A stretch of DNA of 64,000 nt from a virus (taxonomy: Duplodnaviria > Caudoviricetes): positions 22,710 through 86,709 of IMG/VR virus record IMGVR_UViG_2862421350_000002. The stretch is one strand, 5' to 3'. The notes below the pieces were generated by a model. That model was not told the origin of the DNA and made no database searches. It saw nothing but the letters and a program-made list of their open reading frames with translations. Made by a program: the position numbers and the translations under genes. This document shows, piece after piece, positions 1-64,000 of this stretch (positions within the stretch are counted from its first letter, which is position 1; each line of letters starts with the position of its first letter).

Positions 1-1
1 C

Positions 2-328
2 CTCGACCTGAGCAAGTTCACCGCGGACACCCACTACGTGGTCTCCGCGAACCCGCTGCTCCAGGGTCGTACGGTCATGAAGTCCGGCATCCCTCTCGGG
101 AAGATCACCGCGTCCGGGCTGTACGCCCCGTACGCGTCCGCTGCCGTGGACGGCAGCGAGGACCTCGCAGGGTTCCTGGTCTCCGAGATCAGCTTCAACC
201 CCACCTCCGTGAAGGCTTCCGGTGCCCTTCTGTGGCACGGAGAAGTCTTCGCCGCAGAGCTCCCCGTCGCCCTCGACCCGGCCACCGTCACCTCCGTGGC
301 GCCCGGCGTCAACATCCACTACCGGTAG
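2..328 (+). CDS. Head decoration protein (5' partial)
   Basis: Frame is open from the window edge; lies directly before the major capsid gene; SGIPLGK...GLYAPY...LAGFL pattern typical of lambda-D-like decoration proteins. Confidence 0.75.
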   Translation, partial: LDLSKFTADTHYVVSANPLLQGRTVMKSGIPLGKITASGLYAPYASAAVDGSEDLAGFLVSEISFNPTSVKASGALLWHGEVFAAELPVALDPATVTSVAPGVNIHYR

Positions 329-343
329 AAGGAGGAGATCACT

Positions 344-1396
344 ATGGAGGCTCTTGAGCTCCTCCTGCAGGACACCAACGACACCGACCTGACGGTGTTC
401 GCCCGCTCCATCGACACCCCCGCGAACTACCGGCTCACCCAGGAAGTGCTGCCCGAGCGGCAGATCCAGGGCGTCCGGTTCAAGACGACGTCCGCGAAGC
501 GGCGGGTCAACGCCGCGAAGTTCCGGGCGTACGACGCGCCGACGGCCATGGCGAAGCGCCAGGCCGAGCGAGTCGTGAACGAGGGCATGCTGCCCGCCCT
601 GGGCCAGACCCTCGCCGTCTCCGAGATGGACCAGATCCTCCTCGACGTCGGCCACGGCCAGGACACCCAGCAGTACATCGACCTGCTGTACTCCGACGTG
701 GAGCGGCACGTCGAATCCATCAAGACGGCACAGGAACTCGCCGCCGGCCAGCTCCTGGCCACCGGTGCGGTCAACCTCCCCGGCCTGGGCCTGGACGTCG
801 ACTGGAACGTCCCGGCGCTGAACATGCCGACCGCGGCAGTCCTGTGGGACGACCCGGCCGCCACCCCCCTGTCCGACGAGCGGGCGTGGATGGACTACCT
901 CGTCGACAACGGCGCCCCCGCCCCGCGCGAGATCATCACCTCGCGTCGGGCTCGGGCACTCCTCGCGTCCAACGCCGAGTACCGGACCGCCTACTACGGC
1001 TCATCCACCGTGGGCGGAACCCCGACCGCGACGCTCGCACCGAACGAAGTCGACACGGTCCGAGCCCGCTACGGGCTCCCGCCGATCGTCACGTACGACG
1101 TGCAGGTGTGGAACGACGACGTCTACCAGCGTGTCCTCCCGGACAACAAGTGGATCATGGTGCCGAACGTTCCGGCCTCCGAGTGGGCACAGACCCAGTA
1201 CGGAGTCACCCGCGAAGCCGCCAAGTTCACGTCCGGCACCAACCCGGCGCTCGTCCGGGAAGAGGCCCCCGGCATCGTCGTCGTCTCCAAGGTCGACGAC
1301 AACCCCGTCCAGATCTACACCCGCGGCGCTGCGATTGGCATGCCCGTTCTGTACGTCCCGGACATCCACATCTCCGCGACCGTCCTCGGGGCGTGA
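344..1396 (+). CDS. Major capsid protein (lambda E-like)
   Basis: 350 aa, strong SD AAGGAGG, position after the decoration gene, ends ISATVLGA. Confidence 0.85.
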   Translation: MEALELLLQDTNDTDLTVFARSIDTPANYRLTQEVLPERQIQGVRFKTTSAKRRVNAAKFRAYDAPTAMAKRQAERVVNEGMLPALGQTLAVSEMDQILLDVGHGQDTQQYIDLLYSDVERHVESIKTAQELAAGQLLATGAVNLPGLGLDVDWNVPALNMPTAAVLWDDPAATPLSDERAWMDYLVDNGAPAPREIITSRRARALLASNAEYRTAYYGSSTVGGTPTATLAPNEVDTVRARYGLPPIVTYDVQVWNDDVYQRVLPDNKWIMVPNVPASEWAQTQYGVTREAAKFTSGTNPALVREEAPGIVVVSKVDDNPVQIYTRGAAIGMPVLYVPDIHISATVLGA

Positions 1397-1401
1397 CCGC
1401 C

Positions 1402-1695
1402 ATGGCCAAGCTCAGCAAGGCCGTGTACGTACGCGACCCGGAACGCCACCGAACCGTCGTCCTGCTCCCGGGCGAGGAACCCGCACCGCACCTTGCGGCA
1501 CTGGTCACCAACCCCGACTGCTGGGAAGACGGCAAGGCGCCGTCCGCCCAGGACGACGCCGACACCCCGCCCAAGGACGAAACGGCCGCCAAGGGCGACG
1601 ACTCCGAGGACACCAAGCAGGCCGCCCGTAAGACGGCGGCCAAGAAGCCGGCCCGGGGCCGGACGGCCGCCGATGAGGGCACCGGCGGCCAGTAA
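1402..1695 (+). CDS. Capsid-associated small protein
   Basis: ATG 1402 in the frame of ORF 844..1695; short conserved N-terminus with a Lys/Ala-rich tail; follows the capsid gene. Confidence 0.6.
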   Translation: MAKLSKAVYVRDPERHRTVVLLPGEEPAPHLAALVTNPDCWEDGKAPSAQDDADTPPKDETAAKGDDSEDTKQAARKTAAKKPARGRTAADEGTGGQ

Positions 1696-1780
1696 GCGGC
1701 GTGCGGGCCCGACCCCCTGGTGGGGCGCCAGGCCGGGCCCGCACCTGCACCCCTTCCCCCGCCCCTGACAGGAGGACCTG

Positions 1781-2110
1781 GTGGACACAGCCGTACAGGC
1801 CTGGCTGATCTCCCAGCTCGGCGCCGACACCGACCTCATAGACCTCACCGTCCGCTACACCCGCCTCGGCACCGCCCGTGCGGTGGCCCTCGAAGTGGTG
1901 CGCGAGCGCCTGGCCGCCCTGCTCGCCTCACCCGGCTCGGTGTCCGTGTCCGGGGTCGTCTCCGTCAACTTCGGCGCGAACATCACCGCGTACGAGCGGC
2001 AGATCCTGTCCCTCGAATCCGGTGAACCGCCCGCACCCGACGATCCGGACGACGGCGACACCAGGGACAGGCTCGGCATCATGTACCTCACCGAACGGCC
2101 CCGCCGATGA
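1781..2110 (+). CDS. Head-tail connector/adaptor-like protein
   Basis: SD GGAGG, size and synteny. Confidence 0.55.
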   Translation: MDTAVQAWLISQLGADTDLIDLTVRYTRLGTARAVALEVVRERLAALLASPGSVSVSGVVSVNFGANITAYERQILSLESGEPPAPDDPDDGDTRDRLGIMYLTERPRR

Positions 2111-2940
2111 GCACCCCCACCCGGCGCCGCACCCTGCGCGCCCGCCTTCTGGACTTCATCCGCGGTGGAGTCAGCCGCCTTACAAGCGCGTGGCGGATCC
2201 TCACCGACGCCCAGAACCGGCTCCTCACCGCCCTCGCCTCCATCCGGCCCGGGCGCGCCGCGGCCGCCCGCATCCGCGCCGCCGTCCTCACCTTCCAGCA
2301 GGCCCTCGCCGCATTCAGCCGGGACACCGGGGCGTTCATCGAACGCTGGGCCGCCACCGACCTCCCCACCGCGTACCGCGACGGGTCCCTCGCCATGCTC
2401 GACCGGGCCGACCGCCCCCACCGCTCCTGGTCCTGGACCCGCCGGCACCAGAGCACCGTCACCACCCTGACCGCCCAGTATTACGCCGACCTCATGGGCC
2501 GCCTCCAGGAAGCCATCCGCCGGGGACAAGCCTTCCTCCGCGCCGCCCAGGACGCCGCCCGCGCGAGGGTCACCCAGTTTGACGCCGGGAGCTTCGACCC
2601 GGACGCTCTGCGCCAGCAGCACCCCCTCAACACCGTCATATACGTCAACGACGCCCGGCACCCCGTGGAGACGTGGGCGGGGGCCGCCTTGTCCTGGCAG
2701 GCCGTCACCACCGCCAACGCCGGGGCGGTCACCACGGCGTACGAGCAGCTCGGCTGCACCCGCGTCCAGGTCCGTGATGGGAACGGCTGTGGCTGGCAGA
2801 GCCACGACGACTCCGATCTTGCCGACGGCACCTACCGCAGCATCGACGACGCTCTCGCTCACCCCAGCGCGCACCCGAACTGCCAGCGCGAATTCCTCCC
2901 GCACTTCGACCGCCCCAACGCCCTAGGAGCCCTCGCATGA
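2107..2940 (+). CDS. Minor capsid / head morphogenesis (MuF-like) protein
   Basis: C-terminal C...HPNCQR motif; ATGA overlap with the upstream gene. Confidence 0.7.
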   Translation: MSTPTRRRTLRARLLDFIRGGVSRLTSAWRILTDAQNRLLTALASIRPGRAAAARIRAAVLTFQQALAAFSRDTGAFIERWAATDLPTAYRDGSLAMLDRADRPHRSWSWTRRHQSTVTTLTAQYYADLMGRLQEAIRRGQAFLRAAQDAARARVTQFDAGSFDPDALRQQHPLNTVIYVNDARHPVETWAGAALSWQAVTTANAGAVTTAYEQLGCTRVQVRDGNGCGWQSHDDSDLADGTYRSIDDALAHPSAHPNCQREFLPHFDRPNALGALA

Positions 2941-3308
2941 TCAGCCCTGAGAAGTTCCGCAAGAAGCCCGTCGAGATTGAGGCCGTACACCTCACCAACG
3001 GCGTCGCTCCCGACGAAGTCGCCTCTTGGTGCGGGGGCCGAGTGGCCGCCCATCCTGAGCAGAACTACACCGGTGGAGCGATCGTCATCGAGATTGACAC
3101 CCTCGAAGGCACCATGCGGGCCGAGCCCGGCGACTGGATCATCAAGGGAGTGGCAGGCGAGTTCTACCCCTGCAAGCCGGACATCTTCGAAGCCACCTAT
3201 GAGGGGGCGGGCTCTACAGATGTCAGCTCGGATGCCGTTCGCTGCTGTGGTCGACCGCAGAACGGCATCTGCGTTCATGACGTCATCCAGCCTTCTCCGG
3301 GACGGTGA
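2937..3308 (+). CDS. Conserved phage protein (KFRKKPV...TLEG...PGDWIIKG...FYPCKPDIF family)
   Basis: Recognisable widespread phage motif. Confidence 0.75.
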   Translation: MISPEKFRKKPVEIEAVHLTNGVAPDEVASWCGGRVAAHPEQNYTGGAIVIEIDTLEGTMRAEPGDWIIKGVAGEFYPCKPDIFEATYEGAGSTDVSSDAVRCCGRPQNGICVHDVIQPSPGR

Positions 3309-3312
3309 GCGT

Positions 3313-3696
3313 ATGACCGCCCCGAGCATGGCCGATGAGCCCCGTCACGTCCGTATCACCGCCGACGGCGTCATGGGTTCCGTCGCAGTCGACGGCACCG
3401 ACATCAGCAAGTCCGTCCAGGGTTACAACCTGGAACACCGCGTCGGCTCCGCCCCGCTCCTCGTCCTCTACGCCGCACCGCAGACCGGCGTGCAGTTCGA
3501 CGGCCTCGCGCACGTCGCGGTCGGCGACCAGCAGGACCCCGGCGACACCGTCGCAGCGTTCCTCGCCAACATCGACCCCGCCGCCCTGAGCCGCGCCGCC
3601 CTGAACCGCGACGATCTCGACGGCACCCCCCACGAACTCACCCGCGCCATGCTCCAGACCCTCGCCGACATGGCCCTCGGCAAGGCAGGCACCTGA
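3313..3696 (+). CDS. Hypothetical phage protein
   Basis: Coding-like codon bias; TGATG coupling to the next gene. Confidence 0.6.
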   Translation: MTAPSMADEPRHVRITADGVMGSVAVDGTDISKSVQGYNLEHRVGSAPLLVLYAAPQTGVQFDGLAHVAVGDQQDPGDTVAAFLANIDPAALSRAALNRDDLDGTPHELTRAMLQTLADMALGKAGT

Positions 3697-4154
3697 TGGC
3701 CGGACTCGACCAAGCGCTCGCCGGCGTCACCCGATGGATCGGCAACAACCTCCTCATCGACACCGTCCGCGTCACCCGACCCGGCAGCGGCGAACCCGTC
3801 CTGAACACCAACACAGGCCAACTGGAGTACCCCGAAGGCGACGTCCTGTACGAGGGGCCGGGTGGGGTTTTCCCGTCCAGCGGTACCACTGAGCGGGCCG
3901 CTGTACCCGACGCGAGCCAGCCGTGGACACAGCAGCAGAAGCTCGCCTACTTCCTCTTCACCCCGCTGCCCGCGCCACCCCCGCCCGAGAGCGCCATTGT
4001 GTCCGTCGTCGCCGTGCACGACCCGGCCCGGACCGCGCTCCTCGGGCGCACCTGGACGTGCGCCGGACCGGGAATGGCCAGCACTGTCGAGGTCGTCCGC
4101 AAAACACCGCTGGACCAGAACACCATCCCGGCCGGCGTGGATGGTGGCATGTGA
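3696..4154 (+). CDS. Head closure/stopper-like protein (DUF6093-like)
   Basis: DTVRVTRP...G...YEGP motif; synteny. Confidence 0.6.
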   Translation: MAGLDQALAGVTRWIGNNLLIDTVRVTRPGSGEPVLNTNTGQLEYPEGDVLYEGPGGVFPSSGTTERAAVPDASQPWTQQQKLAYFLFTPLPAPPPPESAIVSVVAVHDPARTALLGRTWTCAGPGMASTVEVVRKTPLDQNTIPAGVDGGM

Positions 4155-4540
4155 CGCCCGATGAGATGGCCGACCGGCTCGACGCCGCCGCCGACAGCCT
4201 CGGCGACGCCATCGCCCGCCGCGTGGTGCACACCGCCGAACTCGGGCGCGGCATGATCCGTGCCAACGCCACCGGCCGCCCCGGCCCCAACGTCATCACC
4301 GGCAAATACCGGTCCTCGTGGGAAGTCGTCGGCCGGGCCATCCCGCACGGAGCACAGTGCACCATCGGCACCAACGCCCCCCAGGGCCGCCGCCTGGAGT
4401 ACGGCTTCTGGGACATGACCGACAGCATCGGCCGGCACTTCTACCAGCCGCCGTACCCCCACGTCGGGCCCGCCGTACCCCGCATGGAAGCCGTCCTGCG
4501 TGAACAGATGCTCGGCGCCGTTCAGGAGGTGCTGGGATGA
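4151..4540 (+). CDS. HK97 gp10-like tail completion protein
   Basis: TGKYRSSW...GTNAP..RLEYG...PYPHVGPA motifs. Confidence 0.75.
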   Translation: MTPDEMADRLDAAADSLGDAIARRVVHTAELGRGMIRANATGRPGPNVITGKYRSSWEVVGRAIPHGAQCTIGTNAPQGRRLEYGFWDMTDSIGRHFYQPPYPHVGPAVPRMEAVLREQMLGAVQEVLG

Positions 4541-4986
4541 TCGACCGCCTTCCCGTCACCATGGCCCTGTCAGCGCTCCTCGCCTCCGCCACCAGCCTGC
4601 CGGTCGGCCGGGGCAGCAAGCCGCCCAACATCCCACCCCCGTACTTCCTGCTGTACGCCATGCCCGCCGAACTGTCCGGTGCACCGCTGGCCGACGAACA
4701 CGAGGACGCCTCGCTCGTCTACCAGGTGACCTCGGTGTCCGGACCGGACCCGTCGAAGCCAGACTCGCGGGGTGTCGCTGACCAGGCGGAGTGGATGGCC
4801 GACAAGGCGCGCAAGGCTTTCCTCGGGCGCGACCCGGCAACCGGATTGTGGCTGCGCACCCTCACCATCCCCGGCGTGAAAGTCACCGCCCGGTCCCTCG
4901 ACGTTGAAGCGGGGGGAACGAATGATCCAGCCGATGCCATCATGAGTTACGTGCAGAGGTTCAGGTTCGACCTGACCCCCGCCTGA
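4537..4986 (+). CDS. Tail terminator-like protein
   Basis: Position before the tail tube gene; PPYFLLY and YQVTSV strands. Confidence 0.65.
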   Translation: MIDRLPVTMALSALLASATSLPVGRGSKPPNIPPPYFLLYAMPAELSGAPLADEHEDASLVYQVTSVSGPDPSKPDSRGVADQAEWMADKARKAFLGRDPATGLWLRTLTIPGVKVTARSLDVEAGGTNDPADAIMSYVQRFRFDLTPA

Positions 4987-5116
4987 CATCTGATCAGGCG
5001 TTTCACCGCACCGCGGCGGCCCCTTCGCGGACGTGCCACTCGTGGCCGACTCCCACACCGCATCGCATTCAGGGGCCACACGCCAGCAGGCACAGCCCCG
5101 GGACAAGGGGCCCACC

Positions 5117-5587
5117 ATGGCCAGGTTTAACCGCAAGGGCGTCACGAAGATTCTCTTCGCCGACACGATCGCCGACACCGGATACATGCCGACGCTCGTC
5201 GAAGTCACCGGAGCCGAGGACTACACCAAGGCCATCGCCGCCGTCGACGGGTTCTCCATCGAGAACCAAGAGATCGACACCCCCGACATGGACTCCACGT
5301 TCGTGGCGAAGATCCCCGGCGACGACAGCGCAGCCGACAGCTCCCTGACGTTTTACGAGGACGACACCACCGACGACATCGAAACCGCCCTCGCCAAGGG
5401 CACCACCGGCTTCATCATCATCTGCCGCAAGGGCAAGGCCGCCAGCACCGCAGGCATGGACGTCTATCCGGTACGCGTCGCGTCGAACTCCGCGACGATC
5501 ACCGCCGACAACGAGGCCGCGAAGATCGCCGTCCGGTTTTCCATCACCGACCGGCCGCTGCTCAACGCCACCGTCCCGGCTGCCTGA
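5117..5587 (+). CDS. Major tail tube protein
   Basis: Acidic ~156 aa, TPDMDSTFVAKIPG...LTFYED; precedes the chaperone and tape measure. Confidence 0.8.
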   Translation: MARFNRKGVTKILFADTIADTGYMPTLVEVTGAEDYTKAIAAVDGFSIENQEIDTPDMDSTFVAKIPGDDSAADSSLTFYEDDTTDDIETALAKGTTGFIIICRKGKAASTAGMDVYPVRVASNSATITADNEAAKIAVRFSITDRPLLNATVPAA

Positions 5588-5684
5588 CCCCCTCTCAGCT
5601 CCCGGCCGGGCCCGACAGCGTTTCGGGAAGGGGCGCCCGTTGGCGCCCGGCCGGGTCCCCTTCCCCTGACGGAGGACCCTCCTC

Positions 5685-6245
5685 ATGACCACCGCACGAA
5701 AGACCGCCGCACCCAAGCCTCCCGCTGCCGCCGTAGCGCAGGATGCGCACTGGGCCGCGACTCGGGAGCGGCTCCTGGCCCGCGCCCGCCCCGTCCTGAA
5801 GCTGACGATCTGCGACGACGACGGGGCGAAGCAGGCCGTGTACGCCGCCCGGGCCGCCGAGCTGGAGGCCAAGGGGGAGGCGGAGCGCAGCCCGGAGGAC
5901 GAAGCCGCCCAGGCCGCCCACCGGGTGGCCGCCGCCGCCCTTGCCGACGCGCAGGCAGCCCTCGACGCCGTGTCGATCCCGCTCCGCTTCCAGGCACTGG
6001 ACCGCAAGACGTACAAGGAGCTTCTCGCCGCGCACCGGCCGACGGAGGAGCAGGCCGAGGACGGCTACGACTTCAACCTCGACACCCTCGGTCCCGTGCT
6101 CATCGCCGCCGCCTCCCTCGACGGGATCACCGAGGAGGACGCGCAGACGTTCCTCGATGACTGGTCGAAGGCGGAAGCCGAATCGCTCCTGAACACGGCC
6201 TTCGGGGTGCAGCGCGAAGAGCGCATGGACCTGGGAAAAGGCTGA
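5685..6245 (+). CDS. Tail assembly chaperone (G)
   Basis: Ends DLGKG over the slippery heptamer GGGAAAA. Confidence 0.8.
   Translation: MTTARKTAAPKPPAAAVAQDAHWAATRERLLARARPVLKLTICDDDGAKQAVYAARAAELEAKGEAERSPEDEAAQAAHRVAAAALADAQAALDAVSIPLRFQALDRKTYKELLAAHRPTEEQAEDGYDFNLDTLGPVLIAAASLDGITEEDAQTFLDDWSKAEAESLLNTAFGVQREERMDLGKG
6233..6239 (+). other. Programmed -1 frameshift site G GGA AAA
   Basis: XXXYYYZ heptamer in the correct phase; the -1 frame is open to 6637. Confidence 0.85.
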
Positions 6246-6637
6246 TCGCCGATGAAGCCTTTCGTGTCGAACTGGCCCTCTGCGACCGGTGGGGTATCCC
6301 GCACTCCCAGTTCCGGGGTGCAGGCGACGGCACGTGGACGGCACGCGACCGGGAGAAGGCACTGGCCTACCAGGAGTACCTCTCCACGGTGTGCCCGCAG
6401 TGCCGGACCCGGCACGACGACTGGGACCACGGCGGCCCCGACGAAGAGGACGCCTGGGCGGCCACCGTGCAGCTGTGCATCGGCTGCCAGGTCATCGCCG
6501 ACAAGCAGGCCGAACTGTCCCGCGACAAGGGCGACGACACCCACGGACTCAAGGTCGCACTGATCCCCGCAGCGACCGCCGCGGCGATCGAAGCCGAACG
6601 AGAGCAGAAAGCACACCGCCGCCGGCACGGCGGCTGA
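6239..6637 (+). CDS. Tail assembly chaperone frameshift extension (T part of GT)
   Basis: -1 frame reads RLIADEAFRVELALCDRWGIPHSQF...CPQC...CIGC and has no obvious start of its own. Confidence 0.75.
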   Translation, partial: RLIADEAFRVELALCDRWGIPHSQFRGAGDGTWTARDREKALAYQEYLSTVCPQCRTRHDDWDHGGPDEEDAWAATVQLCIGCQVIADKQAELSRDKGDDTHGLKVALIPAATAAAIEAEREQKAHRRRHGG

Positions 6638-6663
6638 CAACGAAGACGAGAGGAGGGCGGCCG

Positions 6664-9600
6664 GTGGCCCACTGGAATCTCGACGTGTCCTTGCGCGGGC
6701 AGGGCAACAACCTTTCCCGCAAGCTCAAGACGGCGGCCGCCGACGCCCGCGACCTGGCCGACGCCGCCCGCGACGCCCAGAGCGAGGTCACCCAGCTCGG
6801 CACCGTATCAACCGCCACCGGGAAGGCCGTCAAGAAGCTCGGCACCGCCTCCGAAGCGGCAACCGCCCGGCTCCTCGCGATGGGAGCCCAGGCCAAGTCC
6901 GCTGCAAAGGACATGCGGAAGCTGGAACGGGACCTGGCGTCCGCGGACGCCCAGATCCGGGCCATGGCCAACGAGGTCAGCATCCGTGCTGAGCTCGACG
7001 ACCAGACCGCTACCGGCACCGCGTCAGTACGGGCATCACTCGCCACCCTGGCAGGGCTCAGCCCCATCGGCCTGCGGGCCACCCTCGACGACGACACCGG
7101 GCTCGGGATTGCGGCCGTCACTGCTGCCCTCGCCAACCTGCGCGCCCAGAGCCCCGTCGACATCACCGCGACCTTCACCGGCGACAGCAGTCAGATGGTG
7201 ACCGCCGCCACCGCCATCGGCGACCTGCGCGACCGGGCCGACAGCGCGGACACAGCCCTGGCCGCACTTGCCGCACAGTCCGCCACCACCGCGGCCGCCC
7301 TGAACACCGTCCAGCAGGAAGCCCGCGACGCCTCCCGCGCCCTCCGCACGCTGCGCGCCCGTGCCGCCGCCGCTGCCGAGGCGCTCGAGGAGCTCGGCAG
7401 CCGGGCCATCCTCGCCGCGACCGGGCTGCGCAGTCTCGGCGACGGGGCGAACACCGCCAACGGCAACCTGACCGCCCTGTCCGGGAACACCCGGACCCTG
7501 CGCGGCGACATGGACGACCTCGACGGCACCCTCACACGCGTCACCGGGCGCCTTGGAGGGCTGAGCGGGTCCCTCGGCACGGTCAGCACCACCAGCAGTG
7601 GCACGACCGGCAACATGCGGAACCTCATGGTCGCCGCGGTCGCCCTCGGTACCGCCCTCATCCCCATTGCCGCAGCCACCGCCCCGATCGCCGCCGGGCT
7701 CGCCGCATCCGGGGCCGCGATCGGAGCGTTCGGCCTAGCGGTAGGCGGTCAGATCGCCGCGCTCGCCGAAGCGTCCGAGGCCGAGACGAAATACCAGGAC
7801 GCGGTCGACGAGCACGGCAAGTCCTCCGAAGAGGCCGCCAAGGCCGAGGCGGAGTACCTGCGGACCCTGGCCGACATGCCCCCCGCCGCCCGGGAATCCG
7901 CCGCCGCCCTGGCCGTCCTCAAGGACGAGTACAAAGACTGGTCGAACGCTCTGGCCGGCGACACCATGCCCGTCGTCACCAAATCCATGGGCCTCTTCCG
8001 TGCGCTCCTCCCGCACACCACCGGCCTCGTCAAGGGCACCTCCCGGGAGCTCGACCGGCTCCTCAACGTCGCCGCCGGCGGCATGACCACCCCCGGCTTC
8101 GACCGGTTCATCAAATCCTTCACGGCCTTCGCCACCGGGGCCCTGGCCCGCGGCACCACCCACCTGACGGGCTTCATCCAGGCCCTCAACACCGGCGAGA
8201 TTGGTGCCGACCTCCGTGAGTTCATGGCCTACGCCCGCGAGCACGGGCCCCTTGTCGGTGAAACGCTGATGAACCTCGCGAAGGCCGTCATGACCCTGCT
8301 GGTCGCAGCCTCCGACATGGGCGTCAGCGTCCTTACCGCCGTCAACGCCCTCGCCCAGCTCGTCAACGCCATCCCCCCCGAGGCCCTGTCCACGTTCATC
8401 CAGCTGTACGCGGTCATGAAACTCGTGACGCTCGGCATGGCCGCCATGGGCGCCGTCGCAGGCGGGGCCGCGCTCGCCAACGTCACCGCGTTCGGCCGCG
8501 CCATGATGTTCGGTGGGGTCCGCCCGGCGATCGGCGGCGTCATCCAGGGCATGTCGGGGCTCCAGAAGGCTGCCGTTGCCCTCGGTGTTCTCGGCGTCGT
8601 GGCGATCGGCCTCGACATGCTGACCGACAAGGTCCGCGACGCGCCGCCGGATGTCGACAAGATGACGAGCAGCCTGGCCCGCTTCGCCGATTCAGGCCGC
8701 GTGGCCGGCGAGATGTCCCGCGTTTTCGGCAAGGACCTGTCCGGCCTGGTCGACACCCTCAGCGTGATGGGTTCGAAAGGTAAGGGTGCCGACTTCTTCG
8801 CGGCCTTCGAGAAGAGCCCGGTCAACCTGAAGGAGTCGAAGAAGGAGTTCGAGGCGTTCGACAAGAGCCTCGCTTCCCTCGTCACCGGCGGCAAGGCCGA
8901 CCTTGCGGCGGCCGGGCTGGCCCGCGTCAAGGCGATGATGGAGGCGGCGGGGAAGCCGACGGCCGGAATGAAGGATCGGCTCACCGAGTACAAGGAGGCG
9001 CTGGCTGCCGCAGCGTTCGAGCAGCAACTTGCCGCCGACGGCATGGGCCTGTTCGGCCAGCAGGCGCAGGCGGTGCAGACGAAGCTGGACGCGCAAAAGG
9101 CAAGCACCGACGGTCTACGCCAGTCGATCGTCGCTTTGAACGAGACGAACCGGGCCGCGCTCGGCGGGATGATCGGATTCGAGGCCAGCATCGACGCCGC
9201 CGCGAAAGCGGCGAAGGAGAACGCCGGGGCCCTCAAGATGGTCAACGGCGAGCTCGACCTGAACTCCCCGAAGGCCCAGGCCGCAGCGACTGCTCTCCAG
9301 GACCTTGGGGCGAAGACCGACGAAGCAGCAACCGCCGCCCTCGACTCCGGAAAGTCGTGGGAGTACGCGAACGGGATCTACGAACGCGGCGAGCAGGCCA
9401 TCATCAAGTCCGGCCAGGCGATGGGCCTCACCAAGGCCCAGGCCCAGGCCCTCGCCGCCACCGTGCTGACCATCCCGGAGAAGAAGGTCAGCACGATCGA
9501 GATGCGGCGCGAGGACGCCATCGCCGGTCTCGACGCCGTCATCGCGAAGATCAAGGCCACCCCCGGCAACAAATCCGTCACCGTGAAGGCCCTCACCGCT

Positions 9601-11223
9601 GACGCCCGCGCACTGCTCGACGAACTCGGCTACAAGACGAAGACACTGCCCGACGGCAGCGTCCAGGTCACCGCCCGCACCGGTAGCGCCCTGTCCGGTC
9701 TGCAGCAGGTCAAGTACGCCCGCGACAGCCTCTCCGACAAGACGATCACCATCACCACGAACTACCGCGTCACCGGCTCCACCGCCCGGCGTGAGGGCGC
9801 GCACGGATCCCAGCTCCGGGAAGCCGACGGCGGGATCGTCGACTACTACGCCGACGGCGGTATCCGCGGCCGCGCCACCCGGCACTTCGCCGACGGGTCC
9901 GAGAACCACGTCGCCCAGATTGCCCCTGCCGGCGCAATGCGGGTGTGGGCCGAGCCGGAGACCGGCGGGGAAGGGTACGTCCCGTTCTCTCCGTCGAAGC
10001 GCCCCCGGTCCCGGGCCATCACCGAGGAGATCGTGCGCCGCCTCGGAGGCGACCCCGCAGCGATCCAGTGGAACGCGGACGGGAACGTCACCGACTGGCG
10101 GTACGACCCCGCCAGCGGGTCCCTGTACTCGCCCACGGACGCAGGGCAGGCCGGGCACAAGACGAAGAAGGTGAAGGTCAAGGGCAAGAACGGCAAGACC
10201 ACCACCAAAGACGTCGAATACTTCTCCCTGGCCGCAGTTGAGAAGCAGCTCAAGGCCAACTCGAAGGCCACCCGGGTCTGGAACAAGGACCTCGAGAAGG
10301 TCGCCGACCGGGTTGGTGGTGACGTCGCAGACGCCCTGGCCGCTATGGGCAAGGACGGTGTGGCCCTCGCGAAGAAGATGGCGAACGGGTCGACGAAGTA
10401 CATCAACGAGATGGCGGCCGCCCTCCGTGGCCTGTCCGCGACGGCCAAGGCCAGCCTCACGGACTACACCCGGCAGCTCGACAAGGCCACCGGCGCCGAC
10501 TCCGCGTTCACTCGCAATCTCGCCACCCTCGCGGCCCGCGGGTACGGGGACCTCGCCAAGCAGCTCGCCGCCCAGGGCGACACCGCAGCCCAGCAGCTTG
10601 CCGCCTCCGCCGTTGCCGACACCAAGAAGGCCGGCAAGGCGAACACCGCGGCGAAGAAGGCCAACACCGCCCTCACCGGCGACGAGGTCGACCAGCTCAT
10701 CGCGATCATCGCCGCGATCAAGACCAGCAAGACGGGCATCCACACCGTCTCCGATGCCACCGGGCTCGGCGAGGACGCCATCATCGCCACCGCCACGAAG
10801 GCCCAGGCCCAGATCAAGTCGTCCCTCGGCGCCCGCGCGGCAAAGTTCATCGCCGACCTGGCCCGCGCCAACAAGGGGCTCAGCTACGAGAACGGCGGGA
10901 TCCGGGAGGGCATCTACTCCACCCGCGGCGGCGCGGTGACCTTCGCTGAACCGTCCACCGGCGGCGAGGCGTACATCCCCCTCGGAGCCGCGAAGCGCGG
11001 CCCGGCCACGAACGTCCTCCGAGACGTGGCCTCCCGCTTCGGAGTCGGCCTCACCGACGCCACCAGCAGCCGCCCCATGGTCATCGTCCGCGAGGGCGGC
11101 GACACCAACGTCACCGTCCACACCGTCCGCACCGGGGCATCCGCCTCGGACATCGGCGCCCAGGTCGGGCGCAGCGTCCGCAGGGCGCGCAGGGGAGGGG
11201 TGAGCGCCCGTGCCGCCGCTTGA
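6664..11223 (+). CDS. Tape measure protein
   Basis: ~1519 aa, Ala-rich with hydrophobic central segments and two AEP(E/S)TGGE.Y.P motifs; GTG 6664 with SD AGGAGG. Confidence 0.92.
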   Translation: MAHWNLDVSLRGQGNNLSRKLKTAAADARDLADAARDAQSEVTQLGTVSTATGKAVKKLGTASEAATARLLAMGAQAKSAAKDMRKLERDLASADAQIRAMANEVSIRAELDDQTATGTASVRASLATLAGLSPIGLRATLDDDTGLGIAAVTAALANLRAQSPVDITATFTGDSSQMVTAATAIGDLRDRADSADTALAALAAQSATTAAALNTVQQEARDASRALRTLRARAAAAAEALEELGSRAILAATGLRSLGDGANTANGNLTALSGNTRTLRGDMDDLDGTLTRVTGRLGGLSGSLGTVSTTSSGTTGNMRNLMVAAVALGTALIPIAAATAPIAAGLAASGAAIGAFGLAVGGQIAALAEASEAETKYQDAVDEHGKSSEEAAKAEAEYLRTLADMPPAARESAAALAVLKDEYKDWSNALAGDTMPVVTKSMGLFRALLPHTTGLVKGTSRELDRLLNVAAGGMTTPGFDRFIKSFTAFATGALARGTTHLTGFIQALNTGEIGADLREFMAYAREHGPLVGETLMNLAKAVMTLLVAASDMGVSVLTAVNALAQLVNAIPPEALSTFIQLYAVMKLVTLGMAAMGAVAGGAALANVTAFGRAMMFGGVRPAIGGVIQGMSGLQKAAVALGVLGVVAIGLDMLTDKVRDAPPDVDKMTSSLARFADSGRVAGEMSRVFGKDLSGLVDTLSVMGSKGKGADFFAAFEKSPVNLKESKKEFEAFDKSLASLVTGGKADLAAAGLARVKAMMEAAGKPTAGMKDRLTEYKEALAAAAFEQQLAADGMGLFGQQAQAVQTKLDAQKASTDGLRQSIVALNETNRAALGGMIGFEASIDAAAKAAKENAGALKMVNGELDLNSPKAQAAATALQDLGAKTDEAATAALDSGKSWEYANGIYERGEQAIIKSGQAMGLTKAQAQALAATVLTIPEKKVSTIEMRREDAIAGLDAVIAKIKATPGNKSVTVKALTADARALLDELGYKTKTLPDGSVQVTARTGSALSGLQQVKYARDSLSDKTITITTNYRVTGSTARREGAHGSQLREADGGIVDYYADGGIRGRATRHFADGSENHVAQIAPAGAMRVWAEPETGGEGYVPFSPSKRPRSRAITEEIVRRLGGDPAAIQWNADGNVTDWRYDPASGSLYSPTDAGQAGHKTKKVKVKGKNGKTTTKDVEYFSLAAVEKQLKANSKATRVWNKDLEKVADRVGGDVADALAAMGKDGVALAKKMANGSTKYINEMAAALRGLSATAKASLTDYTRQLDKATGADSAFTRNLATLAARGYGDLAKQLAAQGDTAAQQLAASAVADTKKAGKANTAAKKANTALTGDEVDQLIAIIAAIKTSKTGIHTVSDATGLGEDAIIATATKAQAQIKSSLGARAAKFIADLARANKGLSYENGGIREGIYSTRGGAVTFAEPSTGGEAYIPLGAAKRGPATNVLRDVASRFGVGLTDATSSRPMVIVREGGDTNVTVHTVRTGASASDIGAQVGRSVRRARRGGVSARAAA

Positions 11224-12112
11224 GCTGACGGACTGGCAGTACGACCTGGGCGGATTCCTCATGGGCGCCGGAACCTCTATCCAGGTCCTGGAGACTACCG
11301 GCCTCGGCCGGCCCCCGGTCCGGGACAACGACGTTGACCAGCCGTCCATGGACGGAGTGTTCGCCGGTCCGGACTACTACGGGGCCCGGCAGGTGCAGAT
11401 CGACGCCGCGATCCGTATCCCCGGCGACCCTGCCGCCTGCCACGACGTCGTAGCCGCCCTCCAGGCCGACGCCGACGACCCCGCGGTCCGGCTGGCCGGC
11501 GGGGTAACGATGCCGCTGCGGATCCTGCGCCCCGGCCGTTCAGTGAAGCGCCTGGACGGCCGGCTGCGCCGAGTCGACCCCGAGTACCGGCAGGTCATCC
11601 ACGGCTACGTGCCCCTGGACATCGAGTTCATCGCCACCGACCCCGGCTTCTACGCCGACGAGGAGACCACCACCGAGATCCCCCTCGGCTGGCTCACCGG
11701 CGGCGGGTTCGCGGCCCCGATCGTCGCCCCGATCTTCGTCCAGTCAGGCACCACCGCCGCCGACCGTCCCGGGTGGGCCATCAACGCGGGGACCGGGCAC
11801 GCCTGGCCCGTCATCCGCATCACCGGGCCCGTCGCCAACGTGTCCGTCATCCACTCCACGTCCGGCCGCCGCCTCGACCTCCCCACCCTCAACCTGACCG
11901 CGGGCCAGTGGGTGGAGATCGACACCCGACCCGGCTACCGAACCGTCACCCGGGAGAACGGCGGCAACGCCTCCACGCTGCTCACCCCCACCTCCCGCAT
12001 CGACCTCTTCAGCCTGCCCCCGGGCCAGTCCGAGTTCCGGTGGACCGGCTTCGACGCCACCAACACGTCCCGTCTCCGCCTGACCTGGCGCGACGCCTAC
12101 ACCGCCCTCTGA
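11210..12112 (+). CDS. Distal tail (Dit)-like protein
   Basis: Follows the tape measure; EFIATDPGFY and N.G...WPVIRITGP motifs. Confidence 0.8.
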   Translation: MPPLELTDWQYDLGGFLMGAGTSIQVLETTGLGRPPVRDNDVDQPSMDGVFAGPDYYGARQVQIDAAIRIPGDPAACHDVVAALQADADDPAVRLAGGVTMPLRILRPGRSVKRLDGRLRRVDPEYRQVIHGYVPLDIEFIATDPGFYADEETTTEIPLGWLTGGGFAAPIVAPIFVQSGTTAADRPGWAINAGTGHAWPVIRITGPVANVSVIHSTSGRRLDLPTLNLTAGQWVEIDTRPGYRTVTRENGGNASTLLTPTSRIDLFSLPPGQSEFRWTGFDATNTSRLRLTWRDAYTAL

Positions 12113-12122
12113 GGAGCACACC

Positions 12123-13064
12123 ATGCCGCTGTACCCAGTGCCGATCCTCACCGACGGCGCCACCCACTCCGCAGAGCAGTTCCGCGCCATGGTCCAGGAC
12201 CTCGCCCGCGGCGCCGAGGGCATCACCCAGGGCACCGACCTCAAGGTCACCCAACTCGGCACCCCCGGCGGCAGCGTCCAGGTCGCCAGCGGGTCCGGTG
12301 TCGTCCGCGGCCGGGTCAACGCTTTCCAGGGCAGCTACGCCGTACGCAACCAGGGCACCGACACCGTGACCGTCGCCTCCACCGGCGGATCGCCGCGCTC
12401 CGACATGCTGATCCTCCGGGTGGAGGACCCTCAGTACGAAGGCACCCTCAACCCCGAAGTCGACAACATCAACTACTTCCAGATCATCTCGAACGTGTCC
12501 TCCAGCGCCACGACGATCCCCGACGGGCGCACCGGTATCCCCTTGGCCCGGATCGACATCCCTGCGTCCACGTCCACGATCACCGACGCCATGATCAAGG
12601 ATCTGCGGACGATCGCGAACCCTCGCCGTGACCGGCAGATGTTCCCGCACTCTCCGTCCTCGGCCTCTACCGAGATCACTGGCAGTGCCAGCAGCTGGGG
12701 GTACTTCACCACCGAGGCCGGCTGGAGCCTGGCCGTCCCGACATGGGCCAGCAAGGCCCTGGTCCGCATCGACATGTACAGCGTCCGCGTCTCCACCGCG
12801 AACTTCTACGGTGCGGTCCGCGCCGTCTTCGGGTCCTCCCTCCTCGTCGTCCAGGCGGTGTCCGTGGACGACAACCAGGGAACCGCGATCCGCCGCATCA
12901 ACGTAGGCATCGCCGACACCATCACCATTCCCGACGCCTACCGGGGCACCACCCAGCTCCTGCGCCCCCAGGCCGCCGGGTACTCCGGCAATACCGGCCG
13001 GATCAGCGTCGACGGGTCCTCGACCTTCGTGTACGAGGTCGAGTTCTACGAGGGGCCCCGATGA
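12123..13064 (+). CDS. Minor tail protein
   Basis: V.VASG.GVV...PRSD.LILRV.DPQY pattern of actinophage minor tail proteins. Confidence 0.7.
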   Translation: MPLYPVPILTDGATHSAEQFRAMVQDLARGAEGITQGTDLKVTQLGTPGGSVQVASGSGVVRGRVNAFQGSYAVRNQGTDTVTVASTGGSPRSDMLILRVEDPQYEGTLNPEVDNINYFQIISNVSSSATTIPDGRTGIPLARIDIPASTSTITDAMIKDLRTIANPRRDRQMFPHSPSSASTEITGSASSWGYFTTEAGWSLAVPTWASKALVRIDMYSVRVSTANFYGAVRAVFGSSLLVVQAVSVDDNQGTAIRRINVGIADTITIPDAYRGTTQLLRPQAAGYSGNTGRISVDGSSTFVYEVEFYEGPR

Positions 13065-14167
13065 CCACAACCCCGGGCCGGGTCCTCACGCAGCACGCGC
13101 TGACGGGGGAGTGGCTGTCCACGGCCCTGCCGCTGAGCGATCTGGAGTACGGGCCCGAACTCAACGGGCCCGGCTCCCTCTCCGGGACCCTGTCGCCCCG
13201 TCTGCTGTCTCAGCACCCCACCCTCATCGACCCCGGCACCACCCTCATCTACGTCGAGGAGGACGGGGAACTCCGGTGGGGCGGCCTGGTGTGGCACCTG
13301 GAGATGCAGGGCGACCGCCTCTCCCTGGAGGCCGCCTCGTGGTCGTCGTACCTGCAGAAGCGCCGGGATCTCGACGGAAACTATGGGGGCCGCGGGCCGT
13401 ACGTGTACGCCGACCCGTGCACCGTGATCCGGGACATCTGGGCGTACGCGCAGTCCATCCCCGACGGTGATCTCGGAGTCACCGTTGACTCGACCACGTC
13501 GACGGCGAAGGTCGGCACCCCCGCCGAGCCGCTCGCCTCACCTTTCTGGGAGAAACCGGTCCTTGGGGAGGCCGCCGACAACCTCGTCTCCGGTGAGGCC
13601 ACCCCCGACTACACCTGCTCTGTGGCCTGGAACCCGGCCAAGACCGCACCCGTCCGCCGCGTGCGCCTCGGCTGGCCGCGCCTTGGGGCCCGCCGCACCG
13701 ACATCACCTTCAGCTCCGGCGTGAACATCATCGAGGACCCCCCGGTCACGATGGCCGCCGACGACTACGCCCAGGTCGTCATCGCCACCGGCGAAGGCGA
13801 CGGCTCCGCGAAACCCTCCGAGATCTCCGCCGTGCGCAACGGTCGGCTCCGCCTGGAGCACCTCATCGACATCCCCGACGTCAAAGGGCGCGACATCCTC
13901 GCCTCCCGCGCCGCTGCTGAACGGACCCGCCGGCAGAACCTCGGCTCCGTCGACCAGATCACCATCCGCAACACCCCCGCCGCCCCGTTCGGCTCCTGGC
14001 AGGTCGGCGACGACGTGTACACCCGCGTCAACAACGCCTGGACCAGCTACGTCGGCTGGCGGCGCATCACCGGCTGGCGGACCCAGCCCCACGCCAACGG
14101 CGGGCCCCGCGCCGTCATCGACCTCCAACCCGCCGACTCCTACCAGTACGGAGGCGTCACCTCATGA
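13061..14167 (+). CDS. Tail tip/hub (Tal-like) protein
   Basis: ELNGPGSLSG, WGGLVW and WQVGDDV motifs. Confidence 0.7.
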   Translation: MTTTPGRVLTQHALTGEWLSTALPLSDLEYGPELNGPGSLSGTLSPRLLSQHPTLIDPGTTLIYVEEDGELRWGGLVWHLEMQGDRLSLEAASWSSYLQKRRDLDGNYGGRGPYVYADPCTVIRDIWAYAQSIPDGDLGVTVDSTTSTAKVGTPAEPLASPFWEKPVLGEAADNLVSGEATPDYTCSVAWNPAKTAPVRRVRLGWPRLGARRTDITFSSGVNIIEDPPVTMAADDYAQVVIATGEGDGSAKPSEISAVRNGRLRLEHLIDIPDVKGRDILASRAAAERTRRQNLGSVDQITIRNTPAAPFGSWQVGDDVYTRVNNAWTSYVGWRRITGWRTQPHANGGPRAVIDLQPADSYQYGGVTS

Positions 14168-16734
14168 CCGTCGACATCGGGCGTATCCTCGCCGACATCG
14201 GACGCCGCCTGGCAAAGGTCGAGGCACAGTCCCGCCTCAAGTCCGCCTCGATAGACGACGCCGCACTCCTGGTCCGCGACGGCACCGGTTCCCTGCGCGG
14301 CATCGTCGGACAGCAGGGCGACGGCACCACCGCAGTCACCATCGTCAACGGCCCGCCCCCGCCACAACCGTCAGCACCGATCGTCACCTCCGTCCTCGGA
14401 GGGGTCGCCGCCTCATGGGACGGCCAGTTCACCGACGGCCAGGTACTGCCCCTGGACTGGTCCCGCGTGGAAGTCCACGCCTCGACGGACCCCGGATTCG
14501 TCCCGTTCGCTGGCACGCTGCACTCAACGATCGAAACCGCCCAGGGCGCCACGGTCATCGTCGCGACCGACGACCCGGTGTACGTACGGCTCCTCGCCCG
14601 CAGCACATCCGGCACCGCCTCCCCGCCCTCCACCCCAACCGGACCGCACGGGCCGACACCCGTGGTCGCCACCGAACTCCTCGACGGCATCGTCACCACC
14701 GTCAAGCTCGCCGACGACGCGGTCACCGCCGCCAAGGTCGCCGCCGCCGCCGTCACCCCCGACGCGCTCGCCCCGGTCCTCGCCGACACCGTGTCCCAGC
14801 GGTGGGTCGACACGATGGACGACCCCGCAGCGTGGACCCTCGTCGCCCAGGAAACCGGAGCCACCTGGTCACACCAAACCGTCACCGACGCCTCAGTCGG
14901 CGGCGGCAGTGTCGGGCAGGCCGCCGGATACGTTGGGGTACGCGGCACCACCCTCATCCCGCACGACCCCTCCACCATGTACCGCATCTCCGTGCGCATC
15001 CGGGCCAGCCCCGAGCCGGCCGCCGGCCCCGACACCTGCTACCTCGGCCTCATTGGATTTGCCGCAGACAGGACCACCATGGTCAACCGGGCCGGTGCGG
15101 ACAGCGTCGACTCCCAGTACTACCCCGTAGCCAGGCTCCAGGCGGTGGCCGCCGCCGACGGGTGGACCGTGTACACCGGATTCATCCAAGGTCGCGGCGC
15201 CCCGGCCACCAGCGTCGGCGGCGGCCCGGCCCCGGACCCCTTGGCACCCGAACCGCTCCACAGCCAGGTCCGGTTCATCACCCCGTACCTGCTGCTCAAC
15301 TACACGCGCCGCGACAACGCAGGCATCATGCAGGTCGACACAGTGTCAGTCGAGGCCCTGCGTACTGGTGTGGTGACCGCCGCGTACCTGGCGGCGGGAA
15401 GCGTCTCCACGTCGAAGCTCGTCGCCGGCGCCGTGCAGACCGCGCAGCTTGACGCGGAGGCTGTCAACGCCTCGAAGATCGCCGCCGGGGCCGTCACCAC
15501 AGCGAAGCTCGACGCGCTGGCCGTGACTGCTGACAAGATCGCGGCGAACACCATCACCACAGCGAAGCTCGCCGCCGGGTCCGTAGACGCCACTGCTCTG
15601 AAAGCCGACGCGATCACCGGCAAGACCATCACTGGTGGCGTCATCAACGGCGCCGAATTCCACTCCGATGATGGTGCGGGCGGCCTCGTCGACATCGAGA
15701 GTGGAACCGTCCTGACGACAGCCTCCACTGGTTGGCGGATCGCCATCGACCCCAGTAAGCCTCAGCCCGCCGTCGTCTGGCTCAACGACACCGGGGTCAT
15801 CGCCGGAGAGATCAACGGCATGGGTGACTCCACCCGCCCCGGCCTCGTCCTGTCCTCCGGGCCCTTCACCGACGGAGCTGTCACCGACTGGCGGTGGGCC
15901 ACCCGCTCCGGAGCCGACGGAGCCATCAACGGGTGGCGCACCGGGCGTTTCCGCGAATCCGACCAGAACACCATCCTCGGCGGCTATATCAACCTCGCCC
16001 CCGACAAGGCCACCCTGGCCTGGATCGACACCGCCAACTCCGCCACGAACACCATTCTCCAGATCAGCCAAGGCCTCTTTGTGTTCGACGAAGGCCGCTT
16101 CGTCATCGAGCCACCCGTCTCATCGGCGCCAGCCTTCCACCTAGCTGCGCAGACCGGCCATACCGGACACCTCATCAGAGCCCAGGTCAACCTCGTCAAC
16201 CAGTTCGTCGTCACCGCAGGCGGGGCAGTCACCGCCACCGGATCCGTCACCGGGGCCAGCTTCACCACGGCGGGATCAGTCAACGCAGCCACCGTCACCA
16301 CCACCAGTAATGCCACAGTTGGTGGCACTCTCGGCATAGCCAACGCCACCGTCTCCGGGCAGATCACCAAGGACGCCACCTGGTCCACCCTCAGCACCGG
16401 AACCGGTTGGGCCGGATACGGCGGCGCCTACGGCATCGGACGCTACCGGCGTATGCCTGACGGCAGCGTCGTCATCCGCGACCTCATCAACCGCACCGCC
16501 TCCACCACCATCCCCAGCGGCGAGATCGTTGCAACCCTCCCCGTCGGCTACCGCCCCGTCACCCAGGTCCAGCAGAACATTTTCGTCGGCGGCTCCTCCG
16601 GCGGCTCCCTCTCCATCAACATCAACACGAACGGCACTATCACCCTCACCAACATCACCCCCGGGGCCGTCACCTACCTCTCCACCGGCAGCGGCTACAT
16701 CAGCCTGAACGGCTACCAGTTCTTCACCGACTGA
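14164..16734 (+). CDS. Tail fibre / host-specificity protein
   Basis: FnIII-like N-terminal part, VT(T/A)AK(L/I)AAGAV repeats, C-terminal YRRM..GSVVIR..LPVGYRP head domain. Confidence 0.8.
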   Translation: MTVDIGRILADIGRRLAKVEAQSRLKSASIDDAALLVRDGTGSLRGIVGQQGDGTTAVTIVNGPPPPQPSAPIVTSVLGGVAASWDGQFTDGQVLPLDWSRVEVHASTDPGFVPFAGTLHSTIETAQGATVIVATDDPVYVRLLARSTSGTASPPSTPTGPHGPTPVVATELLDGIVTTVKLADDAVTAAKVAAAAVTPDALAPVLADTVSQRWVDTMDDPAAWTLVAQETGATWSHQTVTDASVGGGSVGQAAGYVGVRGTTLIPHDPSTMYRISVRIRASPEPAAGPDTCYLGLIGFAADRTTMVNRAGADSVDSQYYPVARLQAVAAADGWTVYTGFIQGRGAPATSVGGGPAPDPLAPEPLHSQVRFITPYLLLNYTRRDNAGIMQVDTVSVEALRTGVVTAAYLAAGSVSTSKLVAGAVQTAQLDAEAVNASKIAAGAVTTAKLDALAVTADKIAANTITTAKLAAGSVDATALKADAITGKTITGGVINGAEFHSDDGAGGLVDIESGTVLTTASTGWRIAIDPSKPQPAVVWLNDTGVIAGEINGMGDSTRPGLVLSSGPFTDGAVTDWRWATRSGADGAINGWRTGRFRESDQNTILGGYINLAPDKATLAWIDTANSATNTILQISQGLFVFDEGRFVIEPPVSSAPAFHLAAQTGHTGHLIRAQVNLVNQFVVTAGGAVTATGSVTGASFTTAGSVNAATVTTTSNATVGGTLGIANATVSGQITKDATWSTLSTGTGWAGYGGAYGIGRYRRMPDGSVVIRDLINRTASTTIPSGEIVATLPVGYRPVTQVQQNIFVGGSSGGSLSININTNGTITLTNITPGAVTYLSTGSGYISLNGYQFFTD

Positions 16735-16890
16735 CCGCCGACCAGGGGGAGTGCCCGGCCCGCACACCCGTACGCTGATCCGTAGGGCGACCCTCCGCCC
16801 GCGCTTCACACCCGAGGGACTGCCACCCGGCCCCGGCCGGCGCAGCACGCCAATCAGTCAGCTCGGGCGCGGGGAGTGCAGGAGCAGGCG

Positions 16891-17715
16891 TTGCCGGACA
16901 CCTACGTCCGCGAGTACACCCCGGCCGGGCACCTCGGCCGCCACATGGCCTTGGACTCGCGGAGTCTCGCCTACCGGCGCCCGTACGACGGGCAACCCCT
17001 ACGCGCCACCGCGTGGGAACCCCGCCTGCCCGTCCTCGACCAGACACGGCTCCTCTCCCAGGGCATCCACACCGCAGAGGCCTACGGTCTCGAGTCGGAT
17101 GCCGACGCACTGGCCTCCTGTACCGGGAACGCGGCCACCGCCCTCCTGTCGGTCCTTCTCACCCCCGAGCAGGCGCACGCCGCCGCCCTGAACCTGGCGG
17201 ACCCGGCGATGGCGCAGCATTTCGCGATCGGCCTGTACGCCGACGCCACGACCTGTGACCAGTGGTCCGAACTCGCCTGGCCTGACCAGGACGTTGGCTC
17301 GTCCGGGCTCGGCGTCGCCAAGGTCATGCGCGCACGCGGGCTGATCGACCAGTACGGGCACGCCACCACCGCCGAGGAGGTGTGCACGCTCCTGCAGACC
17401 GGCCCGGTGCTCCTCGGAATGCCGTGGCACGCCGCGTTCTCCGACCCTGACCTGGATGGGTTCATTGACGCTGACCCTGCCTGGGCGGACTCGCCATTGG
17501 AGGGCGGCCACGAGGTGTGCGTCACCGCCCTTGAAGCCGTCGCCCTCAACGACGGCACCCTCATGCCGGAGCACACGATCCTGCGCTTCAGAAACTCCCA
17601 TGGCGCCGCGTGGGGAGACCACGGCGACGGCCGGCTCCGCCTCTCCACGTACCTGGCCATCCGCGACCAGGCCGACGTCATCCAGCCCCGCCTCGACTCC
17701 TGGAGAACCCGATGA
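16891..17715 (+). CDS. Papain-like cysteine peptidase in the lysis region
   Basis: DQ...SCTGNA, GGHEVC, RNSHG catalytic motifs; start is TTG 16891 (SD GGAG) or GTG 16876. Confidence 0.75.
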   Translation: MPDTYVREYTPAGHLGRHMALDSRSLAYRRPYDGQPLRATAWEPRLPVLDQTRLLSQGIHTAEAYGLESDADALASCTGNAATALLSVLLTPEQAHAAALNLADPAMAQHFAIGLYADATTCDQWSELAWPDQDVGSSGLGVAKVMRARGLIDQYGHATTAEEVCTLLQTGPVLLGMPWHAAFSDPDLDGFIDADPAWADSPLEGGHEVCVTALEAVALNDGTLMPEHTILRFRNSHGAAWGDHGDGRLRLSTYLAIRDQADVIQPRLDSWRTR

Positions 17716-18122
17716 GCCGCCTCAGCAAGCCCGACACCACCGACTCCCCTGACACCCCCAGCGCCAGCACGCCGGAGGAGACGCCCGCCCGTACCTCGGC
17801 GGCCTCCGGCGCACCGGAGCCCACAACGGCGACTGACGCCACCAGCGCGTACGAGCCGTACCCCGGCGCCCACTACTTCCACGGCGGCCGCCACAGCCAG
17901 ATCGTCCACGCCATGGCCCGCCGCCTCGTCCAGGAAGGCCACTGGACCACCACCCAGCCTGCCGGGCCGGACTGGACGAACGGACACAAGCGGGCCTTCG
18001 CCGCCTTCCAGCACACCCTTCGCCCCAAGGAGGGCGGTGACGTCAGCGGCATTCCCGACGAGGTGGCGTGGGACCGGCTGCAGGTGCCCCGTGTCAGCCC
18101 CGTCCCGATCAGGGAGAACTGA
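17712..18122 (+). CDS. Stand-alone peptidoglycan-binding domain protein
   Basis: YEPYPGA.YF.GG.HS.IV..M..RLV.EG...GPDWT...GIP....WDRLQVP, the cell-wall module seen on Streptomyces phage lysins. Confidence 0.65.
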   Translation: MSRLSKPDTTDSPDTPSASTPEETPARTSAASGAPEPTTATDATSAYEPYPGAHYFHGGRHSQIVHAMARRLVQEGHWTTTQPAGPDWTNGHKRAFAAFQHTLRPKEGGDVSGIPDEVAWDRLQVPRVSPVPIREN

Positions 18123-18124
18123 CC

Positions 18125-19198
18125 GTGGCCACTCCGCTGTCCGCCGAGCGGCAACTCGCGGCTCTGCGCACCGAGGGTGTGAAGGTCTCGGAGCACCGCA
18201 GTTGGCGCACCCACAACCGCAACCACAAGGGAGCATGGGGCCCGGTCCACGGGGTGATGATCCACCACACCGTCAGCTCCGGCGACGACTCCTCAGTGGC
18301 CCTCTGTTACAACGGCCACTCCGCCCTGCCCGGCCCGCTGTGCCACGGAGTCGGCCGCAACGATGGCACCGTCGCGCTCGTATCGTCCGGCCGTGCGAAC
18401 CACGCTGGCTCCGGCGACGGTGACGTGCTGCGCGCCGTCATCAACGAGACCGCCCTGCCCCCGGCCAACGAGGCGAACACCGACGGGAACCGGCACTACT
18501 ACGGGCTGGAGATCGTCAACCTCGGCAACAACAAGGACACCTACACCCGCGCCCAGTACCGGGCCGCGGTGCTGTGGGCGGCCGCCCTATGCCGGGCGCA
18601 CGGCTGGTCGGAGCGCTCGGTCATCGGCCACAAGGAGTGGCAGCCCGGAAAAATCGACCCCCGCGGCCCGATCGAGGGCGGCGGCTCCTTCTCGATGACC
18701 CAGTTCCGCGCCGACGTGCGAGCACAACTGGCGACGAAGCCGGGCAGCGACCCGACGCCGACCGCCCCCACCAAGCCGACGGCGCCGACGCCAGCCGTCA
18801 AGGAGGAACCGCCCGTGCCCGCCACGAAGGTCATCACCGAGTCCGTACCCGCGTCCGACCGACTCCCCGCCGGCGAGTACACGCTGATCAAGCTCGCCAA
18901 GGACACGGCCGCGCTCCAGGGCCCGTGCACCTACGTCGTCACCGCCTACGCCACGATCACCGGCACCCCCGGCACCAGGGTCACCGCCCGGTACCACGAC
19001 CTGCCACTCGCCACCGGCCGCCCATCCCTCGACCTCCCAATCGACGGCGGCGTCATCGGCCCGGACGGCACCCTCAACCTCTCCGCCACCCGCAACGGAG
19101 GCCTCGACGCGAAGGAGCAACTCCGCCTGGAGCTGCGGGCCGACGCCGACGCCACCGTCACCCGACGTGTCCTGCGCGCCCTGCGCACCGACGCCTGA
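18125..19198 (+). CDS. Endolysin, N-acetylmuramoyl-L-alanine amidase (Amidase_2)
   Basis: IHHT, ANHAG, YGLEIVN and IGHKEW..GKIDP zinc amidase motifs. Confidence 0.92.
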   Translation: MATPLSAERQLAALRTEGVKVSEHRSWRTHNRNHKGAWGPVHGVMIHHTVSSGDDSSVALCYNGHSALPGPLCHGVGRNDGTVALVSSGRANHAGSGDGDVLRAVINETALPPANEANTDGNRHYYGLEIVNLGNNKDTYTRAQYRAAVLWAAALCRAHGWSERSVIGHKEWQPGKIDPRGPIEGGGSFSMTQFRADVRAQLATKPGSDPTPTAPTKPTAPTPAVKEEPPVPATKVITESVPASDRLPAGEYTLIKLAKDTAALQGPCTYVVTAYATITGTPGTRVTARYHDLPLATGRPSLDLPIDGGVIGPDGTLNLSATRNGGLDAKEQLRLELRADADATVTRRVLRALRTDA

Positions 19199-19215
19199 CC
19201 CAGAAGGAGTACCCC

Positions 19216-19479
19216 ATGAGCGACACTCCGTTCCCTCTCCCGTCCACCGAGACCGTCATCAAGGGAGCGCGCACCTACGCCCGCGACCTGGCCGAGCGCG
19301 TCACCGCAACGTTCCTTCAGACCTTCGTCGGCGGGCTGGTGCTGACTCAGCCGTTCGATATCGGCATGTGGGAGGCCGCCGCTGTCGGCGGTGTCGGCGC
19401 CGCGCTCTCTCTGCTGAAGGGGCTGGTCGCGCGGTGGCGGGACGTCACCCATTCCGCGTCGCTCGCCAAGGGTGTCTGA
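19216..19479 (+). CDS. Holin (r1t-like)
   Basis: DLAERV..TF.Q, two hydrophobic helices, SD AAGGAG. Confidence 0.8.
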   Translation: MSDTPFPLPSTETVIKGARTYARDLAERVTATFLQTFVGGLVLTQPFDIGMWEAAAVGGVGAALSLLKGLVARWRDVTHSASLAKGV

Positions 19480-19499
19480 CCCACCTCGCACCAGGAGGC

Positions 19500-19817
19500 A
19501 TGTACGTGGACGCTGCGACCATCGGCGCCGTCGGAACGATCGTCGTCGGGCTCGCAGCGGCTGCGGCTGCTCTGATCGGACAGCGCACCAACGCGAGGGC
19601 CACCCACCAAGGGGTTGTGATGACCGGGTTCGGTGGGCTCGTCAACGAGCTCCAGGAGGAACGGGCCGACCTCCGCGAGAAGCTCGCCCAAGCGCACGCC
19701 GAGCTGGCTGGGGAACGCTCCGACAAGGCCCAGCTGCACGCGCAGATCGCACAGTTGCAAGCCGAGATCGCCGAACGTGACCGCCAGATCGCCGCCCTAC
19801 GGAGGACCGCCCCGTGA
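19500..19817 (+). CDS. Membrane-anchored coiled-coil protein (lysis cassette)
   Basis: N-terminal TM followed by heptad repeats; start is ATG 19500 or GTG 19506. Confidence 0.7.
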   Translation: MYVDAATIGAVGTIVVGLAAAAAALIGQRTNARATHQGVVMTGFGGLVNELQEERADLREKLAQAHAELAGERSDKAQLHAQIAQLQAEIAERDRQIAALRRTAP

Positions 19818-20497
19818 CCCGCCATCGCCCTGAAGGGATACTCGCTCGCCGCTGGCGGTCGCTCGCCGTCGCCGCGGTGCTTGCCGTGTTGTCCGGCGCG
19901 ATCGTGCTGGTGTGGCTGCGCATCGATGCTGAGGCGCAGCGCACCGCGAATGTGGCGGCTGAGGCGGACCGGCGCGGTGACGCGGTGTCGACGCTGGCCG
20001 GGGACGTGCGCACCCTACGCGCGCAGATCCAGGCCGAGGGCGGCACCCCTGCTGCACCGGACCCGGCGGCGGCGGTCGATGACCTGCCGGACCGGGTCGA
20101 GGTCCCGGTGCCGATCCCCGGGCCGTCGGGCCCGCGCGGGCAGAAGGGCGAGGCGGGCACTCCTGGGAAGGACGGTACGGACGGGGAGCCGGGCGCGGCT
20201 GGGTCGCCGGGTCCGGCAGTCACGGGAGAGCCCGGCCGGGACGGGGTGAACGGCGCCGACGGAACCGACGGAGCACAGGGAATCCAGGGTGAGCGCGGCG
20301 AGAAGGGCGAGCCCGGCGAGCGCGGCCAGGCGGGTCCTCCTGGCCCGGCCTGCCCCGACGGATTCAGTCTCCAGCCGCCGCCGGGTGATCCGGATGGGCT
20401 GATGTGCCGGCGTGATGGTGCGCCACCGCCGGAGACTCCTGCCGGGTCACCGAGCCCGCTCGCTCTGGCGCTCGATCCGCGCCGCCAGTACCCATGA
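19814..20497 (+). CDS. Membrane-anchored collagen-like protein
   Basis: N-terminal TM, Gly-X-Y repeats, terminal C-P-D-G...C pair. Confidence 0.8.
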   Translation: MTRHRPEGILARRWRSLAVAAVLAVLSGAIVLVWLRIDAEAQRTANVAAEADRRGDAVSTLAGDVRTLRAQIQAEGGTPAAPDPAAAVDDLPDRVEVPVPIPGPSGPRGQKGEAGTPGKDGTDGEPGAAGSPGPAVTGEPGRDGVNGADGTDGAQGIQGERGEKGEPGERGQAGPPGPACPDGFSLQPPPGDPDGLMCRRDGAPPPETPAGSPSPLALALDPRRQYP

Positions 20498-20530
20498 TCG
20501 CGACGTGAAAGGGGCGGTCTGCCTGCCTAC

Positions 20531-20570
20531 CTGTCCTATAGTTTTGCGACTTTAATAACGTGATCTTGCT
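20531..20570. repeat. 40-bp inverted repeat, copy A
   Basis: CTGTCCTATAGTTTTGCGACTTTAATAACGTGATCTTGCT matches the reverse complement of 32481-32520 at 39 of 40 positions. Confidence 0.95.
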
Positions 20571-20735
20571 CAGATCTCCGGCCACGCTCCGCCGCTCATC
20601 GGCAATCCCCGGGTTACCGCAAAGCCGCTGGTCAGAACGGATTGTCAGTGGTCCCGTCTACCGTGGATTGGGTACGGACTGCCGGGAAGCCACGGGGCTT
20701 CGGGAGCACGTCAGTCCCTGGCCCGGGGAGGCCGC

Positions 20736-21014
20736 ATGGCAAGGAGCAAGGTCACGTTCGACTCGAACGCGTTCCGCCGGAACCTGAACAAGGTCGCGAA
20801 CGAGGCGGCAGGGAAGGTCGGGGCGAAGATCTCGGCGGTGCTGAATGGCATGTCGTCGGAGTTCGAGGGCCGGCCGGTGGAGGAGATCAAGCCGGTGTTG
20901 CAGCAGCGTTGGGCTGGTGTGGCTGGTGGGTCGATTACGGATCCGGAGTTGTCGGAATATGCAGCGAAGATCGCGGCGGGTGAGACGTTCGACGTGAAGG
21001 TCAACGTACGCTGA
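20736..21014 (+). CDS. Hypothetical protein
   Basis: SD GGAGG, good codon bias, followed by a terminator. Confidence 0.7.
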   Translation: MARSKVTFDSNAFRRNLNKVANEAAGKVGAKISAVLNGMSSEFEGRPVEEIKPVLQQRWAGVAGGSITDPELSEYAAKIAAGETFDVKVNVR

Positions 21015-21018
21015 CACG

Positions 21019-21056
21019 GTGATGCCCCCGGCCACTTGTCCTGGCCGGGGCATCAC
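21019..21056. terminator. Bidirectional hairpin between convergent genes
   Basis: GTGATGCCCC(C)GGCCA / TGGCCGGGGCATCAC stem. Confidence 0.7.
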
Positions 21057-21066
21057 GCTGTGCGGG

Positions 21067-21306
21067 CTACTGCTCGGTTACGAGGAGGGCGGCAGGGGTT
21101 CCACCGGCGCTCCGGATCGGGGACACCTTCCACCCCTCGCCCTCCAGGGCGTACCTGATCTCATCGGCCCCGAGGCCTGCGCGCCCGAGGTGCACAGTGA
21201 CCCTCCCGTTATCCGGGACTCCGGGGGTGGCGTGCTCGATTCGCTCGATCAGGTGTCGCTGATCGGCTACGAACGCAGCATCGGCAACGGCTTCGATTGA
21301 AGGCAT
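21067..21306 (-). CDS. Hypothetical protein
   Basis: MPSIEAVADAAF..., SD GAGGA. Confidence 0.6.
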   Translation of the reverse strand: MPSIEAVADAAFVADQRHLIERIEHATPGVPDNGRVTVHLGRAGLGADEIRYALEGEGWKVSPIRSAGGTPAALLVTEQ

Positions 21307-21317
21307 GGTCGTGGTCC

Positions 21318-21713
21318 TCACCGCTCGGGGCCGAGGGCTCGGATGGTGGTGCACGGCCAGCTGATGTCGCCGTGGTTGGAGCACACGTCACAGTAGGCCC
21401 CGGTTCCGGCGTCGGAGTCGCGCTTCTCGTGGAGTGCACGCACCCGCTGGATGGCGTCGCGCTGCTCGGCGAGCTTGGTGACGAACTGGGGGATGGTGTG
21501 GGTGTTCAGGTGCTCCAGGAGCACGGCGTCGATCTGTTCGATGTGGAGCCGTGCGGTGTCGGCCGCCATGCGCGTTACGACGTCGGAGATCGTCTCGCTG
21601 GGGCCCTGGGTGTAGCGGTTGGGGTTGTCTTCGGCGGTGGCCTGGGGTGCGTCGTGGTGCCACCCGCAGTCGAGTGGGCATTGGTAGCGCATCGTCGGGC
21701 CGTAGGTCTGCAT
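21318..21713 (-). CDS. Hypothetical Cys/His-rich phage protein
   Basis: CPLDCGWHH, LEHLNTH and YCDVC...WPC.T motifs. Confidence 0.65.
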   Translation of the reverse strand: MQTYGPTMRYQCPLDCGWHHDAPQATAEDNPNRYTQGPSETISDVVTRMAADTARLHIEQIDAVLLEHLNTHTIPQFVTKLAEQRDAIQRVRALHEKRDSDAGTGAYCDVCSNHGDISWPCTTIRALGPER

Positions 21714-21721
21714 GGTGGTCC

Positions 21722-22027
21722 TCACTGGTCGCTCTTGTGGGGCTTCTTCTCGTGGTTGCGCATGCTGGCCGGTGCTCCGATGTAGCCGCATCGCTCGCAC
21801 TCTTCCCACCCGGCGTCTTCGCGTGCTTTGTGGGTGACGGAGTGGCTGGGGCCGAAGCCCTTGGCGTGGAGCATCTGGGCGACGGAGCCGCCGTATTCGA
21901 CGGCGATGAGGGCGGCTTCGGCGACCTTGTCGTGGCCTCGGGCGAAGAAGCTGCCGAGGCCGATGTCGGTGCCGCAGCCGCAGAAACACTTGCCGGTGGG
22001 GATGAGGCGGGGGAGGCTCTTCGTCAT
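21722..22027 (-). CDS. Zn-binding hypothetical protein
   Basis: CFCGCG....FF.RGHD and CERC; -10-like TACCTT 7 nt before the ATG suggests a leaderless mRNA. Confidence 0.7.
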   Translation of the reverse strand: MTKSLPRLIPTGKCFCGCGTDIGLGSFFARGHDKVAEAALIAVEYGGSVAQMLHAKGFGPSHSVTHKAREDAGWEECERCGYIGAPASMRNHEKKPHKSDQ

Positions 22028-22129
22028 GCAGACCAAGGTAGCGCTTCTTGGTTGGCATTCATAGTCACTTTTCAAGAATGTGGGGCGGTCGGGGGCAGCA
22101 ACTCGCCCCATCGGGCGCACCCTTGAACC

Positions 22130-22273
22130 ATGAGCACTGACTCGACTCCCCGCGAGGTCGAGGCGCCCAGCCCCGACGACACCGCGCACCCCGGCGAACC
22201 ACCCGACCCGCCGGAGCGGCCGCGCGAACCGGGCGCCCGGCCGGCCCCGCTGTCCCGGCTGCTGTTCCCGTGA
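22130..22273 (+). CDS. Small Pro-rich ORF (47 aa)
   Basis: MSTDSTPREVEAPSPDD...LSRLLFP; possibly leaderless. Confidence 0.35.
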   Translation: MSTDSTPREVEAPSPDDTAHPGEPPDPPERPREPGARPAPLSRLLFP

Positions 22274-22467
22274 CGCGGATGCTGGGCGCCTGGTCGTCGC
22301 CGTGGTGCCCGTACTGTCGTGGCCCGGCGGGGGTGGACTGCCCGGACCGGTCGTGGTCGAAGAAGCAGCAGCGGGCGCGGGAGGAACGGGCCTGGCGGCG
22401 GGAACTTTTCCAATTCCCCCTCTACACTATTAAGGTCGACGAAATGTAAAGGGTGGGGCACAGCATC

Positions 22468-23367
22468 ATGCCGCGAGCGCTGACCGATGAGCAGGTCGAG
22501 GAAGTCCGCGCCCTGTACGCCCAAGGGGTCAGGACCGTAGAGATCGCTGAGCGGTACGGCGTTTCCCGCCCCACCGTCCTCAAGGCCGTCCCTGCGGAGG
22601 AACGGCGGCCGCGAGGCCCATGGAAGCCGTTCACGGAAGCCGAGGAGGTGGTCGCGAAGTACCGGAGCGGTCAGACCATCGTTGCCCTCGCCGAGGCATA
22701 CGGCGTCGACACGACGAAGATCCGCCGGATTCTCATAGATGCTGGCGTCGAGAGGCGGCCCGCTAAGCCCCCTGCGCTTGACCTGCCAGCGAAGGAGATC
22801 GCCGACGCCTATCGCTCGGGTAAGACACTTCGCGCGATCGCCGCCGTCTACGGCGTTACTCCTGACCCGATCCGGCGTGTGCTGGCCGAGCAGGGCGTGG
22901 AGACGAGGTCGACCGGGTACGCCCCCTCGCTCAGCAGCGAGCAGAAGGAGGAGGCCCGCAGGCTGCGCGAGCAAGGTGCCAGCACCCTCGAACTCGCGGA
23001 ACGGTTCAGTGTGTCGCGAGCCGTCATGCAGGCAGCCGTTCGAGGTGTCCGAGGTCCCAACTCGGGCGAGAAGACTCGTCAGACAGACGCCGAGATCGTT
23101 GCCGCCTACGAACGAGGGGTAAGCATCCAGGAGCTAGCGCGCCGCAATGGAATGGCTCACCCCACCGTTACCAAGGTACTGAAGGACGCAGGTGTGGCGC
23201 TCCGTGGACGTGGCGCTCCTCGAAAAGGCCTGCCGGAGCACGAGATCCTTGAGAGAGCCAATTCGGGTGAGAAGCTGACTGATCTGGCCAAGGCGTACGG
23301 CATCAGCGATCCGACCCTCCGGCGCGTGCTCCGGGAGGGCGGGTTCCGCTTTCAGCGCTCCCGTTGA
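22468..23367 (+). CDS. Protein with six tandem helix-turn-helix domains
   Basis: Six Y..G.(T/S)...LA..YGV....(V/I)..(V/I)L units. Confidence 0.8.
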   Translation: MPRALTDEQVEEVRALYAQGVRTVEIAERYGVSRPTVLKAVPAEERRPRGPWKPFTEAEEVVAKYRSGQTIVALAEAYGVDTTKIRRILIDAGVERRPAKPPALDLPAKEIADAYRSGKTLRAIAAVYGVTPDPIRRVLAEQGVETRSTGYAPSLSSEQKEEARRLREQGASTLELAERFSVSRAVMQAAVRGVRGPNSGEKTRQTDAEIVAAYERGVSIQELARRNGMAHPTVTKVLKDAGVALRGRGAPRKGLPEHEILERANSGEKLTDLAKAYGISDPTLRRVLREGGFRFQRSR

Positions 23368-23488
23368 GCCTGGCCGCGAATCGGGGCGATCCTTAGGATC
23401 GCGCACACAGCAGAAACGGCGGCGACCTCCGGATGCGGACCCGCGATAAGCTCACTTGCGTCCACTTAGCCTGATTCGTGAGGGTTCC

Positions 23489-23764
23489 ATGGTCCAGCAC
23501 GCTGCTACGTGCCCGCTCTACCCGACTCACTGGCTCCGGTTCGCCGTGGCCACGACCGGACTCCTCCTCCAGGACCCGCCCGACCCGGGCGGAGACCGGA
23601 TCTCGGCGATGATGCTGACCGACGCGCTCGCCCACCTTGCCGAGCTCCCGAATTGGGAGACCGTCACCCTGAAGGATGTCGTGGACCAGGTGGACTGGGT
23701 GGAGAGTTCTCCCAACCGCGAGTGGCTGCGGTCGCAGTGCACCTGCGGAGCTCTGGACGGCTGA
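23489..23764 (+). CDS. Hypothetical protein
   Basis: H...CP and CTCG termini. Confidence 0.5.
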   Translation: MVQHAATCPLYPTHWLRFAVATTGLLLQDPPDPGGDRISAMMLTDALAHLAELPNWETVTLKDVVDQVDWVESSPNREWLRSQCTCGALDG

Positions 23765-23805
23765 GCCAGCGTCGCACCTGAGCAGGCGGACCGTTGCGTC
23801 TCACC

Positions 23806-23828
23806 TCGGATAACCTTTCGTTATCCGA
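23806..23828. other. Putative tyrosine recombinase crossover site (lox/dif-like)
   Basis: TCGGATAA-CCTTTCG-TTATCCGA: inverted arms with an asymmetric spacer, 17 bp upstream of the recombinase gene. Confidence 0.75.
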
Positions 23829-23845
23829 TCACTCAGGAGGATCGC

Positions 23846-24907
23846 GTGGGAAACGCCCCCGCACCCATCCCGGAGTCCGACGAGGCGCTCACGCTCCGCT
23901 GGGCCGAACGACACGGCGTCGACACTGCCCGCCGGCTGGTCGACGCGGAGAACCTCGCCGACGCAGTTGCGCGCGAGATCACCCCCGACAACACGATCGA
24001 CACCTACGCCAAGTCCTGGCGCGTGTGGAAACGGTTCTGCGTGTCCCAGAACTTCCCCCTCACCGAAGGAACCCGCGGCTCCCTCGTCGCCTTCGCCGTC
24101 TGGATGCTCCGCGAGGGCCGACAGGACGGCACCGGCTACGCACCCACCGCCGCCAAGACCCACCTGGCGGCCACCGCTGTGGGGTTGCGCCAGCGGGGCC
24201 ACCCGGTGAGCAAGGACGTATTTGCTGAAGCCCGCGACGCCCTCGACGGCCTGGCCGTGCAACTCCTCAAGGCGGGTGAACGTCGGGGCCGCGGCAAGGC
24301 AGTGGCCGCCAGCGTCGATGGGTTGAGCATGATTGTCCGCGCCTGCCCGCCCGACCTGACCGGGCTCAGGGACAAGGCCCTCGTGCTCACCGGCTTCAAC
24401 TTCGCCTCGCGCGCCTCCGAACCGGCAGGACTGCTGGCCGGTGACATCACGGTGCAGCCGCGCGGCATGGTCGTCTCCGTCCTCACCGGCAAAACGCGGT
24501 ACTCCGTACGGGAAGCGAAGATCCCGTACTCGCAGACACCTGAACTCTGCCCGGTACGGGCTTGGATCGCCTACCGCGAGCAGCTCGTCGCCGAGCACGG
24601 GTCGAAGTGGGCCGCCCCCTCCACGCCGGCCTTCGTCGCCATCAGCCGCTGGGGAAAGGTAACGGGAGGCCTCGGTCCGGACGGCGTCACCCGTGCCATC
24701 AAGCGGATCTCCGCCCGCGCCCAGGTCCCGATCGTCTGGACCGGCCACTCTCTGCGCGCCGGCCTCGCGACCGAGGGACGCAGGAAGGGCAAGGACGCTG
24801 TCTCCATCTCCCGCCAGGGTGGATGGGCTCCCAACAGCCGCGAGATGCTCGGGTACATGCGAACGGCTGACGAATGGGACGACAATGCCTCCGCGGGACT
24901 GACCTGA
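23846..24907 (+). CDS. Cre-like tyrosine recombinase (multimer resolvase)
   Basis: SAM-like N-domain (NTIDTYAKSW), RDKAL...ASRASE, GKT, HSLRAG, GGW, GYMR: complete R-K-H-R-W-Y set. Confidence 0.9.
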   Translation: MGNAPAPIPESDEALTLRWAERHGVDTARRLVDAENLADAVAREITPDNTIDTYAKSWRVWKRFCVSQNFPLTEGTRGSLVAFAVWMLREGRQDGTGYAPTAAKTHLAATAVGLRQRGHPVSKDVFAEARDALDGLAVQLLKAGERRGRGKAVAASVDGLSMIVRACPPDLTGLRDKALVLTGFNFASRASEPAGLLAGDITVQPRGMVVSVLTGKTRYSVREAKIPYSQTPELCPVRAWIAYREQLVAEHGSKWAAPSTPAFVAISRWGKVTGGLGPDGVTRAIKRISARAQVPIVWTGHSLRAGLATEGRRKGKDAVSISRQGGWAPNSREMLGYMRTADEWDDNASAGLT

Positions 24908-26013
24908 TGCCTACGAGTGGAGCCGACGTGACCCCGAAGGTGTACGAGGCGGCGTCGGTGCGGCAGCTGTCCGCGGTGGTGGACGGCATGACCGGCACGG
25001 TGTCCGACAGCCGACTGCGGCAGTTGCGGATGGTCGTCGGCATGTTCGACCGGGCGGTGGGCCGGGACGAGATGCCGGGCAGGGCGTCCCGGTCAGCAGC
25101 CCAGTTGTTCACGTGGGCGGCGCTACGCCCGTTCTGGGAGCTGGCGGCCGCCGGGGAACTGCGGCATTGGGAGAAGGACATCGGGAAACCGCTGCCGGTG
25201 ACCACGCTGCGGGTGGTGCGGAACTGCTTGGAGGTTCTGGCTGGCCGGGTGCTGCCTGCGGGTCGGCGGGTGCGGTTGCCGGAGCTGGAGGCGCCTGTGC
25301 TGAAGTCGACGGTGGATGACCGGTCGTTGGCCGCCTTGTATCGGGGGATGGTGGATCTGGCGGCGACAGGGCCGTTGGTGCGGGACGGGACGGCCCTGTC
25401 GCCGGAAGACCGGGCGCGGACGTTGGCGATGGTGGCGGTGCTGCTGGATGCGGGGCTGCGGTCGGGGGAGATGGCCGCGCAGACGTTGTCGGACCTGGCA
25501 CCGGGGGTGGCGGCGGTGGGGGTGCGCCGGCGGGCCCAGCGGCGGGACGAGGCTCGGGCCGGGGAGGTTGCCGCGGTGACAGGGCTGCACCCGTCGACCG
25601 TGACGAAGGTGTTGTCCGGGTTGGGGCATGACCGGTCGTTGGCGACGGAGGCCCGGGTCCTGGAGGCTGCCGCGGCGTTGCCGCCGGTGCCGGAGGTGGA
25701 GTGGTTCGAGCTGCGGGAGGGGTCCCGGGTGGCGGTGCGCCGGTGGCTGGCCGTGCGGGAGCTGCTGGTGTCGGAGGATGTGCCGTTGACGGGGCAGCGG
25801 ACAGCGTTGTGGGTGACGTTGACGCCGTCGAAGGCGGGGCCGATCGGGATCCCGCTGCGTCCACAGGGGCTCAGGCAGGCGTATGCGCGGGGGATCACGG
25901 CGTTGAACTGGGTGATGGCCGCGTCGCATGGGTGGGAGCCGTTGCCGACGACGATGGAGCAGGTGCGCCGGTCGGTGGACGTGGTGCCGCTGCTGGACCC
26001 GCCCGGGGTGTGA
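24907..26013 (+). CDS. Tyrosine-recombinase-like protein lacking the catalytic C-terminus, with an inserted LacI-type HTH
   Basis: LLDAGLRSGEM box I present; TMEQVRRS replaces HxLRH; no downstream Tyr; TGATG-coupled to the recombinase. Confidence 0.7.
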   Translation: MPTSGADVTPKVYEAASVRQLSAVVDGMTGTVSDSRLRQLRMVVGMFDRAVGRDEMPGRASRSAAQLFTWAALRPFWELAAAGELRHWEKDIGKPLPVTTLRVVRNCLEVLAGRVLPAGRRVRLPELEAPVLKSTVDDRSLAALYRGMVDLAATGPLVRDGTALSPEDRARTLAMVAVLLDAGLRSGEMAAQTLSDLAPGVAAVGVRRRAQRRDEARAGEVAAVTGLHPSTVTKVLSGLGHDRSLATEARVLEAAAALPPVPEVEWFELREGSRVAVRRWLAVRELLVSEDVPLTGQRTALWVTLTPSKAGPIGIPLRPQGLRQAYARGITALNWVMAASHGWEPLPTTMEQVRRSVDVVPLLDPPGV

Positions 26014-26018
26014 GCGGG

Positions 26019-26225
26019 TCAGGTGCCGGGGATGGTGTCCTGGTCGACTTCGTGGGGTGCGGCGGCTTGTGGCCGGCGGGCGGGATCGCAGTCCGGCCCC
26101 CATCCGTTCAGGCGTGAGCTGAGCGCGGTCAGCGGGCGTCCGCAGCGTCGGCAGTACCGGTGTCGGTAGCCGGTTGCGGGGTCGTTGATGAGGGTGGGCT
26201 GCTGGTTCCGGTGGGTGCGGGCCAT
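26019..26225 (-). CDS. DUF6011-like Zn-finger protein
   Basis: CRRCGRPLT..SS...GWGPDC. Confidence 0.7.
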   Translation of the reverse strand: MARTHRNQQPTLINDPATGYRHRYCRRCGRPLTALSSRLNGWGPDCDPARRPQAAAPHEVDQDTIPGT

Positions 26226-26250
26226 GGGTTCAGTGTCCGGTGTGGTGGCG

Positions 26251-26338
26251 GCTGGTGCGAGGTGCGGTCTACAATCGCCGTGATCTCACGGTTGTGCCCG
26301 TGAGCGAGGCCACCACCCAAACGGGGCGGTGGCCTTCG
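26251..26338 (+). ncRNA. Candidate promoter plus ~60-nt two-hairpin RNA
   Basis: GCTG-N11-GGTCTACAATCGCC shared with 38814-38842; hairpins CTCACGG/CCGTGAG and GAGGCCACC/GGTGGCCTT follow. Confidence 0.35.
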
Positions 26339-26616
26339 GCGTTCACGGGGTCAGGCGGCCCGGTGGAGTGCGAGGCAGTCCGGGCACCAGCGCTCGTTCT
26401 CCTTCACCAGCCGGACCGGCACGTCCTGCTTCGGCCCGGGCGCTACGATCCCCTCTTCCTTGCTGCACGCGATGGGGTGGAAGTCGCATTCCCCGGTGCA
26501 CCGGTGGCCGGGGGCGGGCTTGTGCCAGACGGTCTGGTCGGGGGTGCGGCCGTAGCCGGGGACACGTTCCGAGACGGCGAGCATGGCTTCTCCTTCGGCG
26601 TTCACGGGGTCAGGCG
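26333..26616. repeat. 25-bp perfect direct repeat flanking one small gene
   Basis: CCTTCGGCGTTCACGGGGTCAGGCG at 26333-26357 and 26592-26616. Confidence 0.9.
26351..26584 (-). CDS. Small Cys-rich hypothetical protein
   Basis: SD AAGGAG; WH...C...WCPDC. Confidence 0.65.
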   Translation of the reverse strand: MLAVSERVPGYGRTPDQTVWHKPAPGHRCTGECDFHPIACSKEEGIVAPGPKQDVPVRLVKENERWCPDCLALHRAA

Positions 26617-26897
26617 CCCCGAGTGGCGCTGGCGTCCTGCGCGGCAACACGGAGGCGGGCATATCGCAGGGGCGACTTGGCCTGGAAGAAGTGGCCGCGA
26701 CGGTACTCCCGAACCTGCTCCCCGCCCTCATCGGTCAGGGCCAGGTAGCTGATGGAGCCGTAGGCGCTGAAGAGCCGGATGGCGGCCTCTTCGGCTGCCG
26801 ACTCGCTCTCAACCGGGCGGGGCTCGATGTGGGGTGTCGGGTACTGCTGGTGCCGTCCGTCGCGGATGCCGCCGGTCATGGGGTGCAGGGTGAGCAT
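26610..26897 (-). CDS. Hypothetical protein
   Basis: SD TAAGGAG; MLTLHPMTGG... Confidence 0.7.
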   Translation of the reverse strand: MLTLHPMTGGIRDGRHQQYPTPHIEPRPVESESAAEEAAIRLFSAYGSISYLALTDEGGEQVREYRRGHFFQAKSPLRYARLRVAAQDASATRGA

Positions 26898-26907
26898 GGT
26901 GTTCTCC

Positions 26908-27306
26908 TTATGCGGCGAGGCTGGTGTGAGTCTGGTCGATGCGGCGGCTCGGGAGGTAGTCCCGGCCGAGTTCGCGGGCGATGAGTTGTGCGGGGCTACG
27001 CACCACGATGACCGCACCCGCCGGGGTCGTTGCCTCCGGGCGGTCCAGGACGAACGCCATGCGGTGCAGGGTGTAGCTGACGATCTTGTGGACCAGGAAG
27101 CCCCGGGCCTCTCCCCGGAGGCGGCACATGGCGCGGACCTCGATGCGGCCGGACTTCGTGGTGCGGATGTCATACGGCTCGATCGTCCGGATGGACTCGG
27201 TGCCGTCCTGGTCGAGGTAGGTGATGGTGACGGCTTCGGCGCGGTCCAGGGCTCGGTACAGGTCGGTGAGGGTCTTGGTGCTGGTCTGCTGGTTGGTGTG
27301 TCGCAT
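26908..27306 (-). CDS. Stand-alone WYL domain protein
   Basis: L.RAL....VTITY....G.ES.RTIEPY.I.....Y-like..AMCRLRGEAR.F...KI; no N-terminal HTH. Confidence 0.8.
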   Translation of the reverse strand: MRHTNQQTSTKTLTDLYRALDRAEAVTITYLDQDGTESIRTIEPYDIRTTKSGRIEVRAMCRLRGEARGFLVHKIVSYTLHRMAFVLDRPEATTPAGAVIVVRSPAQLIARELGRDYLPSRRIDQTHTSLAA

Positions 27307-27338
27307 CTTGTGCCCCCGCGTCTCGTGGTGTTGTGAAG

Positions 27339-27440
27339 ACAGTACCTATATTCCATGGCGTACGCAATAGGAATGGGGTACGGTGGTCACACCAGGAACC
27401 GCCTGGAGTACCCGCAAGCCCAACAGCTGTGGCGTACGCA
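27339..27440. promoter_or_regulatory. Overlapping divergent promoters with a repeated operator
   Basis: Leftward TTGCGT-17-TACTGT, rightward TGGCGT-17-TACGGT; TGGCGTACGCA at 27356 and 27430. Confidence 0.65.
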
Positions 27441-27462
27441 CTACAAAAAGGAGGACACTGGC

Positions 27463-28053
27463 GTGGCACACACCCCCATCACGCGCCCGCCTGGCCGCCC
27501 CCGGTCCGATCGGCGCGCGTCGCCGAGAGGACCCCGCCCCGTGGCACTCCGCCCCGAAGACCAGAAGCGCGTCAACGACCTCACCGAAGCCGCCCAGCAC
27601 CTCCGTACCACCGGTGCCCCACAGCTCGCGGACAGCGTTGACTACGTCCTGTCCATGGACGGTCTCGCGTTCATCGGCCGACTGAGGTTGGAGCGCATGC
27701 ACACGCAGGCCGCCGAGGGTGACCTCGACCCGAACCTGCCGATGGCGATGCCGCGCCCCGTCCGGGACCAGATCAAGTCGACGGCCCGTCAGCAGGGTCG
27801 GGATTTGACAGCGGAGGCGCACAAGGCGCTGGAGGAGTTTTGCGCTGGCCGGTTCACTCCGGACCGCCCGGTTCGCGCCGCACATGGTTCGGGCGAGGTG
27901 AAGGTGAACCTGAATCTTCGGGTTAACGCCGACCTGCGGGCCCGGGCGGAGAAGCACGGTAAGGACGTGGCCGCCGAGCTGGGCTGGGCGCCGCGCGCTT
28001 CGCATGTCATCACTGGCTGGCTGATCCGGGAGTTCACCGGGGCCAGTAGGTAG
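27463..28053 (+). CDS. Tandem ribbon-helix-helix DNA-binding protein (candidate repressor)
   Basis: NLPMAMPRPVRDQIK...ALEEF and KVNLNLRVNADLRARA...VITGWL; SD AAGGAGG before GTG 27463. Confidence 0.65.
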   Translation: MAHTPITRPPGRPRSDRRASPRGPRPVALRPEDQKRVNDLTEAAQHLRTTGAPQLADSVDYVLSMDGLAFIGRLRLERMHTQAAEGDLDPNLPMAMPRPVRDQIKSTARQQGRDLTAEAHKALEEFCAGRFTPDRPVRAAHGSGEVKVNLNLRVNADLRARAEKHGKDVAAELGWAPRASHVITGWLIREFTGASR

Positions 28054-28133
28054 TGCCCACCCCGTGACGGGGTGGGTTCGGACGCCGACACCCGGGCCTG
28101 CCCCCGCACAGCGATAACCCCATAGGAGACCTC

Positions 28134-29129
28134 ATGGCCACGGCCACCGAGGCCCCCGCCAGCGTCACGGCGGAGGGCCCCACCTCGCACACCCAAAACC
28201 AGGCAGTCCCCAGCATCTACCAGCTCATGGCCCTGGTCATGCGCGACGTCCGCGACGTCGGCAAGAACGGCTTCAACGACCACCAGAAGTACAAGTTCCG
28301 TGGTGTCGACGACTTCATCGGCGCCCTCGCCCAGCCGCTCCGTGACCACGGCGTGTTCATGATGACGGAGATCCTCGACTTCCAGACCTCGGTCCGCGGA
28401 AAGATGAACGCCGTCCACATGCGGGTCGCGTTCCACTTCCACGGCCCGGCCGGCGACAAGGTCACCACCAGCACCCTGGGCGAGGCGTCCGACACGGCGG
28501 ACAAGGCGTCGAACAAGGCAATGTCCGCGGCGCTGAAGTACGCCCTGATGCAGACGTTCATGATCCCGGTCGACGCAGGGTCGCTCGACGACGGAGACCG
28601 GGACCACCCAGTGGGCCAGCGGTCACCGGCGGACGCGTACCTGGAGCGGCTGCGGAAGCCCACGGTGTGGAACAACGTGACGGCGCTGACCGCGATGCAC
28701 GCGGAGGCGAAGGGTGACGGCCTCTTGGGTTCGGCGGTGCAGGGCCCGGATGGGGAGACGACGCTTGGGGATCTGATCGTGTCCCGCGGCCGGCAGCTCA
28801 AGGACGAGTTGGCGGCCCGGGAGGAGCGCCAGGCGCAGGAGGCTCCGGTGGCGGCCGCGCAGGTGGCTGCCGAGCACGGTGCTGGCCCGGACCCGATCGA
28901 CAACCTCGTCGGCCAGGTGCAGCGCGGGTGGAACGACGCCACGGAGCTCACGAAGGTCCTTGCGGAGGCGGGGCGCCGAAATCAGCTGCTCCGGGAGGTC
29001 GACGGTCCGACCGGCGGCATGGTCCAGTTCGGCGACATGGTGACGGCCCGCGTACAGGAGCTCAAGGAGCAGGCTCGGCAGGCCGAGCGGAACGGGCACA
29101 CCGACACCCACGAGAGGAGCGCCGCCTGA
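28134..29129 (+). CDS. ERF-family single-strand annealing protein
   Basis: VGKNGFN..QKYKFRGVDD, GEASDTADKASNKAMSAALKYAL.Q.F.IP. Confidence 0.9.
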   Translation: MATATEAPASVTAEGPTSHTQNQAVPSIYQLMALVMRDVRDVGKNGFNDHQKYKFRGVDDFIGALAQPLRDHGVFMMTEILDFQTSVRGKMNAVHMRVAFHFHGPAGDKVTTSTLGEASDTADKASNKAMSAALKYALMQTFMIPVDAGSLDDGDRDHPVGQRSPADAYLERLRKPTVWNNVTALTAMHAEAKGDGLLGSAVQGPDGETTLGDLIVSRGRQLKDELAAREERQAQEAPVAAAQVAAEHGAGPDPIDNLVGQVQRGWNDATELTKVLAEAGRRNQLLREVDGPTGGMVQFGDMVTARVQELKEQARQAERNGHTDTHERSAA

Positions 29130-30139
29130 TGACCGCCTCTCAGGAGCGGGAGCACGGGTACGCGCGGTACAAGCTGGACAAGTGCCGCTGTTACACCTGC
29201 GCGTGGGAGGTGTCCCAGTACGTCGAGGCCCGCGCCCGGGCCATCGCCTACGGAACGTGGCAGCCGTTCGTTGACGCCGAGCCCGTCCGGCAGCACCTCC
29301 AGAACCTTCAGTCGTGCGGTATCGGCCTGCGCCGCATAGCCGAAGCCGTCGGCGTGGACAGGAAGAGGCTGCAAGCGGTCCTGACTGGCCGGCCAGAACG
29401 GGGTACGGGCCCGCAGGAGCGGGTGCGCCCGGAGTTCGCGGCGGCGGTCCTGGCTTTGGAGCATTCACTGGAACTGATGGGCCCCACCACCCCCATCAAC
29501 GCGGCCGGTACCCACCGGAGGCTTCAGGCCCTGATGGTCGCCGGGTGGCCTGTGGAGCGGATTGCTGAGGCTCTGGGGCAGCGAACCTCCAACATGGCGG
29601 CCTTGATGCTTCGCCCGCGGGTCATTGTCCGTACGGCCCTCACGGTCCAGGGCTTGTACGACCAGTGGTGGAAGTCCGACCCGCGTATGCACGGTGTCGA
29701 CGTTCAGGCGTACACCGAGACCCGGAAGCACGCCGCCCGCCTGGGGTGGGCTCCGGTCGGCGCGTGGGACGACGACACCATCGACGACCCGGCCGCGGTA
29801 CCGGACCTGGGCGAGCAGGTCACGCGGACTGAAGCGATCGCCGAGGACGCCACCTGGCTGATGGAGAGCTTCGGCTACGACCGGCAGGCCGCCGCGGATC
29901 GTCTCGGCATCTCGAAGAACGGTGTCGCGCAGGCACTGTCGAGAACGGCGCGCGCAAGCGCCAACGGTTCAGCACCGACAGAACGGCCGGTGCTGACGTG
30001 GGAGCCCCCGAAGTGTGGCGAGGCACGCATGTACCGGCAGCATCTGCGCCGCGGCGAGTCCTGCGAGGAGTGCCGCGGTGCCAACGCTGCCGCGGATCGC
30101 CGGTACCGGCTGACAGGAAGCCGCGCGGAGGCGTCCTAG
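29129..30139 (+). CDS. Multi-domain HTH / Zn-finger phage DNA-binding protein (paralog of 45147-46067)
   Basis: HG.ARY...CRC..C, VDAEPVR.HL, GTHRRLQAL, AWDDDTIDDP. Confidence 0.75.
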   Translation: MTASQEREHGYARYKLDKCRCYTCAWEVSQYVEARARAIAYGTWQPFVDAEPVRQHLQNLQSCGIGLRRIAEAVGVDRKRLQAVLTGRPERGTGPQERVRPEFAAAVLALEHSLELMGPTTPINAAGTHRRLQALMVAGWPVERIAEALGQRTSNMAALMLRPRVIVRTALTVQGLYDQWWKSDPRMHGVDVQAYTETRKHAARLGWAPVGAWDDDTIDDPAAVPDLGEQVTRTEAIAEDATWLMESFGYDRQAAADRLGISKNGVAQALSRTARASANGSAPTERPVLTWEPPKCGEARMYRQHLRRGESCEECRGANAAADRRYRLTGSRAEAS

Positions 30140-30223
30140 CCGCCTGTTCAGCCACTGCATCACCGGCCGGTCCCACCCCGGGGCCGGCCGAAGTCGTCTC
30201 CATCACCTGTTGGGAGGCCCGCC

Positions 30224-30361
30224 ATGGGCGTTGTCCTGCTGTACCTGTCCGTCTCTCTGCTGCTGTCGGCGCCGTTCGGTGTGGCCGCGTGGCGGCACTG
30301 GTCGGACCGAATGCCCGACCGGCCCGGCGTCCCCCCGTTGTCCGAATCTGGGCCGCGATGA
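30224..30361 (+). CDS. Small membrane protein (45 aa)
   Basis: SD GGAGG; MGVVLLYLSVSLLLSAPFGVAAWR. Confidence 0.55.
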   Translation: MGVVLLYLSVSLLLSAPFGVAAWRHWSDRMPDRPGVPPLSESGPR

Positions 30362-30405
30362 CTCGACCCATGACCCAGCTGTACCGGAGCCCCGGAGAGG
30401 AGGCG

Positions 30406-30738
30406 ATGACCATGACCACCACCCAGCAGTACACCGCGATGGCCGCGGTGCTCGTCGTCCTGGCGGGCGCCGGCCGGGTCTGGTGGCAGATGCACCGGTT
30501 GCGGCGGCTCCTGCGGTCGGAGCGTGCCGCCGCACTGCTGACCGATGCCACGCACCACCGGGACATGGAGGCGTTCCGGGCCAGGGTCGCCCGCGCGGTC
30601 GCCGAGCAGCGGGCCGCGGAGGAGTTCACAGCCCGGTTCCTGGACGACCTGGCGGTCATGGCCGCCGCCGACGAGGTGGTGGCCGCCGAGCTGGCCCGCA
30701 CCACACACCACAACCCGCAGGAAGGGGACACCCCATGA
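30406..30738 (+). CDS. Membrane-anchored hypothetical protein
   Basis: SD GAGGAGG; N-terminal TM. Confidence 0.6.
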   Translation: MTMTTTQQYTAMAAVLVVLAGAGRVWWQMHRLRRLLRSERAAALLTDATHHRDMEAFRARVARAVAEQRAAEEFTARFLDDLAVMAAADEVVAAELARTTHHNPQEGDTP

Positions 30739-31601
30739 CCACGACCGTCGATGCGATTGCCGCCCGGCAGCGCCTGGTGGACGACCGGCACTACCGGTAC
30801 CGCGGGTGCGCCCCCGACCCTGACACCCCGGGCATGTCCGCGGGGGACCCTGATGTGCCGCTGGACGCGTGGGGCCCGTACACGGGTGACGGTGCGGAGG
30901 CGCAGAAGACTCGCCTGGACCGGGAGAAGACCGCCCTGCAGATTTGCGGCAGGTGCCCGGTGCTGGCGCTGTGCCGCACCTACGCCAACACCACCACCGT
31001 GGAGGTCGATGCGAACGGCCGGCAGGTCGAGCACCTCGTCGAGCCGGAAGGGGTCATGGGCGGGCAGAAGGCGCTGGCCCGGCACAAGGCACTCATCGAA
31101 CGCAAGCACGTGGAGGCCGCCACCGCCGTGGCGCCTGTGCGGGATCTGGCCGACGCCCGCACTCCGCAGAAGGTCGCGGTCCTGCTCGCCCTGGCCGCCG
31201 AGGTGGCGGACGTACGGGTGGCACACCGTGCCGGTATGGACCTGCGGACGTGCAACTGGCACCGCAGCGCCCTGTGCTCTCTCCTCGACCTGGACAAGGA
31301 GACCGCGACCCGCGACGAACTCCTTACGGTCGCGGTCCTGCGGGGGTTGCTGCCGTCGGCGGCCGGGGTGGTGTGGGACGGGCTGTGGCCTGTCGCCGCA
31401 GCTCCTACGACGGACGGTGTGCGCCAGCGGCGGATAGCCCCGGACATGCCGTTGACCGCCCTCATCCCGCGGCCGCGCACCCGACGCCGGAAGCCGCCGG
31501 CCACCGACACCCGGCTGCGCGTGCGGTACGTCGCGGTGCCTCTCTTCCCGGTGGCGCTGGTCGCCCCGGCCCCTACCCGAGCCCTGGAGCCCGCAGCATG
31601 A
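30735..31601 (+). CDS. WhiB-like Fe-S regulator fused to a LuxR-like HTH
   Basis: C...CGRCPVLALC and EGVMGG; C-terminal TPQKVAVLLALA...VAHRAGMDLRTCNWH.SAL..LL...TRDELL..AV.RGLL. Confidence 0.7.
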   Translation: MTTTVDAIAARQRLVDDRHYRYRGCAPDPDTPGMSAGDPDVPLDAWGPYTGDGAEAQKTRLDREKTALQICGRCPVLALCRTYANTTTVEVDANGRQVEHLVEPEGVMGGQKALARHKALIERKHVEAATAVAPVRDLADARTPQKVAVLLALAAEVADVRVAHRAGMDLRTCNWHRSALCSLLDLDKETATRDELLTVAVLRGLLPSAAGVVWDGLWPVAAAPTTDGVRQRRIAPDMPLTALIPRPRTRRRKPPATDTRLRVRYVAVPLFPVALVAPAPTRALEPAA

Positions 31602-32371
31602 ACCAGCCCACCACCACCGCGGCGGCCGACGCCTCGTCACCGGCCCACGTCGACCGTGCCCTCGCCGACCGGTGCCAGACCTCCGGCGACTACATCGCCG
31701 GCCTCATCGCCCACGGCCACCTCGAAGCCGCCGGCACACCCCGCAAGCTCCCCGCCGCCCTCTTCCCCGACCAGGACCCCGCCGCCGTGCAGCAGGTGTG
31801 GGACGCGGCGCTGGCGGTCGGGTACCGGGCCGGGCAGCTGTCCGTACGACCCACGTGGACGAGGGACGCCCTGGACCGTCTCCAGGCCGCCCTCGACGGG
31901 GCCGGGTTCGTGGCGATGGGACGTCTGGCCGCACGGTCCGCGACCCTGCACCCGCCCCGGCACCCCGCCGACGGCGAGCACCCCGCCGGGCATGACGAGG
32001 ACGACACCACGGCGCGGGACGGGGGCACTGGTGACCGCCCCCCGCCGCGGCCGGCCCGCCGTGTTCGCGCCCCCCGCCCAGACCGCCTACCTCGACCTCG
32101 TACACCACGGGATGCGGCTGGGGGACGCCGCCGAACACCTGGGCATCAACCGGGCCGTGCCCACCCGGCACGCCCGCACCGACCCCGAGTTCGCCACCCT
32201 GCTCGACGAAGCGAAGGCCGTGGGGGCGAAGGTACGGCGGGAGGGAGTACCGCACGACGAGTACCGGTACAACGTGCTCGGCTGCCGCTGCCCGGACTGC
32301 GGCCTGGCCGCCAGGGTCGGCCGCGCCGGACGCCGTACGGACGCAACCGCCGACGAACCCCCGGGCGGTGA
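31598..32371 (+). CDS. Hypothetical protein; the 3' end runs over the next gene
   Basis: Protein-like to ~32030, then an Arg/Pro-rich shadow sequence. Confidence 0.5.
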   Translation: MNQPTTTAAADASSPAHVDRALADRCQTSGDYIAGLIAHGHLEAAGTPRKLPAALFPDQDPAAVQQVWDAALAVGYRAGQLSVRPTWTRDALDRLQAALDGAGFVAMGRLAARSATLHPPRHPADGEHPAGHDEDDTTARDGGTGDRPPPRPARRVRAPRPDRLPRPRTPRDAAGGRRRTPGHQPGRAHPARPHRPRVRHPARRSEGRGGEGTAGGSTARRVPVQRARLPLPGLRPGRQGRPRRTPYGRNRRRTPGR

Positions 32372-32462
32372 CACCACCGGGGACGTCCACCCGATCCGAC
32401 TGGACGGGGCCGTCGTTGGCGACTCTTCTCTTCCTTCCTTTTTGCTGGCCAGGGCTTCTTGA
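32031..32462 (+). CDS. HTH plus Zn-finger DNA-binding protein
   Basis: RGRP...YLDLV..G..LGDAA..LGI...DPEFA; H...RYN..GCRCPDC. Confidence 0.65.
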   Translation: MTAPRRGRPAVFAPPAQTAYLDLVHHGMRLGDAAEHLGINRAVPTRHARTDPEFATLLDEAKAVGAKVRREGVPHDEYRYNVLGCRCPDCGLAARVGRAGRRTDATADEPPGGDTTGDVHPIRLDGAVVGDSSLPSFLLARAS

Positions 32463-32480
32463 GGGGTACCGGGGAAGCTC

Positions 32481-32520
32481 AGCAAGATCACGTTATTAAA
32501 GTCGCAAAAGTATAGGACAG
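32481..32520. repeat. 40-bp inverted repeat, copy B
   Basis: AGCAAGATCACGTTATTAAAGTCGCAAAAGTATAGGACAG. Confidence 0.95.
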
Positions 32521-32904
32521 CGCCCCTGGCCCGTACGGCTGTGCGATGAGCCGCATACCTGACGACAAGTCGGATGAACAACACGATCAGCAAGGAGGCA
32601 GACAAGTGGCGAGAGGAACGGGTAGGCTGCGCTTGACGCCAGACGACCACTCAGGTCCCGGGTGTGCACAGACAAATAGAACGGCCTCGCTCCCCCGGCT
32701 GGTAACCGGGATCGACGCGAGGCCGGTGCCGCAGACAGTCCCTGAAGACTCCTACGGCCGGCCGACACACAACAACGACGAAGGTGCCGACATGGCGAAG
32801 CGTACCCGGGAATCATGCCCCGCAGACAGTAGGCCCCGCAGTTCCGGCGTGAAGATCACACCGCCGACGCACGCGGGCCCTGTCGCCACTACCAACCACG
32901 TCGC

Positions 32905-33330
32905 GTGACCGCCGCCGTCCGGCAGCTTCGCCGGACAGTGCCGCACGTCGCTGCTCAGCCGACCAACAGCAGCCCTGACACCACCGAGGCGCACGGCCTC
33001 CCAGGTGGAGACTGCCTCTGTGGTCGCGGTGAGACCATCGGCACCTGCATCGTCACGGGCGACCGACTGTGGTTCCGGGCTTTCCGAGACTCGCCCGCCG
33101 CCTACCACTTCCAGCGCGTCACCGACTGGGCCTGCGTGGACTGTGTAGCCGACGCCGCCCTGGACGTGGCCACCGGAGTGATCCGCAACCAGATGCGTGA
33201 GCAGGCCCGCGAGCGCGCGGCAGAGATGAACGCACTGATGCGGACCAAGGCCATGCGACAGGAGGCTGGTCTGCCGCCCGTCTCTGCGGCCATCCCTGAG
33301 GGTTGCGACTGGCCGGAGGGCGAGCGATGA
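32905..33330 (+). CDS. Hypothetical protein
   Basis: CLCG...CVDC; coupled to the next gene. Confidence 0.55.
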   Translation: MTAAVRQLRRTVPHVAAQPTNSSPDTTEAHGLPGGDCLCGRGETIGTCIVTGDRLWFRAFRDSPAAYHFQRVTDWACVDCVADAALDVATGVIRNQMREQARERAAEMNALMRTKAMRQEAGLPPVSAAIPEGCDWPEGER

Positions 33331-33599
33331 CCCTCGACCCTGCAGCGCAGCAGCGCTACCAGCGACTCGAAGCCCAAATCGCAACCCTCGGCGGCGAAGA
33401 CGTGCCGATGACAACCGAGGAACTGCGCGACCTCCTCGGCGCGATCATCCACGGCCACAGCCACAGGGATCGCACGGACTTCGACCTCAACCTCGCGATG
33501 ATCGGCGTCGAGAGGCACGTCGAACTCCGCATCCAAGACTTCCTGGCCAAGCAGGCACAGGAGCAGACCTCGCCCAGCAAGGGGGATCAGGTGACCTAG
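33327..33599 (+). CDS. Hypothetical protein
   Basis: SD GGAGG, ATGA overlap. Confidence 0.6.
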   Translation: MTLDPAAQQRYQRLEAQIATLGGEDVPMTTEELRDLLGAIIHGHSHRDRTDFDLNLAMIGVERHVELRIQDFLAKQAQEQTSPSKGDQVT

Positions 33600-33610
33600 C
33601 GATCTTCTAA

Positions 33611-33654
33611 GCGGGAGGTCCTGGGCCCCTTGGCGGGGGCACTTCCTCTACCGC
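33611..33654 (+). promoter_or_regulatory. rep leader hairpin with a TTGGCG loop
   Basis: GCGG-GAGG...GCCCC-TTGGCG-GGGGC...CCTC-CCGC. Confidence 0.5.
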
Positions 33655-33850
33655 TGGCCGCTGATGTTGGCGCATCGTGCGCGGCCACTTCCTACGGCTC
33701 GGTTTGGCGACCGAGCTAAGGCCCGACTTCCGACTTCCGGTTTGGCGACCGGGGCCGATCAGGTCGAGCGACTACTGGGTTCCCACCCATTCACGAGGAC
33801 CCCATCGGGGCTCTCGCTTTCATCCATCCCAAGAAGAGGACGGGTACATA

Positions 33851-35233
33851 GTGCAGTACGACGCACCTGCTTGTCAGCTTGAGCGCGCAAACGATGGCGA
33901 TTCGCGGCAAAAGTCCACCCCAGAACTCGGCACCCAGTGCCCCACCCTGGCCCCGTGGGCGCCCGTCAGTGCCACCGCCATGGAGGTCGGCACCACCACC
34001 TCCCGGCACACCGGCCCCCGGAACTGGCTCCGCTCCGTCGAGTGGCTTATCGCCGCCGGCCTCCACCCCAAGGCCAACCACACCACCCTCGCCGTCGCCC
34101 AGGACCTCGCCAAGCGCATGGACTACAGCACGGGGCACGTCCGCTACGGACTCGAGGACATGGCCGTACGGCTCGACCTTGACCGGTCCAGCGTCGCCCG
34201 GCACGTGAAGTACCTCCGTCAGCTCGGCGCTCTCGTGTGGGCGCAGCACGGCTCCCGCAGCAACATCAAGCGCATCCTCGGCCGCCCCGGGTACGCAGCC
34301 ACCGCCACCGTGTACGCCGCGACGATCCCGGCCGCCTACGACCACGCCATGGGCCACCGCGTCCTCGGCGAGGGGTACGAGGCGCGGGCCATCGCGGTCC
34401 GCCAGGAGACCGCCGTTGCCGGGGGTGCGAATGGGGCCGAATCGGCTGTGGACAACTCCCTTTCGGGCCCTGTGGATAACCCCGCTAAACGATCTCTTGC
34501 GACCCCTTCCCTTACCCCAGCCACCTATGGGGTTCAGGTTCAGATGGTGGGGGGTGTAACTACTACCGCGACGCGGCAGCAAACCACCCCCAGCCCCCCC
34601 TCCCGGACGGCCAAAACCAACAGCGGCAGCAAGAAGCGGGCCACGATCCTCGGCAACACGGTCACCGCGACCGGCATGCGCCTCGGAGACCGCCTCGCCC
34701 ACGCCATCCGCCGCGCCGTTCCGTGGACCCGCCGCGCCACCCACGACCAGCTCCGGTGGATCTGCGCCGACATGGGCGAGCAGCAGTGGACCGAGGACCA
34801 GGCCGTACGGTTCACCGTCGAGACCGGCCACCAGCACGCCGCCGGATACGCCTGGAACCCCCACCAGCCCCACCGCGTCCTCGCTGCCGCCCTCCGCACC
34901 GCCGACGCCGACCAGCTCGAGGACATCCCCCTCGACTCGGCGCACACCGTGGCGTACGAGGACTCCACCGTCGCCCGCAACCGGGCCTCCCTTGAAGCGC
35001 TGTTCGCCCTGATCCCCGCTGACGCTGCCCCGGAGCTCGAGGAGATTCCGGCCGACAGGTACACCAACGAGGACCGGCTCCGCGCCCGCCTCAACTGGAA
35101 CGACTGGCCCGAGGTCGCCCGCCACTACGCCGACGACCCCGACGACGCCCTCGACCTCTACGGCACCAAGCTCTGCACCTACGCCGTCGGCCGGGACGCC
35201 CGCGCCAACAACAGCACCCTCACCCACATCTGA
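33851..35233 (+). CDS. Plasmid-type replication initiator (Rep) with N-terminal winged HTH
   Basis: YGLEDMAVRLDLDRSSVARHVKYLRQLGAL HTH; low-complexity middle holding DnaA boxes; upstream of dciA-parAB; start uncertain. Confidence 0.7.
   Translation: MQYDAPACQLERANDGDSRQKSTPELGTQCPTLAPWAPVSATAMEVGTTTSRHTGPRNWLRSVEWLIAAGLHPKANHTTLAVAQDLAKRMDYSTGHVRYGLEDMAVRLDLDRSSVARHVKYLRQLGALVWAQHGSRSNIKRILGRPGYAATATVYAATIPAAYDHAMGHRVLGEGYEARAIAVRQETAVAGGANGAESAVDNSLSGPVDNPAKRSLATPSLTPATYGVQVQMVGGVTTTATRQQTTPSPPSRTAKTNSGSKKRATILGNTVTATGMRLGDRLAHAIRRAVPWTRRATHDQLRWICADMGEQQWTEDQAVRFTVETGHQHAAGYAWNPHQPHRVLAAALRTADADQLEDIPLDSAHTVAYEDSTVARNRASLEALFALIPADAAPELEEIPADRYTNEDRLRARLNWNDWPEVARHYADDPDDALDLYGTKLCTYAVGRDARANNSTLTHI
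34447..34479 (-). promoter_or_regulatory. Two DnaA boxes inside rep (probable origin)
   Basis: TGTGGACAA (34447) and TGTGGATAA (34471) read TTGTCCACA and TTATCCACA on the minus strand. Confidence 0.7.
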
Positions 35234-35244
35234 CAGGAGCCCGC

Positions 35245-35778
35245 ATGCCCAAGCACGAGGACGCCAACCTCACCGCCGTACGCAACACGGTCAGCGAGAA
35301 CATCAGCTTCTCCGAGGCTGCGAACCTGTCCGAGACCCCCGACACCCTCACCGACGCCCTTCACGCGCAGGCTCTCCTCCAGGCCGCCCGCATCGTCACC
35401 GCCACAGCCACTCCGGGCAGTTCACTGACCGAGGTAGTCGAAGGGGTCGTGCGTGCACTTCACCGAGAAGCCGCCCGCCTGACCGCACCTGAGGCCGCTG
35501 GCACCGCCGACCCGAACCTCGCGGCCATGGAGAAGGCGTCCCGGGAGCTGTCCCCCGCACTTAGGCAGTCACGCGCGCAGCTAGCCGACGATGCCGAACG
35601 ATGCCCGGAGTGCACCACCAGCCTGGCTGCCTACTCCACCCACGAACTCGTCCACGTGCGTATGGAGCCGCGCCCGTTCTGCTCTGGCGAATGCGCCATT
35701 GAGTTCGACGCCCGTCGCAGCGACGCCGCCGTTTACCACCGAGCCTGGGACGTCGTCCGTAAGGGAGACCGCTCGTGA
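35245..35778 (+). CDS. Hypothetical protein with C-terminal Zn finger
   Basis: CPEC...FCSGEC; SD AGGAG. Confidence 0.65.
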   Translation: MPKHEDANLTAVRNTVSENISFSEAANLSETPDTLTDALHAQALLQAARIVTATATPGSSLTEVVEGVVRALHREAARLTAPEAAGTADPNLAAMEKASRELSPALRQSRAQLADDAERCPECTTSLAAYSTHELVHVRMEPRPFCSGECAIEFDARRSDAAVYHRAWDVVRKGDRS

Positions 35779-36539
35779 CCCAGCCGAAGACGGCTGCCGG
35801 GGCGGACCTCGCCCGCCAGGCCCTCGCCGCCTACAAAGCCACCGCACCCAGACAAGGCGCCCCCAAACCCCGCCACCGCGCCCGGCGTGCAAACCGAGGC
35901 GCCGGCCGCGACCCCGTCGGCCTCAGCGGACTCCTCGGCCACCTCAACACCGAACAAGGCTGGGAACTCTCCCTCTCCGCCGGAAGCATCACCGACCGGT
36001 GGGCCGCCCTGTGCCCCGAACTCGTCGGCCACGTCGAACCTGTCGCCTACGACCCCGACCGAGGACGCCTCGACCTCCGCCCCGCCACCCATGCCTACGC
36101 CGCCCACCTCCGCCTCCTCGGCGGACAGATCGCCAAGCGCATCAACGACCAGCTCGGCCGCCAGGTCGTCCGCACCATCCGGCCCCTGCCCGTCGGCCCC
36201 ATCACCGCCACCCCCGCGGCGGCCGCGCCCGGCCGACCCACCGTGCAACGCCCCATCCGCACCCGGGACACAGCGTGCGACGGGTACAAGGAAGCCCTCG
36301 CCGCGATCCGCCGAGCCGAGAAGCCCACGGTCAACCCGAAGGCCGCTGCGGCGATCGAGCGGCAGAACCAGGCGATGGCCCGCGAGCCCGAGGGCCAGTT
36401 CGCCGACGCCGTTGTCGCGGCCGAGGAAGCAGCCGGCCCGCAGCTGTCCGACTCCGAACGCGCCCGCCAAGCCGCCATCGCCCACAAGCACACCGGCGGC
36501 CACACCGCGCCCGTACGACGCGTCTTCGACGTCGCCTGA
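35775..36539 (+). CDS. dciA: DciA (DUF721) helicase-loader-like protein
   Basis: DLARQAL...RDPVGL..LL..L..EQGW......GS...RW.......H.EP......L......AYA..LRLL..QI..RIN..LG. Confidence 0.75.
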   Translation: MTQPKTAAGADLARQALAAYKATAPRQGAPKPRHRARRANRGAGRDPVGLSGLLGHLNTEQGWELSLSAGSITDRWAALCPELVGHVEPVAYDPDRGRLDLRPATHAYAAHLRLLGGQIAKRINDQLGRQVVRTIRPLPVGPITATPAAAAPGRPTVQRPIRTRDTACDGYKEALAAIRRAEKPTVNPKAAAAIERQNQAMAREPEGQFADAVVAAEEAAGPQLSDSERARQAAIAHKHTGGHTAPVRRVFDVA

Positions 36540-36559
36540 GTTTTACGGCCGTAAAACTC
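36538..36559. promoter_or_regulatory. parS-like 22-bp perfect palindrome
   Basis: GAGTTTTACGGCCGTAAAACTC upstream of parA. Confidence 0.75.
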
Positions 36560-36657
36560 GCCCCGCCCAGAGCCCTCTCCGAAGACACCCGACCGGTCTG
36601 ACAGACTGCCCCCAGTCCGGAGTACCGGAACATCGGGAAGTATTCGGAGAGAACCAC

Positions 36658-37386
36658 ATGCCCTACATCACTGTGCTCTTGAACAGGAAGGGCGGAGTGG
36701 GCAAATCGCTCATCACCGTCAACCTGGCCGCCGTCCTCGCCGAGATCGTCGGCGAAGACCAGTCCGTCGCCGTCGTGTCGATAGACCCCCAGGCCACCAG
36801 CGTCGAGCACGCCGAAGAAGTCCGGAAGCAGGGCCGCGAAGTCCCCTTCCGCGTCGTCAACGCCAGCCGCAACGTCGAGCAGCTCCGCAAGCTCCGACGC
36901 GCCAAGGCCGACTTCGTCATCGTCGACACCCCCGGCTTCATGCCCCTCAACGAGGAAGAGGAAGACGACGACTCGATCGACCCCCTCGGCGACGGCACCG
37001 TCGGAGACGCCCTCCGCGCCGTCCTCGACGTAGCCGACGACGTCATCGTCCCCCTCGAAGCCGAAGGGTCCGCCTTCCGCCCCACCCGCACCACCATCGA
37101 ACGCGTCCTCATGCCCCGGCAGATCCCCTACGGCGTCGTCGTCAACAACTGGGATCCCCGCGACGGCGAGATCGACCGCGACCGGACCATCAGCATGGTC
37201 AAGAAGCGCGGCTGGAACCTCTACAACACGACGCTCCGCCACTACAAGCCCCACACCCGCGGCATCACCAACGGACGCTTCTGCACCCAGTACGAGTCCA
37301 ACCACACCGCCACCAAGGCCAAGCAGGACTTCGTCGCCCTCGCCCTCGAGCACCAGATCCGCCGCCAGAAGCAGGCGACCCTCTGA
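36658..37386 (+). CDS. parA: ParA Walker-type partition ATPase
   Basis: NRKGGVGKS, SIDPQ, IVDTPG. Confidence 0.95.
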   Translation: MPYITVLLNRKGGVGKSLITVNLAAVLAEIVGEDQSVAVVSIDPQATSVEHAEEVRKQGREVPFRVVNASRNVEQLRKLRRAKADFVIVDTPGFMPLNEEEEDDDSIDPLGDGTVGDALRAVLDVADDVIVPLEAEGSAFRPTRTTIERVLMPRQIPYGVVVNNWDPRDGEIDRDRTISMVKKRGWNLYNTTLRHYKPHTRGITNGRFCTQYESNHTATKAKQDFVALALEHQIRRQKQATL

Positions 37387-38531
37387 TGGCGATGAACCCC
37401 AACGAGTTCGACGACTTCCTCGAGGACGACGACGCCCCCGACCACGTCATCGACACCCGGGCCGACGGCCGGCTCCTCCGTGTCCCCCTCGGCCGCATCT
37501 CGCCGAACCTCGTGAACCCGCGGAAAGACTTCGGCACCGAAGACGACCTCAAGGACTTCGGGCGCAGCCTGAAGCGCCGACAAATCCAGGCCGTCCCCGT
37601 CGTGACCCGCAAGGCGTACCTCAACCTCTGGCCCGACCACAAAGACGGAATCGGCAACGTCGACGTCGTCATCGTCAGCGGGGAGCGCCGCTACCGCGGA
37701 GCCAGCGCCGTAGACCTGCCGGCGCTCGAGTGCGTCATCAACGACGGGTACGCCGAGTCCCGCAAGACGTTCCTCGACGCGGTCGTCTCGGAGAACATCG
37801 ACCGGCAGAACTTCGACGCCATCGAGGAAGCCAACGCCGTCGAGGTCCTCGTCGAAGCGTTCGGCACCGCCCGGGCAGTGGCCGAGCACTACGAACGGGT
37901 CGACGGCTGGGTATCGCAACGCCGGATCCTGCTCCGCCTCGCCCCCGAAGCGCAGGAGCTCGTGCGCCGCCAGAGCATGCCGCTCGACGCGGCACGCAAG
38001 CTCGGCAAGCTCGTCAAGGACTACCAGTGGTCCGCCTCGGACCAGTTGCAGTGGTGGGAGGACGAACAGCAGGAGCGAGCGAAGAAGGCGGCGGCGAAGA
38101 AGGCGGCCCGCGCTGCGGAGCGAAAGGCCGCCGCTCAGGCCGCTCCGATGCCACCGAGTTTTACGGCCGTAAAACCGGTTGGTGTGGCACCGGCCCCGGA
38201 CCCGGGCATTCCGCAGCGCGTCGAGCCGGAGCAGAGCAGCCCCGCCCCGACACCGGACCCGGCCCCGGCCGCTCTTCCGGTTCAACGGGAGACGGCACCC
38301 TCGCCGACTCCAACACCATCAGAGGCCCCACTCAACGTTGCCACGCCCGCAGTGAGACCGACAGGACCCATTCGGCAGTCCGTAGCCGCTGAGCCCTCTG
38401 TCCGGGTGCAGCAGCTGCCGACGCACGACTGGCAGCAGCTCGCGGACATCGTCATCGCCGAACTCCCCCGAGCAGCACTGCAAAACCTGACCGAGCGACT
38501 CCTCGAGGCGGCTACAAGCCGTTCCGCCTGA
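37386..38531 (+). CDS. parB: ParB/Spo0J partition protein
   Basis: NPRK.F, SGERRYR, ENIDR.N...IEEA, HTH WVSQR. Confidence 0.93.
   Translation: MAMNPNEFDDFLEDDDAPDHVIDTRADGRLLRVPLGRISPNLVNPRKDFGTEDDLKDFGRSLKRRQIQAVPVVTRKAYLNLWPDHKDGIGNVDVVIVSGERRYRGASAVDLPALECVINDGYAESRKTFLDAVVSENIDRQNFDAIEEANAVEVLVEAFGTARAVAEHYERVDGWVSQRRILLRLAPEAQELVRRQSMPLDAARKLGKLVKDYQWSASDQLQWWEDEQQERAKKAAAKKAARAAERKAAAQAAPMPPSFTAVKPVGVAPAPDPGIPQRVEPEQSSPAPTPDPAPAALPVQRETAPSPTPTPSEAPLNVATPAVRPTGPIRQSVAAEPSVRVQQLPTHDWQQLADIVIAELPRAALQNLTERLLEAATSRSA
38158..38175. promoter_or_regulatory. Second parS-like palindrome inside parB
   Basis: GTTTTACGGCCGTAAAAC, identical core to 36540-36557. Confidence 0.75.
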
Positions 38532-38538
38532 CCCAACA

Positions 38539-38584
38539 GAACCGGCCCCGCCCTCACCATCACGGTGCGGGCGGGGCCGGTTTC
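38539..38584 (+). terminator. Terminator after parB
   Basis: AACCGGCCCCGCCC / GGGCGGGGCCGGTT stem. Confidence 0.8.
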
Positions 38585-38813
38585 GTGTGCGGTCGGTTTC
38601 GGTCGCATTCCGGCACCTTGCCGGGGTTTTTCGGTCACACGTCCGAGTGACTCCACGACCCGCCCCTTCCCACCTGCGGCCGGTCGTGACTTGGCTGGAA
38701 ACGCCGTGCGCCCAAACCGGGTACGGCAGCAGGGGCAGGGGCGCCCCCGCCCGGGTTCGCAGCACCCCTGCCCCTGCCCCAGCTCTCACCAGGAACCTTG
38801 CCCAACGCATTCC

Positions 38814-38946
38814 GCTGACGAGAGCCGAGGTCTACAATCGCCATCATCTGATGGGCATGCCCCGTGAGGTCTCAAGCCCCCGCAAGACCGGAAGCTGGCG
38901 TCGGCGAAAGCACCAGCCCCCGACCGCGGGGGCTTCCTCATGCCCA
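38814..38946 (+). ncRNA. Candidate promoter plus ~100-nt rod-like structured RNA
   Basis: TACAAT -10, then nested stems TGGGCATG/CATGCCCA, AAGCCCCCGC/GCGGGGGCTT, GCTGG/CCAGC, GC-GAAA-GC. Confidence 0.45.
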
Positions 38947-39176
38947 CACCCAGACAGCAGCACGACCCTCCCGGACACCTGACCAAGGACTGGCCGGGAC
39001 CCTACCCCAGCAGGGGCGCACCGGTATCAAAATCCAGACCTGCCTTACCCACGTGGCCAAATCAGTGTCACAGTGAACATCCCCCGGTATAGGCCACCGG
39101 CAGCCAGCCGGGGGAGGCCGCACGGACTGCGATCGTGTGGTCGCCCTTCCCAATGCCGGAGGAGCGGAGACGCCCC

Positions 39177-39584
39177 ATGCCCTCATCAGTCGAGCCCGCC
39201 CCCACCACGGGCCACCACACACCCGGGCCCCCAGGCCCCGACACCACGCGCCCGCCTGGCGATACGTCCAACCGGGTCATCCCGTTCGGCCGGCGCACCA
39301 CCCGCACCGGGCGCGGCCGCCGCACCCCGCAGCCCGCCCTGCCGGAACGCGTCGTCGCCCCAGACAGCCCTCAGCAGCGCCTCGCCGAAACCGCCGAAGC
39401 ATGGTTCCTCGCCCGCGGCGCCACCCTGACCGACGAGACGACCGCCGACACCTACCGGGCCACCCTCGACCTGGTGCAGCTCATGATCGACGGATCCCGC
39501 GCCGAGAACCTTGTCGGCGAGGACGAACACCAGACCCTGACCGGCATGATGCGCGGCCTCCGAGACACCCCCGACGTGCTGTGA
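39177..39584 (+). CDS. Hypothetical protein
   Basis: SD GGAG; helical C-terminal half. Confidence 0.6.
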   Translation: MPSSVEPAPTTGHHTPGPPGPDTTRPPGDTSNRVIPFGRRTTRTGRGRRTPQPALPERVVAPDSPQQRLAETAEAWFLARGATLTDETTADTYRATLDLVQLMIDGSRAENLVGEDEHQTLTGMMRGLRDTPDVL

Positions 39585-39804
39585 ATATGCCAACCACCAA
39601 TGCGGTTCGATGGGTGGCGACTCGACCACAGTCACACACAGCCCGTTGATCACTTAGCACTTTCTGTTCAACACGGGACCAATACGTGCCATCATGGGCG
39701 TCCGGAACTACCCGGAGTCACACTCTCCGGCCACCGGCGCGCGCCCCGGCCCCACACCGCACGCCCCGCGCCCCCGGCCGGTTTCCAACGGGATCGGGGA
39801 CACC

Positions 39805-40341
39805 ATGCTGGGAGACGACACCACCACCGAACGTAGACTCCGGCTCCTCCAGGCGGAGTTTACCCAGCTTGAGCAACGCGGGCCCGGTGACGGGCGCACC
39901 GCCACCCGCACCGAATCACCCGCACCCCTCAACCTCGCCGTCATCGACCGCATCCGCGCCGCTGTGTACGAGGTCGAAACCCACACCCGCGCCGCCGTGC
40001 CCGACGCCGGCCCCCTCCCGGCGGACGCCGCCCGCGTCTACGACTGGGCACGCCAGCACACCGCAGACCTCGAGCCTCAACGCCAGCAGGCCCGCGAGAC
40101 CCTGATCTACCGACAAGGCCTCGAGCACGCCATCGAGATGGGTGACGCCAGCGTCATCCGCAAGCACCCCTGCCCCGGCTGCGGATGCTGGGGACTCATC
40201 TGGCGGCCCGCCGCCCACCGCGCCGCCTGCGTCAACCGGTACTGCGTGGACCACGACGGGCTCTCCCACACCTGGCCACTCAAGACGCTCGCCCACCACC
40301 ACGTCGCCCGCCAATTCGCCACGAAGACCAGCGCAACCTGA
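39805..40341 (+). CDS. Zn-ribbon phage protein
   Basis: SPAPLNLAVID, CPGCGCWGL...CVNRYC. Confidence 0.7.
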   Translation: MLGDDTTTERRLRLLQAEFTQLEQRGPGDGRTATRTESPAPLNLAVIDRIRAAVYEVETHTRAAVPDAGPLPADAARVYDWARQHTADLEPQRQQARETLIYRQGLEHAIEMGDASVIRKHPCPGCGCWGLIWRPAAHRAACVNRYCVDHDGLSHTWPLKTLAHHHVARQFATKTSAT

Positions 40342-40474
40342 CCGCCCTCCCGACGGTCAAACAACCAGCACCCCCCGCAACAACCTCATCACGCACAACC
40401 CTCACGGGCCCACCAGCCCACCCCGTGTCGGCCGCCGGAGCTGCGAACGATGGCCGCCCGACCCCGGGAGCACC

Positions 40475-40732
40475 ATGGCCGTCGAGCACTTCGTCCCTCA
40501 CCCGGCACCGAACGACCTGATGCCCCTGCCGGCCATCTACGACCTCCTCCAGGACACCGGTCATCCCGCGTCCGAGTCAACGATCCGCCGGTGGATCGCC
40601 CAGGCGGAGGCCCGCGGTGAGGCCATGTACGTCGAGCGCCGGCTGTCCTTCGCCGGGCGCCGGCGGGATCTCGTGTCCGTCTCCGACATCCTGATGGCTC
40701 ACCGTGACTGGGTGAACGGCACCGTGCCCTGA
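40475..40732 (+). CDS. Small winged-HTH DNA-binding protein
   Basis: LMPLPAI.DLL..TGHPASESTIRRWI. Confidence 0.7.
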   Translation: MAVEHFVPHPAPNDLMPLPAIYDLLQDTGHPASESTIRRWIAQAEARGEAMYVERRLSFAGRRRDLVSVSDILMAHRDWVNGTVP

Positions 40733-40754
40733 CTGGGCGTCACCCGCAGAGACC

Positions 40755-40790
40755 AGCCCTCACCCCTTTCCCCCGGGGGTGGGGGCTTTC
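40755..40790 (+). terminator. Terminator
   Basis: AGCCCTCACCCC / GGGGTGGGGGCT-TTC. Confidence 0.7.
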
Positions 40791-40808
40791 TCATGCCATC
40801 ACCCCGAA

Positions 40809-40841
40809 CGTATTGCATAGCAATACGAGAATGGGTACTGT
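40809..40841 (+). promoter_or_regulatory. Promoter with palindromic operator O1
   Basis: CGTATTGC-ATA-GCAATACG over TTGCAT-17-TACTGT. Confidence 0.8.
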
Positions 40842-40899
40842 GGTGTCACCGGAAGGGAGAACACCCCCACCGGACCACCACCCCAACCAGGAGGCCGCC

Positions 40900-41253
40900 A
40901 TGGGCCACGCCGTGATGACGCACGCCCCCAACCGGGCCACCACCGTCAACTACGCCGACCTCACCGCCCTCGCACAGGACGCCTTCGACCACCACATGGA
41001 GCAGGCCGACAACGCCCGCACCAACACCGACTACCGCCAGGCCATGACCTGCGCCGCCCTCACCGCCGGAATCCCCCTCCCCACCGGAGGCGAGATCGCC
41101 CTCTGCGCCTGCCCCAACTGCTGGGACTGCGACCGCATCTTCAACGCCAACGACCCCGACGCCCACCCCTTCGGGCAGTCCACCGGCTACAACCTCGGCC
41201 GCATCCAGTGCCCCCACTGCACCGACGCGCACCGCGCGACCGACGAGCAGTAA
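40900..41253 (+). CDS. Hypothetical Zn-binding protein
   Basis: SD AGGAGG; CAC.NC..C...CPHC. Confidence 0.7.
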   Translation: MGHAVMTHAPNRATTVNYADLTALAQDAFDHHMEQADNARTNTDYRQAMTCAALTAGIPLPTGGEIALCACPNCWDCDRIFNANDPDAHPFGQSTGYNLGRIQCPHCTDAHRATDEQ

Positions 41254-41395
41254 CCCACCGGCCCCCGCTCCTGCCAACCGCGACGTGGCAGGACCGGGCC
41301 AACCCCGGCCCCGAGTCGAGCACCACACCCCATGGGTGCGCAGTAGCTCCCGGGGCCGGGTGAACACCCCCAACCTCACCACCCGGGAGACCGCC

Positions 41396-41908
41396 ATGCC
41401 CACCGACCCCACCAAGCACCTCCTTGGCTACGGGCGCCAGGACACAACCACAGGCATGCTGCACGGCCACATCCGTTGGCCCAACGGACAACCGCCGACC
41501 CCGTTCGGATGCCGCTGGTGCGGAACCGCTCAGAACGTCCACGGCAAGCGCTGGATGCCAGGCAAGGCACTGCATACCTGGGAACGCCCCACCACCGCAC
41601 AAATCAAGGCCCGCATGCTGGCCCGCCGCAACGCCTACAAAGACGTCTGCCGGTGCCCGCGGGACGACGAATGGCGCCCGTTCGCCCCGGTCTTCGACCC
41701 GTACGCCTGCGAAGCCTCCAACTGCCACGGCTACACCTCCGAGACCAGCCCGTTTGGCGGCGGCCTGTACTCGCGATCTGTCACCACGACCAGCGCCGAG
41801 GTGTCCCGGAAGTGCAGTACGTGCGGCTGGCGGACGTCGGTGTGGCACGTCGATGACGGGTCTGCGGAAGAAGAGCTGCACCGCCACGTCACCCGCGTCC
41901 ACGCCTGA
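41396..41908 (+). CDS. Hypothetical Cys-rich protein
   Basis: P.GCRWCG...HG....PGK..H.WE.PT.AQ..ARM.ARR, shared with 48454-48642. Confidence 0.65.
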   Translation: MPTDPTKHLLGYGRQDTTTGMLHGHIRWPNGQPPTPFGCRWCGTAQNVHGKRWMPGKALHTWERPTTAQIKARMLARRNAYKDVCRCPRDDEWRPFAPVFDPYACEASNCHGYTSETSPFGGGLYSRSVTTTSAEVSRKCSTCGWRTSVWHVDDGSAEEELHRHVTRVHA

Positions 41909-41931
41909 CCTCCACCACTCGGGAGACCGCC

Positions 41932-42369
41932 ATGCCTGCATCCAGCACCGGCACCATCCTCCGCACCACCGCCCACATCCTGAACTACTACGGCCTCCAC
42001 ACCGGCAAGCAGTTCGCCACCCACGACGGGCGCCTCGACATCACCGCCGCGATTTTCCGCGCCACCACCGGCAAAACCCCCAACTGCTTCCTGACTAACG
42101 AGAACGCCTCGCTCCTCCAGATCCAGGTGTGCGAGCCCGCCATGGACGCCATCCGCATGGTCTCCGCCGTCCTCCCCACCGAGCCGTCCACCGACCCGGC
42201 CACAGGGCGCGACGACCACATCGAGCACGTCAGCAACTGGGCCGGCCCCACCCGCCCCGACACGGATGCACCCACCCACCCCGAGGTCATCGGCGTGCTC
42301 CTCCGCGCCGCCACGGCCGCCGACAGCATCACCGCCTTCCCCCACCAGACCGAACGGAGCGCCGCCTGA
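41932..42369 (+). CDS. Hypothetical phage protein (DUF6197-like)
   Basis: ILR..A.IL..YGLHTG...LDI.AAI...EVI.VL.RAA. Confidence 0.65.
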   Translation: MPASSTGTILRTTAHILNYYGLHTGKQFATHDGRLDITAAIFRATTGKTPNCFLTNENASLLQIQVCEPAMDAIRMVSAVLPTEPSTDPATGRDDHIEHVSNWAGPTRPDTDAPTHPEVIGVLLRAATAADSITAFPHQTERSAA

Positions 42370-42518
42370 TGGACACCCGCATCGCCGTCACGATCACCGT
42401 CACCGCCACCAACCTCACCGAGGCCGACGTCGACACCATGCGCCAGGAGATCGAGGACGCAGCAGCTGCCTACAAGGGCGACGTCACCGTCGACTCCCGC
42501 ACCTACGAGGCCGACTAG
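42369..42518 (+). CDS. Small hypothetical protein
   Basis: TGATG coupling, SD GGAG. Confidence 0.55.
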   Translation: MDTRIAVTITVTATNLTEADVDTMRQEIEDAAAAYKGDVTVDSRTYEAD

Positions 42519-42584
42519 CCCACCTGACCGTCGCCCGCCCGGGGCCATCGCACCCCGGGCCCCACACCGGAACAGGACACCCCC

Positions 42585-42836
42585 ATGACCACCATGACCA
42601 TCGCCCCCGCCCTCACCGGCGGCCACGACCCCGCCTACTACGCCGGCCGCGCCGACGCCTACGACGACCACCAGGACGGCACCACGCTCCAGGTCCTCAC
42701 CGTCCGCCTCAGCTACCTCATCGACCAGCACCCCGACGTCCACTACGTCACCGGCTACGCCGCCCGCGTTCTCGAAATCGACGCCGAGCAGCGCCACATC
42801 ACCACCAACGACACCTACTGGGAGACCGCCGCATGA
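42585..42836 (+). CDS. Hypothetical protein
   Basis: YYAGRADAYDD motif; SD AGGA. Confidence 0.65.
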   Translation: MTTMTIAPALTGGHDPAYYAGRADAYDDHQDGTTLQVLTVRLSYLIDQHPDVHYVTGYAARVLEIDAEQRHITTNDTYWETAA

Positions 42837-43213
42837 ACGCTCGCGACAGCATCGAGAACCTGTGGGACCGGGCAACACCGGTTGGGCCACTCCTCGACGC
42901 CTACCGCCTTGCGGTTATCGCCGAGCGGGACGCCCAGATCATCGCGTGGCTGGAGAAGAAGGCGCGCGAGGAAGGTTCCTCGAACAAGGAGCGCCGCTCC
43001 CGCGCGGAGGTCCTCTTCCGCATGGCCGACAAGATGTCGCGCGGTGCCGTACGACCGCCCTTGTCGAAGGGCCCGGACGCGACTCCTCCGACACGTTCCG
43101 AGGTACTGCACGAAGCTGCCGACCTTGGGCGCGAGCTCAGCCGCCAGGGCTACTCCGCGCAGGAGATCGCGAAGCGCCTGGACCGCATGGCAGACGAGGC
43201 CACCACCACGTGA
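42833..43213 (+). CDS. Hypothetical protein
   Basis: ATGA overlap; RSEVLHEAAD motif. Confidence 0.6.
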   Translation: MNARDSIENLWDRATPVGPLLDAYRLAVIAERDAQIIAWLEKKAREEGSSNKERRSRAEVLFRMADKMSRGAVRPPLSKGPDATPPTRSEVLHEAADLGRELSRQGYSAQEIAKRLDRMADEATTT

Positions 43214-43347
43214 TCTGGCCGCCCACCGCACCCGCTGTCATTGCCGCCGTGCTCGGATTCATCGCCATCGCCATGATCTGCGCCTCCCAGCACGGCCACG
43301 GCACCACCCCGAACCCCCCAGACACGAAGGAGCACCCCCAGCCATGA
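43210..43347 (+). CDS. Small membrane protein
   Basis: GTGA overlap; AVIAAVLGFIAIAMICA. Confidence 0.5.
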   Translation: MIWPPTAPAVIAAVLGFIAIAMICASQHGHGTTPNPPDTKEHPQP

Positions 43348-43715
43348 GCACCCAGCCCACCCCCCACCTCGACGACGAGCAGATCACCGCCCTCTCCGAC
43401 ACCCTCTACGACGCCCTGTACGCCATCACCCCGTACGCCGAACCCCACTTCGCCGACGAGACCGAGGGACTGAAGAACGCCGTCCGCGCAGTCCTCGCCG
43501 AAGCCGCTGCCCCCGCCCCGGGTGTCATCGAGTACGGCACCGCGTTCCGCGCGACGGAGCAGGCCGCCATCGAGGTGCACTCCCCGACCGCGAGCCGTGA
43601 TGAGGCGGCCGCCCGAGCGGACCGCTACCGCGACATGTACCCGGTCGTGCACCTCGTTCAGCGGACGGTGCACTACGGCGAGTGGACCGACTGCGCCGGA
43701 GGCCCCCGTGGCTGA
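43344..43715 (+). CDS. Hypothetical protein
   Basis: SD AAGGAG; LVQRTV.YGEW. Confidence 0.65.
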   Translation: MSTQPTPHLDDEQITALSDTLYDALYAITPYAEPHFADETEGLKNAVRAVLAEAAAPAPGVIEYGTAFRATEQAAIEVHSPTASRDEAAARADRYRDMYPVVHLVQRTVHYGEWTDCAGGPRG

Positions 43716-44055
43716 GACACACGACCAGACGTACATCGCGATCCTCGGTGCCGCCCTCGCCCAGATGAACCGCAACGCCCTCGTCCTCGCCGAGAACGGC
43801 AACAACCAGCTCGGCCGGCCCCACCCCAGCCACCCCGGCTGGCGCATCTGGAACGGCAACCTCTGCCAAATCGGCCACCACCAGCCCACCCCGTTCGTCC
43901 TCGAAGCGAACGCGATCCTCCCCGGCCGCATGTACGCCGACCGCGCCCACCACTGGCACGCCCACCTCAACAACAACCAGTGGACCCCCTGCGCACCCAC
44001 CGCCGACGGAGCCGTCCCCCTCACCATCACCATCACCCAAACCCGGGAGCCGTGA
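43708..44055 (+). CDS. Hypothetical protein
   Basis: SD GGAGG, operon context. Confidence 0.55.
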   Translation: MAETHDQTYIAILGAALAQMNRNALVLAENGNNQLGRPHPSHPGWRIWNGNLCQIGHHQPTPFVLEANAILPGRMYADRAHHWHAHLNNNQWTPCAPTADGAVPLTITITQTREP

Positions 44056-44234
44056 TGGCCTGCCCCACCGGCAAACAGCGCTTCCGCGACGACTTCGAAG
44101 CCAAGCTCGCCCTCCACCGAGTCACCACCAGCAACTCCCCCCGACGCCAAGAGAAGCGCGCCTACCACTGCCCCCACTGCCACGGATGGCACCTCACCAG
44201 CCAACCCAAGAAGCACAGGAAGGCCCGCCAGTGA
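44055..44234 (+). CDS. Small Zn-finger phage protein
   Basis: CPTGK.RF...RAYHCPHCHGWHLTS. Confidence 0.75.
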   Translation: MACPTGKQRFRDDFEAKLALHRVTTSNSPRRQEKRAYHCPHCHGWHLTSQPKKHRKARQ

Positions 44235-44668
44235 CCACCACCCTCACCCGCCCCAACACCTGGCGGCTCGCACTCCCCGTCAACACCCTCCTCATCAACG
44301 CCAACCAGAACCTCCACTACCGCAAGAAGACCGAACTCATCAAAGCCCTCCGCCAGACCGCATGGGCCACTGCCCGTGCAGCCAACCTCCCCGCCCTCCA
44401 ACGCGCCCACATCTTCTACGTCATCCACCCCGACACCAAGACCCGCCGCCGCGACCCCGGCAACTGGTCCCCCTCCGTCAAAGCCGTAGTCGACGGCCTC
44501 GTAGACGCCGGAATCCTCCCCGACGACAACCACCACCACCTCCTCGGCCCCGACCCCCGACTCGGCACCCCCATCAAGGGCTCCCAACTCGTCCTCTGGA
44601 TCACCGACCTCGACCAGCTGGCACCCGACCACACCGCGTTCCTCAACCCGCCCGGAGACCCGTCATGA
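44231..44668 (+). CDS. RusA-like Holliday junction resolvase
   Basis: RRRDPGNW.PSVKAVVDGLVDAGILPDDN. Confidence 0.75.
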   Translation: MTTTLTRPNTWRLALPVNTLLINANQNLHYRKKTELIKALRQTAWATARAANLPALQRAHIFYVIHPDTKTRRRDPGNWSPSVKAVVDGLVDAGILPDDNHHHLLGPDPRLGTPIKGSQLVLWITDLDQLAPDHTAFLNPPGDPS

Positions 44669-45150
44669 CCATCATCGAAACCGAAACGTGCCGCGCCACA
44701 ACGAATGCCGCGTCCGGCCGGGACTGGCGGTTCAGTGCCGCCTGCGCCAGCGTCGACCCCGACCTGTTCTTCCCCCGCCGGGCGGAGGACCGGCCGCTCG
44801 CCCAGGTCGCTGAGGCCAAGCTGGTGTGCGGCGGGTGCCCGGTTCGGCAGGAGTGCCTGGACTGGGCGTTGGAGACCCGGCAGGACTCGGGTGTGTGGGG
44901 TGGCCTGTCGGAGAACGAGCGGCGCTCCATGCACCGCCGGGTCCGCCGGTACGACACCAGGGGGCCGGGCATGCCGGAGCAGATCATTCAGCACCGTCTG
45001 CCCGAGTTTCGGGCTGCGGTCGCGGCCGGTGGCGGGGTGGGCAAGGTGGCCCGGGCGCTGGGGACGAACGTGCAGACCGTGAACACCGTCCTCGCCCTAC
45101 TGGAAGACCGGAAGCAGCTGGACGCGGCCGTCGAGGAGGTGGCGTCATGA
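44665..45150 (+). CDS. WhiB-family transcription factor
   Basis: W...AAC..VDPDLFFP...AK.VC.GCPVR.ECL.WAL...GVWGGLSE.ERR. Confidence 0.93.
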   Translation: MTIIETETCRATTNAASGRDWRFSAACASVDPDLFFPRRAEDRPLAQVAEAKLVCGGCPVRQECLDWALETRQDSGVWGGLSENERRSMHRRVRRYDTRGPGMPEQIIQHRLPEFRAAVAAGGGVGKVARALGTNVQTVNTVLALLEDRKQLDAAVEEVAS

Positions 45151-46067
45151 CGCGGACGTTTCAGGAGAGGGCGGCGCACGCCCGGTGGGCGTCGCGCCGG
45201 CGGGAGCAGAAGCGTCTCGGGGTGTGGAAGCCGTTCGTGCCAGCCGCCCCGGTAAGGGAGCATCTGGAGCGGGTCCGTGAGGCGGGTATGCCTGTGCGGG
45301 CTACCGCAGTCCGGTTGGGGTTGCCGTACACGGCGTTCGAGTACCTGGTGTGGGGTGACCAGAACAACCCGCCGGGGGAACTGGTCCGTACGGAGACCGC
45401 GGAACTTATCCTCGGGTACTGGCCGACGCTGGCCGACTTCCCGGACGGGTCCCGGATCGACCCGACGGGCACCAGGCGCCGGGTGCACGCCCTGGAGACG
45501 CTGGGGTTCAGCCAGAAGTTCATCGCTGACCGGCTGGGCATTCAGAACTCGAACTTCGCCCGGTCGATGGTCGTCGACCGTGTGACGGCCCGTGTCGCCC
45601 GCGGGGTGGCCGCCCAGTACGACCTGCTGTGGAACAAGCGCCCGGAGGACTTCGGGGTGAAGCAGTGGGTCGCTGACCGGACACGCCGTATGGCGGCCCG
45701 CCAGGGGTGGGCACCGCCGTTGGCGTGGGACGACGACACGATCGACGACCCGACCGCGGTCCCGCAGATGGACGCACCCGTACCGGGGTTCACGGAAGGC
45801 GATGACGTGGTGGCCCGGTTCCTGCTGGGCGAGTCCGTCGTCCTGGACCGTGCGGCGCAGCGTGAGGTGATCAGCCACCTCATGGAGTGGAGCAACGAAA
45901 CCCCGGAGGAGATCGGGGCCCGTTTGGGGATGACGGGCCCCGCGGTGGGTCAGACGTGGGTGCGGATGAACCGTGAGGCCCGTGCGGCGGGCCGGCCGGT
46001 GCCGTGGCGGCGCGTGTACATCCCCCGGAACGAAATCAACCAGAACGACATGAGGAGTGCGGCATGA
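45147..46067 (+). CDS. HTH phage DNA-binding protein (paralog of 29129-30139)
   Basis: FVPAAPVREHL, GTRRRVHAL, AWDDDTIDDP. Confidence 0.75.
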   Translation: MTRTFQERAAHARWASRRREQKRLGVWKPFVPAAPVREHLERVREAGMPVRATAVRLGLPYTAFEYLVWGDQNNPPGELVRTETAELILGYWPTLADFPDGSRIDPTGTRRRVHALETLGFSQKFIADRLGIQNSNFARSMVVDRVTARVARGVAAQYDLLWNKRPEDFGVKQWVADRTRRMAARQGWAPPLAWDDDTIDDPTAVPQMDAPVPGFTEGDDVVARFLLGESVVLDRAAQREVISHLMEWSNETPEEIGARLGMTGPAVGQTWVRMNREARAAGRPVPWRRVYIPRNEINQNDMRSAA

Positions 46068-46606
46068 GCTTGCCGACGATGCACGGAACAGCCCGCTTGA
46101 TCGATGACCCGGAGCTTCGGTTCGGGGCCGGGTCGGGGAAGGCGGTGGTGCGGGTGCGCCTGGCGTTCAACTCGCGGAAGAAGGACAAGGCCACGAACGA
46201 GTGGGTCGACGGTGACACGTTCTTCGTGGACGGGAAGGCGTTCGATCAGGCGGCGGAGCACATCGCGGAGTCGTTGTCGCGAGGGATGGAGGTGGTGGTG
46301 TCGGGCCGACTCCGTACGGAGAAGTGGGAGACGGGTCAGGGTGAGAAGCGGTCGGCGTCGGCGCTGCTGATCGACTCGATCGGTCCGAGTCTGGCCCGTG
46401 CGACGGCGAAGGTGACGAAGGTGTCCTCGAGCGGTTCCGGCGGCCAGGGTCAGGGCCGGAGTCAGGGGAGGTCGCAGCAGGGTGCGGCGTCGGCGGAGGA
46501 TCCGTGGGCGTCGAACAACCCGGGGACGTCCGCCGGTGCGCCGGCTGGTGGTGGGTGGGGGAGGGGTTCCCAGGGTGGGGGTTACTCCGACGAGCCGCCT
46601 TTCTGA
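46064..46606 (+). CDS. ssb: Single-stranded DNA-binding protein
   Basis: DPELRF...AEHIAESL.RG..V.VSGRL; DPWA; C-terminal DEPPF. Confidence 0.93.
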   Translation: MSLPTMHGTARLIDDPELRFGAGSGKAVVRVRLAFNSRKKDKATNEWVDGDTFFVDGKAFDQAAEHIAESLSRGMEVVVSGRLRTEKWETGQGEKRSASALLIDSIGPSLARATAKVTKVSSSGSGGQGQGRSQGRSQQGAASAEDPWASNNPGTSAGAPAGGGWGRGSQGGGYSDEPPF

Positions 46607-46618
46607 GGCAGCTTCGGC

Positions 46619-46666
46619 GCGGCACAGGGTCCGGTCCTTTCGGGGGTCGGGCCCTTTGCCGTGCCT
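46619..46666 (+). terminator. Terminator after ssb
   Basis: CGGCACAGGGTCCGG / TCGGGCCCTTTGCCG hairpin. Confidence 0.65.
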
Positions 46667-46688
46667 GGTCTCCCCCTGGACCGTGAAA

Positions 46689-46721
46689 CGTATTGCTATG
46701 CAATACGAAACTGGGTATGGT
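46689..46721 (+). promoter_or_regulatory. Promoter with palindromic operator O2
   Basis: CGTATTGC-TAT-GCAATACG over TTGCTA-17-TATGGT. Confidence 0.8.
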
Positions 46722-46758
46722 GGTGGCACCGCACAACACCACCCCGAAGGGGCCACCC

Positions 46759-46953
46759 GTGCAGGAACTCCGCCTTCTTGACCCCGACGGATACACCGTC
46801 CCTTGCAGCGTCACCCGGGTCACCCCCACCACCGAACCCAAAGCCCGCACCGCCCTCCAGGCGCTCGCCCGCGACCACGCCGAACAGTGGGCATGGGCCC
46901 GCTACGACTACCGCAACTACCGCATCATCACCACCCCGGAAGGACCCCGATGA
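46759..46953 (+). CDS. Small hypothetical protein
   Basis: First gene after O2; SD AAGGGG. Confidence 0.6.
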   Translation: MQELRLLDPDGYTVPCSVTRVTPTTEPKARTALQALARDHAEQWAWARYDYRNYRIITTPEGPR

Positions 46954-47171
46954 CCACGCCCTCCGCCCCCGTGTTCGAGCTCCAGACCTACGACTACTCC
47001 GCCAACAGGTGGGAGACGGCCGGCACGTATGACACCGCCACCGACAACCGGGCTGAAGGCAACGCGTACTACGCCTACCAGGTGCATTCGGCGGCCGGCC
47101 CGACCCGGCTCCTGAAGGACGGTGCCACCCACCAGGGCTACGACAACCCGGACGACTACTACACGCGGTAG
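46950..47171 (+). CDS. Small hypothetical protein
   Basis: Flanked by the 21-bp repeat CCCGGAAGGACCCCGATGACC (46935, 47215). Confidence 0.65.
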   Translation: MTTPSAPVFELQTYDYSANRWETAGTYDTATDNRAEGNAYYAYQVHSAAGPTRLLKDGATHQGYDNPDDYYTR

Positions 47172-47229
47172 CCGCTCTTTCCCGGGGCCGCCCGACGGGC
47201 GGGCCCACCCCTAACCCGGAAGGACCCCG

Positions 47230-47412
47230 ATGACCGACGTCCTTGCCCCTCTGCCCACTGCCGAGCAGCTCGCAGATCTGCTCCTCACCCCCGGCCGCAG
47301 CGAGGCCGCACTGACCGCGGAGTTGACCGCCCAGGCGGGCGCCCGGCCTGCCCGCCGGCTGCTGGCCGCCGCCCACAGCATCGCCGCGGAACGCCTGTGG
47401 GCTGCGGCATGA
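47230..47412 (+). CDS. Small hypothetical protein
   Basis: SD AAGGA. Confidence 0.55.
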   Translation: MTDVLAPLPTAEQLADLLLTPGRSEAALTAELTAQAGARPARRLLAAAHSIAAERLWAAA

Positions 47413-47495
47413 CGTACCTGTTACTCACCGCCGTGTTCATCGTCGCCATGCGAATCGCCGCTGGCGTCATCCTCACCAACCGCAAGGAGAACTGA
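47409..47495 (+). CDS. 28-aa membrane peptide with a TTA codon
   Basis: MTYLLLTAVFIVAMRIAAGVILTNRKEN; ATGA overlap; TTA at 47421. Confidence 0.45.
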   Translation: MTYLLLTAVFIVAMRIAAGVILTNRKEN

Positions 47496-47498
47496 CCC

Positions 47499-47966
47499 AT
47501 GACCAGCATCCAGAACCCCACCCCTTGGTCCGACTACGACTTCCTCGAGTTCGAGTGCTTCGTCTCCAAGGTCGGCATCGAGGGCTTCTCGTACGCCGCC
47601 GAGCACTACGGGCCCGAGTTCGAGAACGCCGAGCTCCAGAAGGTCACCGACGACCTGGGCACCCTGCGGGCTTTCTACCGGGAGCACTTCCCGAAGGTCG
47701 GCGCCTGGTACGAGACGGTCGGCGGTGAGCGCGCCTGCAACCTTCACAACGCGCACGTCGATGAGGCCCGGAAGCGGGAGGAGGACTCCTGCCTGTTCGC
47801 TGTCCGCTGCACCGACGGGCACGTCATCACCTACCGGACGGCCCCGGCCCGCGACACGCACGCCCAGTACCTCCTGGACAACCGGGGCAAGGGGTGGCGT
47901 GAGCCGGCCACGATGCTGCGCCGCCTGGTCCCGGGCGGGGAGTGGGCCGAGGAGCGTGCCGCATGA
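47499..47966 (+). CDS. Hypothetical protein
   Basis: SD AAGGAG, good codon bias. Confidence 0.7.
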   Translation: MTSIQNPTPWSDYDFLEFECFVSKVGIEGFSYAAEHYGPEFENAELQKVTDDLGTLRAFYREHFPKVGAWYETVGGERACNLHNAHVDEARKREEDSCLFAVRCTDGHVITYRTAPARDTHAQYLLDNRGKGWREPATMLRRLVPGGEWAEERAA

Positions 47967-48454
47967 CCACAACGGTTCCTACTGCTGACACTGCCCTGGC
48001 GAAGGCCCGCCTGATCCGTGACTGGCACGACAGCGGGGCCGGCCGCCACGCCGACCTGACCGACTGGGTGCAGTCGACCACCGCGGACGGTCTGCCGATG
48101 ATGTCCGCCCGTCTGGACGTGCTGCCGCCCGCCGGGGCGCTGGCGGTGTTCGCGGCCCGGCAGGAGGTGGAGGTCGCCCGGCGGTCGGGTGCGGGGGATG
48201 TGCTGCCCGCCCTGGACTACAGCGTGCCGGACCGTACGGCATGTGTGTGGCGCGAGGGCGGGGTGTGGGTGGAGGTGTGGCACCCGAACATCCCGGAACC
48301 GCCTGCGTCCCGCCCAGGGCCTCCCACGGCTGTCACAGCACCGCCCCGGCCCGTACCGGCTCCCCCACCGCGACCGCCCGCCGTCACCCCATCCGCGCCC
48401 CTCCCACGACGACCCGCCAACCGCTTCCGCCGCACACCCAAGGACCTCACGTGA
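47963..48454 (+). CDS. Hypothetical protein
   Basis: ATGA overlap; W..GGVWVEVWHP. Confidence 0.6.
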   Translation: MTTTVPTADTALAKARLIRDWHDSGAGRHADLTDWVQSTTADGLPMMSARLDVLPPAGALAVFAARQEVEVARRSGAGDVLPALDYSVPDRTACVWREGGVWVEVWHPNIPEPPASRPGPPTAVTAPPRPVPAPPPRPPAVTPSAPLPRRPANRFRRTPKDLT

Positions 48455-48642
48455 TGCCCGTCATCCGTCACCGGACCGCCCCGAACCCGGACGGGTGCCG
48501 GTGGTGCGGCTACGACAACCCGCACGGCTGGCAGTACCTGCCCGGGAAGGGCGGCCACCAGTGGGAGCAGCCCACCAACGCCCAACGACTCGCCCGCATG
48601 CGCGCCCGCCGGGCCCGCCGCGCCTACCGCAAGGAGAGCTGA
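48454..48642 (+). CDS. Small Cys/His protein (paralog of the 41396 N-domain)
   Basis: GCRWCG...HGWQ..PGKG.HQWEQPT. Confidence 0.65.
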   Translation: MPVIRHRTAPNPDGCRWCGYDNPHGWQYLPGKGGHQWEQPTNAQRLARMRARRARRAYRKES

Positions 48643-48644
48643 CC

Positions 48645-49046
48645 ATGTCGTACGCGCAGTACCTCACCGCCGAGGAGAAGCTCGAACAGGGCAAGCAGGC
48701 CCTCGGCATCCCCCGCATCGTCGTCATCTGCGGCAGCACCCGGTTTATGGCCGACATGCAGGAGGCGAACCTCCGGGAGACCGCGGCCGGCCACATCGTC
48801 GTCGCGCCGGGCTGCAACCTGAAGGAGCCGCACCCCTTGTGGGCCGGCGACATGCTGATGGCGCCGCTCAAAATCCGCCTGGACGACCTGCACCGGGCGA
48901 AAATCCGCCTCGCGGACGAGGTCCTGGTGGTGGGGGACTACATCGGCGACAGCACCCGTGCGGAGATCCAGTACGCGGCATCGCTGCGCAAGCCGATCCG
49001 CTACACCCACCCCGACGTCAACCCGCTGCTGGACGGTGCCGCATGA
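48645..49046 (+). CDS. Nucleoside deoxyribosyltransferase-like (DUF4406-type) protein
   Basis: IVVICGSTRF...LH..KI.LADEVLVV..YIG.ST..EI.YA. Confidence 0.7.
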   Translation: MSYAQYLTAEEKLEQGKQALGIPRIVVICGSTRFMADMQEANLRETAAGHIVVAPGCNLKEPHPLWAGDMLMAPLKIRLDDLHRAKIRLADEVLVVGDYIGDSTRAEIQYAASLRKPIRYTHPDVNPLLDGAA

Positions 49047-49251
49047 CCGACCGTGCCGCCGTGTTGGCGTACCTCCAGCAGGCCGGGCTCAGCACACCCC
49101 GCGCGAACGCCCACATCGAGGGGAGCGGCTCCGCAACGCGCTCTCTTCCGGGGAGGGCGCGGACTGGAACTGGTGGGACGCAGCCGTGATCCCCGGAGAG
49201 TGCGCAAACCTCATCGACCCGCCCGCCGACACCGCACCGAAGGAGCACTGA
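49043..49251 (+). pseudogene. Apparently frameshifted small gene
   Basis: Starts MTDRAAVLAYLQQAG in one frame; protein-like end (ERLRNAL...ANLIDP...KEH) in another. Confidence 0.4.
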
Positions 49252-49254
49252 CCC

Positions 49255-49899
49255 ATGACCGGTCCCGAGCACTACCGCAAGGCTGAGGGAATCCTCGACG
49301 ATCTCCGACGCGCCAGCTCCAACATCATGGGGCAGGCCAGGCCCGAAACTGTCACCCGGATGCTCACTGAAGCCCAGGTGCACGCCACGCTGGCCCTTGC
49401 TGCGGTCACCGCCCACCACATGGTCGCGACCTCCGGCAACGACCGCGACGAGTGGAGCGTGGCCATCCACGGTCGCGCCGTTGTTTGCGTGCACCCGGAG
49501 CACTACGAGGGCGAGTGCCCGTGCCCGCCGTCCTGCATCTGCTGCGGTTCTACCCCCGCCCCGCCTGCCGGGCCCGAGAGCTTGCCGTGTGGCCCCGTGC
49601 CGGACGTCTGCGACGCCGAGGCGGGCGACCCGTGCCGGAACCACGAACGGGAGCAGGCTCACGGCGAGGGCGAGCACGCCTTCTGCGGGCCCGAGTGCAC
49701 CGGCGTCGCCGAACCCGCTGCCAGCACCCTCGCGGCGTGGCTGAACCAGAGGTTCGACCCGCGCGGTCCGAGCTGGGACCGGCTCGACGAGGATGACCGC
49801 TCGTACTGGGAGCACCACGCCCGTGCTGTCCGCCGGGCCGTCGCACGCGGCGGGTTCAAGACGCCCGCCGACCCTGCTGCACCCGAGGCGACTCCGTGA
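49255..49899 (+). CDS. Hypothetical mosaic phage protein
   Basis: MTGPEHYRKAE...EAQVHATLALAA domain plus Cys-rich part. Confidence 0.7.
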   Translation: MTGPEHYRKAEGILDDLRRASSNIMGQARPETVTRMLTEAQVHATLALAAVTAHHMVATSGNDRDEWSVAIHGRAVVCVHPEHYEGECPCPPSCICCGSTPAPPAGPESLPCGPVPDVCDAEAGDPCRNHEREQAHGEGEHAFCGPECTGVAEPAASTLAAWLNQRFDPRGPSWDRLDEDDRSYWEHHARAVRRAVARGGFKTPADPAAPEATP

Positions 49900-50429
49900 C
49901 CGCCCCTGCCCGGGTGGGCCCGTCGCCTTCGGGTGGCGGGCCCGCCGCATCCCCGGACCTCGACGACCTGGCCGCCGACATCGGTGACCGCATCCGTGCC
50001 GAACGGCTGCACCGCGGCTGGTCCCAAGCCGAGCTTGGCGCCCGGGCCGGCGTGACCAAGAAGTACGTCGGGCTCGCCGAAGCCGGGCACACCAGTCTCC
50101 CCGTGGCCCGCCTCGCCCAGCTGTGCCACGGCCTACGCATGTCGATGAGCGACCTGCTGTCCGACGAGTGGCAGATGCCCGAGCGGAAGCAGCAGCCGGT
50201 CCTGACGCCCCGGCAGGTGCAGATCCTGGCCGAAGCCCGCACTGGGGCGCCGTTGTCCCGGATCGCGGTGCGGGTCGGCATGTCCCGGGAGTCAGTGTCC
50301 GCCCGGATGTCGGAGGTGTACCGGCAGTTGGACGTAGCGCACCTGCCGTACGGGCGCCGGGAGGCTGCGGTGCGGGTCGCGGTGGAGCGGGGACTGCTCG
50401 AACCGGCTGTTCTCGACGACGCAGCGTGA
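49896..50429 (+). CDS. XRE HTH fused to a LuxR-like HTH
   Basis: IGDRIRAER..RGWSQAELG.RAG, then LTPRQVQIL...G.....IA...GMS...V. Confidence 0.8.
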   Translation: MTAPARVGPSPSGGGPAASPDLDDLAADIGDRIRAERLHRGWSQAELGARAGVTKKYVGLAEAGHTSLPVARLAQLCHGLRMSMSDLLSDEWQMPERKQQPVLTPRQVQILAEARTGAPLSRIAVRVGMSRESVSARMSEVYRQLDVAHLPYGRREAAVRVAVERGLLEPAVLDDAA

Positions 50430-50575
50430 CCGACGGCGTGTGTCGTTGCCCGCCCCTCCCTCGATTCCTTGATCGATCTATCCCCTTGGCCCCGGGCGGA
50501 GACGCCTACCCACCGGTAGGGCCCGCCCGGGACACCCCGAGCCGTAACCCACCGTCACATCACCCTGGAGTCCCT

Positions 50576-50812
50576 GTGATCCGCAAGCACCGTTCGAGCA
50601 GCGTCTACCTGTCCCTCCTCATCCTCTGCGCCGTCCCGTACGGGGTGTTCATCAGCGCCATGCGCGCCCCGATGTGGCTGCACCTGATCGTGAGCGCTGT
50701 GGGTGGTCTCGCCATAGCCGTGGCGATGGCGCCGCTGGCCCGGGTGATTCTGCGGCGTCTGGATGACCGGGCGCTGGTCCGCCAGTCCCGGCCCGATGAC
50801 GGCCCCCGGTGA
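50576..50812 (+). CDS. Small two-TM membrane protein
   Basis: Two hydrophobic helices; SD GGAG. Confidence 0.6.
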   Translation: MIRKHRSSSVYLSLLILCAVPYGVFISAMRAPMWLHLIVSAVGGLAIAVAMAPLARVILRRLDDRALVRQSRPDDGPR

Positions 50813-51033
50813 CCGCCCGGCGCGGGTGGTGCGCGTACTGCCACCGGCTCATCACCGTCACCGCAGCCGGCCTGTGGCCCCACGGCCCCGGACGGGACTG
50901 CCGCGGCAACCACACCCTGCCCGCCGTGTATGACACCCGGCCCCGCCGCTACTGGCCGACCTGGCACAACGGCCGACGGGTGCACACCATCCCCGGACCC
51001 GACACCTGGAACCCCAAGGAGACCGCAGCATGA
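50809..51033 (+). CDS. Small Zn-finger protein
   Basis: CAYCHR...PHG...C.G. Confidence 0.6.
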   Translation: MTARRGWCAYCHRLITVTAAGLWPHGPGRDCRGNHTLPAVYDTRPRRYWPTWHNGRRVHTIPGPDTWNPKETAA

Positions 51034-51761
51034 TTCAGCAGCCTGAATCGTCCCCCTTCGTCCTCGACAACACGAAGCTCATGCAGATCACGGCCGTGGA
51101 CGTCAGATCAACCGCGAGCATCAGCATCCCCGGAGCCAACGGCCCGCTCGTCACTATCCACCCTGACGGTCGCCTGGAGTACGGGCCCGGTTACGAGCCC
51201 GACGAGGCGGCCCGCCTGTTCTGGGACGCGATGCGCCGGTGGGCCCCGTCGCCTATGGAGAAGCAGTTCGGGCGGCCGCTCACGGAACGGATCAACGCCA
51301 ACCTGGCACGTGGCCAGAAGGCCGAGGAGACGTTGCGGACGCTGGCCCTGATGTTCGAGGGTTTGCAGCGTCTCCTGGCCACCAGTTCCCGGGACTGGGG
51401 TGAGTACCGGGTCGACGCGTGGTTGTGGGCGGTGCTGCTCGGCTGGGACTGCAAGGAGGACGTACACGACGAGACGTGCGTCCACGGGGCCATGGAGGAA
51501 ATGCAGCAGCGGCACGGCTGGGATGACGCCGCCGTTGCGAAGGCCCGCCGATACCGAGCTGCGGTGCGTGCCGTCGAAGCGTTCGCCGAGGAGCATCCCG
51601 CCGCCGGCCACGTGTACCTGTCGACGGGCTGCTTGCACGGTGAGCACGCGTACTGCCAGTCGATGACAGGGCAGCAGGGGGAAAAGCGGCCGGGTCGGTG
51701 CAAGTTCTGCGACGCCCGGTGCACCTGCTCGTGCCACGGCGAGGCGGAGGGGGCGGCATGA
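51030..51761 (+). CDS. Hypothetical mosaic phage protein
   Basis: VTIHPDGRLEYG..Y.PDEAAR.FW; HVYLSTGCLHG.H.YC. Confidence 0.7.
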   Translation: MIQQPESSPFVLDNTKLMQITAVDVRSTASISIPGANGPLVTIHPDGRLEYGPGYEPDEAARLFWDAMRRWAPSPMEKQFGRPLTERINANLARGQKAEETLRTLALMFEGLQRLLATSSRDWGEYRVDAWLWAVLLGWDCKEDVHDETCVHGAMEEMQQRHGWDDAAVAKARRYRAAVRAVEAFAEEHPAAGHVYLSTGCLHGEHAYCQSMTGQQGEKRPGRCKFCDARCTCSCHGEAEGAA

Positions 51762-52342
51762 CCGAGACAGCTGAGGACCTGACGCGCCGGTATCTGGTGC
51801 CGGTGGCCCGCCTGAATCTGCCCTCCGAGCCGGACGTGATCCACCTGTCCGTGTACCAGTGGCTGCCTGCGTTCGATGCGTGGGCGACGGGCCCGGCGAT
51901 CTGCGGCAGTTCCACTCAGCAGGGGCCGCTGCTGAAGGCGACGGTGACATGCGAGGGCTGCCTGGCGTACCGGGGACGGTACGAGCGGATGCTGGCCCCC
52001 GGGTACCGGCCGGAGGACGACGACCCGGAAGTTCTGCGGGAGCGCCTGACGGCCGCCGTGGACGAGCGGGACCGGGCCCGGCGGTGGGCGGTCAGCCTGG
52101 AGAACGAGAACCGGCACCTTGGCGATCAGACCCGTGAAGCGAAGGAGCAGGCCCGGGTCGCTACGGTCGCCGCCCTGAACCTGCAACGCCAGACGCCGGA
52201 CGCCGCGCAACGCACCCTGGGCCGTATCCGGAAGGCGCGGACGTGGACGGCGGTGTGGGTCGAGCTGGGCCAGTACTTCGGGTTGACGGCGGAGCAGTGC
52301 GGTCTGGAGGCGCGGGCGCGCCGTCGGGGGGAGTCGCTGTGA
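51758..52342 (+). CDS. Hypothetical protein
   Basis: H...AICG...VTCEGC plus coiled coil. Confidence 0.65.
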   Translation: MTETAEDLTRRYLVPVARLNLPSEPDVIHLSVYQWLPAFDAWATGPAICGSSTQQGPLLKATVTCEGCLAYRGRYERMLAPGYRPEDDDPEVLRERLTAAVDERDRARRWAVSLENENRHLGDQTREAKEQARVATVAALNLQRQTPDAAQRTLGRIRKARTWTAVWVELGQYFGLTAEQCGLEARARRRGESL

Positions 52343-52983
52343 TGGGCCGGAACAGTGCGGCCGCCCAGGCTGCTGTCCTGCGCGCGCAGAAGGCGGATGG
52401 CTTGGCCGCCCAATGGGAGCACGGGGCGAAGGGCGAGAAGGCCACTGAGCGGCTCCTGCGCGCGCTGAACGGCCCGTGGTGGCGTCGGTGGCTTCGGAAG
52501 GCACTGGGGCGGCCGGGATGGGTGATCCGGCACGACCTCCGGTTACGGGGCCGCCGGTTCAACATCGATCACGTTGCCGTGTCGCCGTGCGGTACTGCGG
52601 TAGTCGCCCTGGACACGAAGAACTGGCACTGCGGCCGCACCACGACGGAAGTGTCGGGGCGGGTGTTCTGCGGGGACGAGGACCGGCACGACCAGGTCGA
52701 GAAGGTTGTGAACTACGCGCGGCTGATCGAGGCGGCGCTGGGCATGCCGGGGGTGTCGGTGCTGCCGCTGGTGGTGGTGCACGGCTCCCTGGTGGCCGGC
52801 GGGTTTCTTGAGGCCCGGGTGGATGGCTGGAGCGGTCCGGTTTACGTCCTGGGGCCGGCCCGTCTGGTGCCGACGTTGGCCGCCGCCCCGAAGGTTCACG
52901 ACCCGGCCCGGGCAGCTGCGGTGGCGGCCCGGGTGGACAGGGTGTTGCTGCCTTACGTCCCGGGGCCGCGCCGCGTACGGTGA
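52342..52983 (+). CDS. NERD-domain nuclease
   Basis: GAKGE, W...HDL, NIDHVAV.P.G.V..DTKNW; in-frame TTA at 52543. Confidence 0.85.
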   Translation: MGRNSAAAQAAVLRAQKADGLAAQWEHGAKGEKATERLLRALNGPWWRRWLRKALGRPGWVIRHDLRLRGRRFNIDHVAVSPCGTAVVALDTKNWHCGRTTTEVSGRVFCGDEDRHDQVEKVVNYARLIEAALGMPGVSVLPLVVVHGSLVAGGFLEARVDGWSGPVYVLGPARLVPTLAAAPKVHDPARAAAVAARVDRVLLPYVPGPRRVR

Positions 52984-53096
52984 TCGTGAGGGTGCCGCCC
53001 TGCTTGTGGCCCACTGCCCCGCTTGGGGTGGTGGGCCACTTTCGTTGCGTCCGGACCCTCCATGCGGTGTTGCCGTACCGGTCGTACGCTGGGGTT

Positions 53097-53222
53097 ATGA
53101 GCGTCCAGACCGGCCCGTGCGCCTCCTGCCAGCAGCCCACCCACCGGTACGGGCACGGCGGGAACCCGCTGTGTGCGTCGTGCCGGGCGCTCCTCCCCGC
53201 GAGGAAGCCGACCGCGGCCTGA
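53097..53222 (+). CDS. Leaderless small Zn-finger protein
   Basis: TACGCT 6 nt before the ATG; CASC...YG.GG.PLC.SC. Confidence 0.55.
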   Translation: MSVQTGPCASCQQPTHRYGHGGNPLCASCRALLPARKPTAA

Positions 53223-53340
53223 CCGGTCGGCCCGCGGGAGCAACGGAAGGCCTTCGACAAGGTGGCGTTATCCGGAGGCGCTGACCGGGTGTAGATCCTG
53301 GTTCTACGATGAGTGCTCGCGTCGAGCTGGGAGGCCGCTG

Positions 53341-53817
53341 ATGGCTGCCGTTGAGCACACTCCGGACTACCCGCCGAAGACCCCGCCACCGCCGAAGCGC
53401 CCCGTGTCGCCGCCGCGCCCGGAGGCGAGCCTGGTGGGTACGGCCCGGGCGCGGATGCAGGTGCGGAATCGGCGTAGCGCGAACTGGTCCCTGGAGGCCG
53501 CGGCCTGGTCCCCGCAGAAGGCGTCCGCCCACGTGCTGGGCCGGTTGCACGAGTGGGGGTACCGGGAGGTCGACGAGGCGGCGTCCTCGTTGACGGAGCT
53601 GCTGGTGCGGACCGCGGTCGCGGACGGCGGCCGGCGCGTCTCCGTACACCTCGCGGACCAGAACCGGCAGGCGTTGATCGTGGCCCTATCGCACCGGCCG
53701 GGGTTGGCGGTCGCCGACGACGCGGTGCTGCCGGAGCTGACGGGGCTGGGTGCGGTGTCGTGCGGGACGGACACGGCGGAGGACGGGCGCAGGGTGTGGG
53801 CGGTGCTCGACCTGTAG
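53341..53817 (+). CDS. Degenerate HATPase-like (anti-sigma-factor-type) protein
   Basis: L.EWG.....A..LTELLV.TAV and G......GRRVWA.L; ATP-binding N and G boxes missing. Confidence 0.6.
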   Translation: MAAVEHTPDYPPKTPPPPKRPVSPPRPEASLVGTARARMQVRNRRSANWSLEAAAWSPQKASAHVLGRLHEWGYREVDEAASSLTELLVRTAVADGGRRVSVHLADQNRQALIVALSHRPGLAVADDAVLPELTGLGAVSCGTDTAEDGRRVWAVLDL

Positions 53818-53851
53818 TGGGTCGGCTCTCGCCCCCGTCACCCTTCCGGGT

Positions 53852-53898
53852 GAATCCTAGGAGCCCCCTTGCTTTCAATCTTAGGGGGGTGCTAACTT
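53852..53898 (+). promoter_or_regulatory. Promoter for 53944
   Basis: TTGCTT-18-TAACTT, with AATC(C/T)TAGG repeated on both sides of the -35. Confidence 0.5.
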
Positions 53899-53943
53899 TG
53901 AGTTGTCGGCGGGGGAAGCCCCGAACAACCCGAGGAGATCACC

Positions 53944-55152
53944 ATGCTGCGAGTCATTCGCTCCACCATTCAGGGCCTCAACATCGACGCCGACCTCGAA
54001 GACGACTACGCAGCAGCCGCCGAAGCCGGAGAACTCCTCCACGAGACGCACACCAGCGACAAGAACCTCACCATCGAGGTCCGCGCCTACACCGACCCCG
54101 CCGGCCAGAACCGGTTCGCCGTCCTCTACACCCACGGCGCGGACCTCGACTGGCATGACACCAGCGACTACACCGAAGCCCGCAACTCCTACGAGGAGAG
54201 CGTCCGCGAGACCGAGAAGGGCGTGACACTCGACGTCGACGATGACGACAACGAGATCCCGCTCTTCGACACCACCGACGTACGCGGCGTCGCCAACTAC
54301 GAGGAAGGCTCCGAGGAGTCGGGCGAGGCCGAGGCGTACTTGCTGCTCGCCGAGTGGGCCACCGCCGAGGCCGAGAAGGCGCAGGAGATCGCCGCCGAGA
54401 AGACGCAGGCCCGGCAGGCCGCCTACGCCCTCGCCATCGACACCTTCGGCCGCGGCGGCAACGCCGTCCTGGCCCGCCGCGTTGGGAAGAGCGAGCCGAC
54501 CGTGAAGGACATCGCCGACCGGGGCCGGCTGATCCTGGAGGCACAGCGCCGGGAGCAGTTCTCCGTCGACCTGTTCGAGGACAACGCGGGCGGCCTGTAC
54601 CTGCGCAAGGCCGGTGACACCACCGGCTGGTCCCTGGGTGCCGGGGCCGAGCACACCTGCGGGCCATTCACGGATGACGCGAAGGCCTGGCGCGACGGCG
54701 ACTGGGAGCCGAACCAGGGCGACGGCCAGACCCCGAACTACGGCATGGACGTCACCAACCTGACCCACATCGCCACGTGGTCCGCCAAGAAGGGGCTGAA
54801 GGTCATCAACGGTCAGGCCGGAGGTCCGGCAGCAGGGGCGGCGGGCAGCATCTACCTGAAGCTGACCCGGCACGCCACGACGCTCGGAGCCTGGGGGAAC
54901 TACACCCCTCACGGCACGATCGAGGAGAGTGCCATCGCGGCCCTGGGCGACGCCGCCGGGCAGTACAACATTGCAGGCATCGCTCGGGACTGGCGGCAGG
55001 CGGTCAACGAGGCCCTCCCGGACGGGGTGTCGCTTACGAACGTGGCGTTCACGGGCCCGGTGTACCCGAACTTCCCGATGGAGGGCCTTGAGCTCGACGC
55101 GGTGATCAACGAGGTGGACTTCCAGAAGATCGCCGCCCGGCACAAGCTGTAG
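53944..55152 (+). CDS. Acidic multi-domain hypothetical protein (own promoter and terminator)
   Basis: SD GAGGAG; central HTH-like GGNAVLARRVGKSEPTVKDI. Confidence 0.75.
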   Translation: MLRVIRSTIQGLNIDADLEDDYAAAAEAGELLHETHTSDKNLTIEVRAYTDPAGQNRFAVLYTHGADLDWHDTSDYTEARNSYEESVRETEKGVTLDVDDDDNEIPLFDTTDVRGVANYEEGSEESGEAEAYLLLAEWATAEAEKAQEIAAEKTQARQAAYALAIDTFGRGGNAVLARRVGKSEPTVKDIADRGRLILEAQRREQFSVDLFEDNAGGLYLRKAGDTTGWSLGAGAEHTCGPFTDDAKAWRDGDWEPNQGDGQTPNYGMDVTNLTHIATWSAKKGLKVINGQAGGPAAGAAGSIYLKLTRHATTLGAWGNYTPHGTIEESAIAALGDAAGQYNIAGIARDWRQAVNEALPDGVSLTNVAFTGPVYPNFPMEGLELDAVINEVDFQKIAARHKL

Positions 55153-55166
55153 AAAACGCTGCGCAC

Positions 55167-55206
55167 GCAGAGCGGCCCCTGCCCGTCTGGGTGGGGGCCG
55201 CTCTGC
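55167..55206. terminator. Terminator at the convergence of the two arms
   Basis: GCAGAGCGGCCCC / GGGGCCGCTCTGC. Confidence 0.8.
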
Positions 55207-55251
55207 TGTGTGTCCGGTGGTGGCATCGGCTTCGAGGCGGGACCACCCCGT

Positions 55252-55540
55252 GGTTTTGTTCACGACTTCGAGCAGCACTTGTTCACGGTTTCGGGAGGCG
55301 CCCGGTGCCCCCGCGAGTCGATGTTCACGAGAACGGGAGGCACGTGCCCGCGGTCGGCAACGGCGCGATGGCCACCACTGCACTCGCCCGTGGCCAGCGC
55401 TTTTGCTCGGGCCGCCGCGGCGCGGACGACGGCGAGCGGACGGTCGCCACCGTGGTGCTGTCCGTTCTCGTGAACATCGGACGCGGGCGGGTGCCTCCCG
55501 AACTGCTGCCGAAACGCTGCTCTGCGACGTGAACAGAGCC
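55252..55540. repeat. ~290-bp element with long degenerate inverted arms
   Basis: Perfect 18-bp IR at 55319-55336 / 55462-55479; TGTTCACG occurs five times, mirrored. Confidence 0.7.
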
Positions 55541-55690
55541 AGGGGCGCGGGTAACGATCCAGTCGGGTCCCGCCGCCTCAATGCGAACGCAGCGGTGGTG
55601 GTCGCGGCCGAAGGCGCCGTGGGCAAATCCGTGGATGCCGTCGCCGACCGCGAGAGGACGGTTCGCCGGGCTGGGATGGGAAGGGCTCAT
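55325..55690 (-). CDS. Hypothetical protein, probably interrupted by the IR element
   Basis: LAVGD.IHGFA.GAFGRD...CVRIEA.GPDWIV.R, then runs into the repeat. Confidence 0.45.
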   Translation of the reverse strand: MSPSHPSPANRPLAVGDGIHGFAHGAFGRDHHRCVRIEAAGPDWIVTRAPGSVHVAEQRFGSSSGGTRPRPMFTRTDSTTVATVRSPSSAPRRPEQKRWPRASAVVAIAPLPTAGTCLPFS

Positions 55691-55766
55691 GTCTTCCATG
55701 CTGTGCCCGCTGGCGCGGTTTGTTGCCCCCGATCGGGTGCGGGCCGACGCGGGGGCGCGGGGCGGG

Positions 55767-56816
55767 TCAGGCGTGCCAGGTGCCGCGGATAGCCGCGGTG
55801 TTGAAACCGGGCCCGTAGGCGACCATGACGCCGCGGGCGCCGGCCGCCGGGGGTTCGGTGTGGGTGCGCTCCAGGATCCGCAGGACGGACGGCCCGCCAA
55901 GGTTGCCTTCCTGGGCGAGGGTGTCGGTGCTGTGCCGGGTGTCGTGGGCGTCGAGGCCCAACGCGCGGGCGGTGTCGTCGATGATGCGCTGGCTGCCGGG
56001 GTGGATGACCCCGAAGTCGACGAGGTCGGGGCCCAGCCACTTCAACAGGTCGGGGAGGACATCATCGGCGGCGGTGAGCGCGGCCTTCGTGCTGTCGAAG
56101 TGGAACCCGGCCGCGTCGACCCTGCCGTTGTAGCGGGTGAGGCTGTCGGGGAGGACGTGCTCGTACGTGTCGTCGGGGGTGGCGACGTGGAGGCCGGGGC
56201 CGCAGGGTTCGCCGGTGACGATGGTCGCGGCGGCGGAGTCACCGAAGAGCGCTTTGTAGATCATGTGCTCGACGGCGTTGTCCTGGTGGTTGTAGACGGC
56301 GGAGATGGTCTCGGCGGCGACGACGAGGATGCGGGTGCCGGGGCGTGCGGCAATCATGTCGACGGCGCGGATCAACGCCTGGGTGCCGCCGGCGCAGGCC
56401 AGGGTGGTGAGGGCGATACGGCGGACGTCAGCACGGAGCCCGAGTCGCTCCACCAGGTGGATGTCCATGTTGGGGACGGCCCAGCCGGTGGAGTGGGTGG
56501 TGATGACCGCGTCCACATCGACCGGGGCGAGGTGGTGTGCGGTGAGGGTTCGGCGGGCTGCCTCGGTGGCGAGGTCGAGGGCGTCACCGAACGCTGTGGC
56601 CGCCCGGTCGCCGACCCCGGCCTCGCCGGACACGGTGGGGGCGTCCAGGGGGCGGGTGAAGTACCGGGTGTTCACCCCGGTATTCGCGACGATGCGGAGG
56701 ATTGCCGCGAGCTTGGGGTGGTCGGGGTGGTGGTGGCGGATGTCGTCGGCGATTTGGGTGGTGGTGATCTGGTGCTGGGGGAACACGGTGGTGGGGCGGG
56801 CTATGTAGGCGGGCAC
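55767..56816 (-). CDS. Type III polyketide synthase (germicidin synthase/RppA/PhlD-like)
   Basis: Cys-His-Asn triad (LACAGG, IHPGS, EGNLGG), ALFGDSAAA, YGPGF; GTG 56816 with SD GGAGG; 349 aa. Confidence 0.93.
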   Translation of the reverse strand: MPAYIARPTTVFPQHQITTTQIADDIRHHHPDHPKLAAILRIVANTGVNTRYFTRPLDAPTVSGEAGVGDRAATAFGDALDLATEAARRTLTAHHLAPVDVDAVITTHSTGWAVPNMDIHLVERLGLRADVRRIALTTLACAGGTQALIRAVDMIAARPGTRILVVAAETISAVYNHQDNAVEHMIYKALFGDSAAATIVTGEPCGPGLHVATPDDTYEHVLPDSLTRYNGRVDAAGFHFDSTKAALTAADDVLPDLLKWLGPDLVDFGVIHPGSQRIIDDTARALGLDAHDTRHSTDTLAQEGNLGGPSVLRILERTHTEPPAAGARGVMVAYGPGFNTAAIRGTWHA

Positions 56817-56854
56817 GACATCCTCCGGCAGGCCTGGGCGGCGGTGGTCAGCAC

Positions 56855-56896
56855 AACCTATGGCACGTGTCACGCAGCATTCCCCCTGATCAGGGG
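56855..56896 (-). promoter_or_regulatory. Putative PKS promoter with upstream palindrome
   Basis: TAGGTT -10 (56855-56860); perfect CCCCTGATCAGGGG at 56883-56896. Confidence 0.45.
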
Positions 56897-57001
56897 CTTG
56901 AAGAACGGGGCGTACGGTCTGTTTCCGGTTGTCGGGGCGGGTGTGACCGGTGGTACGGGAGGGGTGGCGCCTTCGGTTCCCAGGCTGGTTCGGGGCATGG
57001 G

Positions 57002-57043
57002 GAAGCCCCCTGCGCGATGGGGGTGGAGCGTGCAGGGGGCTTC
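57002..57043 (-). terminator. Hairpin between the regulator and the PKS
   Basis: GAAGCCCCCTGC / GCAGGGGGCTTC. Confidence 0.7.
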
Positions 57044-57118
57044 GTCTGAGGGGTCGTCGGCCGGGGCCGCGGCGACCGTGCACTGAGGCTGCGGGCCGAC
57101 CGCCGGCCGGGCGGTGGG

Positions 57119-57949
57119 TCAGGGGGCCCGGAGGGCGGGGGTACGGGCGTGAGCCCGCTGCTCCCCAGCATGGAACACGAGGACGATCAGGCGGGCCCCG
57201 GGGGCCGTCATCGGCTGGGCGGCGCACATCGTGACCCAGCCCGGCCCGTCTTCGGCGTGCAGCAGGGGCCGTTCGTCGCCGTCGGGGTGGATGTGGGCGA
57301 CGGCCCCGGTCCAGATGGGGGCGCAGTCCGGGTCGGCGAGGACATCCCGTTCGAGGCGGCGGAGGATCGGGTCGTCGGGGCGTGAGGCCAGGGCGGCCCG
57401 GAGTTGGGGGAGGACGAGGGGCGCCCAGGCGGTGTGCCAGTCGGTGAGCATGTGGCGGCCGCCGGGCTCGAGGGCCATCCACCGCATGGTGTTGCGGGGT
57501 ACAGCGCCGTCGGGGAACAGGCGAGCGAACTCCTTGTTGTGGGCTATGAGCTCCCAGGAGGCGTCGGTGACATAGGCGGGGTGGAGCATGCCGTCGACTG
57601 CTTCCTGCCATACGCCGGGGACCTGCTTCCCGGAGGCGGGGGTAAGGGGCCCGGGCGGGTCTCCGATACCGGCGTACCGGCACAGGGACGTCCATTCCTG
57701 TTCGTTCAGGGCGAAGAGGGTCGCAACGTCGCGGAGGTAGTCGACGCGCGGGTTCGGGTACCGGCCGGACTCGAGGCGCCGGTACGTGCCTGCTGTGCGG
57801 TCCGTCAGTTCGTCGACTTGCTGCTGGGTCAGCCCGGGGGCGCGTCGGCCTTGCTTGCTGGGGCGGGAAAAGCCGTGGCCTGCGGGGTCGATCAGCGCCC
57901 GACGCTCCGTCAGGAGTTTACGAAGGGCTGCCTTACTCGCCTTGCTCAT
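57119..57949 (-). CDS. MmyB-family regulator (XRE HTH plus PAS-like ligand-binding domain)
   Basis: L..LL.ERRA.I.P...G......RR.PGLTQQQV; Y.RLE.GR; PAYVTD..W.LIA.N...N.MRW. Confidence 0.9.
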   Translation of the reverse strand: MSKASKAALRKLLTERRALIDPAGHGFSRPSKQGRRAPGLTQQQVDELTDRTAGTYRRLESGRYPNPRVDYLRDVATLFALNEQEWTSLCRYAGIGDPPGPLTPASGKQVPGVWQEAVDGMLHPAYVTDASWELIAHNKEFARLFPDGAVPRNTMRWMALEPGGRHMLTDWHTAWAPLVLPQLRAALASRPDDPILRRLERDVLADPDCAPIWTGAVAHIHPDGDERPLLHAEDGPGWVTMCAAQPMTAPGARLIVLVFHAGEQRAHARTPALRAP

Positions 57950-58011
57950 GTTCCTACTTTCCCCCGGTGTATGAGGCATCTGGTGCTGTTGAAATCCTAG
58001 ATGGCGTCATG

Positions 58012-58029
58012 GTTTTTAGCGCTAAAAAC
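58012..58029. promoter_or_regulatory. 18-bp perfect palindrome upstream of the MmyB-type gene
   Basis: GTTTTTAGCGCTAAAAAC. Confidence 0.6.
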
Positions 58030-58326
58030 TAACCCTAGAAAACCGGCTGTTTACCCGTGATGCTGAGCTGGTGTCCCGCTGGCCTGCGGAGTCTCGCAGC
58101 GTCCTGGGCGGGCGGGGCATGTGTGGGAATCCCGACCAAACCGTGAACGGTGTTCGGTTTGGTCCGTGCAGCAGGGAATTACCCACTACCTGTCCGGAAT
58201 GTGGCGGGGAGTTCTCGGAACGCTTGTGCGTATCGCAGCGCGGCAGGCGGTTCGGGGCTTCCCGCCATTTCTCTGATCCCAGTTCAGGGGGTCGGGGCGG
58301 GGCAGGGGTGAGGCGCGGCCGGTCAC

Positions 58327-58896
58327 TTAGGTGCCGGCCGCGCCTTCGTTGTGTCCGGGTGCCGGGGCGGTGGTTGCGCGCCTGGTGGCGGTGGCGGCCC
58401 GGCATCGGGGGTACGGGCAGCCGGCCACCGGCGGGGCGTGGTGCTTCTCGCACATGGCTCGGGAGTCGAGGCACTGCCCGGCGGTCAGGCGGGCCACCTC
58501 GGCCTCCAGCTCGCGGACACGGGCGTCGAGGTCGTCGATGCGGGCGTTGGCCTTCCACCACCGGGCGCGCGACTCCTTCCACGCGTTCCTGACCCGGTCG
58601 CGTTCGTCGTACAGGGCGTCGAGTGCGTGGCTGGTGAGGTCGTCGAGCGGGATGCGGGGCTGGATGGGGTGAGCTTGGCCCATGTCGGGGATGGCTACGA
58701 CGGCGAGCGTCATGCCGCAGAGGGTGAGGATGCGGTCGGCCCAGTCCAGGGTGAGGGTGGCGCGGCCGGTGAGCATGTGGCTCATGTGCTTGGTGCTGAG
58801 GTCGAGGCGGCGGGCGGCTTCGGCTTGGCTCATGCGTGCGGTGGCGAGGGCGGCTTTCACCTGTGCGCGGAGGTCGCGGTCGGGCTGGGTGGTCAC
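58327..58896 (-). CDS. XRE/Cro-like HTH protein with coiled coil
   Basis: MSQAEAARRLDLSTKHMSHMLTGRATLTL. Confidence 0.8.
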   Translation of the reverse strand: MTTQPDRDLRAQVKAALATARMSQAEAARRLDLSTKHMSHMLTGRATLTLDWADRILTLCGMTLAVVAIPDMGQAHPIQPRIPLDDLTSHALDALYDERDRVRNAWKESRARWWKANARIDDLDARVRELEAEVARLTAGQCLDSRAMCEKHHAPPVAGCPYPRCRAATATRRATTAPAPGHNEGAAGT

Positions 58897-59459
58897 CGGA
58901 CCCCCTCTGTGGTGGCGTGCTCGTCGCACGTTGGGCGGTTACATGGGCGCCCCAGGGGCAGCCAGTAGGCGCGGTGCGCGACCAGCCCGGCGGCCAACCA
59001 GTCATCCCCCGCGAGGTACTGGGGGCGTCGCTCCGCCCAGAATGCGCGGGCCTGCGTCAGGGGCGCCTGCTCGTACATGGCGCTGAACCCGTGGCTCTTG
59101 ATCAATCGAATCCATGAGTTGCGGGCGTTGTCGTAGGAAGTGCGGGACGTGCTGTAGCCGGAGGCCGGGTCGATGTCGTTGACCGTGTTGCCTATGGCGA
59201 TGCAGAGGGCGATGCGTGCGTCGGCCATCGACGTTCGGTGGTCCGCAACCTGTTCGGGGGTCCAGCCCATGGCCTGTTGCTCGTGGTGAGACATGGCGAG
59301 TCGTTTGATACGGCTGGCCGCTTCGTACCGAGGCTTCCGGTCGTCCTGTTGCTGCTGCTCGGGCAAGGGTGCAGCCTCGCCGGGACGGGCTGGTGCCTGC
59401 GGGTAGTCGGACAGGTCGAACAGAACGTCCGTCTGCCGTCCGGCAAGGGTGCGTTGCAC
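58893..59459 (-). CDS. Hypothetical protein
   Basis: SD AAGGA; GTGA overlap with the next gene. Confidence 0.6.
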   Translation of the reverse strand: MQRTLAGRQTDVLFDLSDYPQAPARPGEAAPLPEQQQQDDRKPRYEAASRIKRLAMSHHEQQAMGWTPEQVADHRTSMADARIALCIAIGNTVNDIDPASGYSTSRTSYDNARNSWIRLIKSHGFSAMYEQAPLTQARAFWAERRPQYLAGDDWLAAGLVAHRAYWLPLGRPCNRPTCDEHATTEGVR

Positions 59460-59524
59460 GGTCGTGGTCCTTCCGGGTTTGGGGTGGCCGCCGGGTGGGG
59501 CGGCCACCCACAGGGGCAGGGGCG

Positions 59525-59899
59525 TCAGACGGCGGGGGTGCGGCGGTAGGCGTCCAGCGCGGAGTGCCCGTTGACGACGACGTGCGGAGCGGCCTTCCGC
59601 GCGAGACGGAGCGCGGTGGTGAGGTCGAACCGGTGGGCCCTCAGCCAGTCGTCGCCACGGTCGTGGGGCTTGATCCCCTCCGCCCATTCGCCGTCGCTGC
59701 CGAGGCACATGCCGTGCCGGGTGATCGCCCACTGGTCGACACCCCGGTACTCCACGGTGATGGCGAAGACGTGTCGGTTGATGTCGCCCTCGGGAAGGAT
59801 CGACACCTCGTACTCGGTGGGCTGGACGATGGCGTCGGGGATGCCGGGGGTGACGTGGCCGAGGGCTTCTCGGATCTGGCGCATGGTCATGGCGGTCAT
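59525..59899 (-). CDS. Hypothetical phage protein
   Basis: ITVEYRG..QWAI....CL..DG.W...HRFDL.TAL.LA; SD GAGGAG. Confidence 0.7.
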   Translation of the reverse strand: MTAMTMRQIREALGHVTPGIPDAIVQPTEYEVSILPEGDINRHVFAITVEYRGVDQWAITRHGMCLGSDGEWAEGIKPHDRGDDWLRAHRFDLTTALRLARKAAPHVVVNGHSALDAYRRTPAV

Positions 59900-59924
59900 G
59901 TGGTGTCTCCTCGGTGGGCCGGGA

Positions 59925-60323
59925 TCACCCGGCAGCAGGGGCGGGGCGGTGGTCTTCGAGGCGCGGGATACCAGCGGCCACGTGGTCCGCGCGGTCAGCG
60001 GCGGCGAGCAGCGCCATGGCCAGGTGCCGGGCGTCGGAGGCGTACAGCGGGACGAAGTCCAGCCCGGGGTACATCGATTCCGGGGAGGAGATGTAGACCA
60101 GCCCGTCGGCTGTGTTCTGCTCGTCGACGGTGCGGATCACCCAGACCTTCTCCTTGGTGCCGCCGCGCGGGGTCATCTCGCGCAGGTCCCATTCGTGGCC
60201 GGGCCACTGGTGGTCGGGGCCGTTGATGCGGGTGGGCTTGGGCCGTTCGGCGCTGCCCGCGAGGGAGGTGAGGCGTTGCAGCTCGGCCCGGATCGCTTCG
60301 AGGCTGAGGTCGGGCGTGGTCAT
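59925..60323 (-). CDS. Hypothetical protein
   Basis: DAR.LAMALLAAADRA motif. Confidence 0.65.
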   Translation of the reverse strand: MTTPDLSLEAIRAELQRLTSLAGSAERPKPTRINGPDHQWPGHEWDLREMTPRGGTKEKVWVIRTVDEQNTADGLVYISSPESMYPGLDFVPLYASDARHLAMALLAAADRADHVAAGIPRLEDHRPAPAAG

Positions 60324-61198
60324 CGTGTGGGCTCCTCGGGCGCGGCAGGGGCAGCGGGCGTGGTGGCCAGCGCGTCCATGACCCGCAGCGCGGTCCCGGC
60401 GAACAGGCCCTTGGCGGCGTCCCGGATCTGGTGGACGGCGGTGGTGTGGCTGTTCTGCCGGTACTCGGTGGGGGTCATGCCGAGTGCGGTGGCCCGGTCG
60501 GCGGTGGTGGGTTGCTGCTCCCCGGCGGCAGCCTCACCGGCCACGTCACGGAGCTCGGCCGCGGCGGCGCGCACAGCCTGATCCCAGGTCTCGTCGCGCT
60601 CGCTGGCCGCCGGAGTGACGGAGTGGATGAGCGCCTGCTCGATCAGGCCGGCACCCTCGCGCAGGGTCGTGGCCCGGCGCAGGTCCCGGTTCGCCAGGGC
60701 GGCTTGCCGCCACCGGGCGATCACCTGACGGGCGTCTTGGGGCTCGATGTAGTCGCCGCAGTCGCAGGCCTGGCAGGCGTCCTCGAAGTGCTGCTGCTCG
60801 GGGTGCCCGCAGATGCAGGTCGCGGCCCGGTCGGCAGGCGCGGGCGGGGCAGCGGGGACGTGCGGGTCGTCCGGCCAGCGGCCAGCGCGGTGGTCGGCGT
60901 CCTTCTCGCACCGGCCGCCGGGGGTCATCACCGGGCAGCGGCCGTCCCCGCCCTCGGTGGTGCCGAGGAGCTGCCGGGCCACCGCCAGGGCGGCCTCCCA
61001 CATGCCGTAGCCCGGCTCGTTGTCACGGTACGGGGCCAGCCACGCCAGGGCGTTGGCGGTCGCGTCCAGCCAGTCGGCGAGCAGCGGGTCACCAGCGGCC
61101 CGGCGGAGGTCGGCGGCCTGCTGGAGAGGCTCGGCGGTCGGCCACGTGGTGCGGCCGTCGGCGGGGCGGTCAGCGGGGGTGGGGGTGGTGTCGGTCAT
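60320..61198 (-). CDS. Hypothetical mosaic phage protein
   Basis: CICGH...H...C..CDC; LREGA..I. Confidence 0.65.
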   Translation of the reverse strand: MTDTTPTPADRPADGRTTWPTAEPLQQAADLRRAAGDPLLADWLDATANALAWLAPYRDNEPGYGMWEAALAVARQLLGTTEGGDGRCPVMTPGGRCEKDADHRAGRWPDDPHVPAAPPAPADRAATCICGHPEQQHFEDACQACDCGDYIEPQDARQVIARWRQAALANRDLRRATTLREGAGLIEQALIHSVTPAASERDETWDQAVRAAAAELRDVAGEAAAGEQQPTTADRATALGMTPTEYRQNSHTTAVHQIRDAAKGLFAGTALRVMDALATTPAAPAAPEEPTR

Positions 61199-61282
61199 CG
61201 GGGGCTCCAGGTGGTGGTGTGCGGGGCTGGCGGGGCGCCCGCCCGGCTACGACCCGGGCGGGCGCGGACGTGGTTACGGGGC

Positions 61283-61561
61283 CTACGCGGCTTCACGGGC
61301 GGCCAGGATCGGGTCGAGGGTTTGCCGCATCCACATGCGATACCTCTCGCCCGTCAGGTCGCCTTGGGTGACGCTTGCCGCCTCGTGCACGAGGCTCTCG
61401 ACGTCGATGTCGTCCTCGTCGAGGGTTTCGGCCGCGTCTTCCAGGGCCCGCTTGAAAGCCTCAGCGGGCGGCATGTCCTCGTAGCTGTCGGCGAAGAGAC
61501 CGAACGCGTCGATGAGGCGGGGCATGTAGGTGGCGATCAGGGTCTCGAAGGTGTCGGGCAT
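61283..61561 (-). CDS. Hypothetical acidic protein
   Basis: First gene after O3; its leader repeats at 61187-61221 / 61550-61584. Confidence 0.65.
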   Translation of the reverse strand: MPDTFETLIATYMPRLIDAFGLFADSYEDMPPAEAFKRALEDAAETLDEDDIDVESLVHEAASVTQGDLTGERYRMWMRQTLDPILAAREAA

Positions 61562-61678
61562 CAGGGGCTCCAGGTGGCGGTGTGGGCTCGCTGGGCGGTT
61601 GGGGCCCGGGGAAGGGGGCTATTCCAGGGTCAGCCCGTGGCGGCCGGATGCTCCCCCTGCTCGTGCGGGCGATGCCCC

Positions 61679-61711
61679 ATGATACCGCGAAACGTATTGC
61701 ATAGCCATGCG
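61679..61711 (-). promoter_or_regulatory. Leftward promoter with operator O3
   Basis: CGTATTGC-ATA-GCCATGCG; minus strand TGGCTA-17-TATCAT. Confidence 0.7.
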
Positions 61712-61805
61712 AATGAGGGGTTTGGGTTCCCCGCGCCTTACCACCCGCCCGGCAGCAGCCTCAACGGGTTCGGGGATCATCAGAGGCCTGTGCCAAGCTC
61801 CCGCC

Positions 61806-62462
61806 ATGACCACCGCAACCCCAGACGACGAGTACGAGATCAGCCCCGAACTCGCCCAGCACATCGCCGAGATCACACCCGAGCAAACCGAGAACCTCGC
61901 CGCGGCCCTCGACCGGCTCCTCCCTGCGCTGACTTTCATGAGCGACGAGGTATCGGCAGGGATCACCAACGTGATCCAGCCGACCGTCCTCAACTTCTCC
62001 CGGGTTCTGTCCGAGGTCAGCCTTCCCGTGCTGGACACCTCGTGGGCGGAGCGCCTGATCGAATCCGTGCAGGGCCTGCGCCTGAGCGACAGTGCTTACG
62101 CGGGGATGACGGACACGCTGGCCCGTGTCGCGGAGATGGCCGCATCCCTGGACCTGGACGCCGAGCTGCCGGATGCTGCCGGCGGGGACCTGGAGGAGCT
62201 GGGCGTCCAGGGCGTCACGTTCGCCACGACGCAGGGCGCCGGACTGTCCCGGGAGGCTCAGCGGAAGCTGGCGCTGTACTTCGTCGGGGCGTTGGTGTTC
62301 ATGCTTCTGATGCAGGGGATGGTGCAGAGCGAGGCGGTGAACGACCTCGTGCAGAAGGCCGGTGTGGCTGGTCCGGCTGCTGCTCTCGCGATGGCGGTGA
62401 CGGCCCGCCAGTTCGACAAACTGTTCCCGCCGCCCCCCGGCGACGACGAGACCGCGGAGTAA
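61806..62462 (+). CDS. Membrane protein on the opposite strand (moron-like)
   Basis: Acidic N-terminus, two C-terminal hydrophobic helices, hairpin 62485-62518 downstream. Confidence 0.65.
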   Translation: MTTATPDDEYEISPELAQHIAEITPEQTENLAAALDRLLPALTFMSDEVSAGITNVIQPTVLNFSRVLSEVSLPVLDTSWAERLIESVQGLRLSDSAYAGMTDTLARVAEMAASLDLDAELPDAAGGDLEELGVQGVTFATTQGAGLSREAQRKLALYFVGALVFMLLMQGMVQSEAVNDLVQKAGVAGPAAALAMAVTARQFDKLFPPPPGDDETAE

Positions 62463-62536
62463 CCGCACGCCCACCACACAGCACTGAGCCCCCGACCATG
62501 CTGCAGTCGGGGGCTTCGGTCTGCGTCGCGGCGCGG

Positions 62537-62959
62537 CTACGCGTTGGTGTCCGTGTCCTCGAGCTGGTCGTCGCCCAGCCAGTGGCCGGCCATGTTCGAC
62601 GACACCTGCACTGCGGACCGCAGGTGTGTCTGGGCGAGGAGCATGGACTGCCGGGCGTCAATCAGCGACCGCAGCAGCCGGGACACGGCCTCGCCGGGCT
62701 CATCGCCGTTGGCCATGCGAATGGCCTGCTGTTCCTCGACGTGCCGTACGGCGGACGCGGTCTGGTCGACGGCCTGGGGGAGGCGTTCGAAGAGGACGTA
62801 CAGGGCACCGACGGCTTCCCCGATGTTGGGGGGCGCGTGGTTGATGATCTGGTGCTCGCCGTAGAACGCCTCGGGGCCGTTGATGGTGAGGTGGTTGTAC
62901 TCGCGGATGTTGTCGGCGGCGTCACGGATGCTGCGGTGCGGGTCACGGGTCAGGTCCAT
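62537..62959 (-). CDS. Hypothetical helical protein
   Basis: AAD.IR.YNH.T...L..L.ERLPQA..Q; SD AGGAG. Confidence 0.7.
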   Translation of the reverse strand: MDLTRDPHRSIRDAADNIREYNHLTINGPEAFYGEHQIINHAPPNIGEAVGALYVLFERLPQAVDQTASAVRHVEEQQAIRMANGDEPGEAVSRLLRSLIDARQSMLLAQTHLRSAVQVSSNMAGHWLGDDQLEDTDTNA

Positions 62960-63150
62960 CGGAGGTCTCCTCGCTGCTCGGCTGCCTGAACCCAGTTTCG
63001 CCACGCGGCCTGAACTTTCTGGAGCAGCTTGGCCGCGTGATCGGTCGCGGCGGTCACCTCGCGCAGGGTGCGGTGGGCGCGGATGAGGAAGCTGATGGCG
63101 CGCTGAAGCCGGCTGGGCTGCTCGGGCTCGGTGGTGGGGCGTTGAGTCAC
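62950..63150 (-). CDS. Small hypothetical protein
   Basis: SD GAGGAG before GTG 63150. Confidence 0.5.
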   Translation of the reverse strand: MTQRPTTEPEQPSRLQRAISFLIRAHRTLREVTAATDHAAKLLQKVQAAWRNWVQAAEQRGDLRWT

Positions 63151-63339
63151 GGGCGGTCTCCTCGGTGCGGTGAGCGGTTGTGCTGGGCTTACTGTGGCAT
63201 CGGGGGCTGACAGGCCGGGCGGAAACACGTCGCCCCCCACCCGAACCGGGCAGGGGGCGATGGGGCGACCGACGCGTCAGTCGTCGAGGCCGACCAGGAA
63301 TCGCCGGTTGCATTCCTCGTTGCCCAGGACCGCCTGACG

Positions 63340-63741
63340 TCACGGGCTGAGCCACTCGCCCCACCGGCAGCCCAGGCACAGCCACGCCGGGCCCGACCGG
63401 CCGTGAGCGGCATGCTCGGCCTGGTACTCGATCTCGCTGCCGCACTCCGGGCAGGCGTCGGGCCGGTCAGCAGGCTCGGCCGGGTCCGGCTTCGGGTCGT
63501 CCATGGGCTCGGGGTCGTTCACCGGGTAGTCGTGGGCCACCCGGTAGCTGGCCGCCCGGTACTTGGCGAGCAGCGTGTCGACGGCGGGGCGTCCCTGCTC
63601 GCTGTCCTCGTCGTCGCCCCCGTCTACGCGGACGGTGTAGCCGTCGGTCCACAGCTCGATGTGGACGTCCTCGCGGTCCTGGTCGGGGTGGGTGAGGATC
63701 CACTGGTGCTGAACGTGGGCGTCGGAGTCGGTTGCAGGCAT
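63340..63741 (-). CDS. Hypothetical protein with C-terminal Zn ribbon
   Basis: CPECG...WLCLGC; SD GGAG. Confidence 0.65.
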   Translation of the reverse strand: MPATDSDAHVQHQWILTHPDQDREDVHIELWTDGYTVRVDGGDDEDSEQGRPAVDTLLAKYRAASYRVAHDYPVNDPEPMDDPKPDPAEPADRPDACPECGSEIEYQAEHAAHGRSGPAWLCLGCRWGEWLSP

Positions 63742-63793
63742 TCTCTTCTCCAGGTCGGGTGAGGCCATTCTGCAAGTGCCGGAGGAAGCAAAC

Positions 63794-63973
63794 TCACGTC
63801 CGCCGGCCGAGTCCGGCCGCCATGGGCCAGACGCCGCCCAGGACGGCGACGGCGCCACCGAGGTGCTGGAGCTGCTCGCCGGTGAGGGTGAGCAGTCCGC
63901 AGAGGGCGATGGCCAGGCCAGCGGCGGTGTGTGCGGGGGTCGGGTTCTGGCCGGTGGGGTGGTTATCGGTCAT
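63794..63973 (-). CDS. Small membrane protein
   Basis: MTDNHP...AAGLAIALCGLLTL...GAVAVLGGVW. Confidence 0.5.
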   Translation of the reverse strand: MTDNHPTGQNPTPAHTAAGLAIALCGLLTLTGEQLQHLGGAVAVLGGVWPMAAGLGRRT

Positions 63974-64000
63974 CGTGGTGGCCTTCCGGGGCGTGGTGGG

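Follow-up and report, generated by a model that had tools for sequence, protein, structure and literature searches.

[quoted passage not shown] The locus raises the question of what a temperate phage could gain from a regulated pyrone synthase, and the features described below make this question directly testable. The original prediction answered it with a polyketide-based communication system, analogous to arbitrium, that tunes lysis versus lysogeny or manipulates host germination and development. A more ordinary answer is favoured here with good confidence: the pair is in all probability an orthologue of the vioB–vioA violapyrone cluster that a pZL12-like phage-plasmid of Streptomyces carries as cargo. 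The evidence consists of orthology, conservation of the pair, purifying selection on it and conserved promoter palindromes. What this copy produces, where on the DNA the regulator binds, which ligand it takes and how the element profits are inferred. The original prediction is, overall, partly supported.

Host Element and Gene Neighbourhood

The window is part of one 86,709-bp contig, which encodes a major head protein, a tape measure protein, a tail fibre, an endolysin, an integrase, an Erf-like protein and ParB. Virion, lysis and partition genes share one replicon, and by these genes the element is classed as a phage-plasmid. The relationship to pZL12 (phage ZL12) is visible at the DNA level, with a match of 85.5% identity over 33% of the region 50000–64000 of the window. 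Counterparts of both genes are present there as pZL12.100 and pZL12.99, annotated 'type III polyketide synthase' and 'transcriptional regulator', and the pZL12 PKS is 88.8% identical to that of the window. The type III PKS of pSLE1, which is without cluster neighbours, has also been remarked on (PMC4487206). Unlike vioA and vioB, the genes in the pZL12 and pSLE1 records carry annotation only, with no functional study.

Both genes of the pair are located on the minus strand, the PKS gene 302 bp downstream of the co-oriented regulator gene. The proposed arrangement of an intact type III PKS directly downstream of an XRE/MmyB-family gene is thus confirmed. The locus had also been described as free of tailoring, transport and resistance genes, and this description holds for the ten neighbouring ORFs tested with Pfam: no such domains were found among them, and only HTH_31 and NERD exceeded their cut-offs. 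TTA codons, considered as a sign of bldA control, are absent from the PKS gene, the regulator gene and the upstream HTH gene.

The Type III Polyketide Synthase

The PKS gene (55767..56816, minus strand) begins with a GTG codon and encodes 349 amino acids. Its assignment as a vioA orthologue is based on Pfam, alignment to PDB chains and identity to WP_012840496.1; a long ORF reaching position 57695 was discarded as a high-GC artefact. The Pfam domain Chal_sti_synt_N is recognized at 6.2e-22 (78.6 bits, cut-off 27), accompanied by FAE1_CUT1_RppA, ACP_syn_III and ACP_syn_III_C (27.8 bits, cut-off 26.6), while Chal_sti_synt_C reaches 26.0 bits, slightly below its cut-off of 27. No NCBIfam model matched the PKS at its cut-off, the best being DpgA with 102 bits against a required 425. 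A sequence search of the PDB gave 113 matches at E ≤1e-5, and the named chains among the 60 matches listed are all type III PKSs. The catalytic triad, Cys141-His272-Asn305, aligns with the catalytic residues of THN synthase (THNS), and all three residues are unchanged in the 61 aligned PKS homologues (61/61).

The N-terminus of the enzyme had been likened to that of germicidin synthase (Gcs, 3v7i). Gcs is also a stand-alone bacterial type III PKS, which forms alkyl-pyrones from fatty-acid-derived starters and has a similar N-terminal motif. The likeness stands for an N-terminal stretch that aligns to 3v7i with 31 bits, but not for the enzyme as a whole: the N-terminus of THNS (1u0m) is similar as well, THNS scores better overall (163.5 bits versus 145.9 bits for Gcs), and the match to 3v7i falls into two stretches. 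Consequently, identity with Gcs was rejected, and Gcs is not an orthologue of the window PKS. Identity with THNS (RppA) was also rejected, because at the positions of Cys106, Cys168, Cys171 and Tyr224, residues with functional roles in THNS, the window PKS has Ser, Ile, Val and Gly.

The Regulator

The regulator gene (57119..57949, minus strand) has an ATG start and encodes 276 amino acids; it was assigned as a vioB orthologue from Pfam and from identity to WP_015060958.1. The protein combines an N-terminal XRE helix-turn-helix (HTH_31, 33.4 bits, above the Pfam cut-off) with a C-terminal MLTR ligand-binding domain (MLTR_LBD, 9.6e-18, 65.2 bits against a cut-off of 26.3), and this MmyB-like architecture is common to the MmyB/MltR family. 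A comparison of the regulator with the PDB by sequence returned no chain at E 0.01. The crystal structure of MltR contains a fatty-acid-like ligand, modelled as myristic acid, and MmyB is described as an activator of the methylenomycin cluster (PMC3406030). In most of the MmyB family, and in 15 of the 16 paralogues of S. coelicolor, the regulator gene and its target point away from each other (PMC3406030), whereas the window regulator is co-oriented with its target. Homologues of the regulator, 58–63% identical to it, are also carried by linear plasmids free of the PKS.

Orthology to vioA and vioB

Orthology to VioA and VioB of S. somaliensis SCSIO ZH66 was drawn through proteins of pCQ3 and pCQ4. 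The window PKS is 74% identical (259/350) over its full length to WP_012840496.1 (pCQ3), a level of identity too low to settle which starter and extender the enzyme would use. The regulator is 66% identical (178/271) to WP_015060958.1 (pCQ4). According to Table 1 in the available part of PMC4924298, VioA and VioB each share 95% identity with the corresponding reference protein. Both pCQ3 and pCQ4 also possess a relative of the window's capsid gene, and their PKSs are 92–95% identical to those of two loci, L055 and L056, which belong to the starred clade of the window in the PKS tree. The vio paper was the only literature found that names pCQ3 or pCQ4.

The function of the orthologues is described in the available part of PMC4924298. 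The vioA gene sits on a circular plasmid of ~85 kb, and the violapyrones that arise from it are 3-methyl-4-hydroxy-6-alkyl-alpha-pyrones. Deletion of vioA abolished violapyrone B, and deletion of vioB raised the product about eightfold, while deletions of flanking ORFs were without effect. A fall of the vioB transcript accompanied a rise of that of vioA, and the effect of VioB on the synthase is that of a negative regulator. PMC5898002, in its available part, groups VioA with Cpz6, DpyA and Gcs as pyrone synthases using fatty-acid-derived starters, Cpz6 being the closest to VioA. Thus, the expectation that the enzyme belongs with the pyrone synthases was well founded in respect of its orthologue, a maker of alkyl-alpha-pyrones.

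Individual residues can also be compared. Residues I174, Y229 and S242 matter in VioA, where I174A was damaging and L190I brought no change (PMC5898002), and G231L is described as an impaired variant in the available part of PMC6024985. The window PKS carries Y229, S242, L190 and G231. It has Val in place of Ile at position 174, and the damaging change tested in VioA was I174A, not I174V.

Judged by its sequence, the pair is another copy of the published vioB/vioA and not a new system. It shares with the vioB–vioA cluster (PMC4924298, PMC5898002) the two genes, their order, their orientation and a plasmid of ~85 kb as carrier; it differs as a diverged copy with V174, a spacer that is longer, at 302 bp, and another candidate operator ahead of the PKS gene. 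In itself, one more copy of a published two-gene pyrone cluster is ordinary. The published account is extended in two respects: the vioAB carriers are tailed phage-plasmids, and the regulator is a member of the ligand-sensing MmyB family that stands behind conserved operator-like palindromes. The survey of loci given below may overlap with Table S3 of PMC5898002 (21 vioAB genomes) and with Figures S16 and S17 of the vio papers. The words phage and MmyB are absent from the available text of the two vio papers (PMC4924298, PMC5898002); consequently, neither carriage by phage-plasmids nor the ligand-binding domain is taken up there. No paper was found that treats 'MmyB-like' and 'type III PKS' together. 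Searches for type III PKS with prophage or actinophage, and for phage-plasmid with Streptomyces and polyketide, found only PMC10023795, the available part of which reports T3PKS only in prophages on plasmids.

The published work also bears on the view that the pyrone is germicidin-like and inhibits spore germination or modulates differentiation in ways that serve the element residing in the host. The grouping of VioA with Gcs is consistent with such a role, as is the response of vioA and vioB expression to the developmental regulator WblA (PMC4924298, available part), and one protein encoded by the element has a WhiB-like match. However, the window PKS resembles THNS at least as closely as Gcs, the available Results of PMC4924298 report no germination or development phenotype of vioA or vioB mutants, and the word 'germination' does not occur in the available text of that paper. 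Manipulation of host development is accordingly regarded as very improbable.

Putative Promoters and Candidate Operators

A GGAGGA ribosome-binding site (56821..56826, minus strand) is located 4 nt before the PKS GTG and is kept in most phage-plasmid loci and in most loci of context B, the latter being chromosomal copies of the pair with no phage genes nearby. The putative PKS promoter contains the -10-like hexamer TAGGTT (56855..56860, minus strand), recognized by conservation of the form TAnnnT. A TAnnnT hexamer is found 42–60 nt before the PKS start in 26/26 phage-plasmid, 8/9 context-B and 21/21 context-C loci. The -35 hexamer is weak (GGAATG / GCAATA), and a conserved palindrome lies immediately upstream. 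In the window this is the perfect 14-bp palindrome CCCCTGATCAGGGG (56883..56896, no strand assigned), which abuts the expected -35 and is a candidate operator by its uniqueness and conservation; its 12-bp core has a single exact match in the window and in the whole 86.7-kb element. With at most two mismatches, CCTGATCAGG occurs in register in 16 of the 26 phage-plasmid loci (27/520 in shuffles) and in all nine context-B loci (4/180 in shuffles), and in context C in one locus of 21, out of register. The palindrome is missing, with at least three mismatches, in 10 of the 26 phage-plasmid loci, including L055 and L056, which stand nearest to the vio plasmid on which the published work was done, so the VioB site may be something else. 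A wider regulon was not apparent in the window: CCCTGATCAGGG at up to two mismatches has six matches where 4.98 are expected, which leaves nothing beyond the exact site. One of the two-mismatch copies, at 58278–58289 upstream of the regulator, was rejected as unconserved in related loci.

The regulator has a putative promoter of its own, with the -10-like hexamer TAGGAT (57994..57999, minus strand) proposed from the sequence and its conservation; TAGGAT, TAGGCT or a close variant is kept in the 18 regulator upstream regions displayed. Over the expected -35 lies a perfect 18-bp AT-rich palindrome, GTTTTTAGCGCTAAAAAC (58012..58029, no strand assigned), the second candidate operator, again by uniqueness and conservation. 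It has one match in the window at up to three mismatches, versus none in 100 shuffles, and is unique in the 86.7-kb element, and the related blocks TTTTTAGCGCTAA and TTTTCAGTATTAAAA are kept in phage-plasmid and context-B loci. A further conserved block, AAACAGCCGGTTTTCTAGGG (58033..58052, minus strand), is found upstream of the regulator promoter and takes the form of a perfect AAACAGACTGTTT palindrome in context-B loci.

Between the two genes lies a GC-rich hairpin (57002..57043, minus strand) with 15-nt arms, 93% complementary, and a 12-nt loop, a possible terminator between transcription units. It is without a T-run and is unlisted by a consensus terminator scan of 55000–58600, which gave one site, on the plus strand at 55237–55251, fewer than were found in shuffles. 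A promoter scan of the same region gave no promoter-like sites; both scans use E. coli-type consensus sequences, which are uninformative for Streptomyces.

Proposed Mechanism of Regulation

Since the regulator has its own putative promoter and its gene is followed by the hairpin, the synthase probably has a transcript of its own that starts at a weak promoter. Given the negative action of VioB on vioA, the simplest model is repression of the synthase by the regulator. In this respect VioB differs from MmyB, which activates. An opposite model, in which the regulator behaves like MmyB, binds the palindrome and recruits RNA polymerase to the poor -35, draws on the weak -35 with its palindrome just upstream and on the role of MmyB at the methylenomycin cluster (PMC3406030). 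The centre of the palindrome is ~41 nt upstream of the guessed start of the PKS transcript, a position that suits an activator or a repressor site alike. Nevertheless, the negative action of VioB in vivo, with its eightfold rise of product on deletion and the opposite course of the two transcripts (PMC4924298, available part), speaks against activation, which is unlikely.

In the repression model, a dimer of the regulator would bind the palindrome beside the PKS -35 and keep the synthase off; repression would be lowered by a ligand of lipid type or by a developmental signal of the host, which in S. somaliensis is WblA. The palindromes are candidate operators, and binding of the regulator to them is putative. 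Once made, the synthase would load a fatty-acid-derived beta-ketoacyl thioester onto Cys141, and condensation with methylmalonyl-CoA followed by ring closure would yield 3-methyl-4-hydroxy-6-alkyl-alpha-pyrones, both steps being modelled on VioA.

Distribution and Possible Benefits of the Pair

In 59 of 61 related loci the regulator gene immediately precedes the PKS gene on the same strand, and in the other two the PKS lies at a contig end. Hence the two genes form a conserved functional unit, as had been proposed. The pair is not a one-off chromosomal pickup either, both genes being carried by 26 of the 34 capsid-positive plasmids. A hand count of the 38 plasmid records common to the two homologue tables shows them adjacent in 36. 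In a quick outgroup-rooted tree, the phage-plasmid copies of the PKS form one clade (the starred clade of the window, about 27–30 rows) that branches from within the chromosomal copies, and the cassette appears, from this tree, to have entered the phage-plasmid lineage once from a chromosome. The promoter architecture of the context-B chromosomal loci is the same as that of the phage-plasmid loci.

Purifying selection acts on both genes, whether they reside in phage-plasmids or in chromosomes, with dN/dS values of 0.12–0.36 for the PKS in 11/12 pairs and 0.07–0.26 for the regulator in 12/12 pairs. Such selection fits a benefit independent of phage functions, for example an antibacterial edge for the lysogen or protection from other phages, for which the pair would be kept. 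Violapyrones inhibit MRSA, with a best MIC of 25 ug/mL (PMC4924298, available part). However, this antibacterial activity is weak, high doses having been used to measure it, the ten neighbouring ORFs include no resistance or export gene, and clusters for known antiphage molecules are reported absent from prophages in the available part of PMC10023795. A weapon or defence is thus possible but somewhat doubtful.

Communication between phages would require the pyrone to act as a diffusible signal and the regulator as its receptor, tuning lysis and lysogeny, or plasmid and lytic replication, in the manner of arbitrium. The AimP-AimR-AimX system likewise places a phage-borne small-molecule gene beside a gene for a ligand-binding, DNA-binding protein. 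Several observations agree with this idea: the regulator has a lipid-type ligand-binding domain, MltR holds a fatty-acid-like ligand (PMC3406030), and the pair is kept across a diverse phage-plasmid clade. Furthermore, the available parts of PMC6024985 and PMC12113368 report that violapyrones resemble photopyrone signals and that other strains began to make cryptic metabolites when VioA G231L was expressed in them, which the authors regard as possible signalling. However, no link of the pair to the lysis-lysogeny decision was found, both candidate operators being confined, in the whole 86.7-kb element, to the cassette. Across 57 rows the residues predicted to line the pocket of the regulator are nearly invariant and thus give no sign of diversification into signal types. 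In both respects the pair differs from arbitrium, as it does in its presence, with the same promoter architecture, in chromosomes without nearby phage genes. In addition, the sole phenotype of a vioB deletion in the available part of PMC4924298 is more product. Phage communication is therefore considered very improbable. The same low probability is given to a specific form of the idea, in which VioB would sense violapyrone through its MmyB-type pocket, the pyrone would report cell density or kin and so steer plasmid maintenance versus lytic growth, or host development, and the chromosomal copies would be domesticated.

The consequences would differ with the answer. If signalling were true, the pair would represent a new chemical class of phage communication, a polyketide counterpart of the peptide-based systems. 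If the product were a weak antibiotic or a developmental effector, the pair would be a clean Streptomyces case of lysogenic conversion through a gene for secondary metabolism.

Capsid identity was considered as a guide to PKS identity and rejected: CP109510 has 94% capsid and 76% PKS identity, and CP108377 has 57% and 93.7%, respectively. The elements are mosaic, so co-divergence of the pair with the backbone cannot be claimed. The cassette has remained whole, and under purifying selection, through the reshuffling of the genes around it.

Gene Pair and Carrier Element

Within the window, whose G+C content is about 70%, the type III polyketide synthase (PKS) is encoded on the minus strand at 55767-56816 (349 aa), with a GTG start codon preceded by GGAGGA. 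The regulator gene (57119-57949, minus strand, 276 aa) lies upstream of it, and the two are separated by a 302-bp spacer. Pfam assigns Chal_sti_synt_N (6.2e-22) and related ketosynthase domains to the PKS, and HTH_31 together with the MmyB-like ligand-binding domain MLTR_LBD (9.6e-18) to the regulator. The catalytic Cys, His, and Asn of the PKS align with those of the THN synthase THNS. The original prediction of an intact type III PKS directly downstream of an MmyB-family regulator was right in every particular. In the closest plasmid, the PGAP-called PKS is also 349 aa long. A 642-aa open reading frame (ORF) across the spacer was rejected as a high-GC artefact.

The prediction also stated that tailoring, transport, and resistance genes are missing nearby, and this holds for the 10 neighbouring ORFs tested, only two of which reach the Pfam cut-off. 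These are a 200-aa HTH_31 protein (58327-58929, minus strand), directly upstream of the cassette promoter region, and a NERD nuclease-related protein (52339-52983, plus strand). The HTH_31 protein has a homologue in phage ZL12 (73%) and is absent from most related loci; the NERD protein is retained close to the cassette in numerous phage-plasmid loci, with identities of 34-95%.

The window forms the larger part of one 86,709-bp contig, the remainder of which codes for a major head protein, tape measure, tail fibre, endolysin, integrase, Erf-like protein, and ParB. Positions 50000-64000 match Streptomyces phage ZL12 with 85.5% identity across 33% of their length. On the basis of this match and the phage genes, the element is classified from its sequence as a pZL12-like phage-plasmid.

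Relationship to vioA and vioB

The pair has been annotated since the pZL12 record, its PKS was noted in pSLE1 (PMC4487206), and it was studied as vioAB, the violapyrone genes of S. somaliensis SCSIO ZH66, between 2016 and 2018 (PMC4924298, PMC5898002). The vio papers, as far as their text is available, mention neither phage nor MmyB, and a literature search found no paper joining 'MmyB-like' with 'type III PKS'. In the accessible part of another report, type III PKSs are described only in plasmid-borne prophages (PMC10023795).

According to the available text of Huang et al. 2016 (PMC4924298), vioA resides on an approximately 85-kb circular plasmid, VioA (350 aa) shares 95% identity with WP_012840496.1 of plasmid pCQ3, and VioB (272 aa, XRE family) shares 95% with WP_015060958.1 of pCQ4. 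These two proteins, which are the exact coding sequences under the tblastn matches in pCQ3 and pCQ4, served as stand-ins. Over the full length, the window PKS is 74% identical to the former (259/350) and the regulator 66% identical to the latter (178/271); both plasmids carry a capsid gene related to that of the window. In the same source, deletion of vioA abolished violapyrone B, deletion of vioB raised it about eightfold, and deletion of flanking ORFs had no effect. Loss of the developmental regulator WblA lowered vioB transcription and raised vioA transcription, with no detectable direct binding.

VioA groups with Cpz6, DpyA, and the germicidin synthase Gcs in the accessible text of Hou et al. 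2018 (PMC5898002), where the substitutions I174A and Y229A severely impair the enzyme, S242A abolishes its activity, and L190I is without effect. At these positions the window PKS has V174, where VioA has isoleucine, together with L190, Y229, and S242. Given the vioA/vioB orthology, the most likely product, as judged from a 74% identical orthologue, is a 3-methyl-4-hydroxy-6-alkyl-alpha-pyrone. Its synthesis would combine a beta-ketoacyl starter derived from a fatty acid with methylmalonyl-CoA.

Both genes are conserved. The catalytic triad is kept in all 61 PKS rows, and invariant columns number 69 of 349 in the PKS and 66 of 276 in the regulator. The dN/dS ratio is 0.12-0.36 in 11 of 12 PKS pairs (0.71 in the remaining one) and 0.07-0.26 in all 12 regulator pairs.

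Distribution and Genomic Settings

Searches with tblastn located the PKS in 85 plasmid records and the regulator in 65. A hand count of the best 60 of the 85 against the best 60 of the 65 gives at least 38 records with both genes; in 36 of these 38, counted by hand among the matches listed, the regulator precedes the PKS on the same strand by 75-1,235 bp. Within the phage collection, phage ZL12 (two records) is the only one to contain the PKS. The original prediction proposed surveying the pair in phage-plasmids, and the pair does recur there: of the 34 plasmids from Streptomyces or Kitasatospora that have a related capsid gene, 26 carry both genes, while the other eight are not among the best 60 of 85 PKS matches (weakest listed, 31% identity). 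Scans of genomes and viral contigs yielded 61 loci, at least two of them the same record in both collections. The regulator is directly upstream of the PKS in 59, and the PKS stands at a contig end in the other two.

The elements are mosaic, since capsid identity does not track PKS identity among plasmids (for example, 94% versus 76%, and 57% versus 93.7%). In five plasmids of 88-102 kb that carry the PKS, no capsid match appears at E 1e-20. The cassette therefore moves between elements with differing head genes.

Clustering of neighbouring ORFs separates three contexts. Context A is the phage-plasmid setting, with variable small phage genes on contigs of mostly about 85-100 kb. Context B (nine loci) is chromosomal, with NRPS, cold-shock protein, NUDIX, GNAT, protease, esterase, and MarR genes nearby. 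Context C (21 loci) is also chromosomal; here MFS transporter, oxidoreductase, and DUF4032 kinase-like genes precede the pair, which is followed by TetR, SDR, and Acyl_transf_3 genes. A quick IQ-TREE phylogeny with 82 rows, for which distant representatives supplied the root, places the entire family in a single clade (SH-aLRT 100), with context C basal and paraphyletic. One starred clade (96) unites all 27 phage-plasmid rows; it further includes context B, nested there as one clade (96), and two loci from large contigs. The simplest scenario would be a single capture of a chromosomal pair by a phage-plasmid lineage, followed by returns to chromosomes. It is held loosely because the tree is rooted through long outgroup branches and support for the two deciding forks is 82 and 85.

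A 17-row core of context C (loci L029-L044 and L048; PKS at about 6001-7038) carries Leu229 and Ala242 instead of the Tyr and Ser of VioA, and the TetR, SDR, and Acyl_transf_3 genes always follow its pair. Because these residues replace the needed Tyr and Ser, with S242A null in print, this core may make a different, further-modified product.

More distant relatives were also encountered. Two S. anulatus linear plasmids (NZ_CP109342.1, NZ_CP108641.1) carry PKS homologues of about 41% identity that overlap or directly adjoin a gene whose annotation reads ScbR-family autoregulator-binding transcription factor, by annotation another pairing of synthase and signal receptor. Regulator homologues of 58-63% identity that lack a PKS occur on linear plasmids, in six records among the matches listed. 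The two inspected (L064:4995-6058 and L065:5022-6085) are each followed by an overlapping 76-aa ORF, with ParA/ParB genes near. In the 4,818-aa protein P0122, 12 separate stretches match the PKS with 23% identity, and this giant protein appears to contain many ketosynthase-like repeats.

Promoters, Candidate Operators, and the Question of Phage Communication

A TAnnnT hexamer lies 42-60 nt before the PKS start codon in 26/26 loci of context A, 8/9 of context B, and 21/21 of context C. In the window, the perfect palindrome CCCCTGATCAGGGG (56883-56896), upstream of the PKS, abuts the expected position of a weak -35 element. The sequence CCTGATCAGG, with at most two mismatches and in register, occurs in 16/26 loci of context A and 9/9 of context B, compared with 27/520 and 4/180 shuffled controls, respectively; it is absent from context C and from the two loci that are most closely related to the vio plasmid studied before. 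Because VioB acts negatively, the PKS palindrome is read as a candidate repressor site, although its position would suit an activator equally well. The regulator has an upstream region of its own, which is much more AT-rich and is conserved in contexts A and B. It comprises a TAGGAT hexamer (57994-57999), an 18-bp perfect palindrome spanning the -35 position (58012-58029), and another conserved block (58033-58052). A hairpin (57002-57043) follows the regulator gene.

The original prediction interpreted the pair as a phage communication system, with the pyrone as signal and the regulator as its receptor. The regulator does have a lipid-type sensor domain (PMC3406030), and in the accessible text of two papers (PMC6024985, PMC12113368) the vio authors proposed violapyrones as possible signals because they resemble photopyrones and because an impaired VioA variant turned on cryptic metabolites in other hosts. 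However, the same pair with the same promoters is found in chromosomes without phage genes, and the published vioB deletion, in the available text, alters only the amount of product (PMC4924298). The candidate operators occur at the cassette alone, the 56883-56896 and 58012-58029 palindromes each being unique in the 86.7-kb element. The predicted pocket, moreover, lacks diversification: positions mapped to the active-site cavity by THNS/PDB alignment and chalcone synthase numbering show little or no variation in contexts A, B, and C. Phage communication is judged a very improbable function of the pair.

The element also encodes a protein with a WhiB-like C-terminal match (29129-30139, plus strand; phrog_12112, 3.7e-07). 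Since WblA, a WhiB-like protein of the host, influences the vio cluster described in print, a Wbl protein encoded by the element could feed into the same control.
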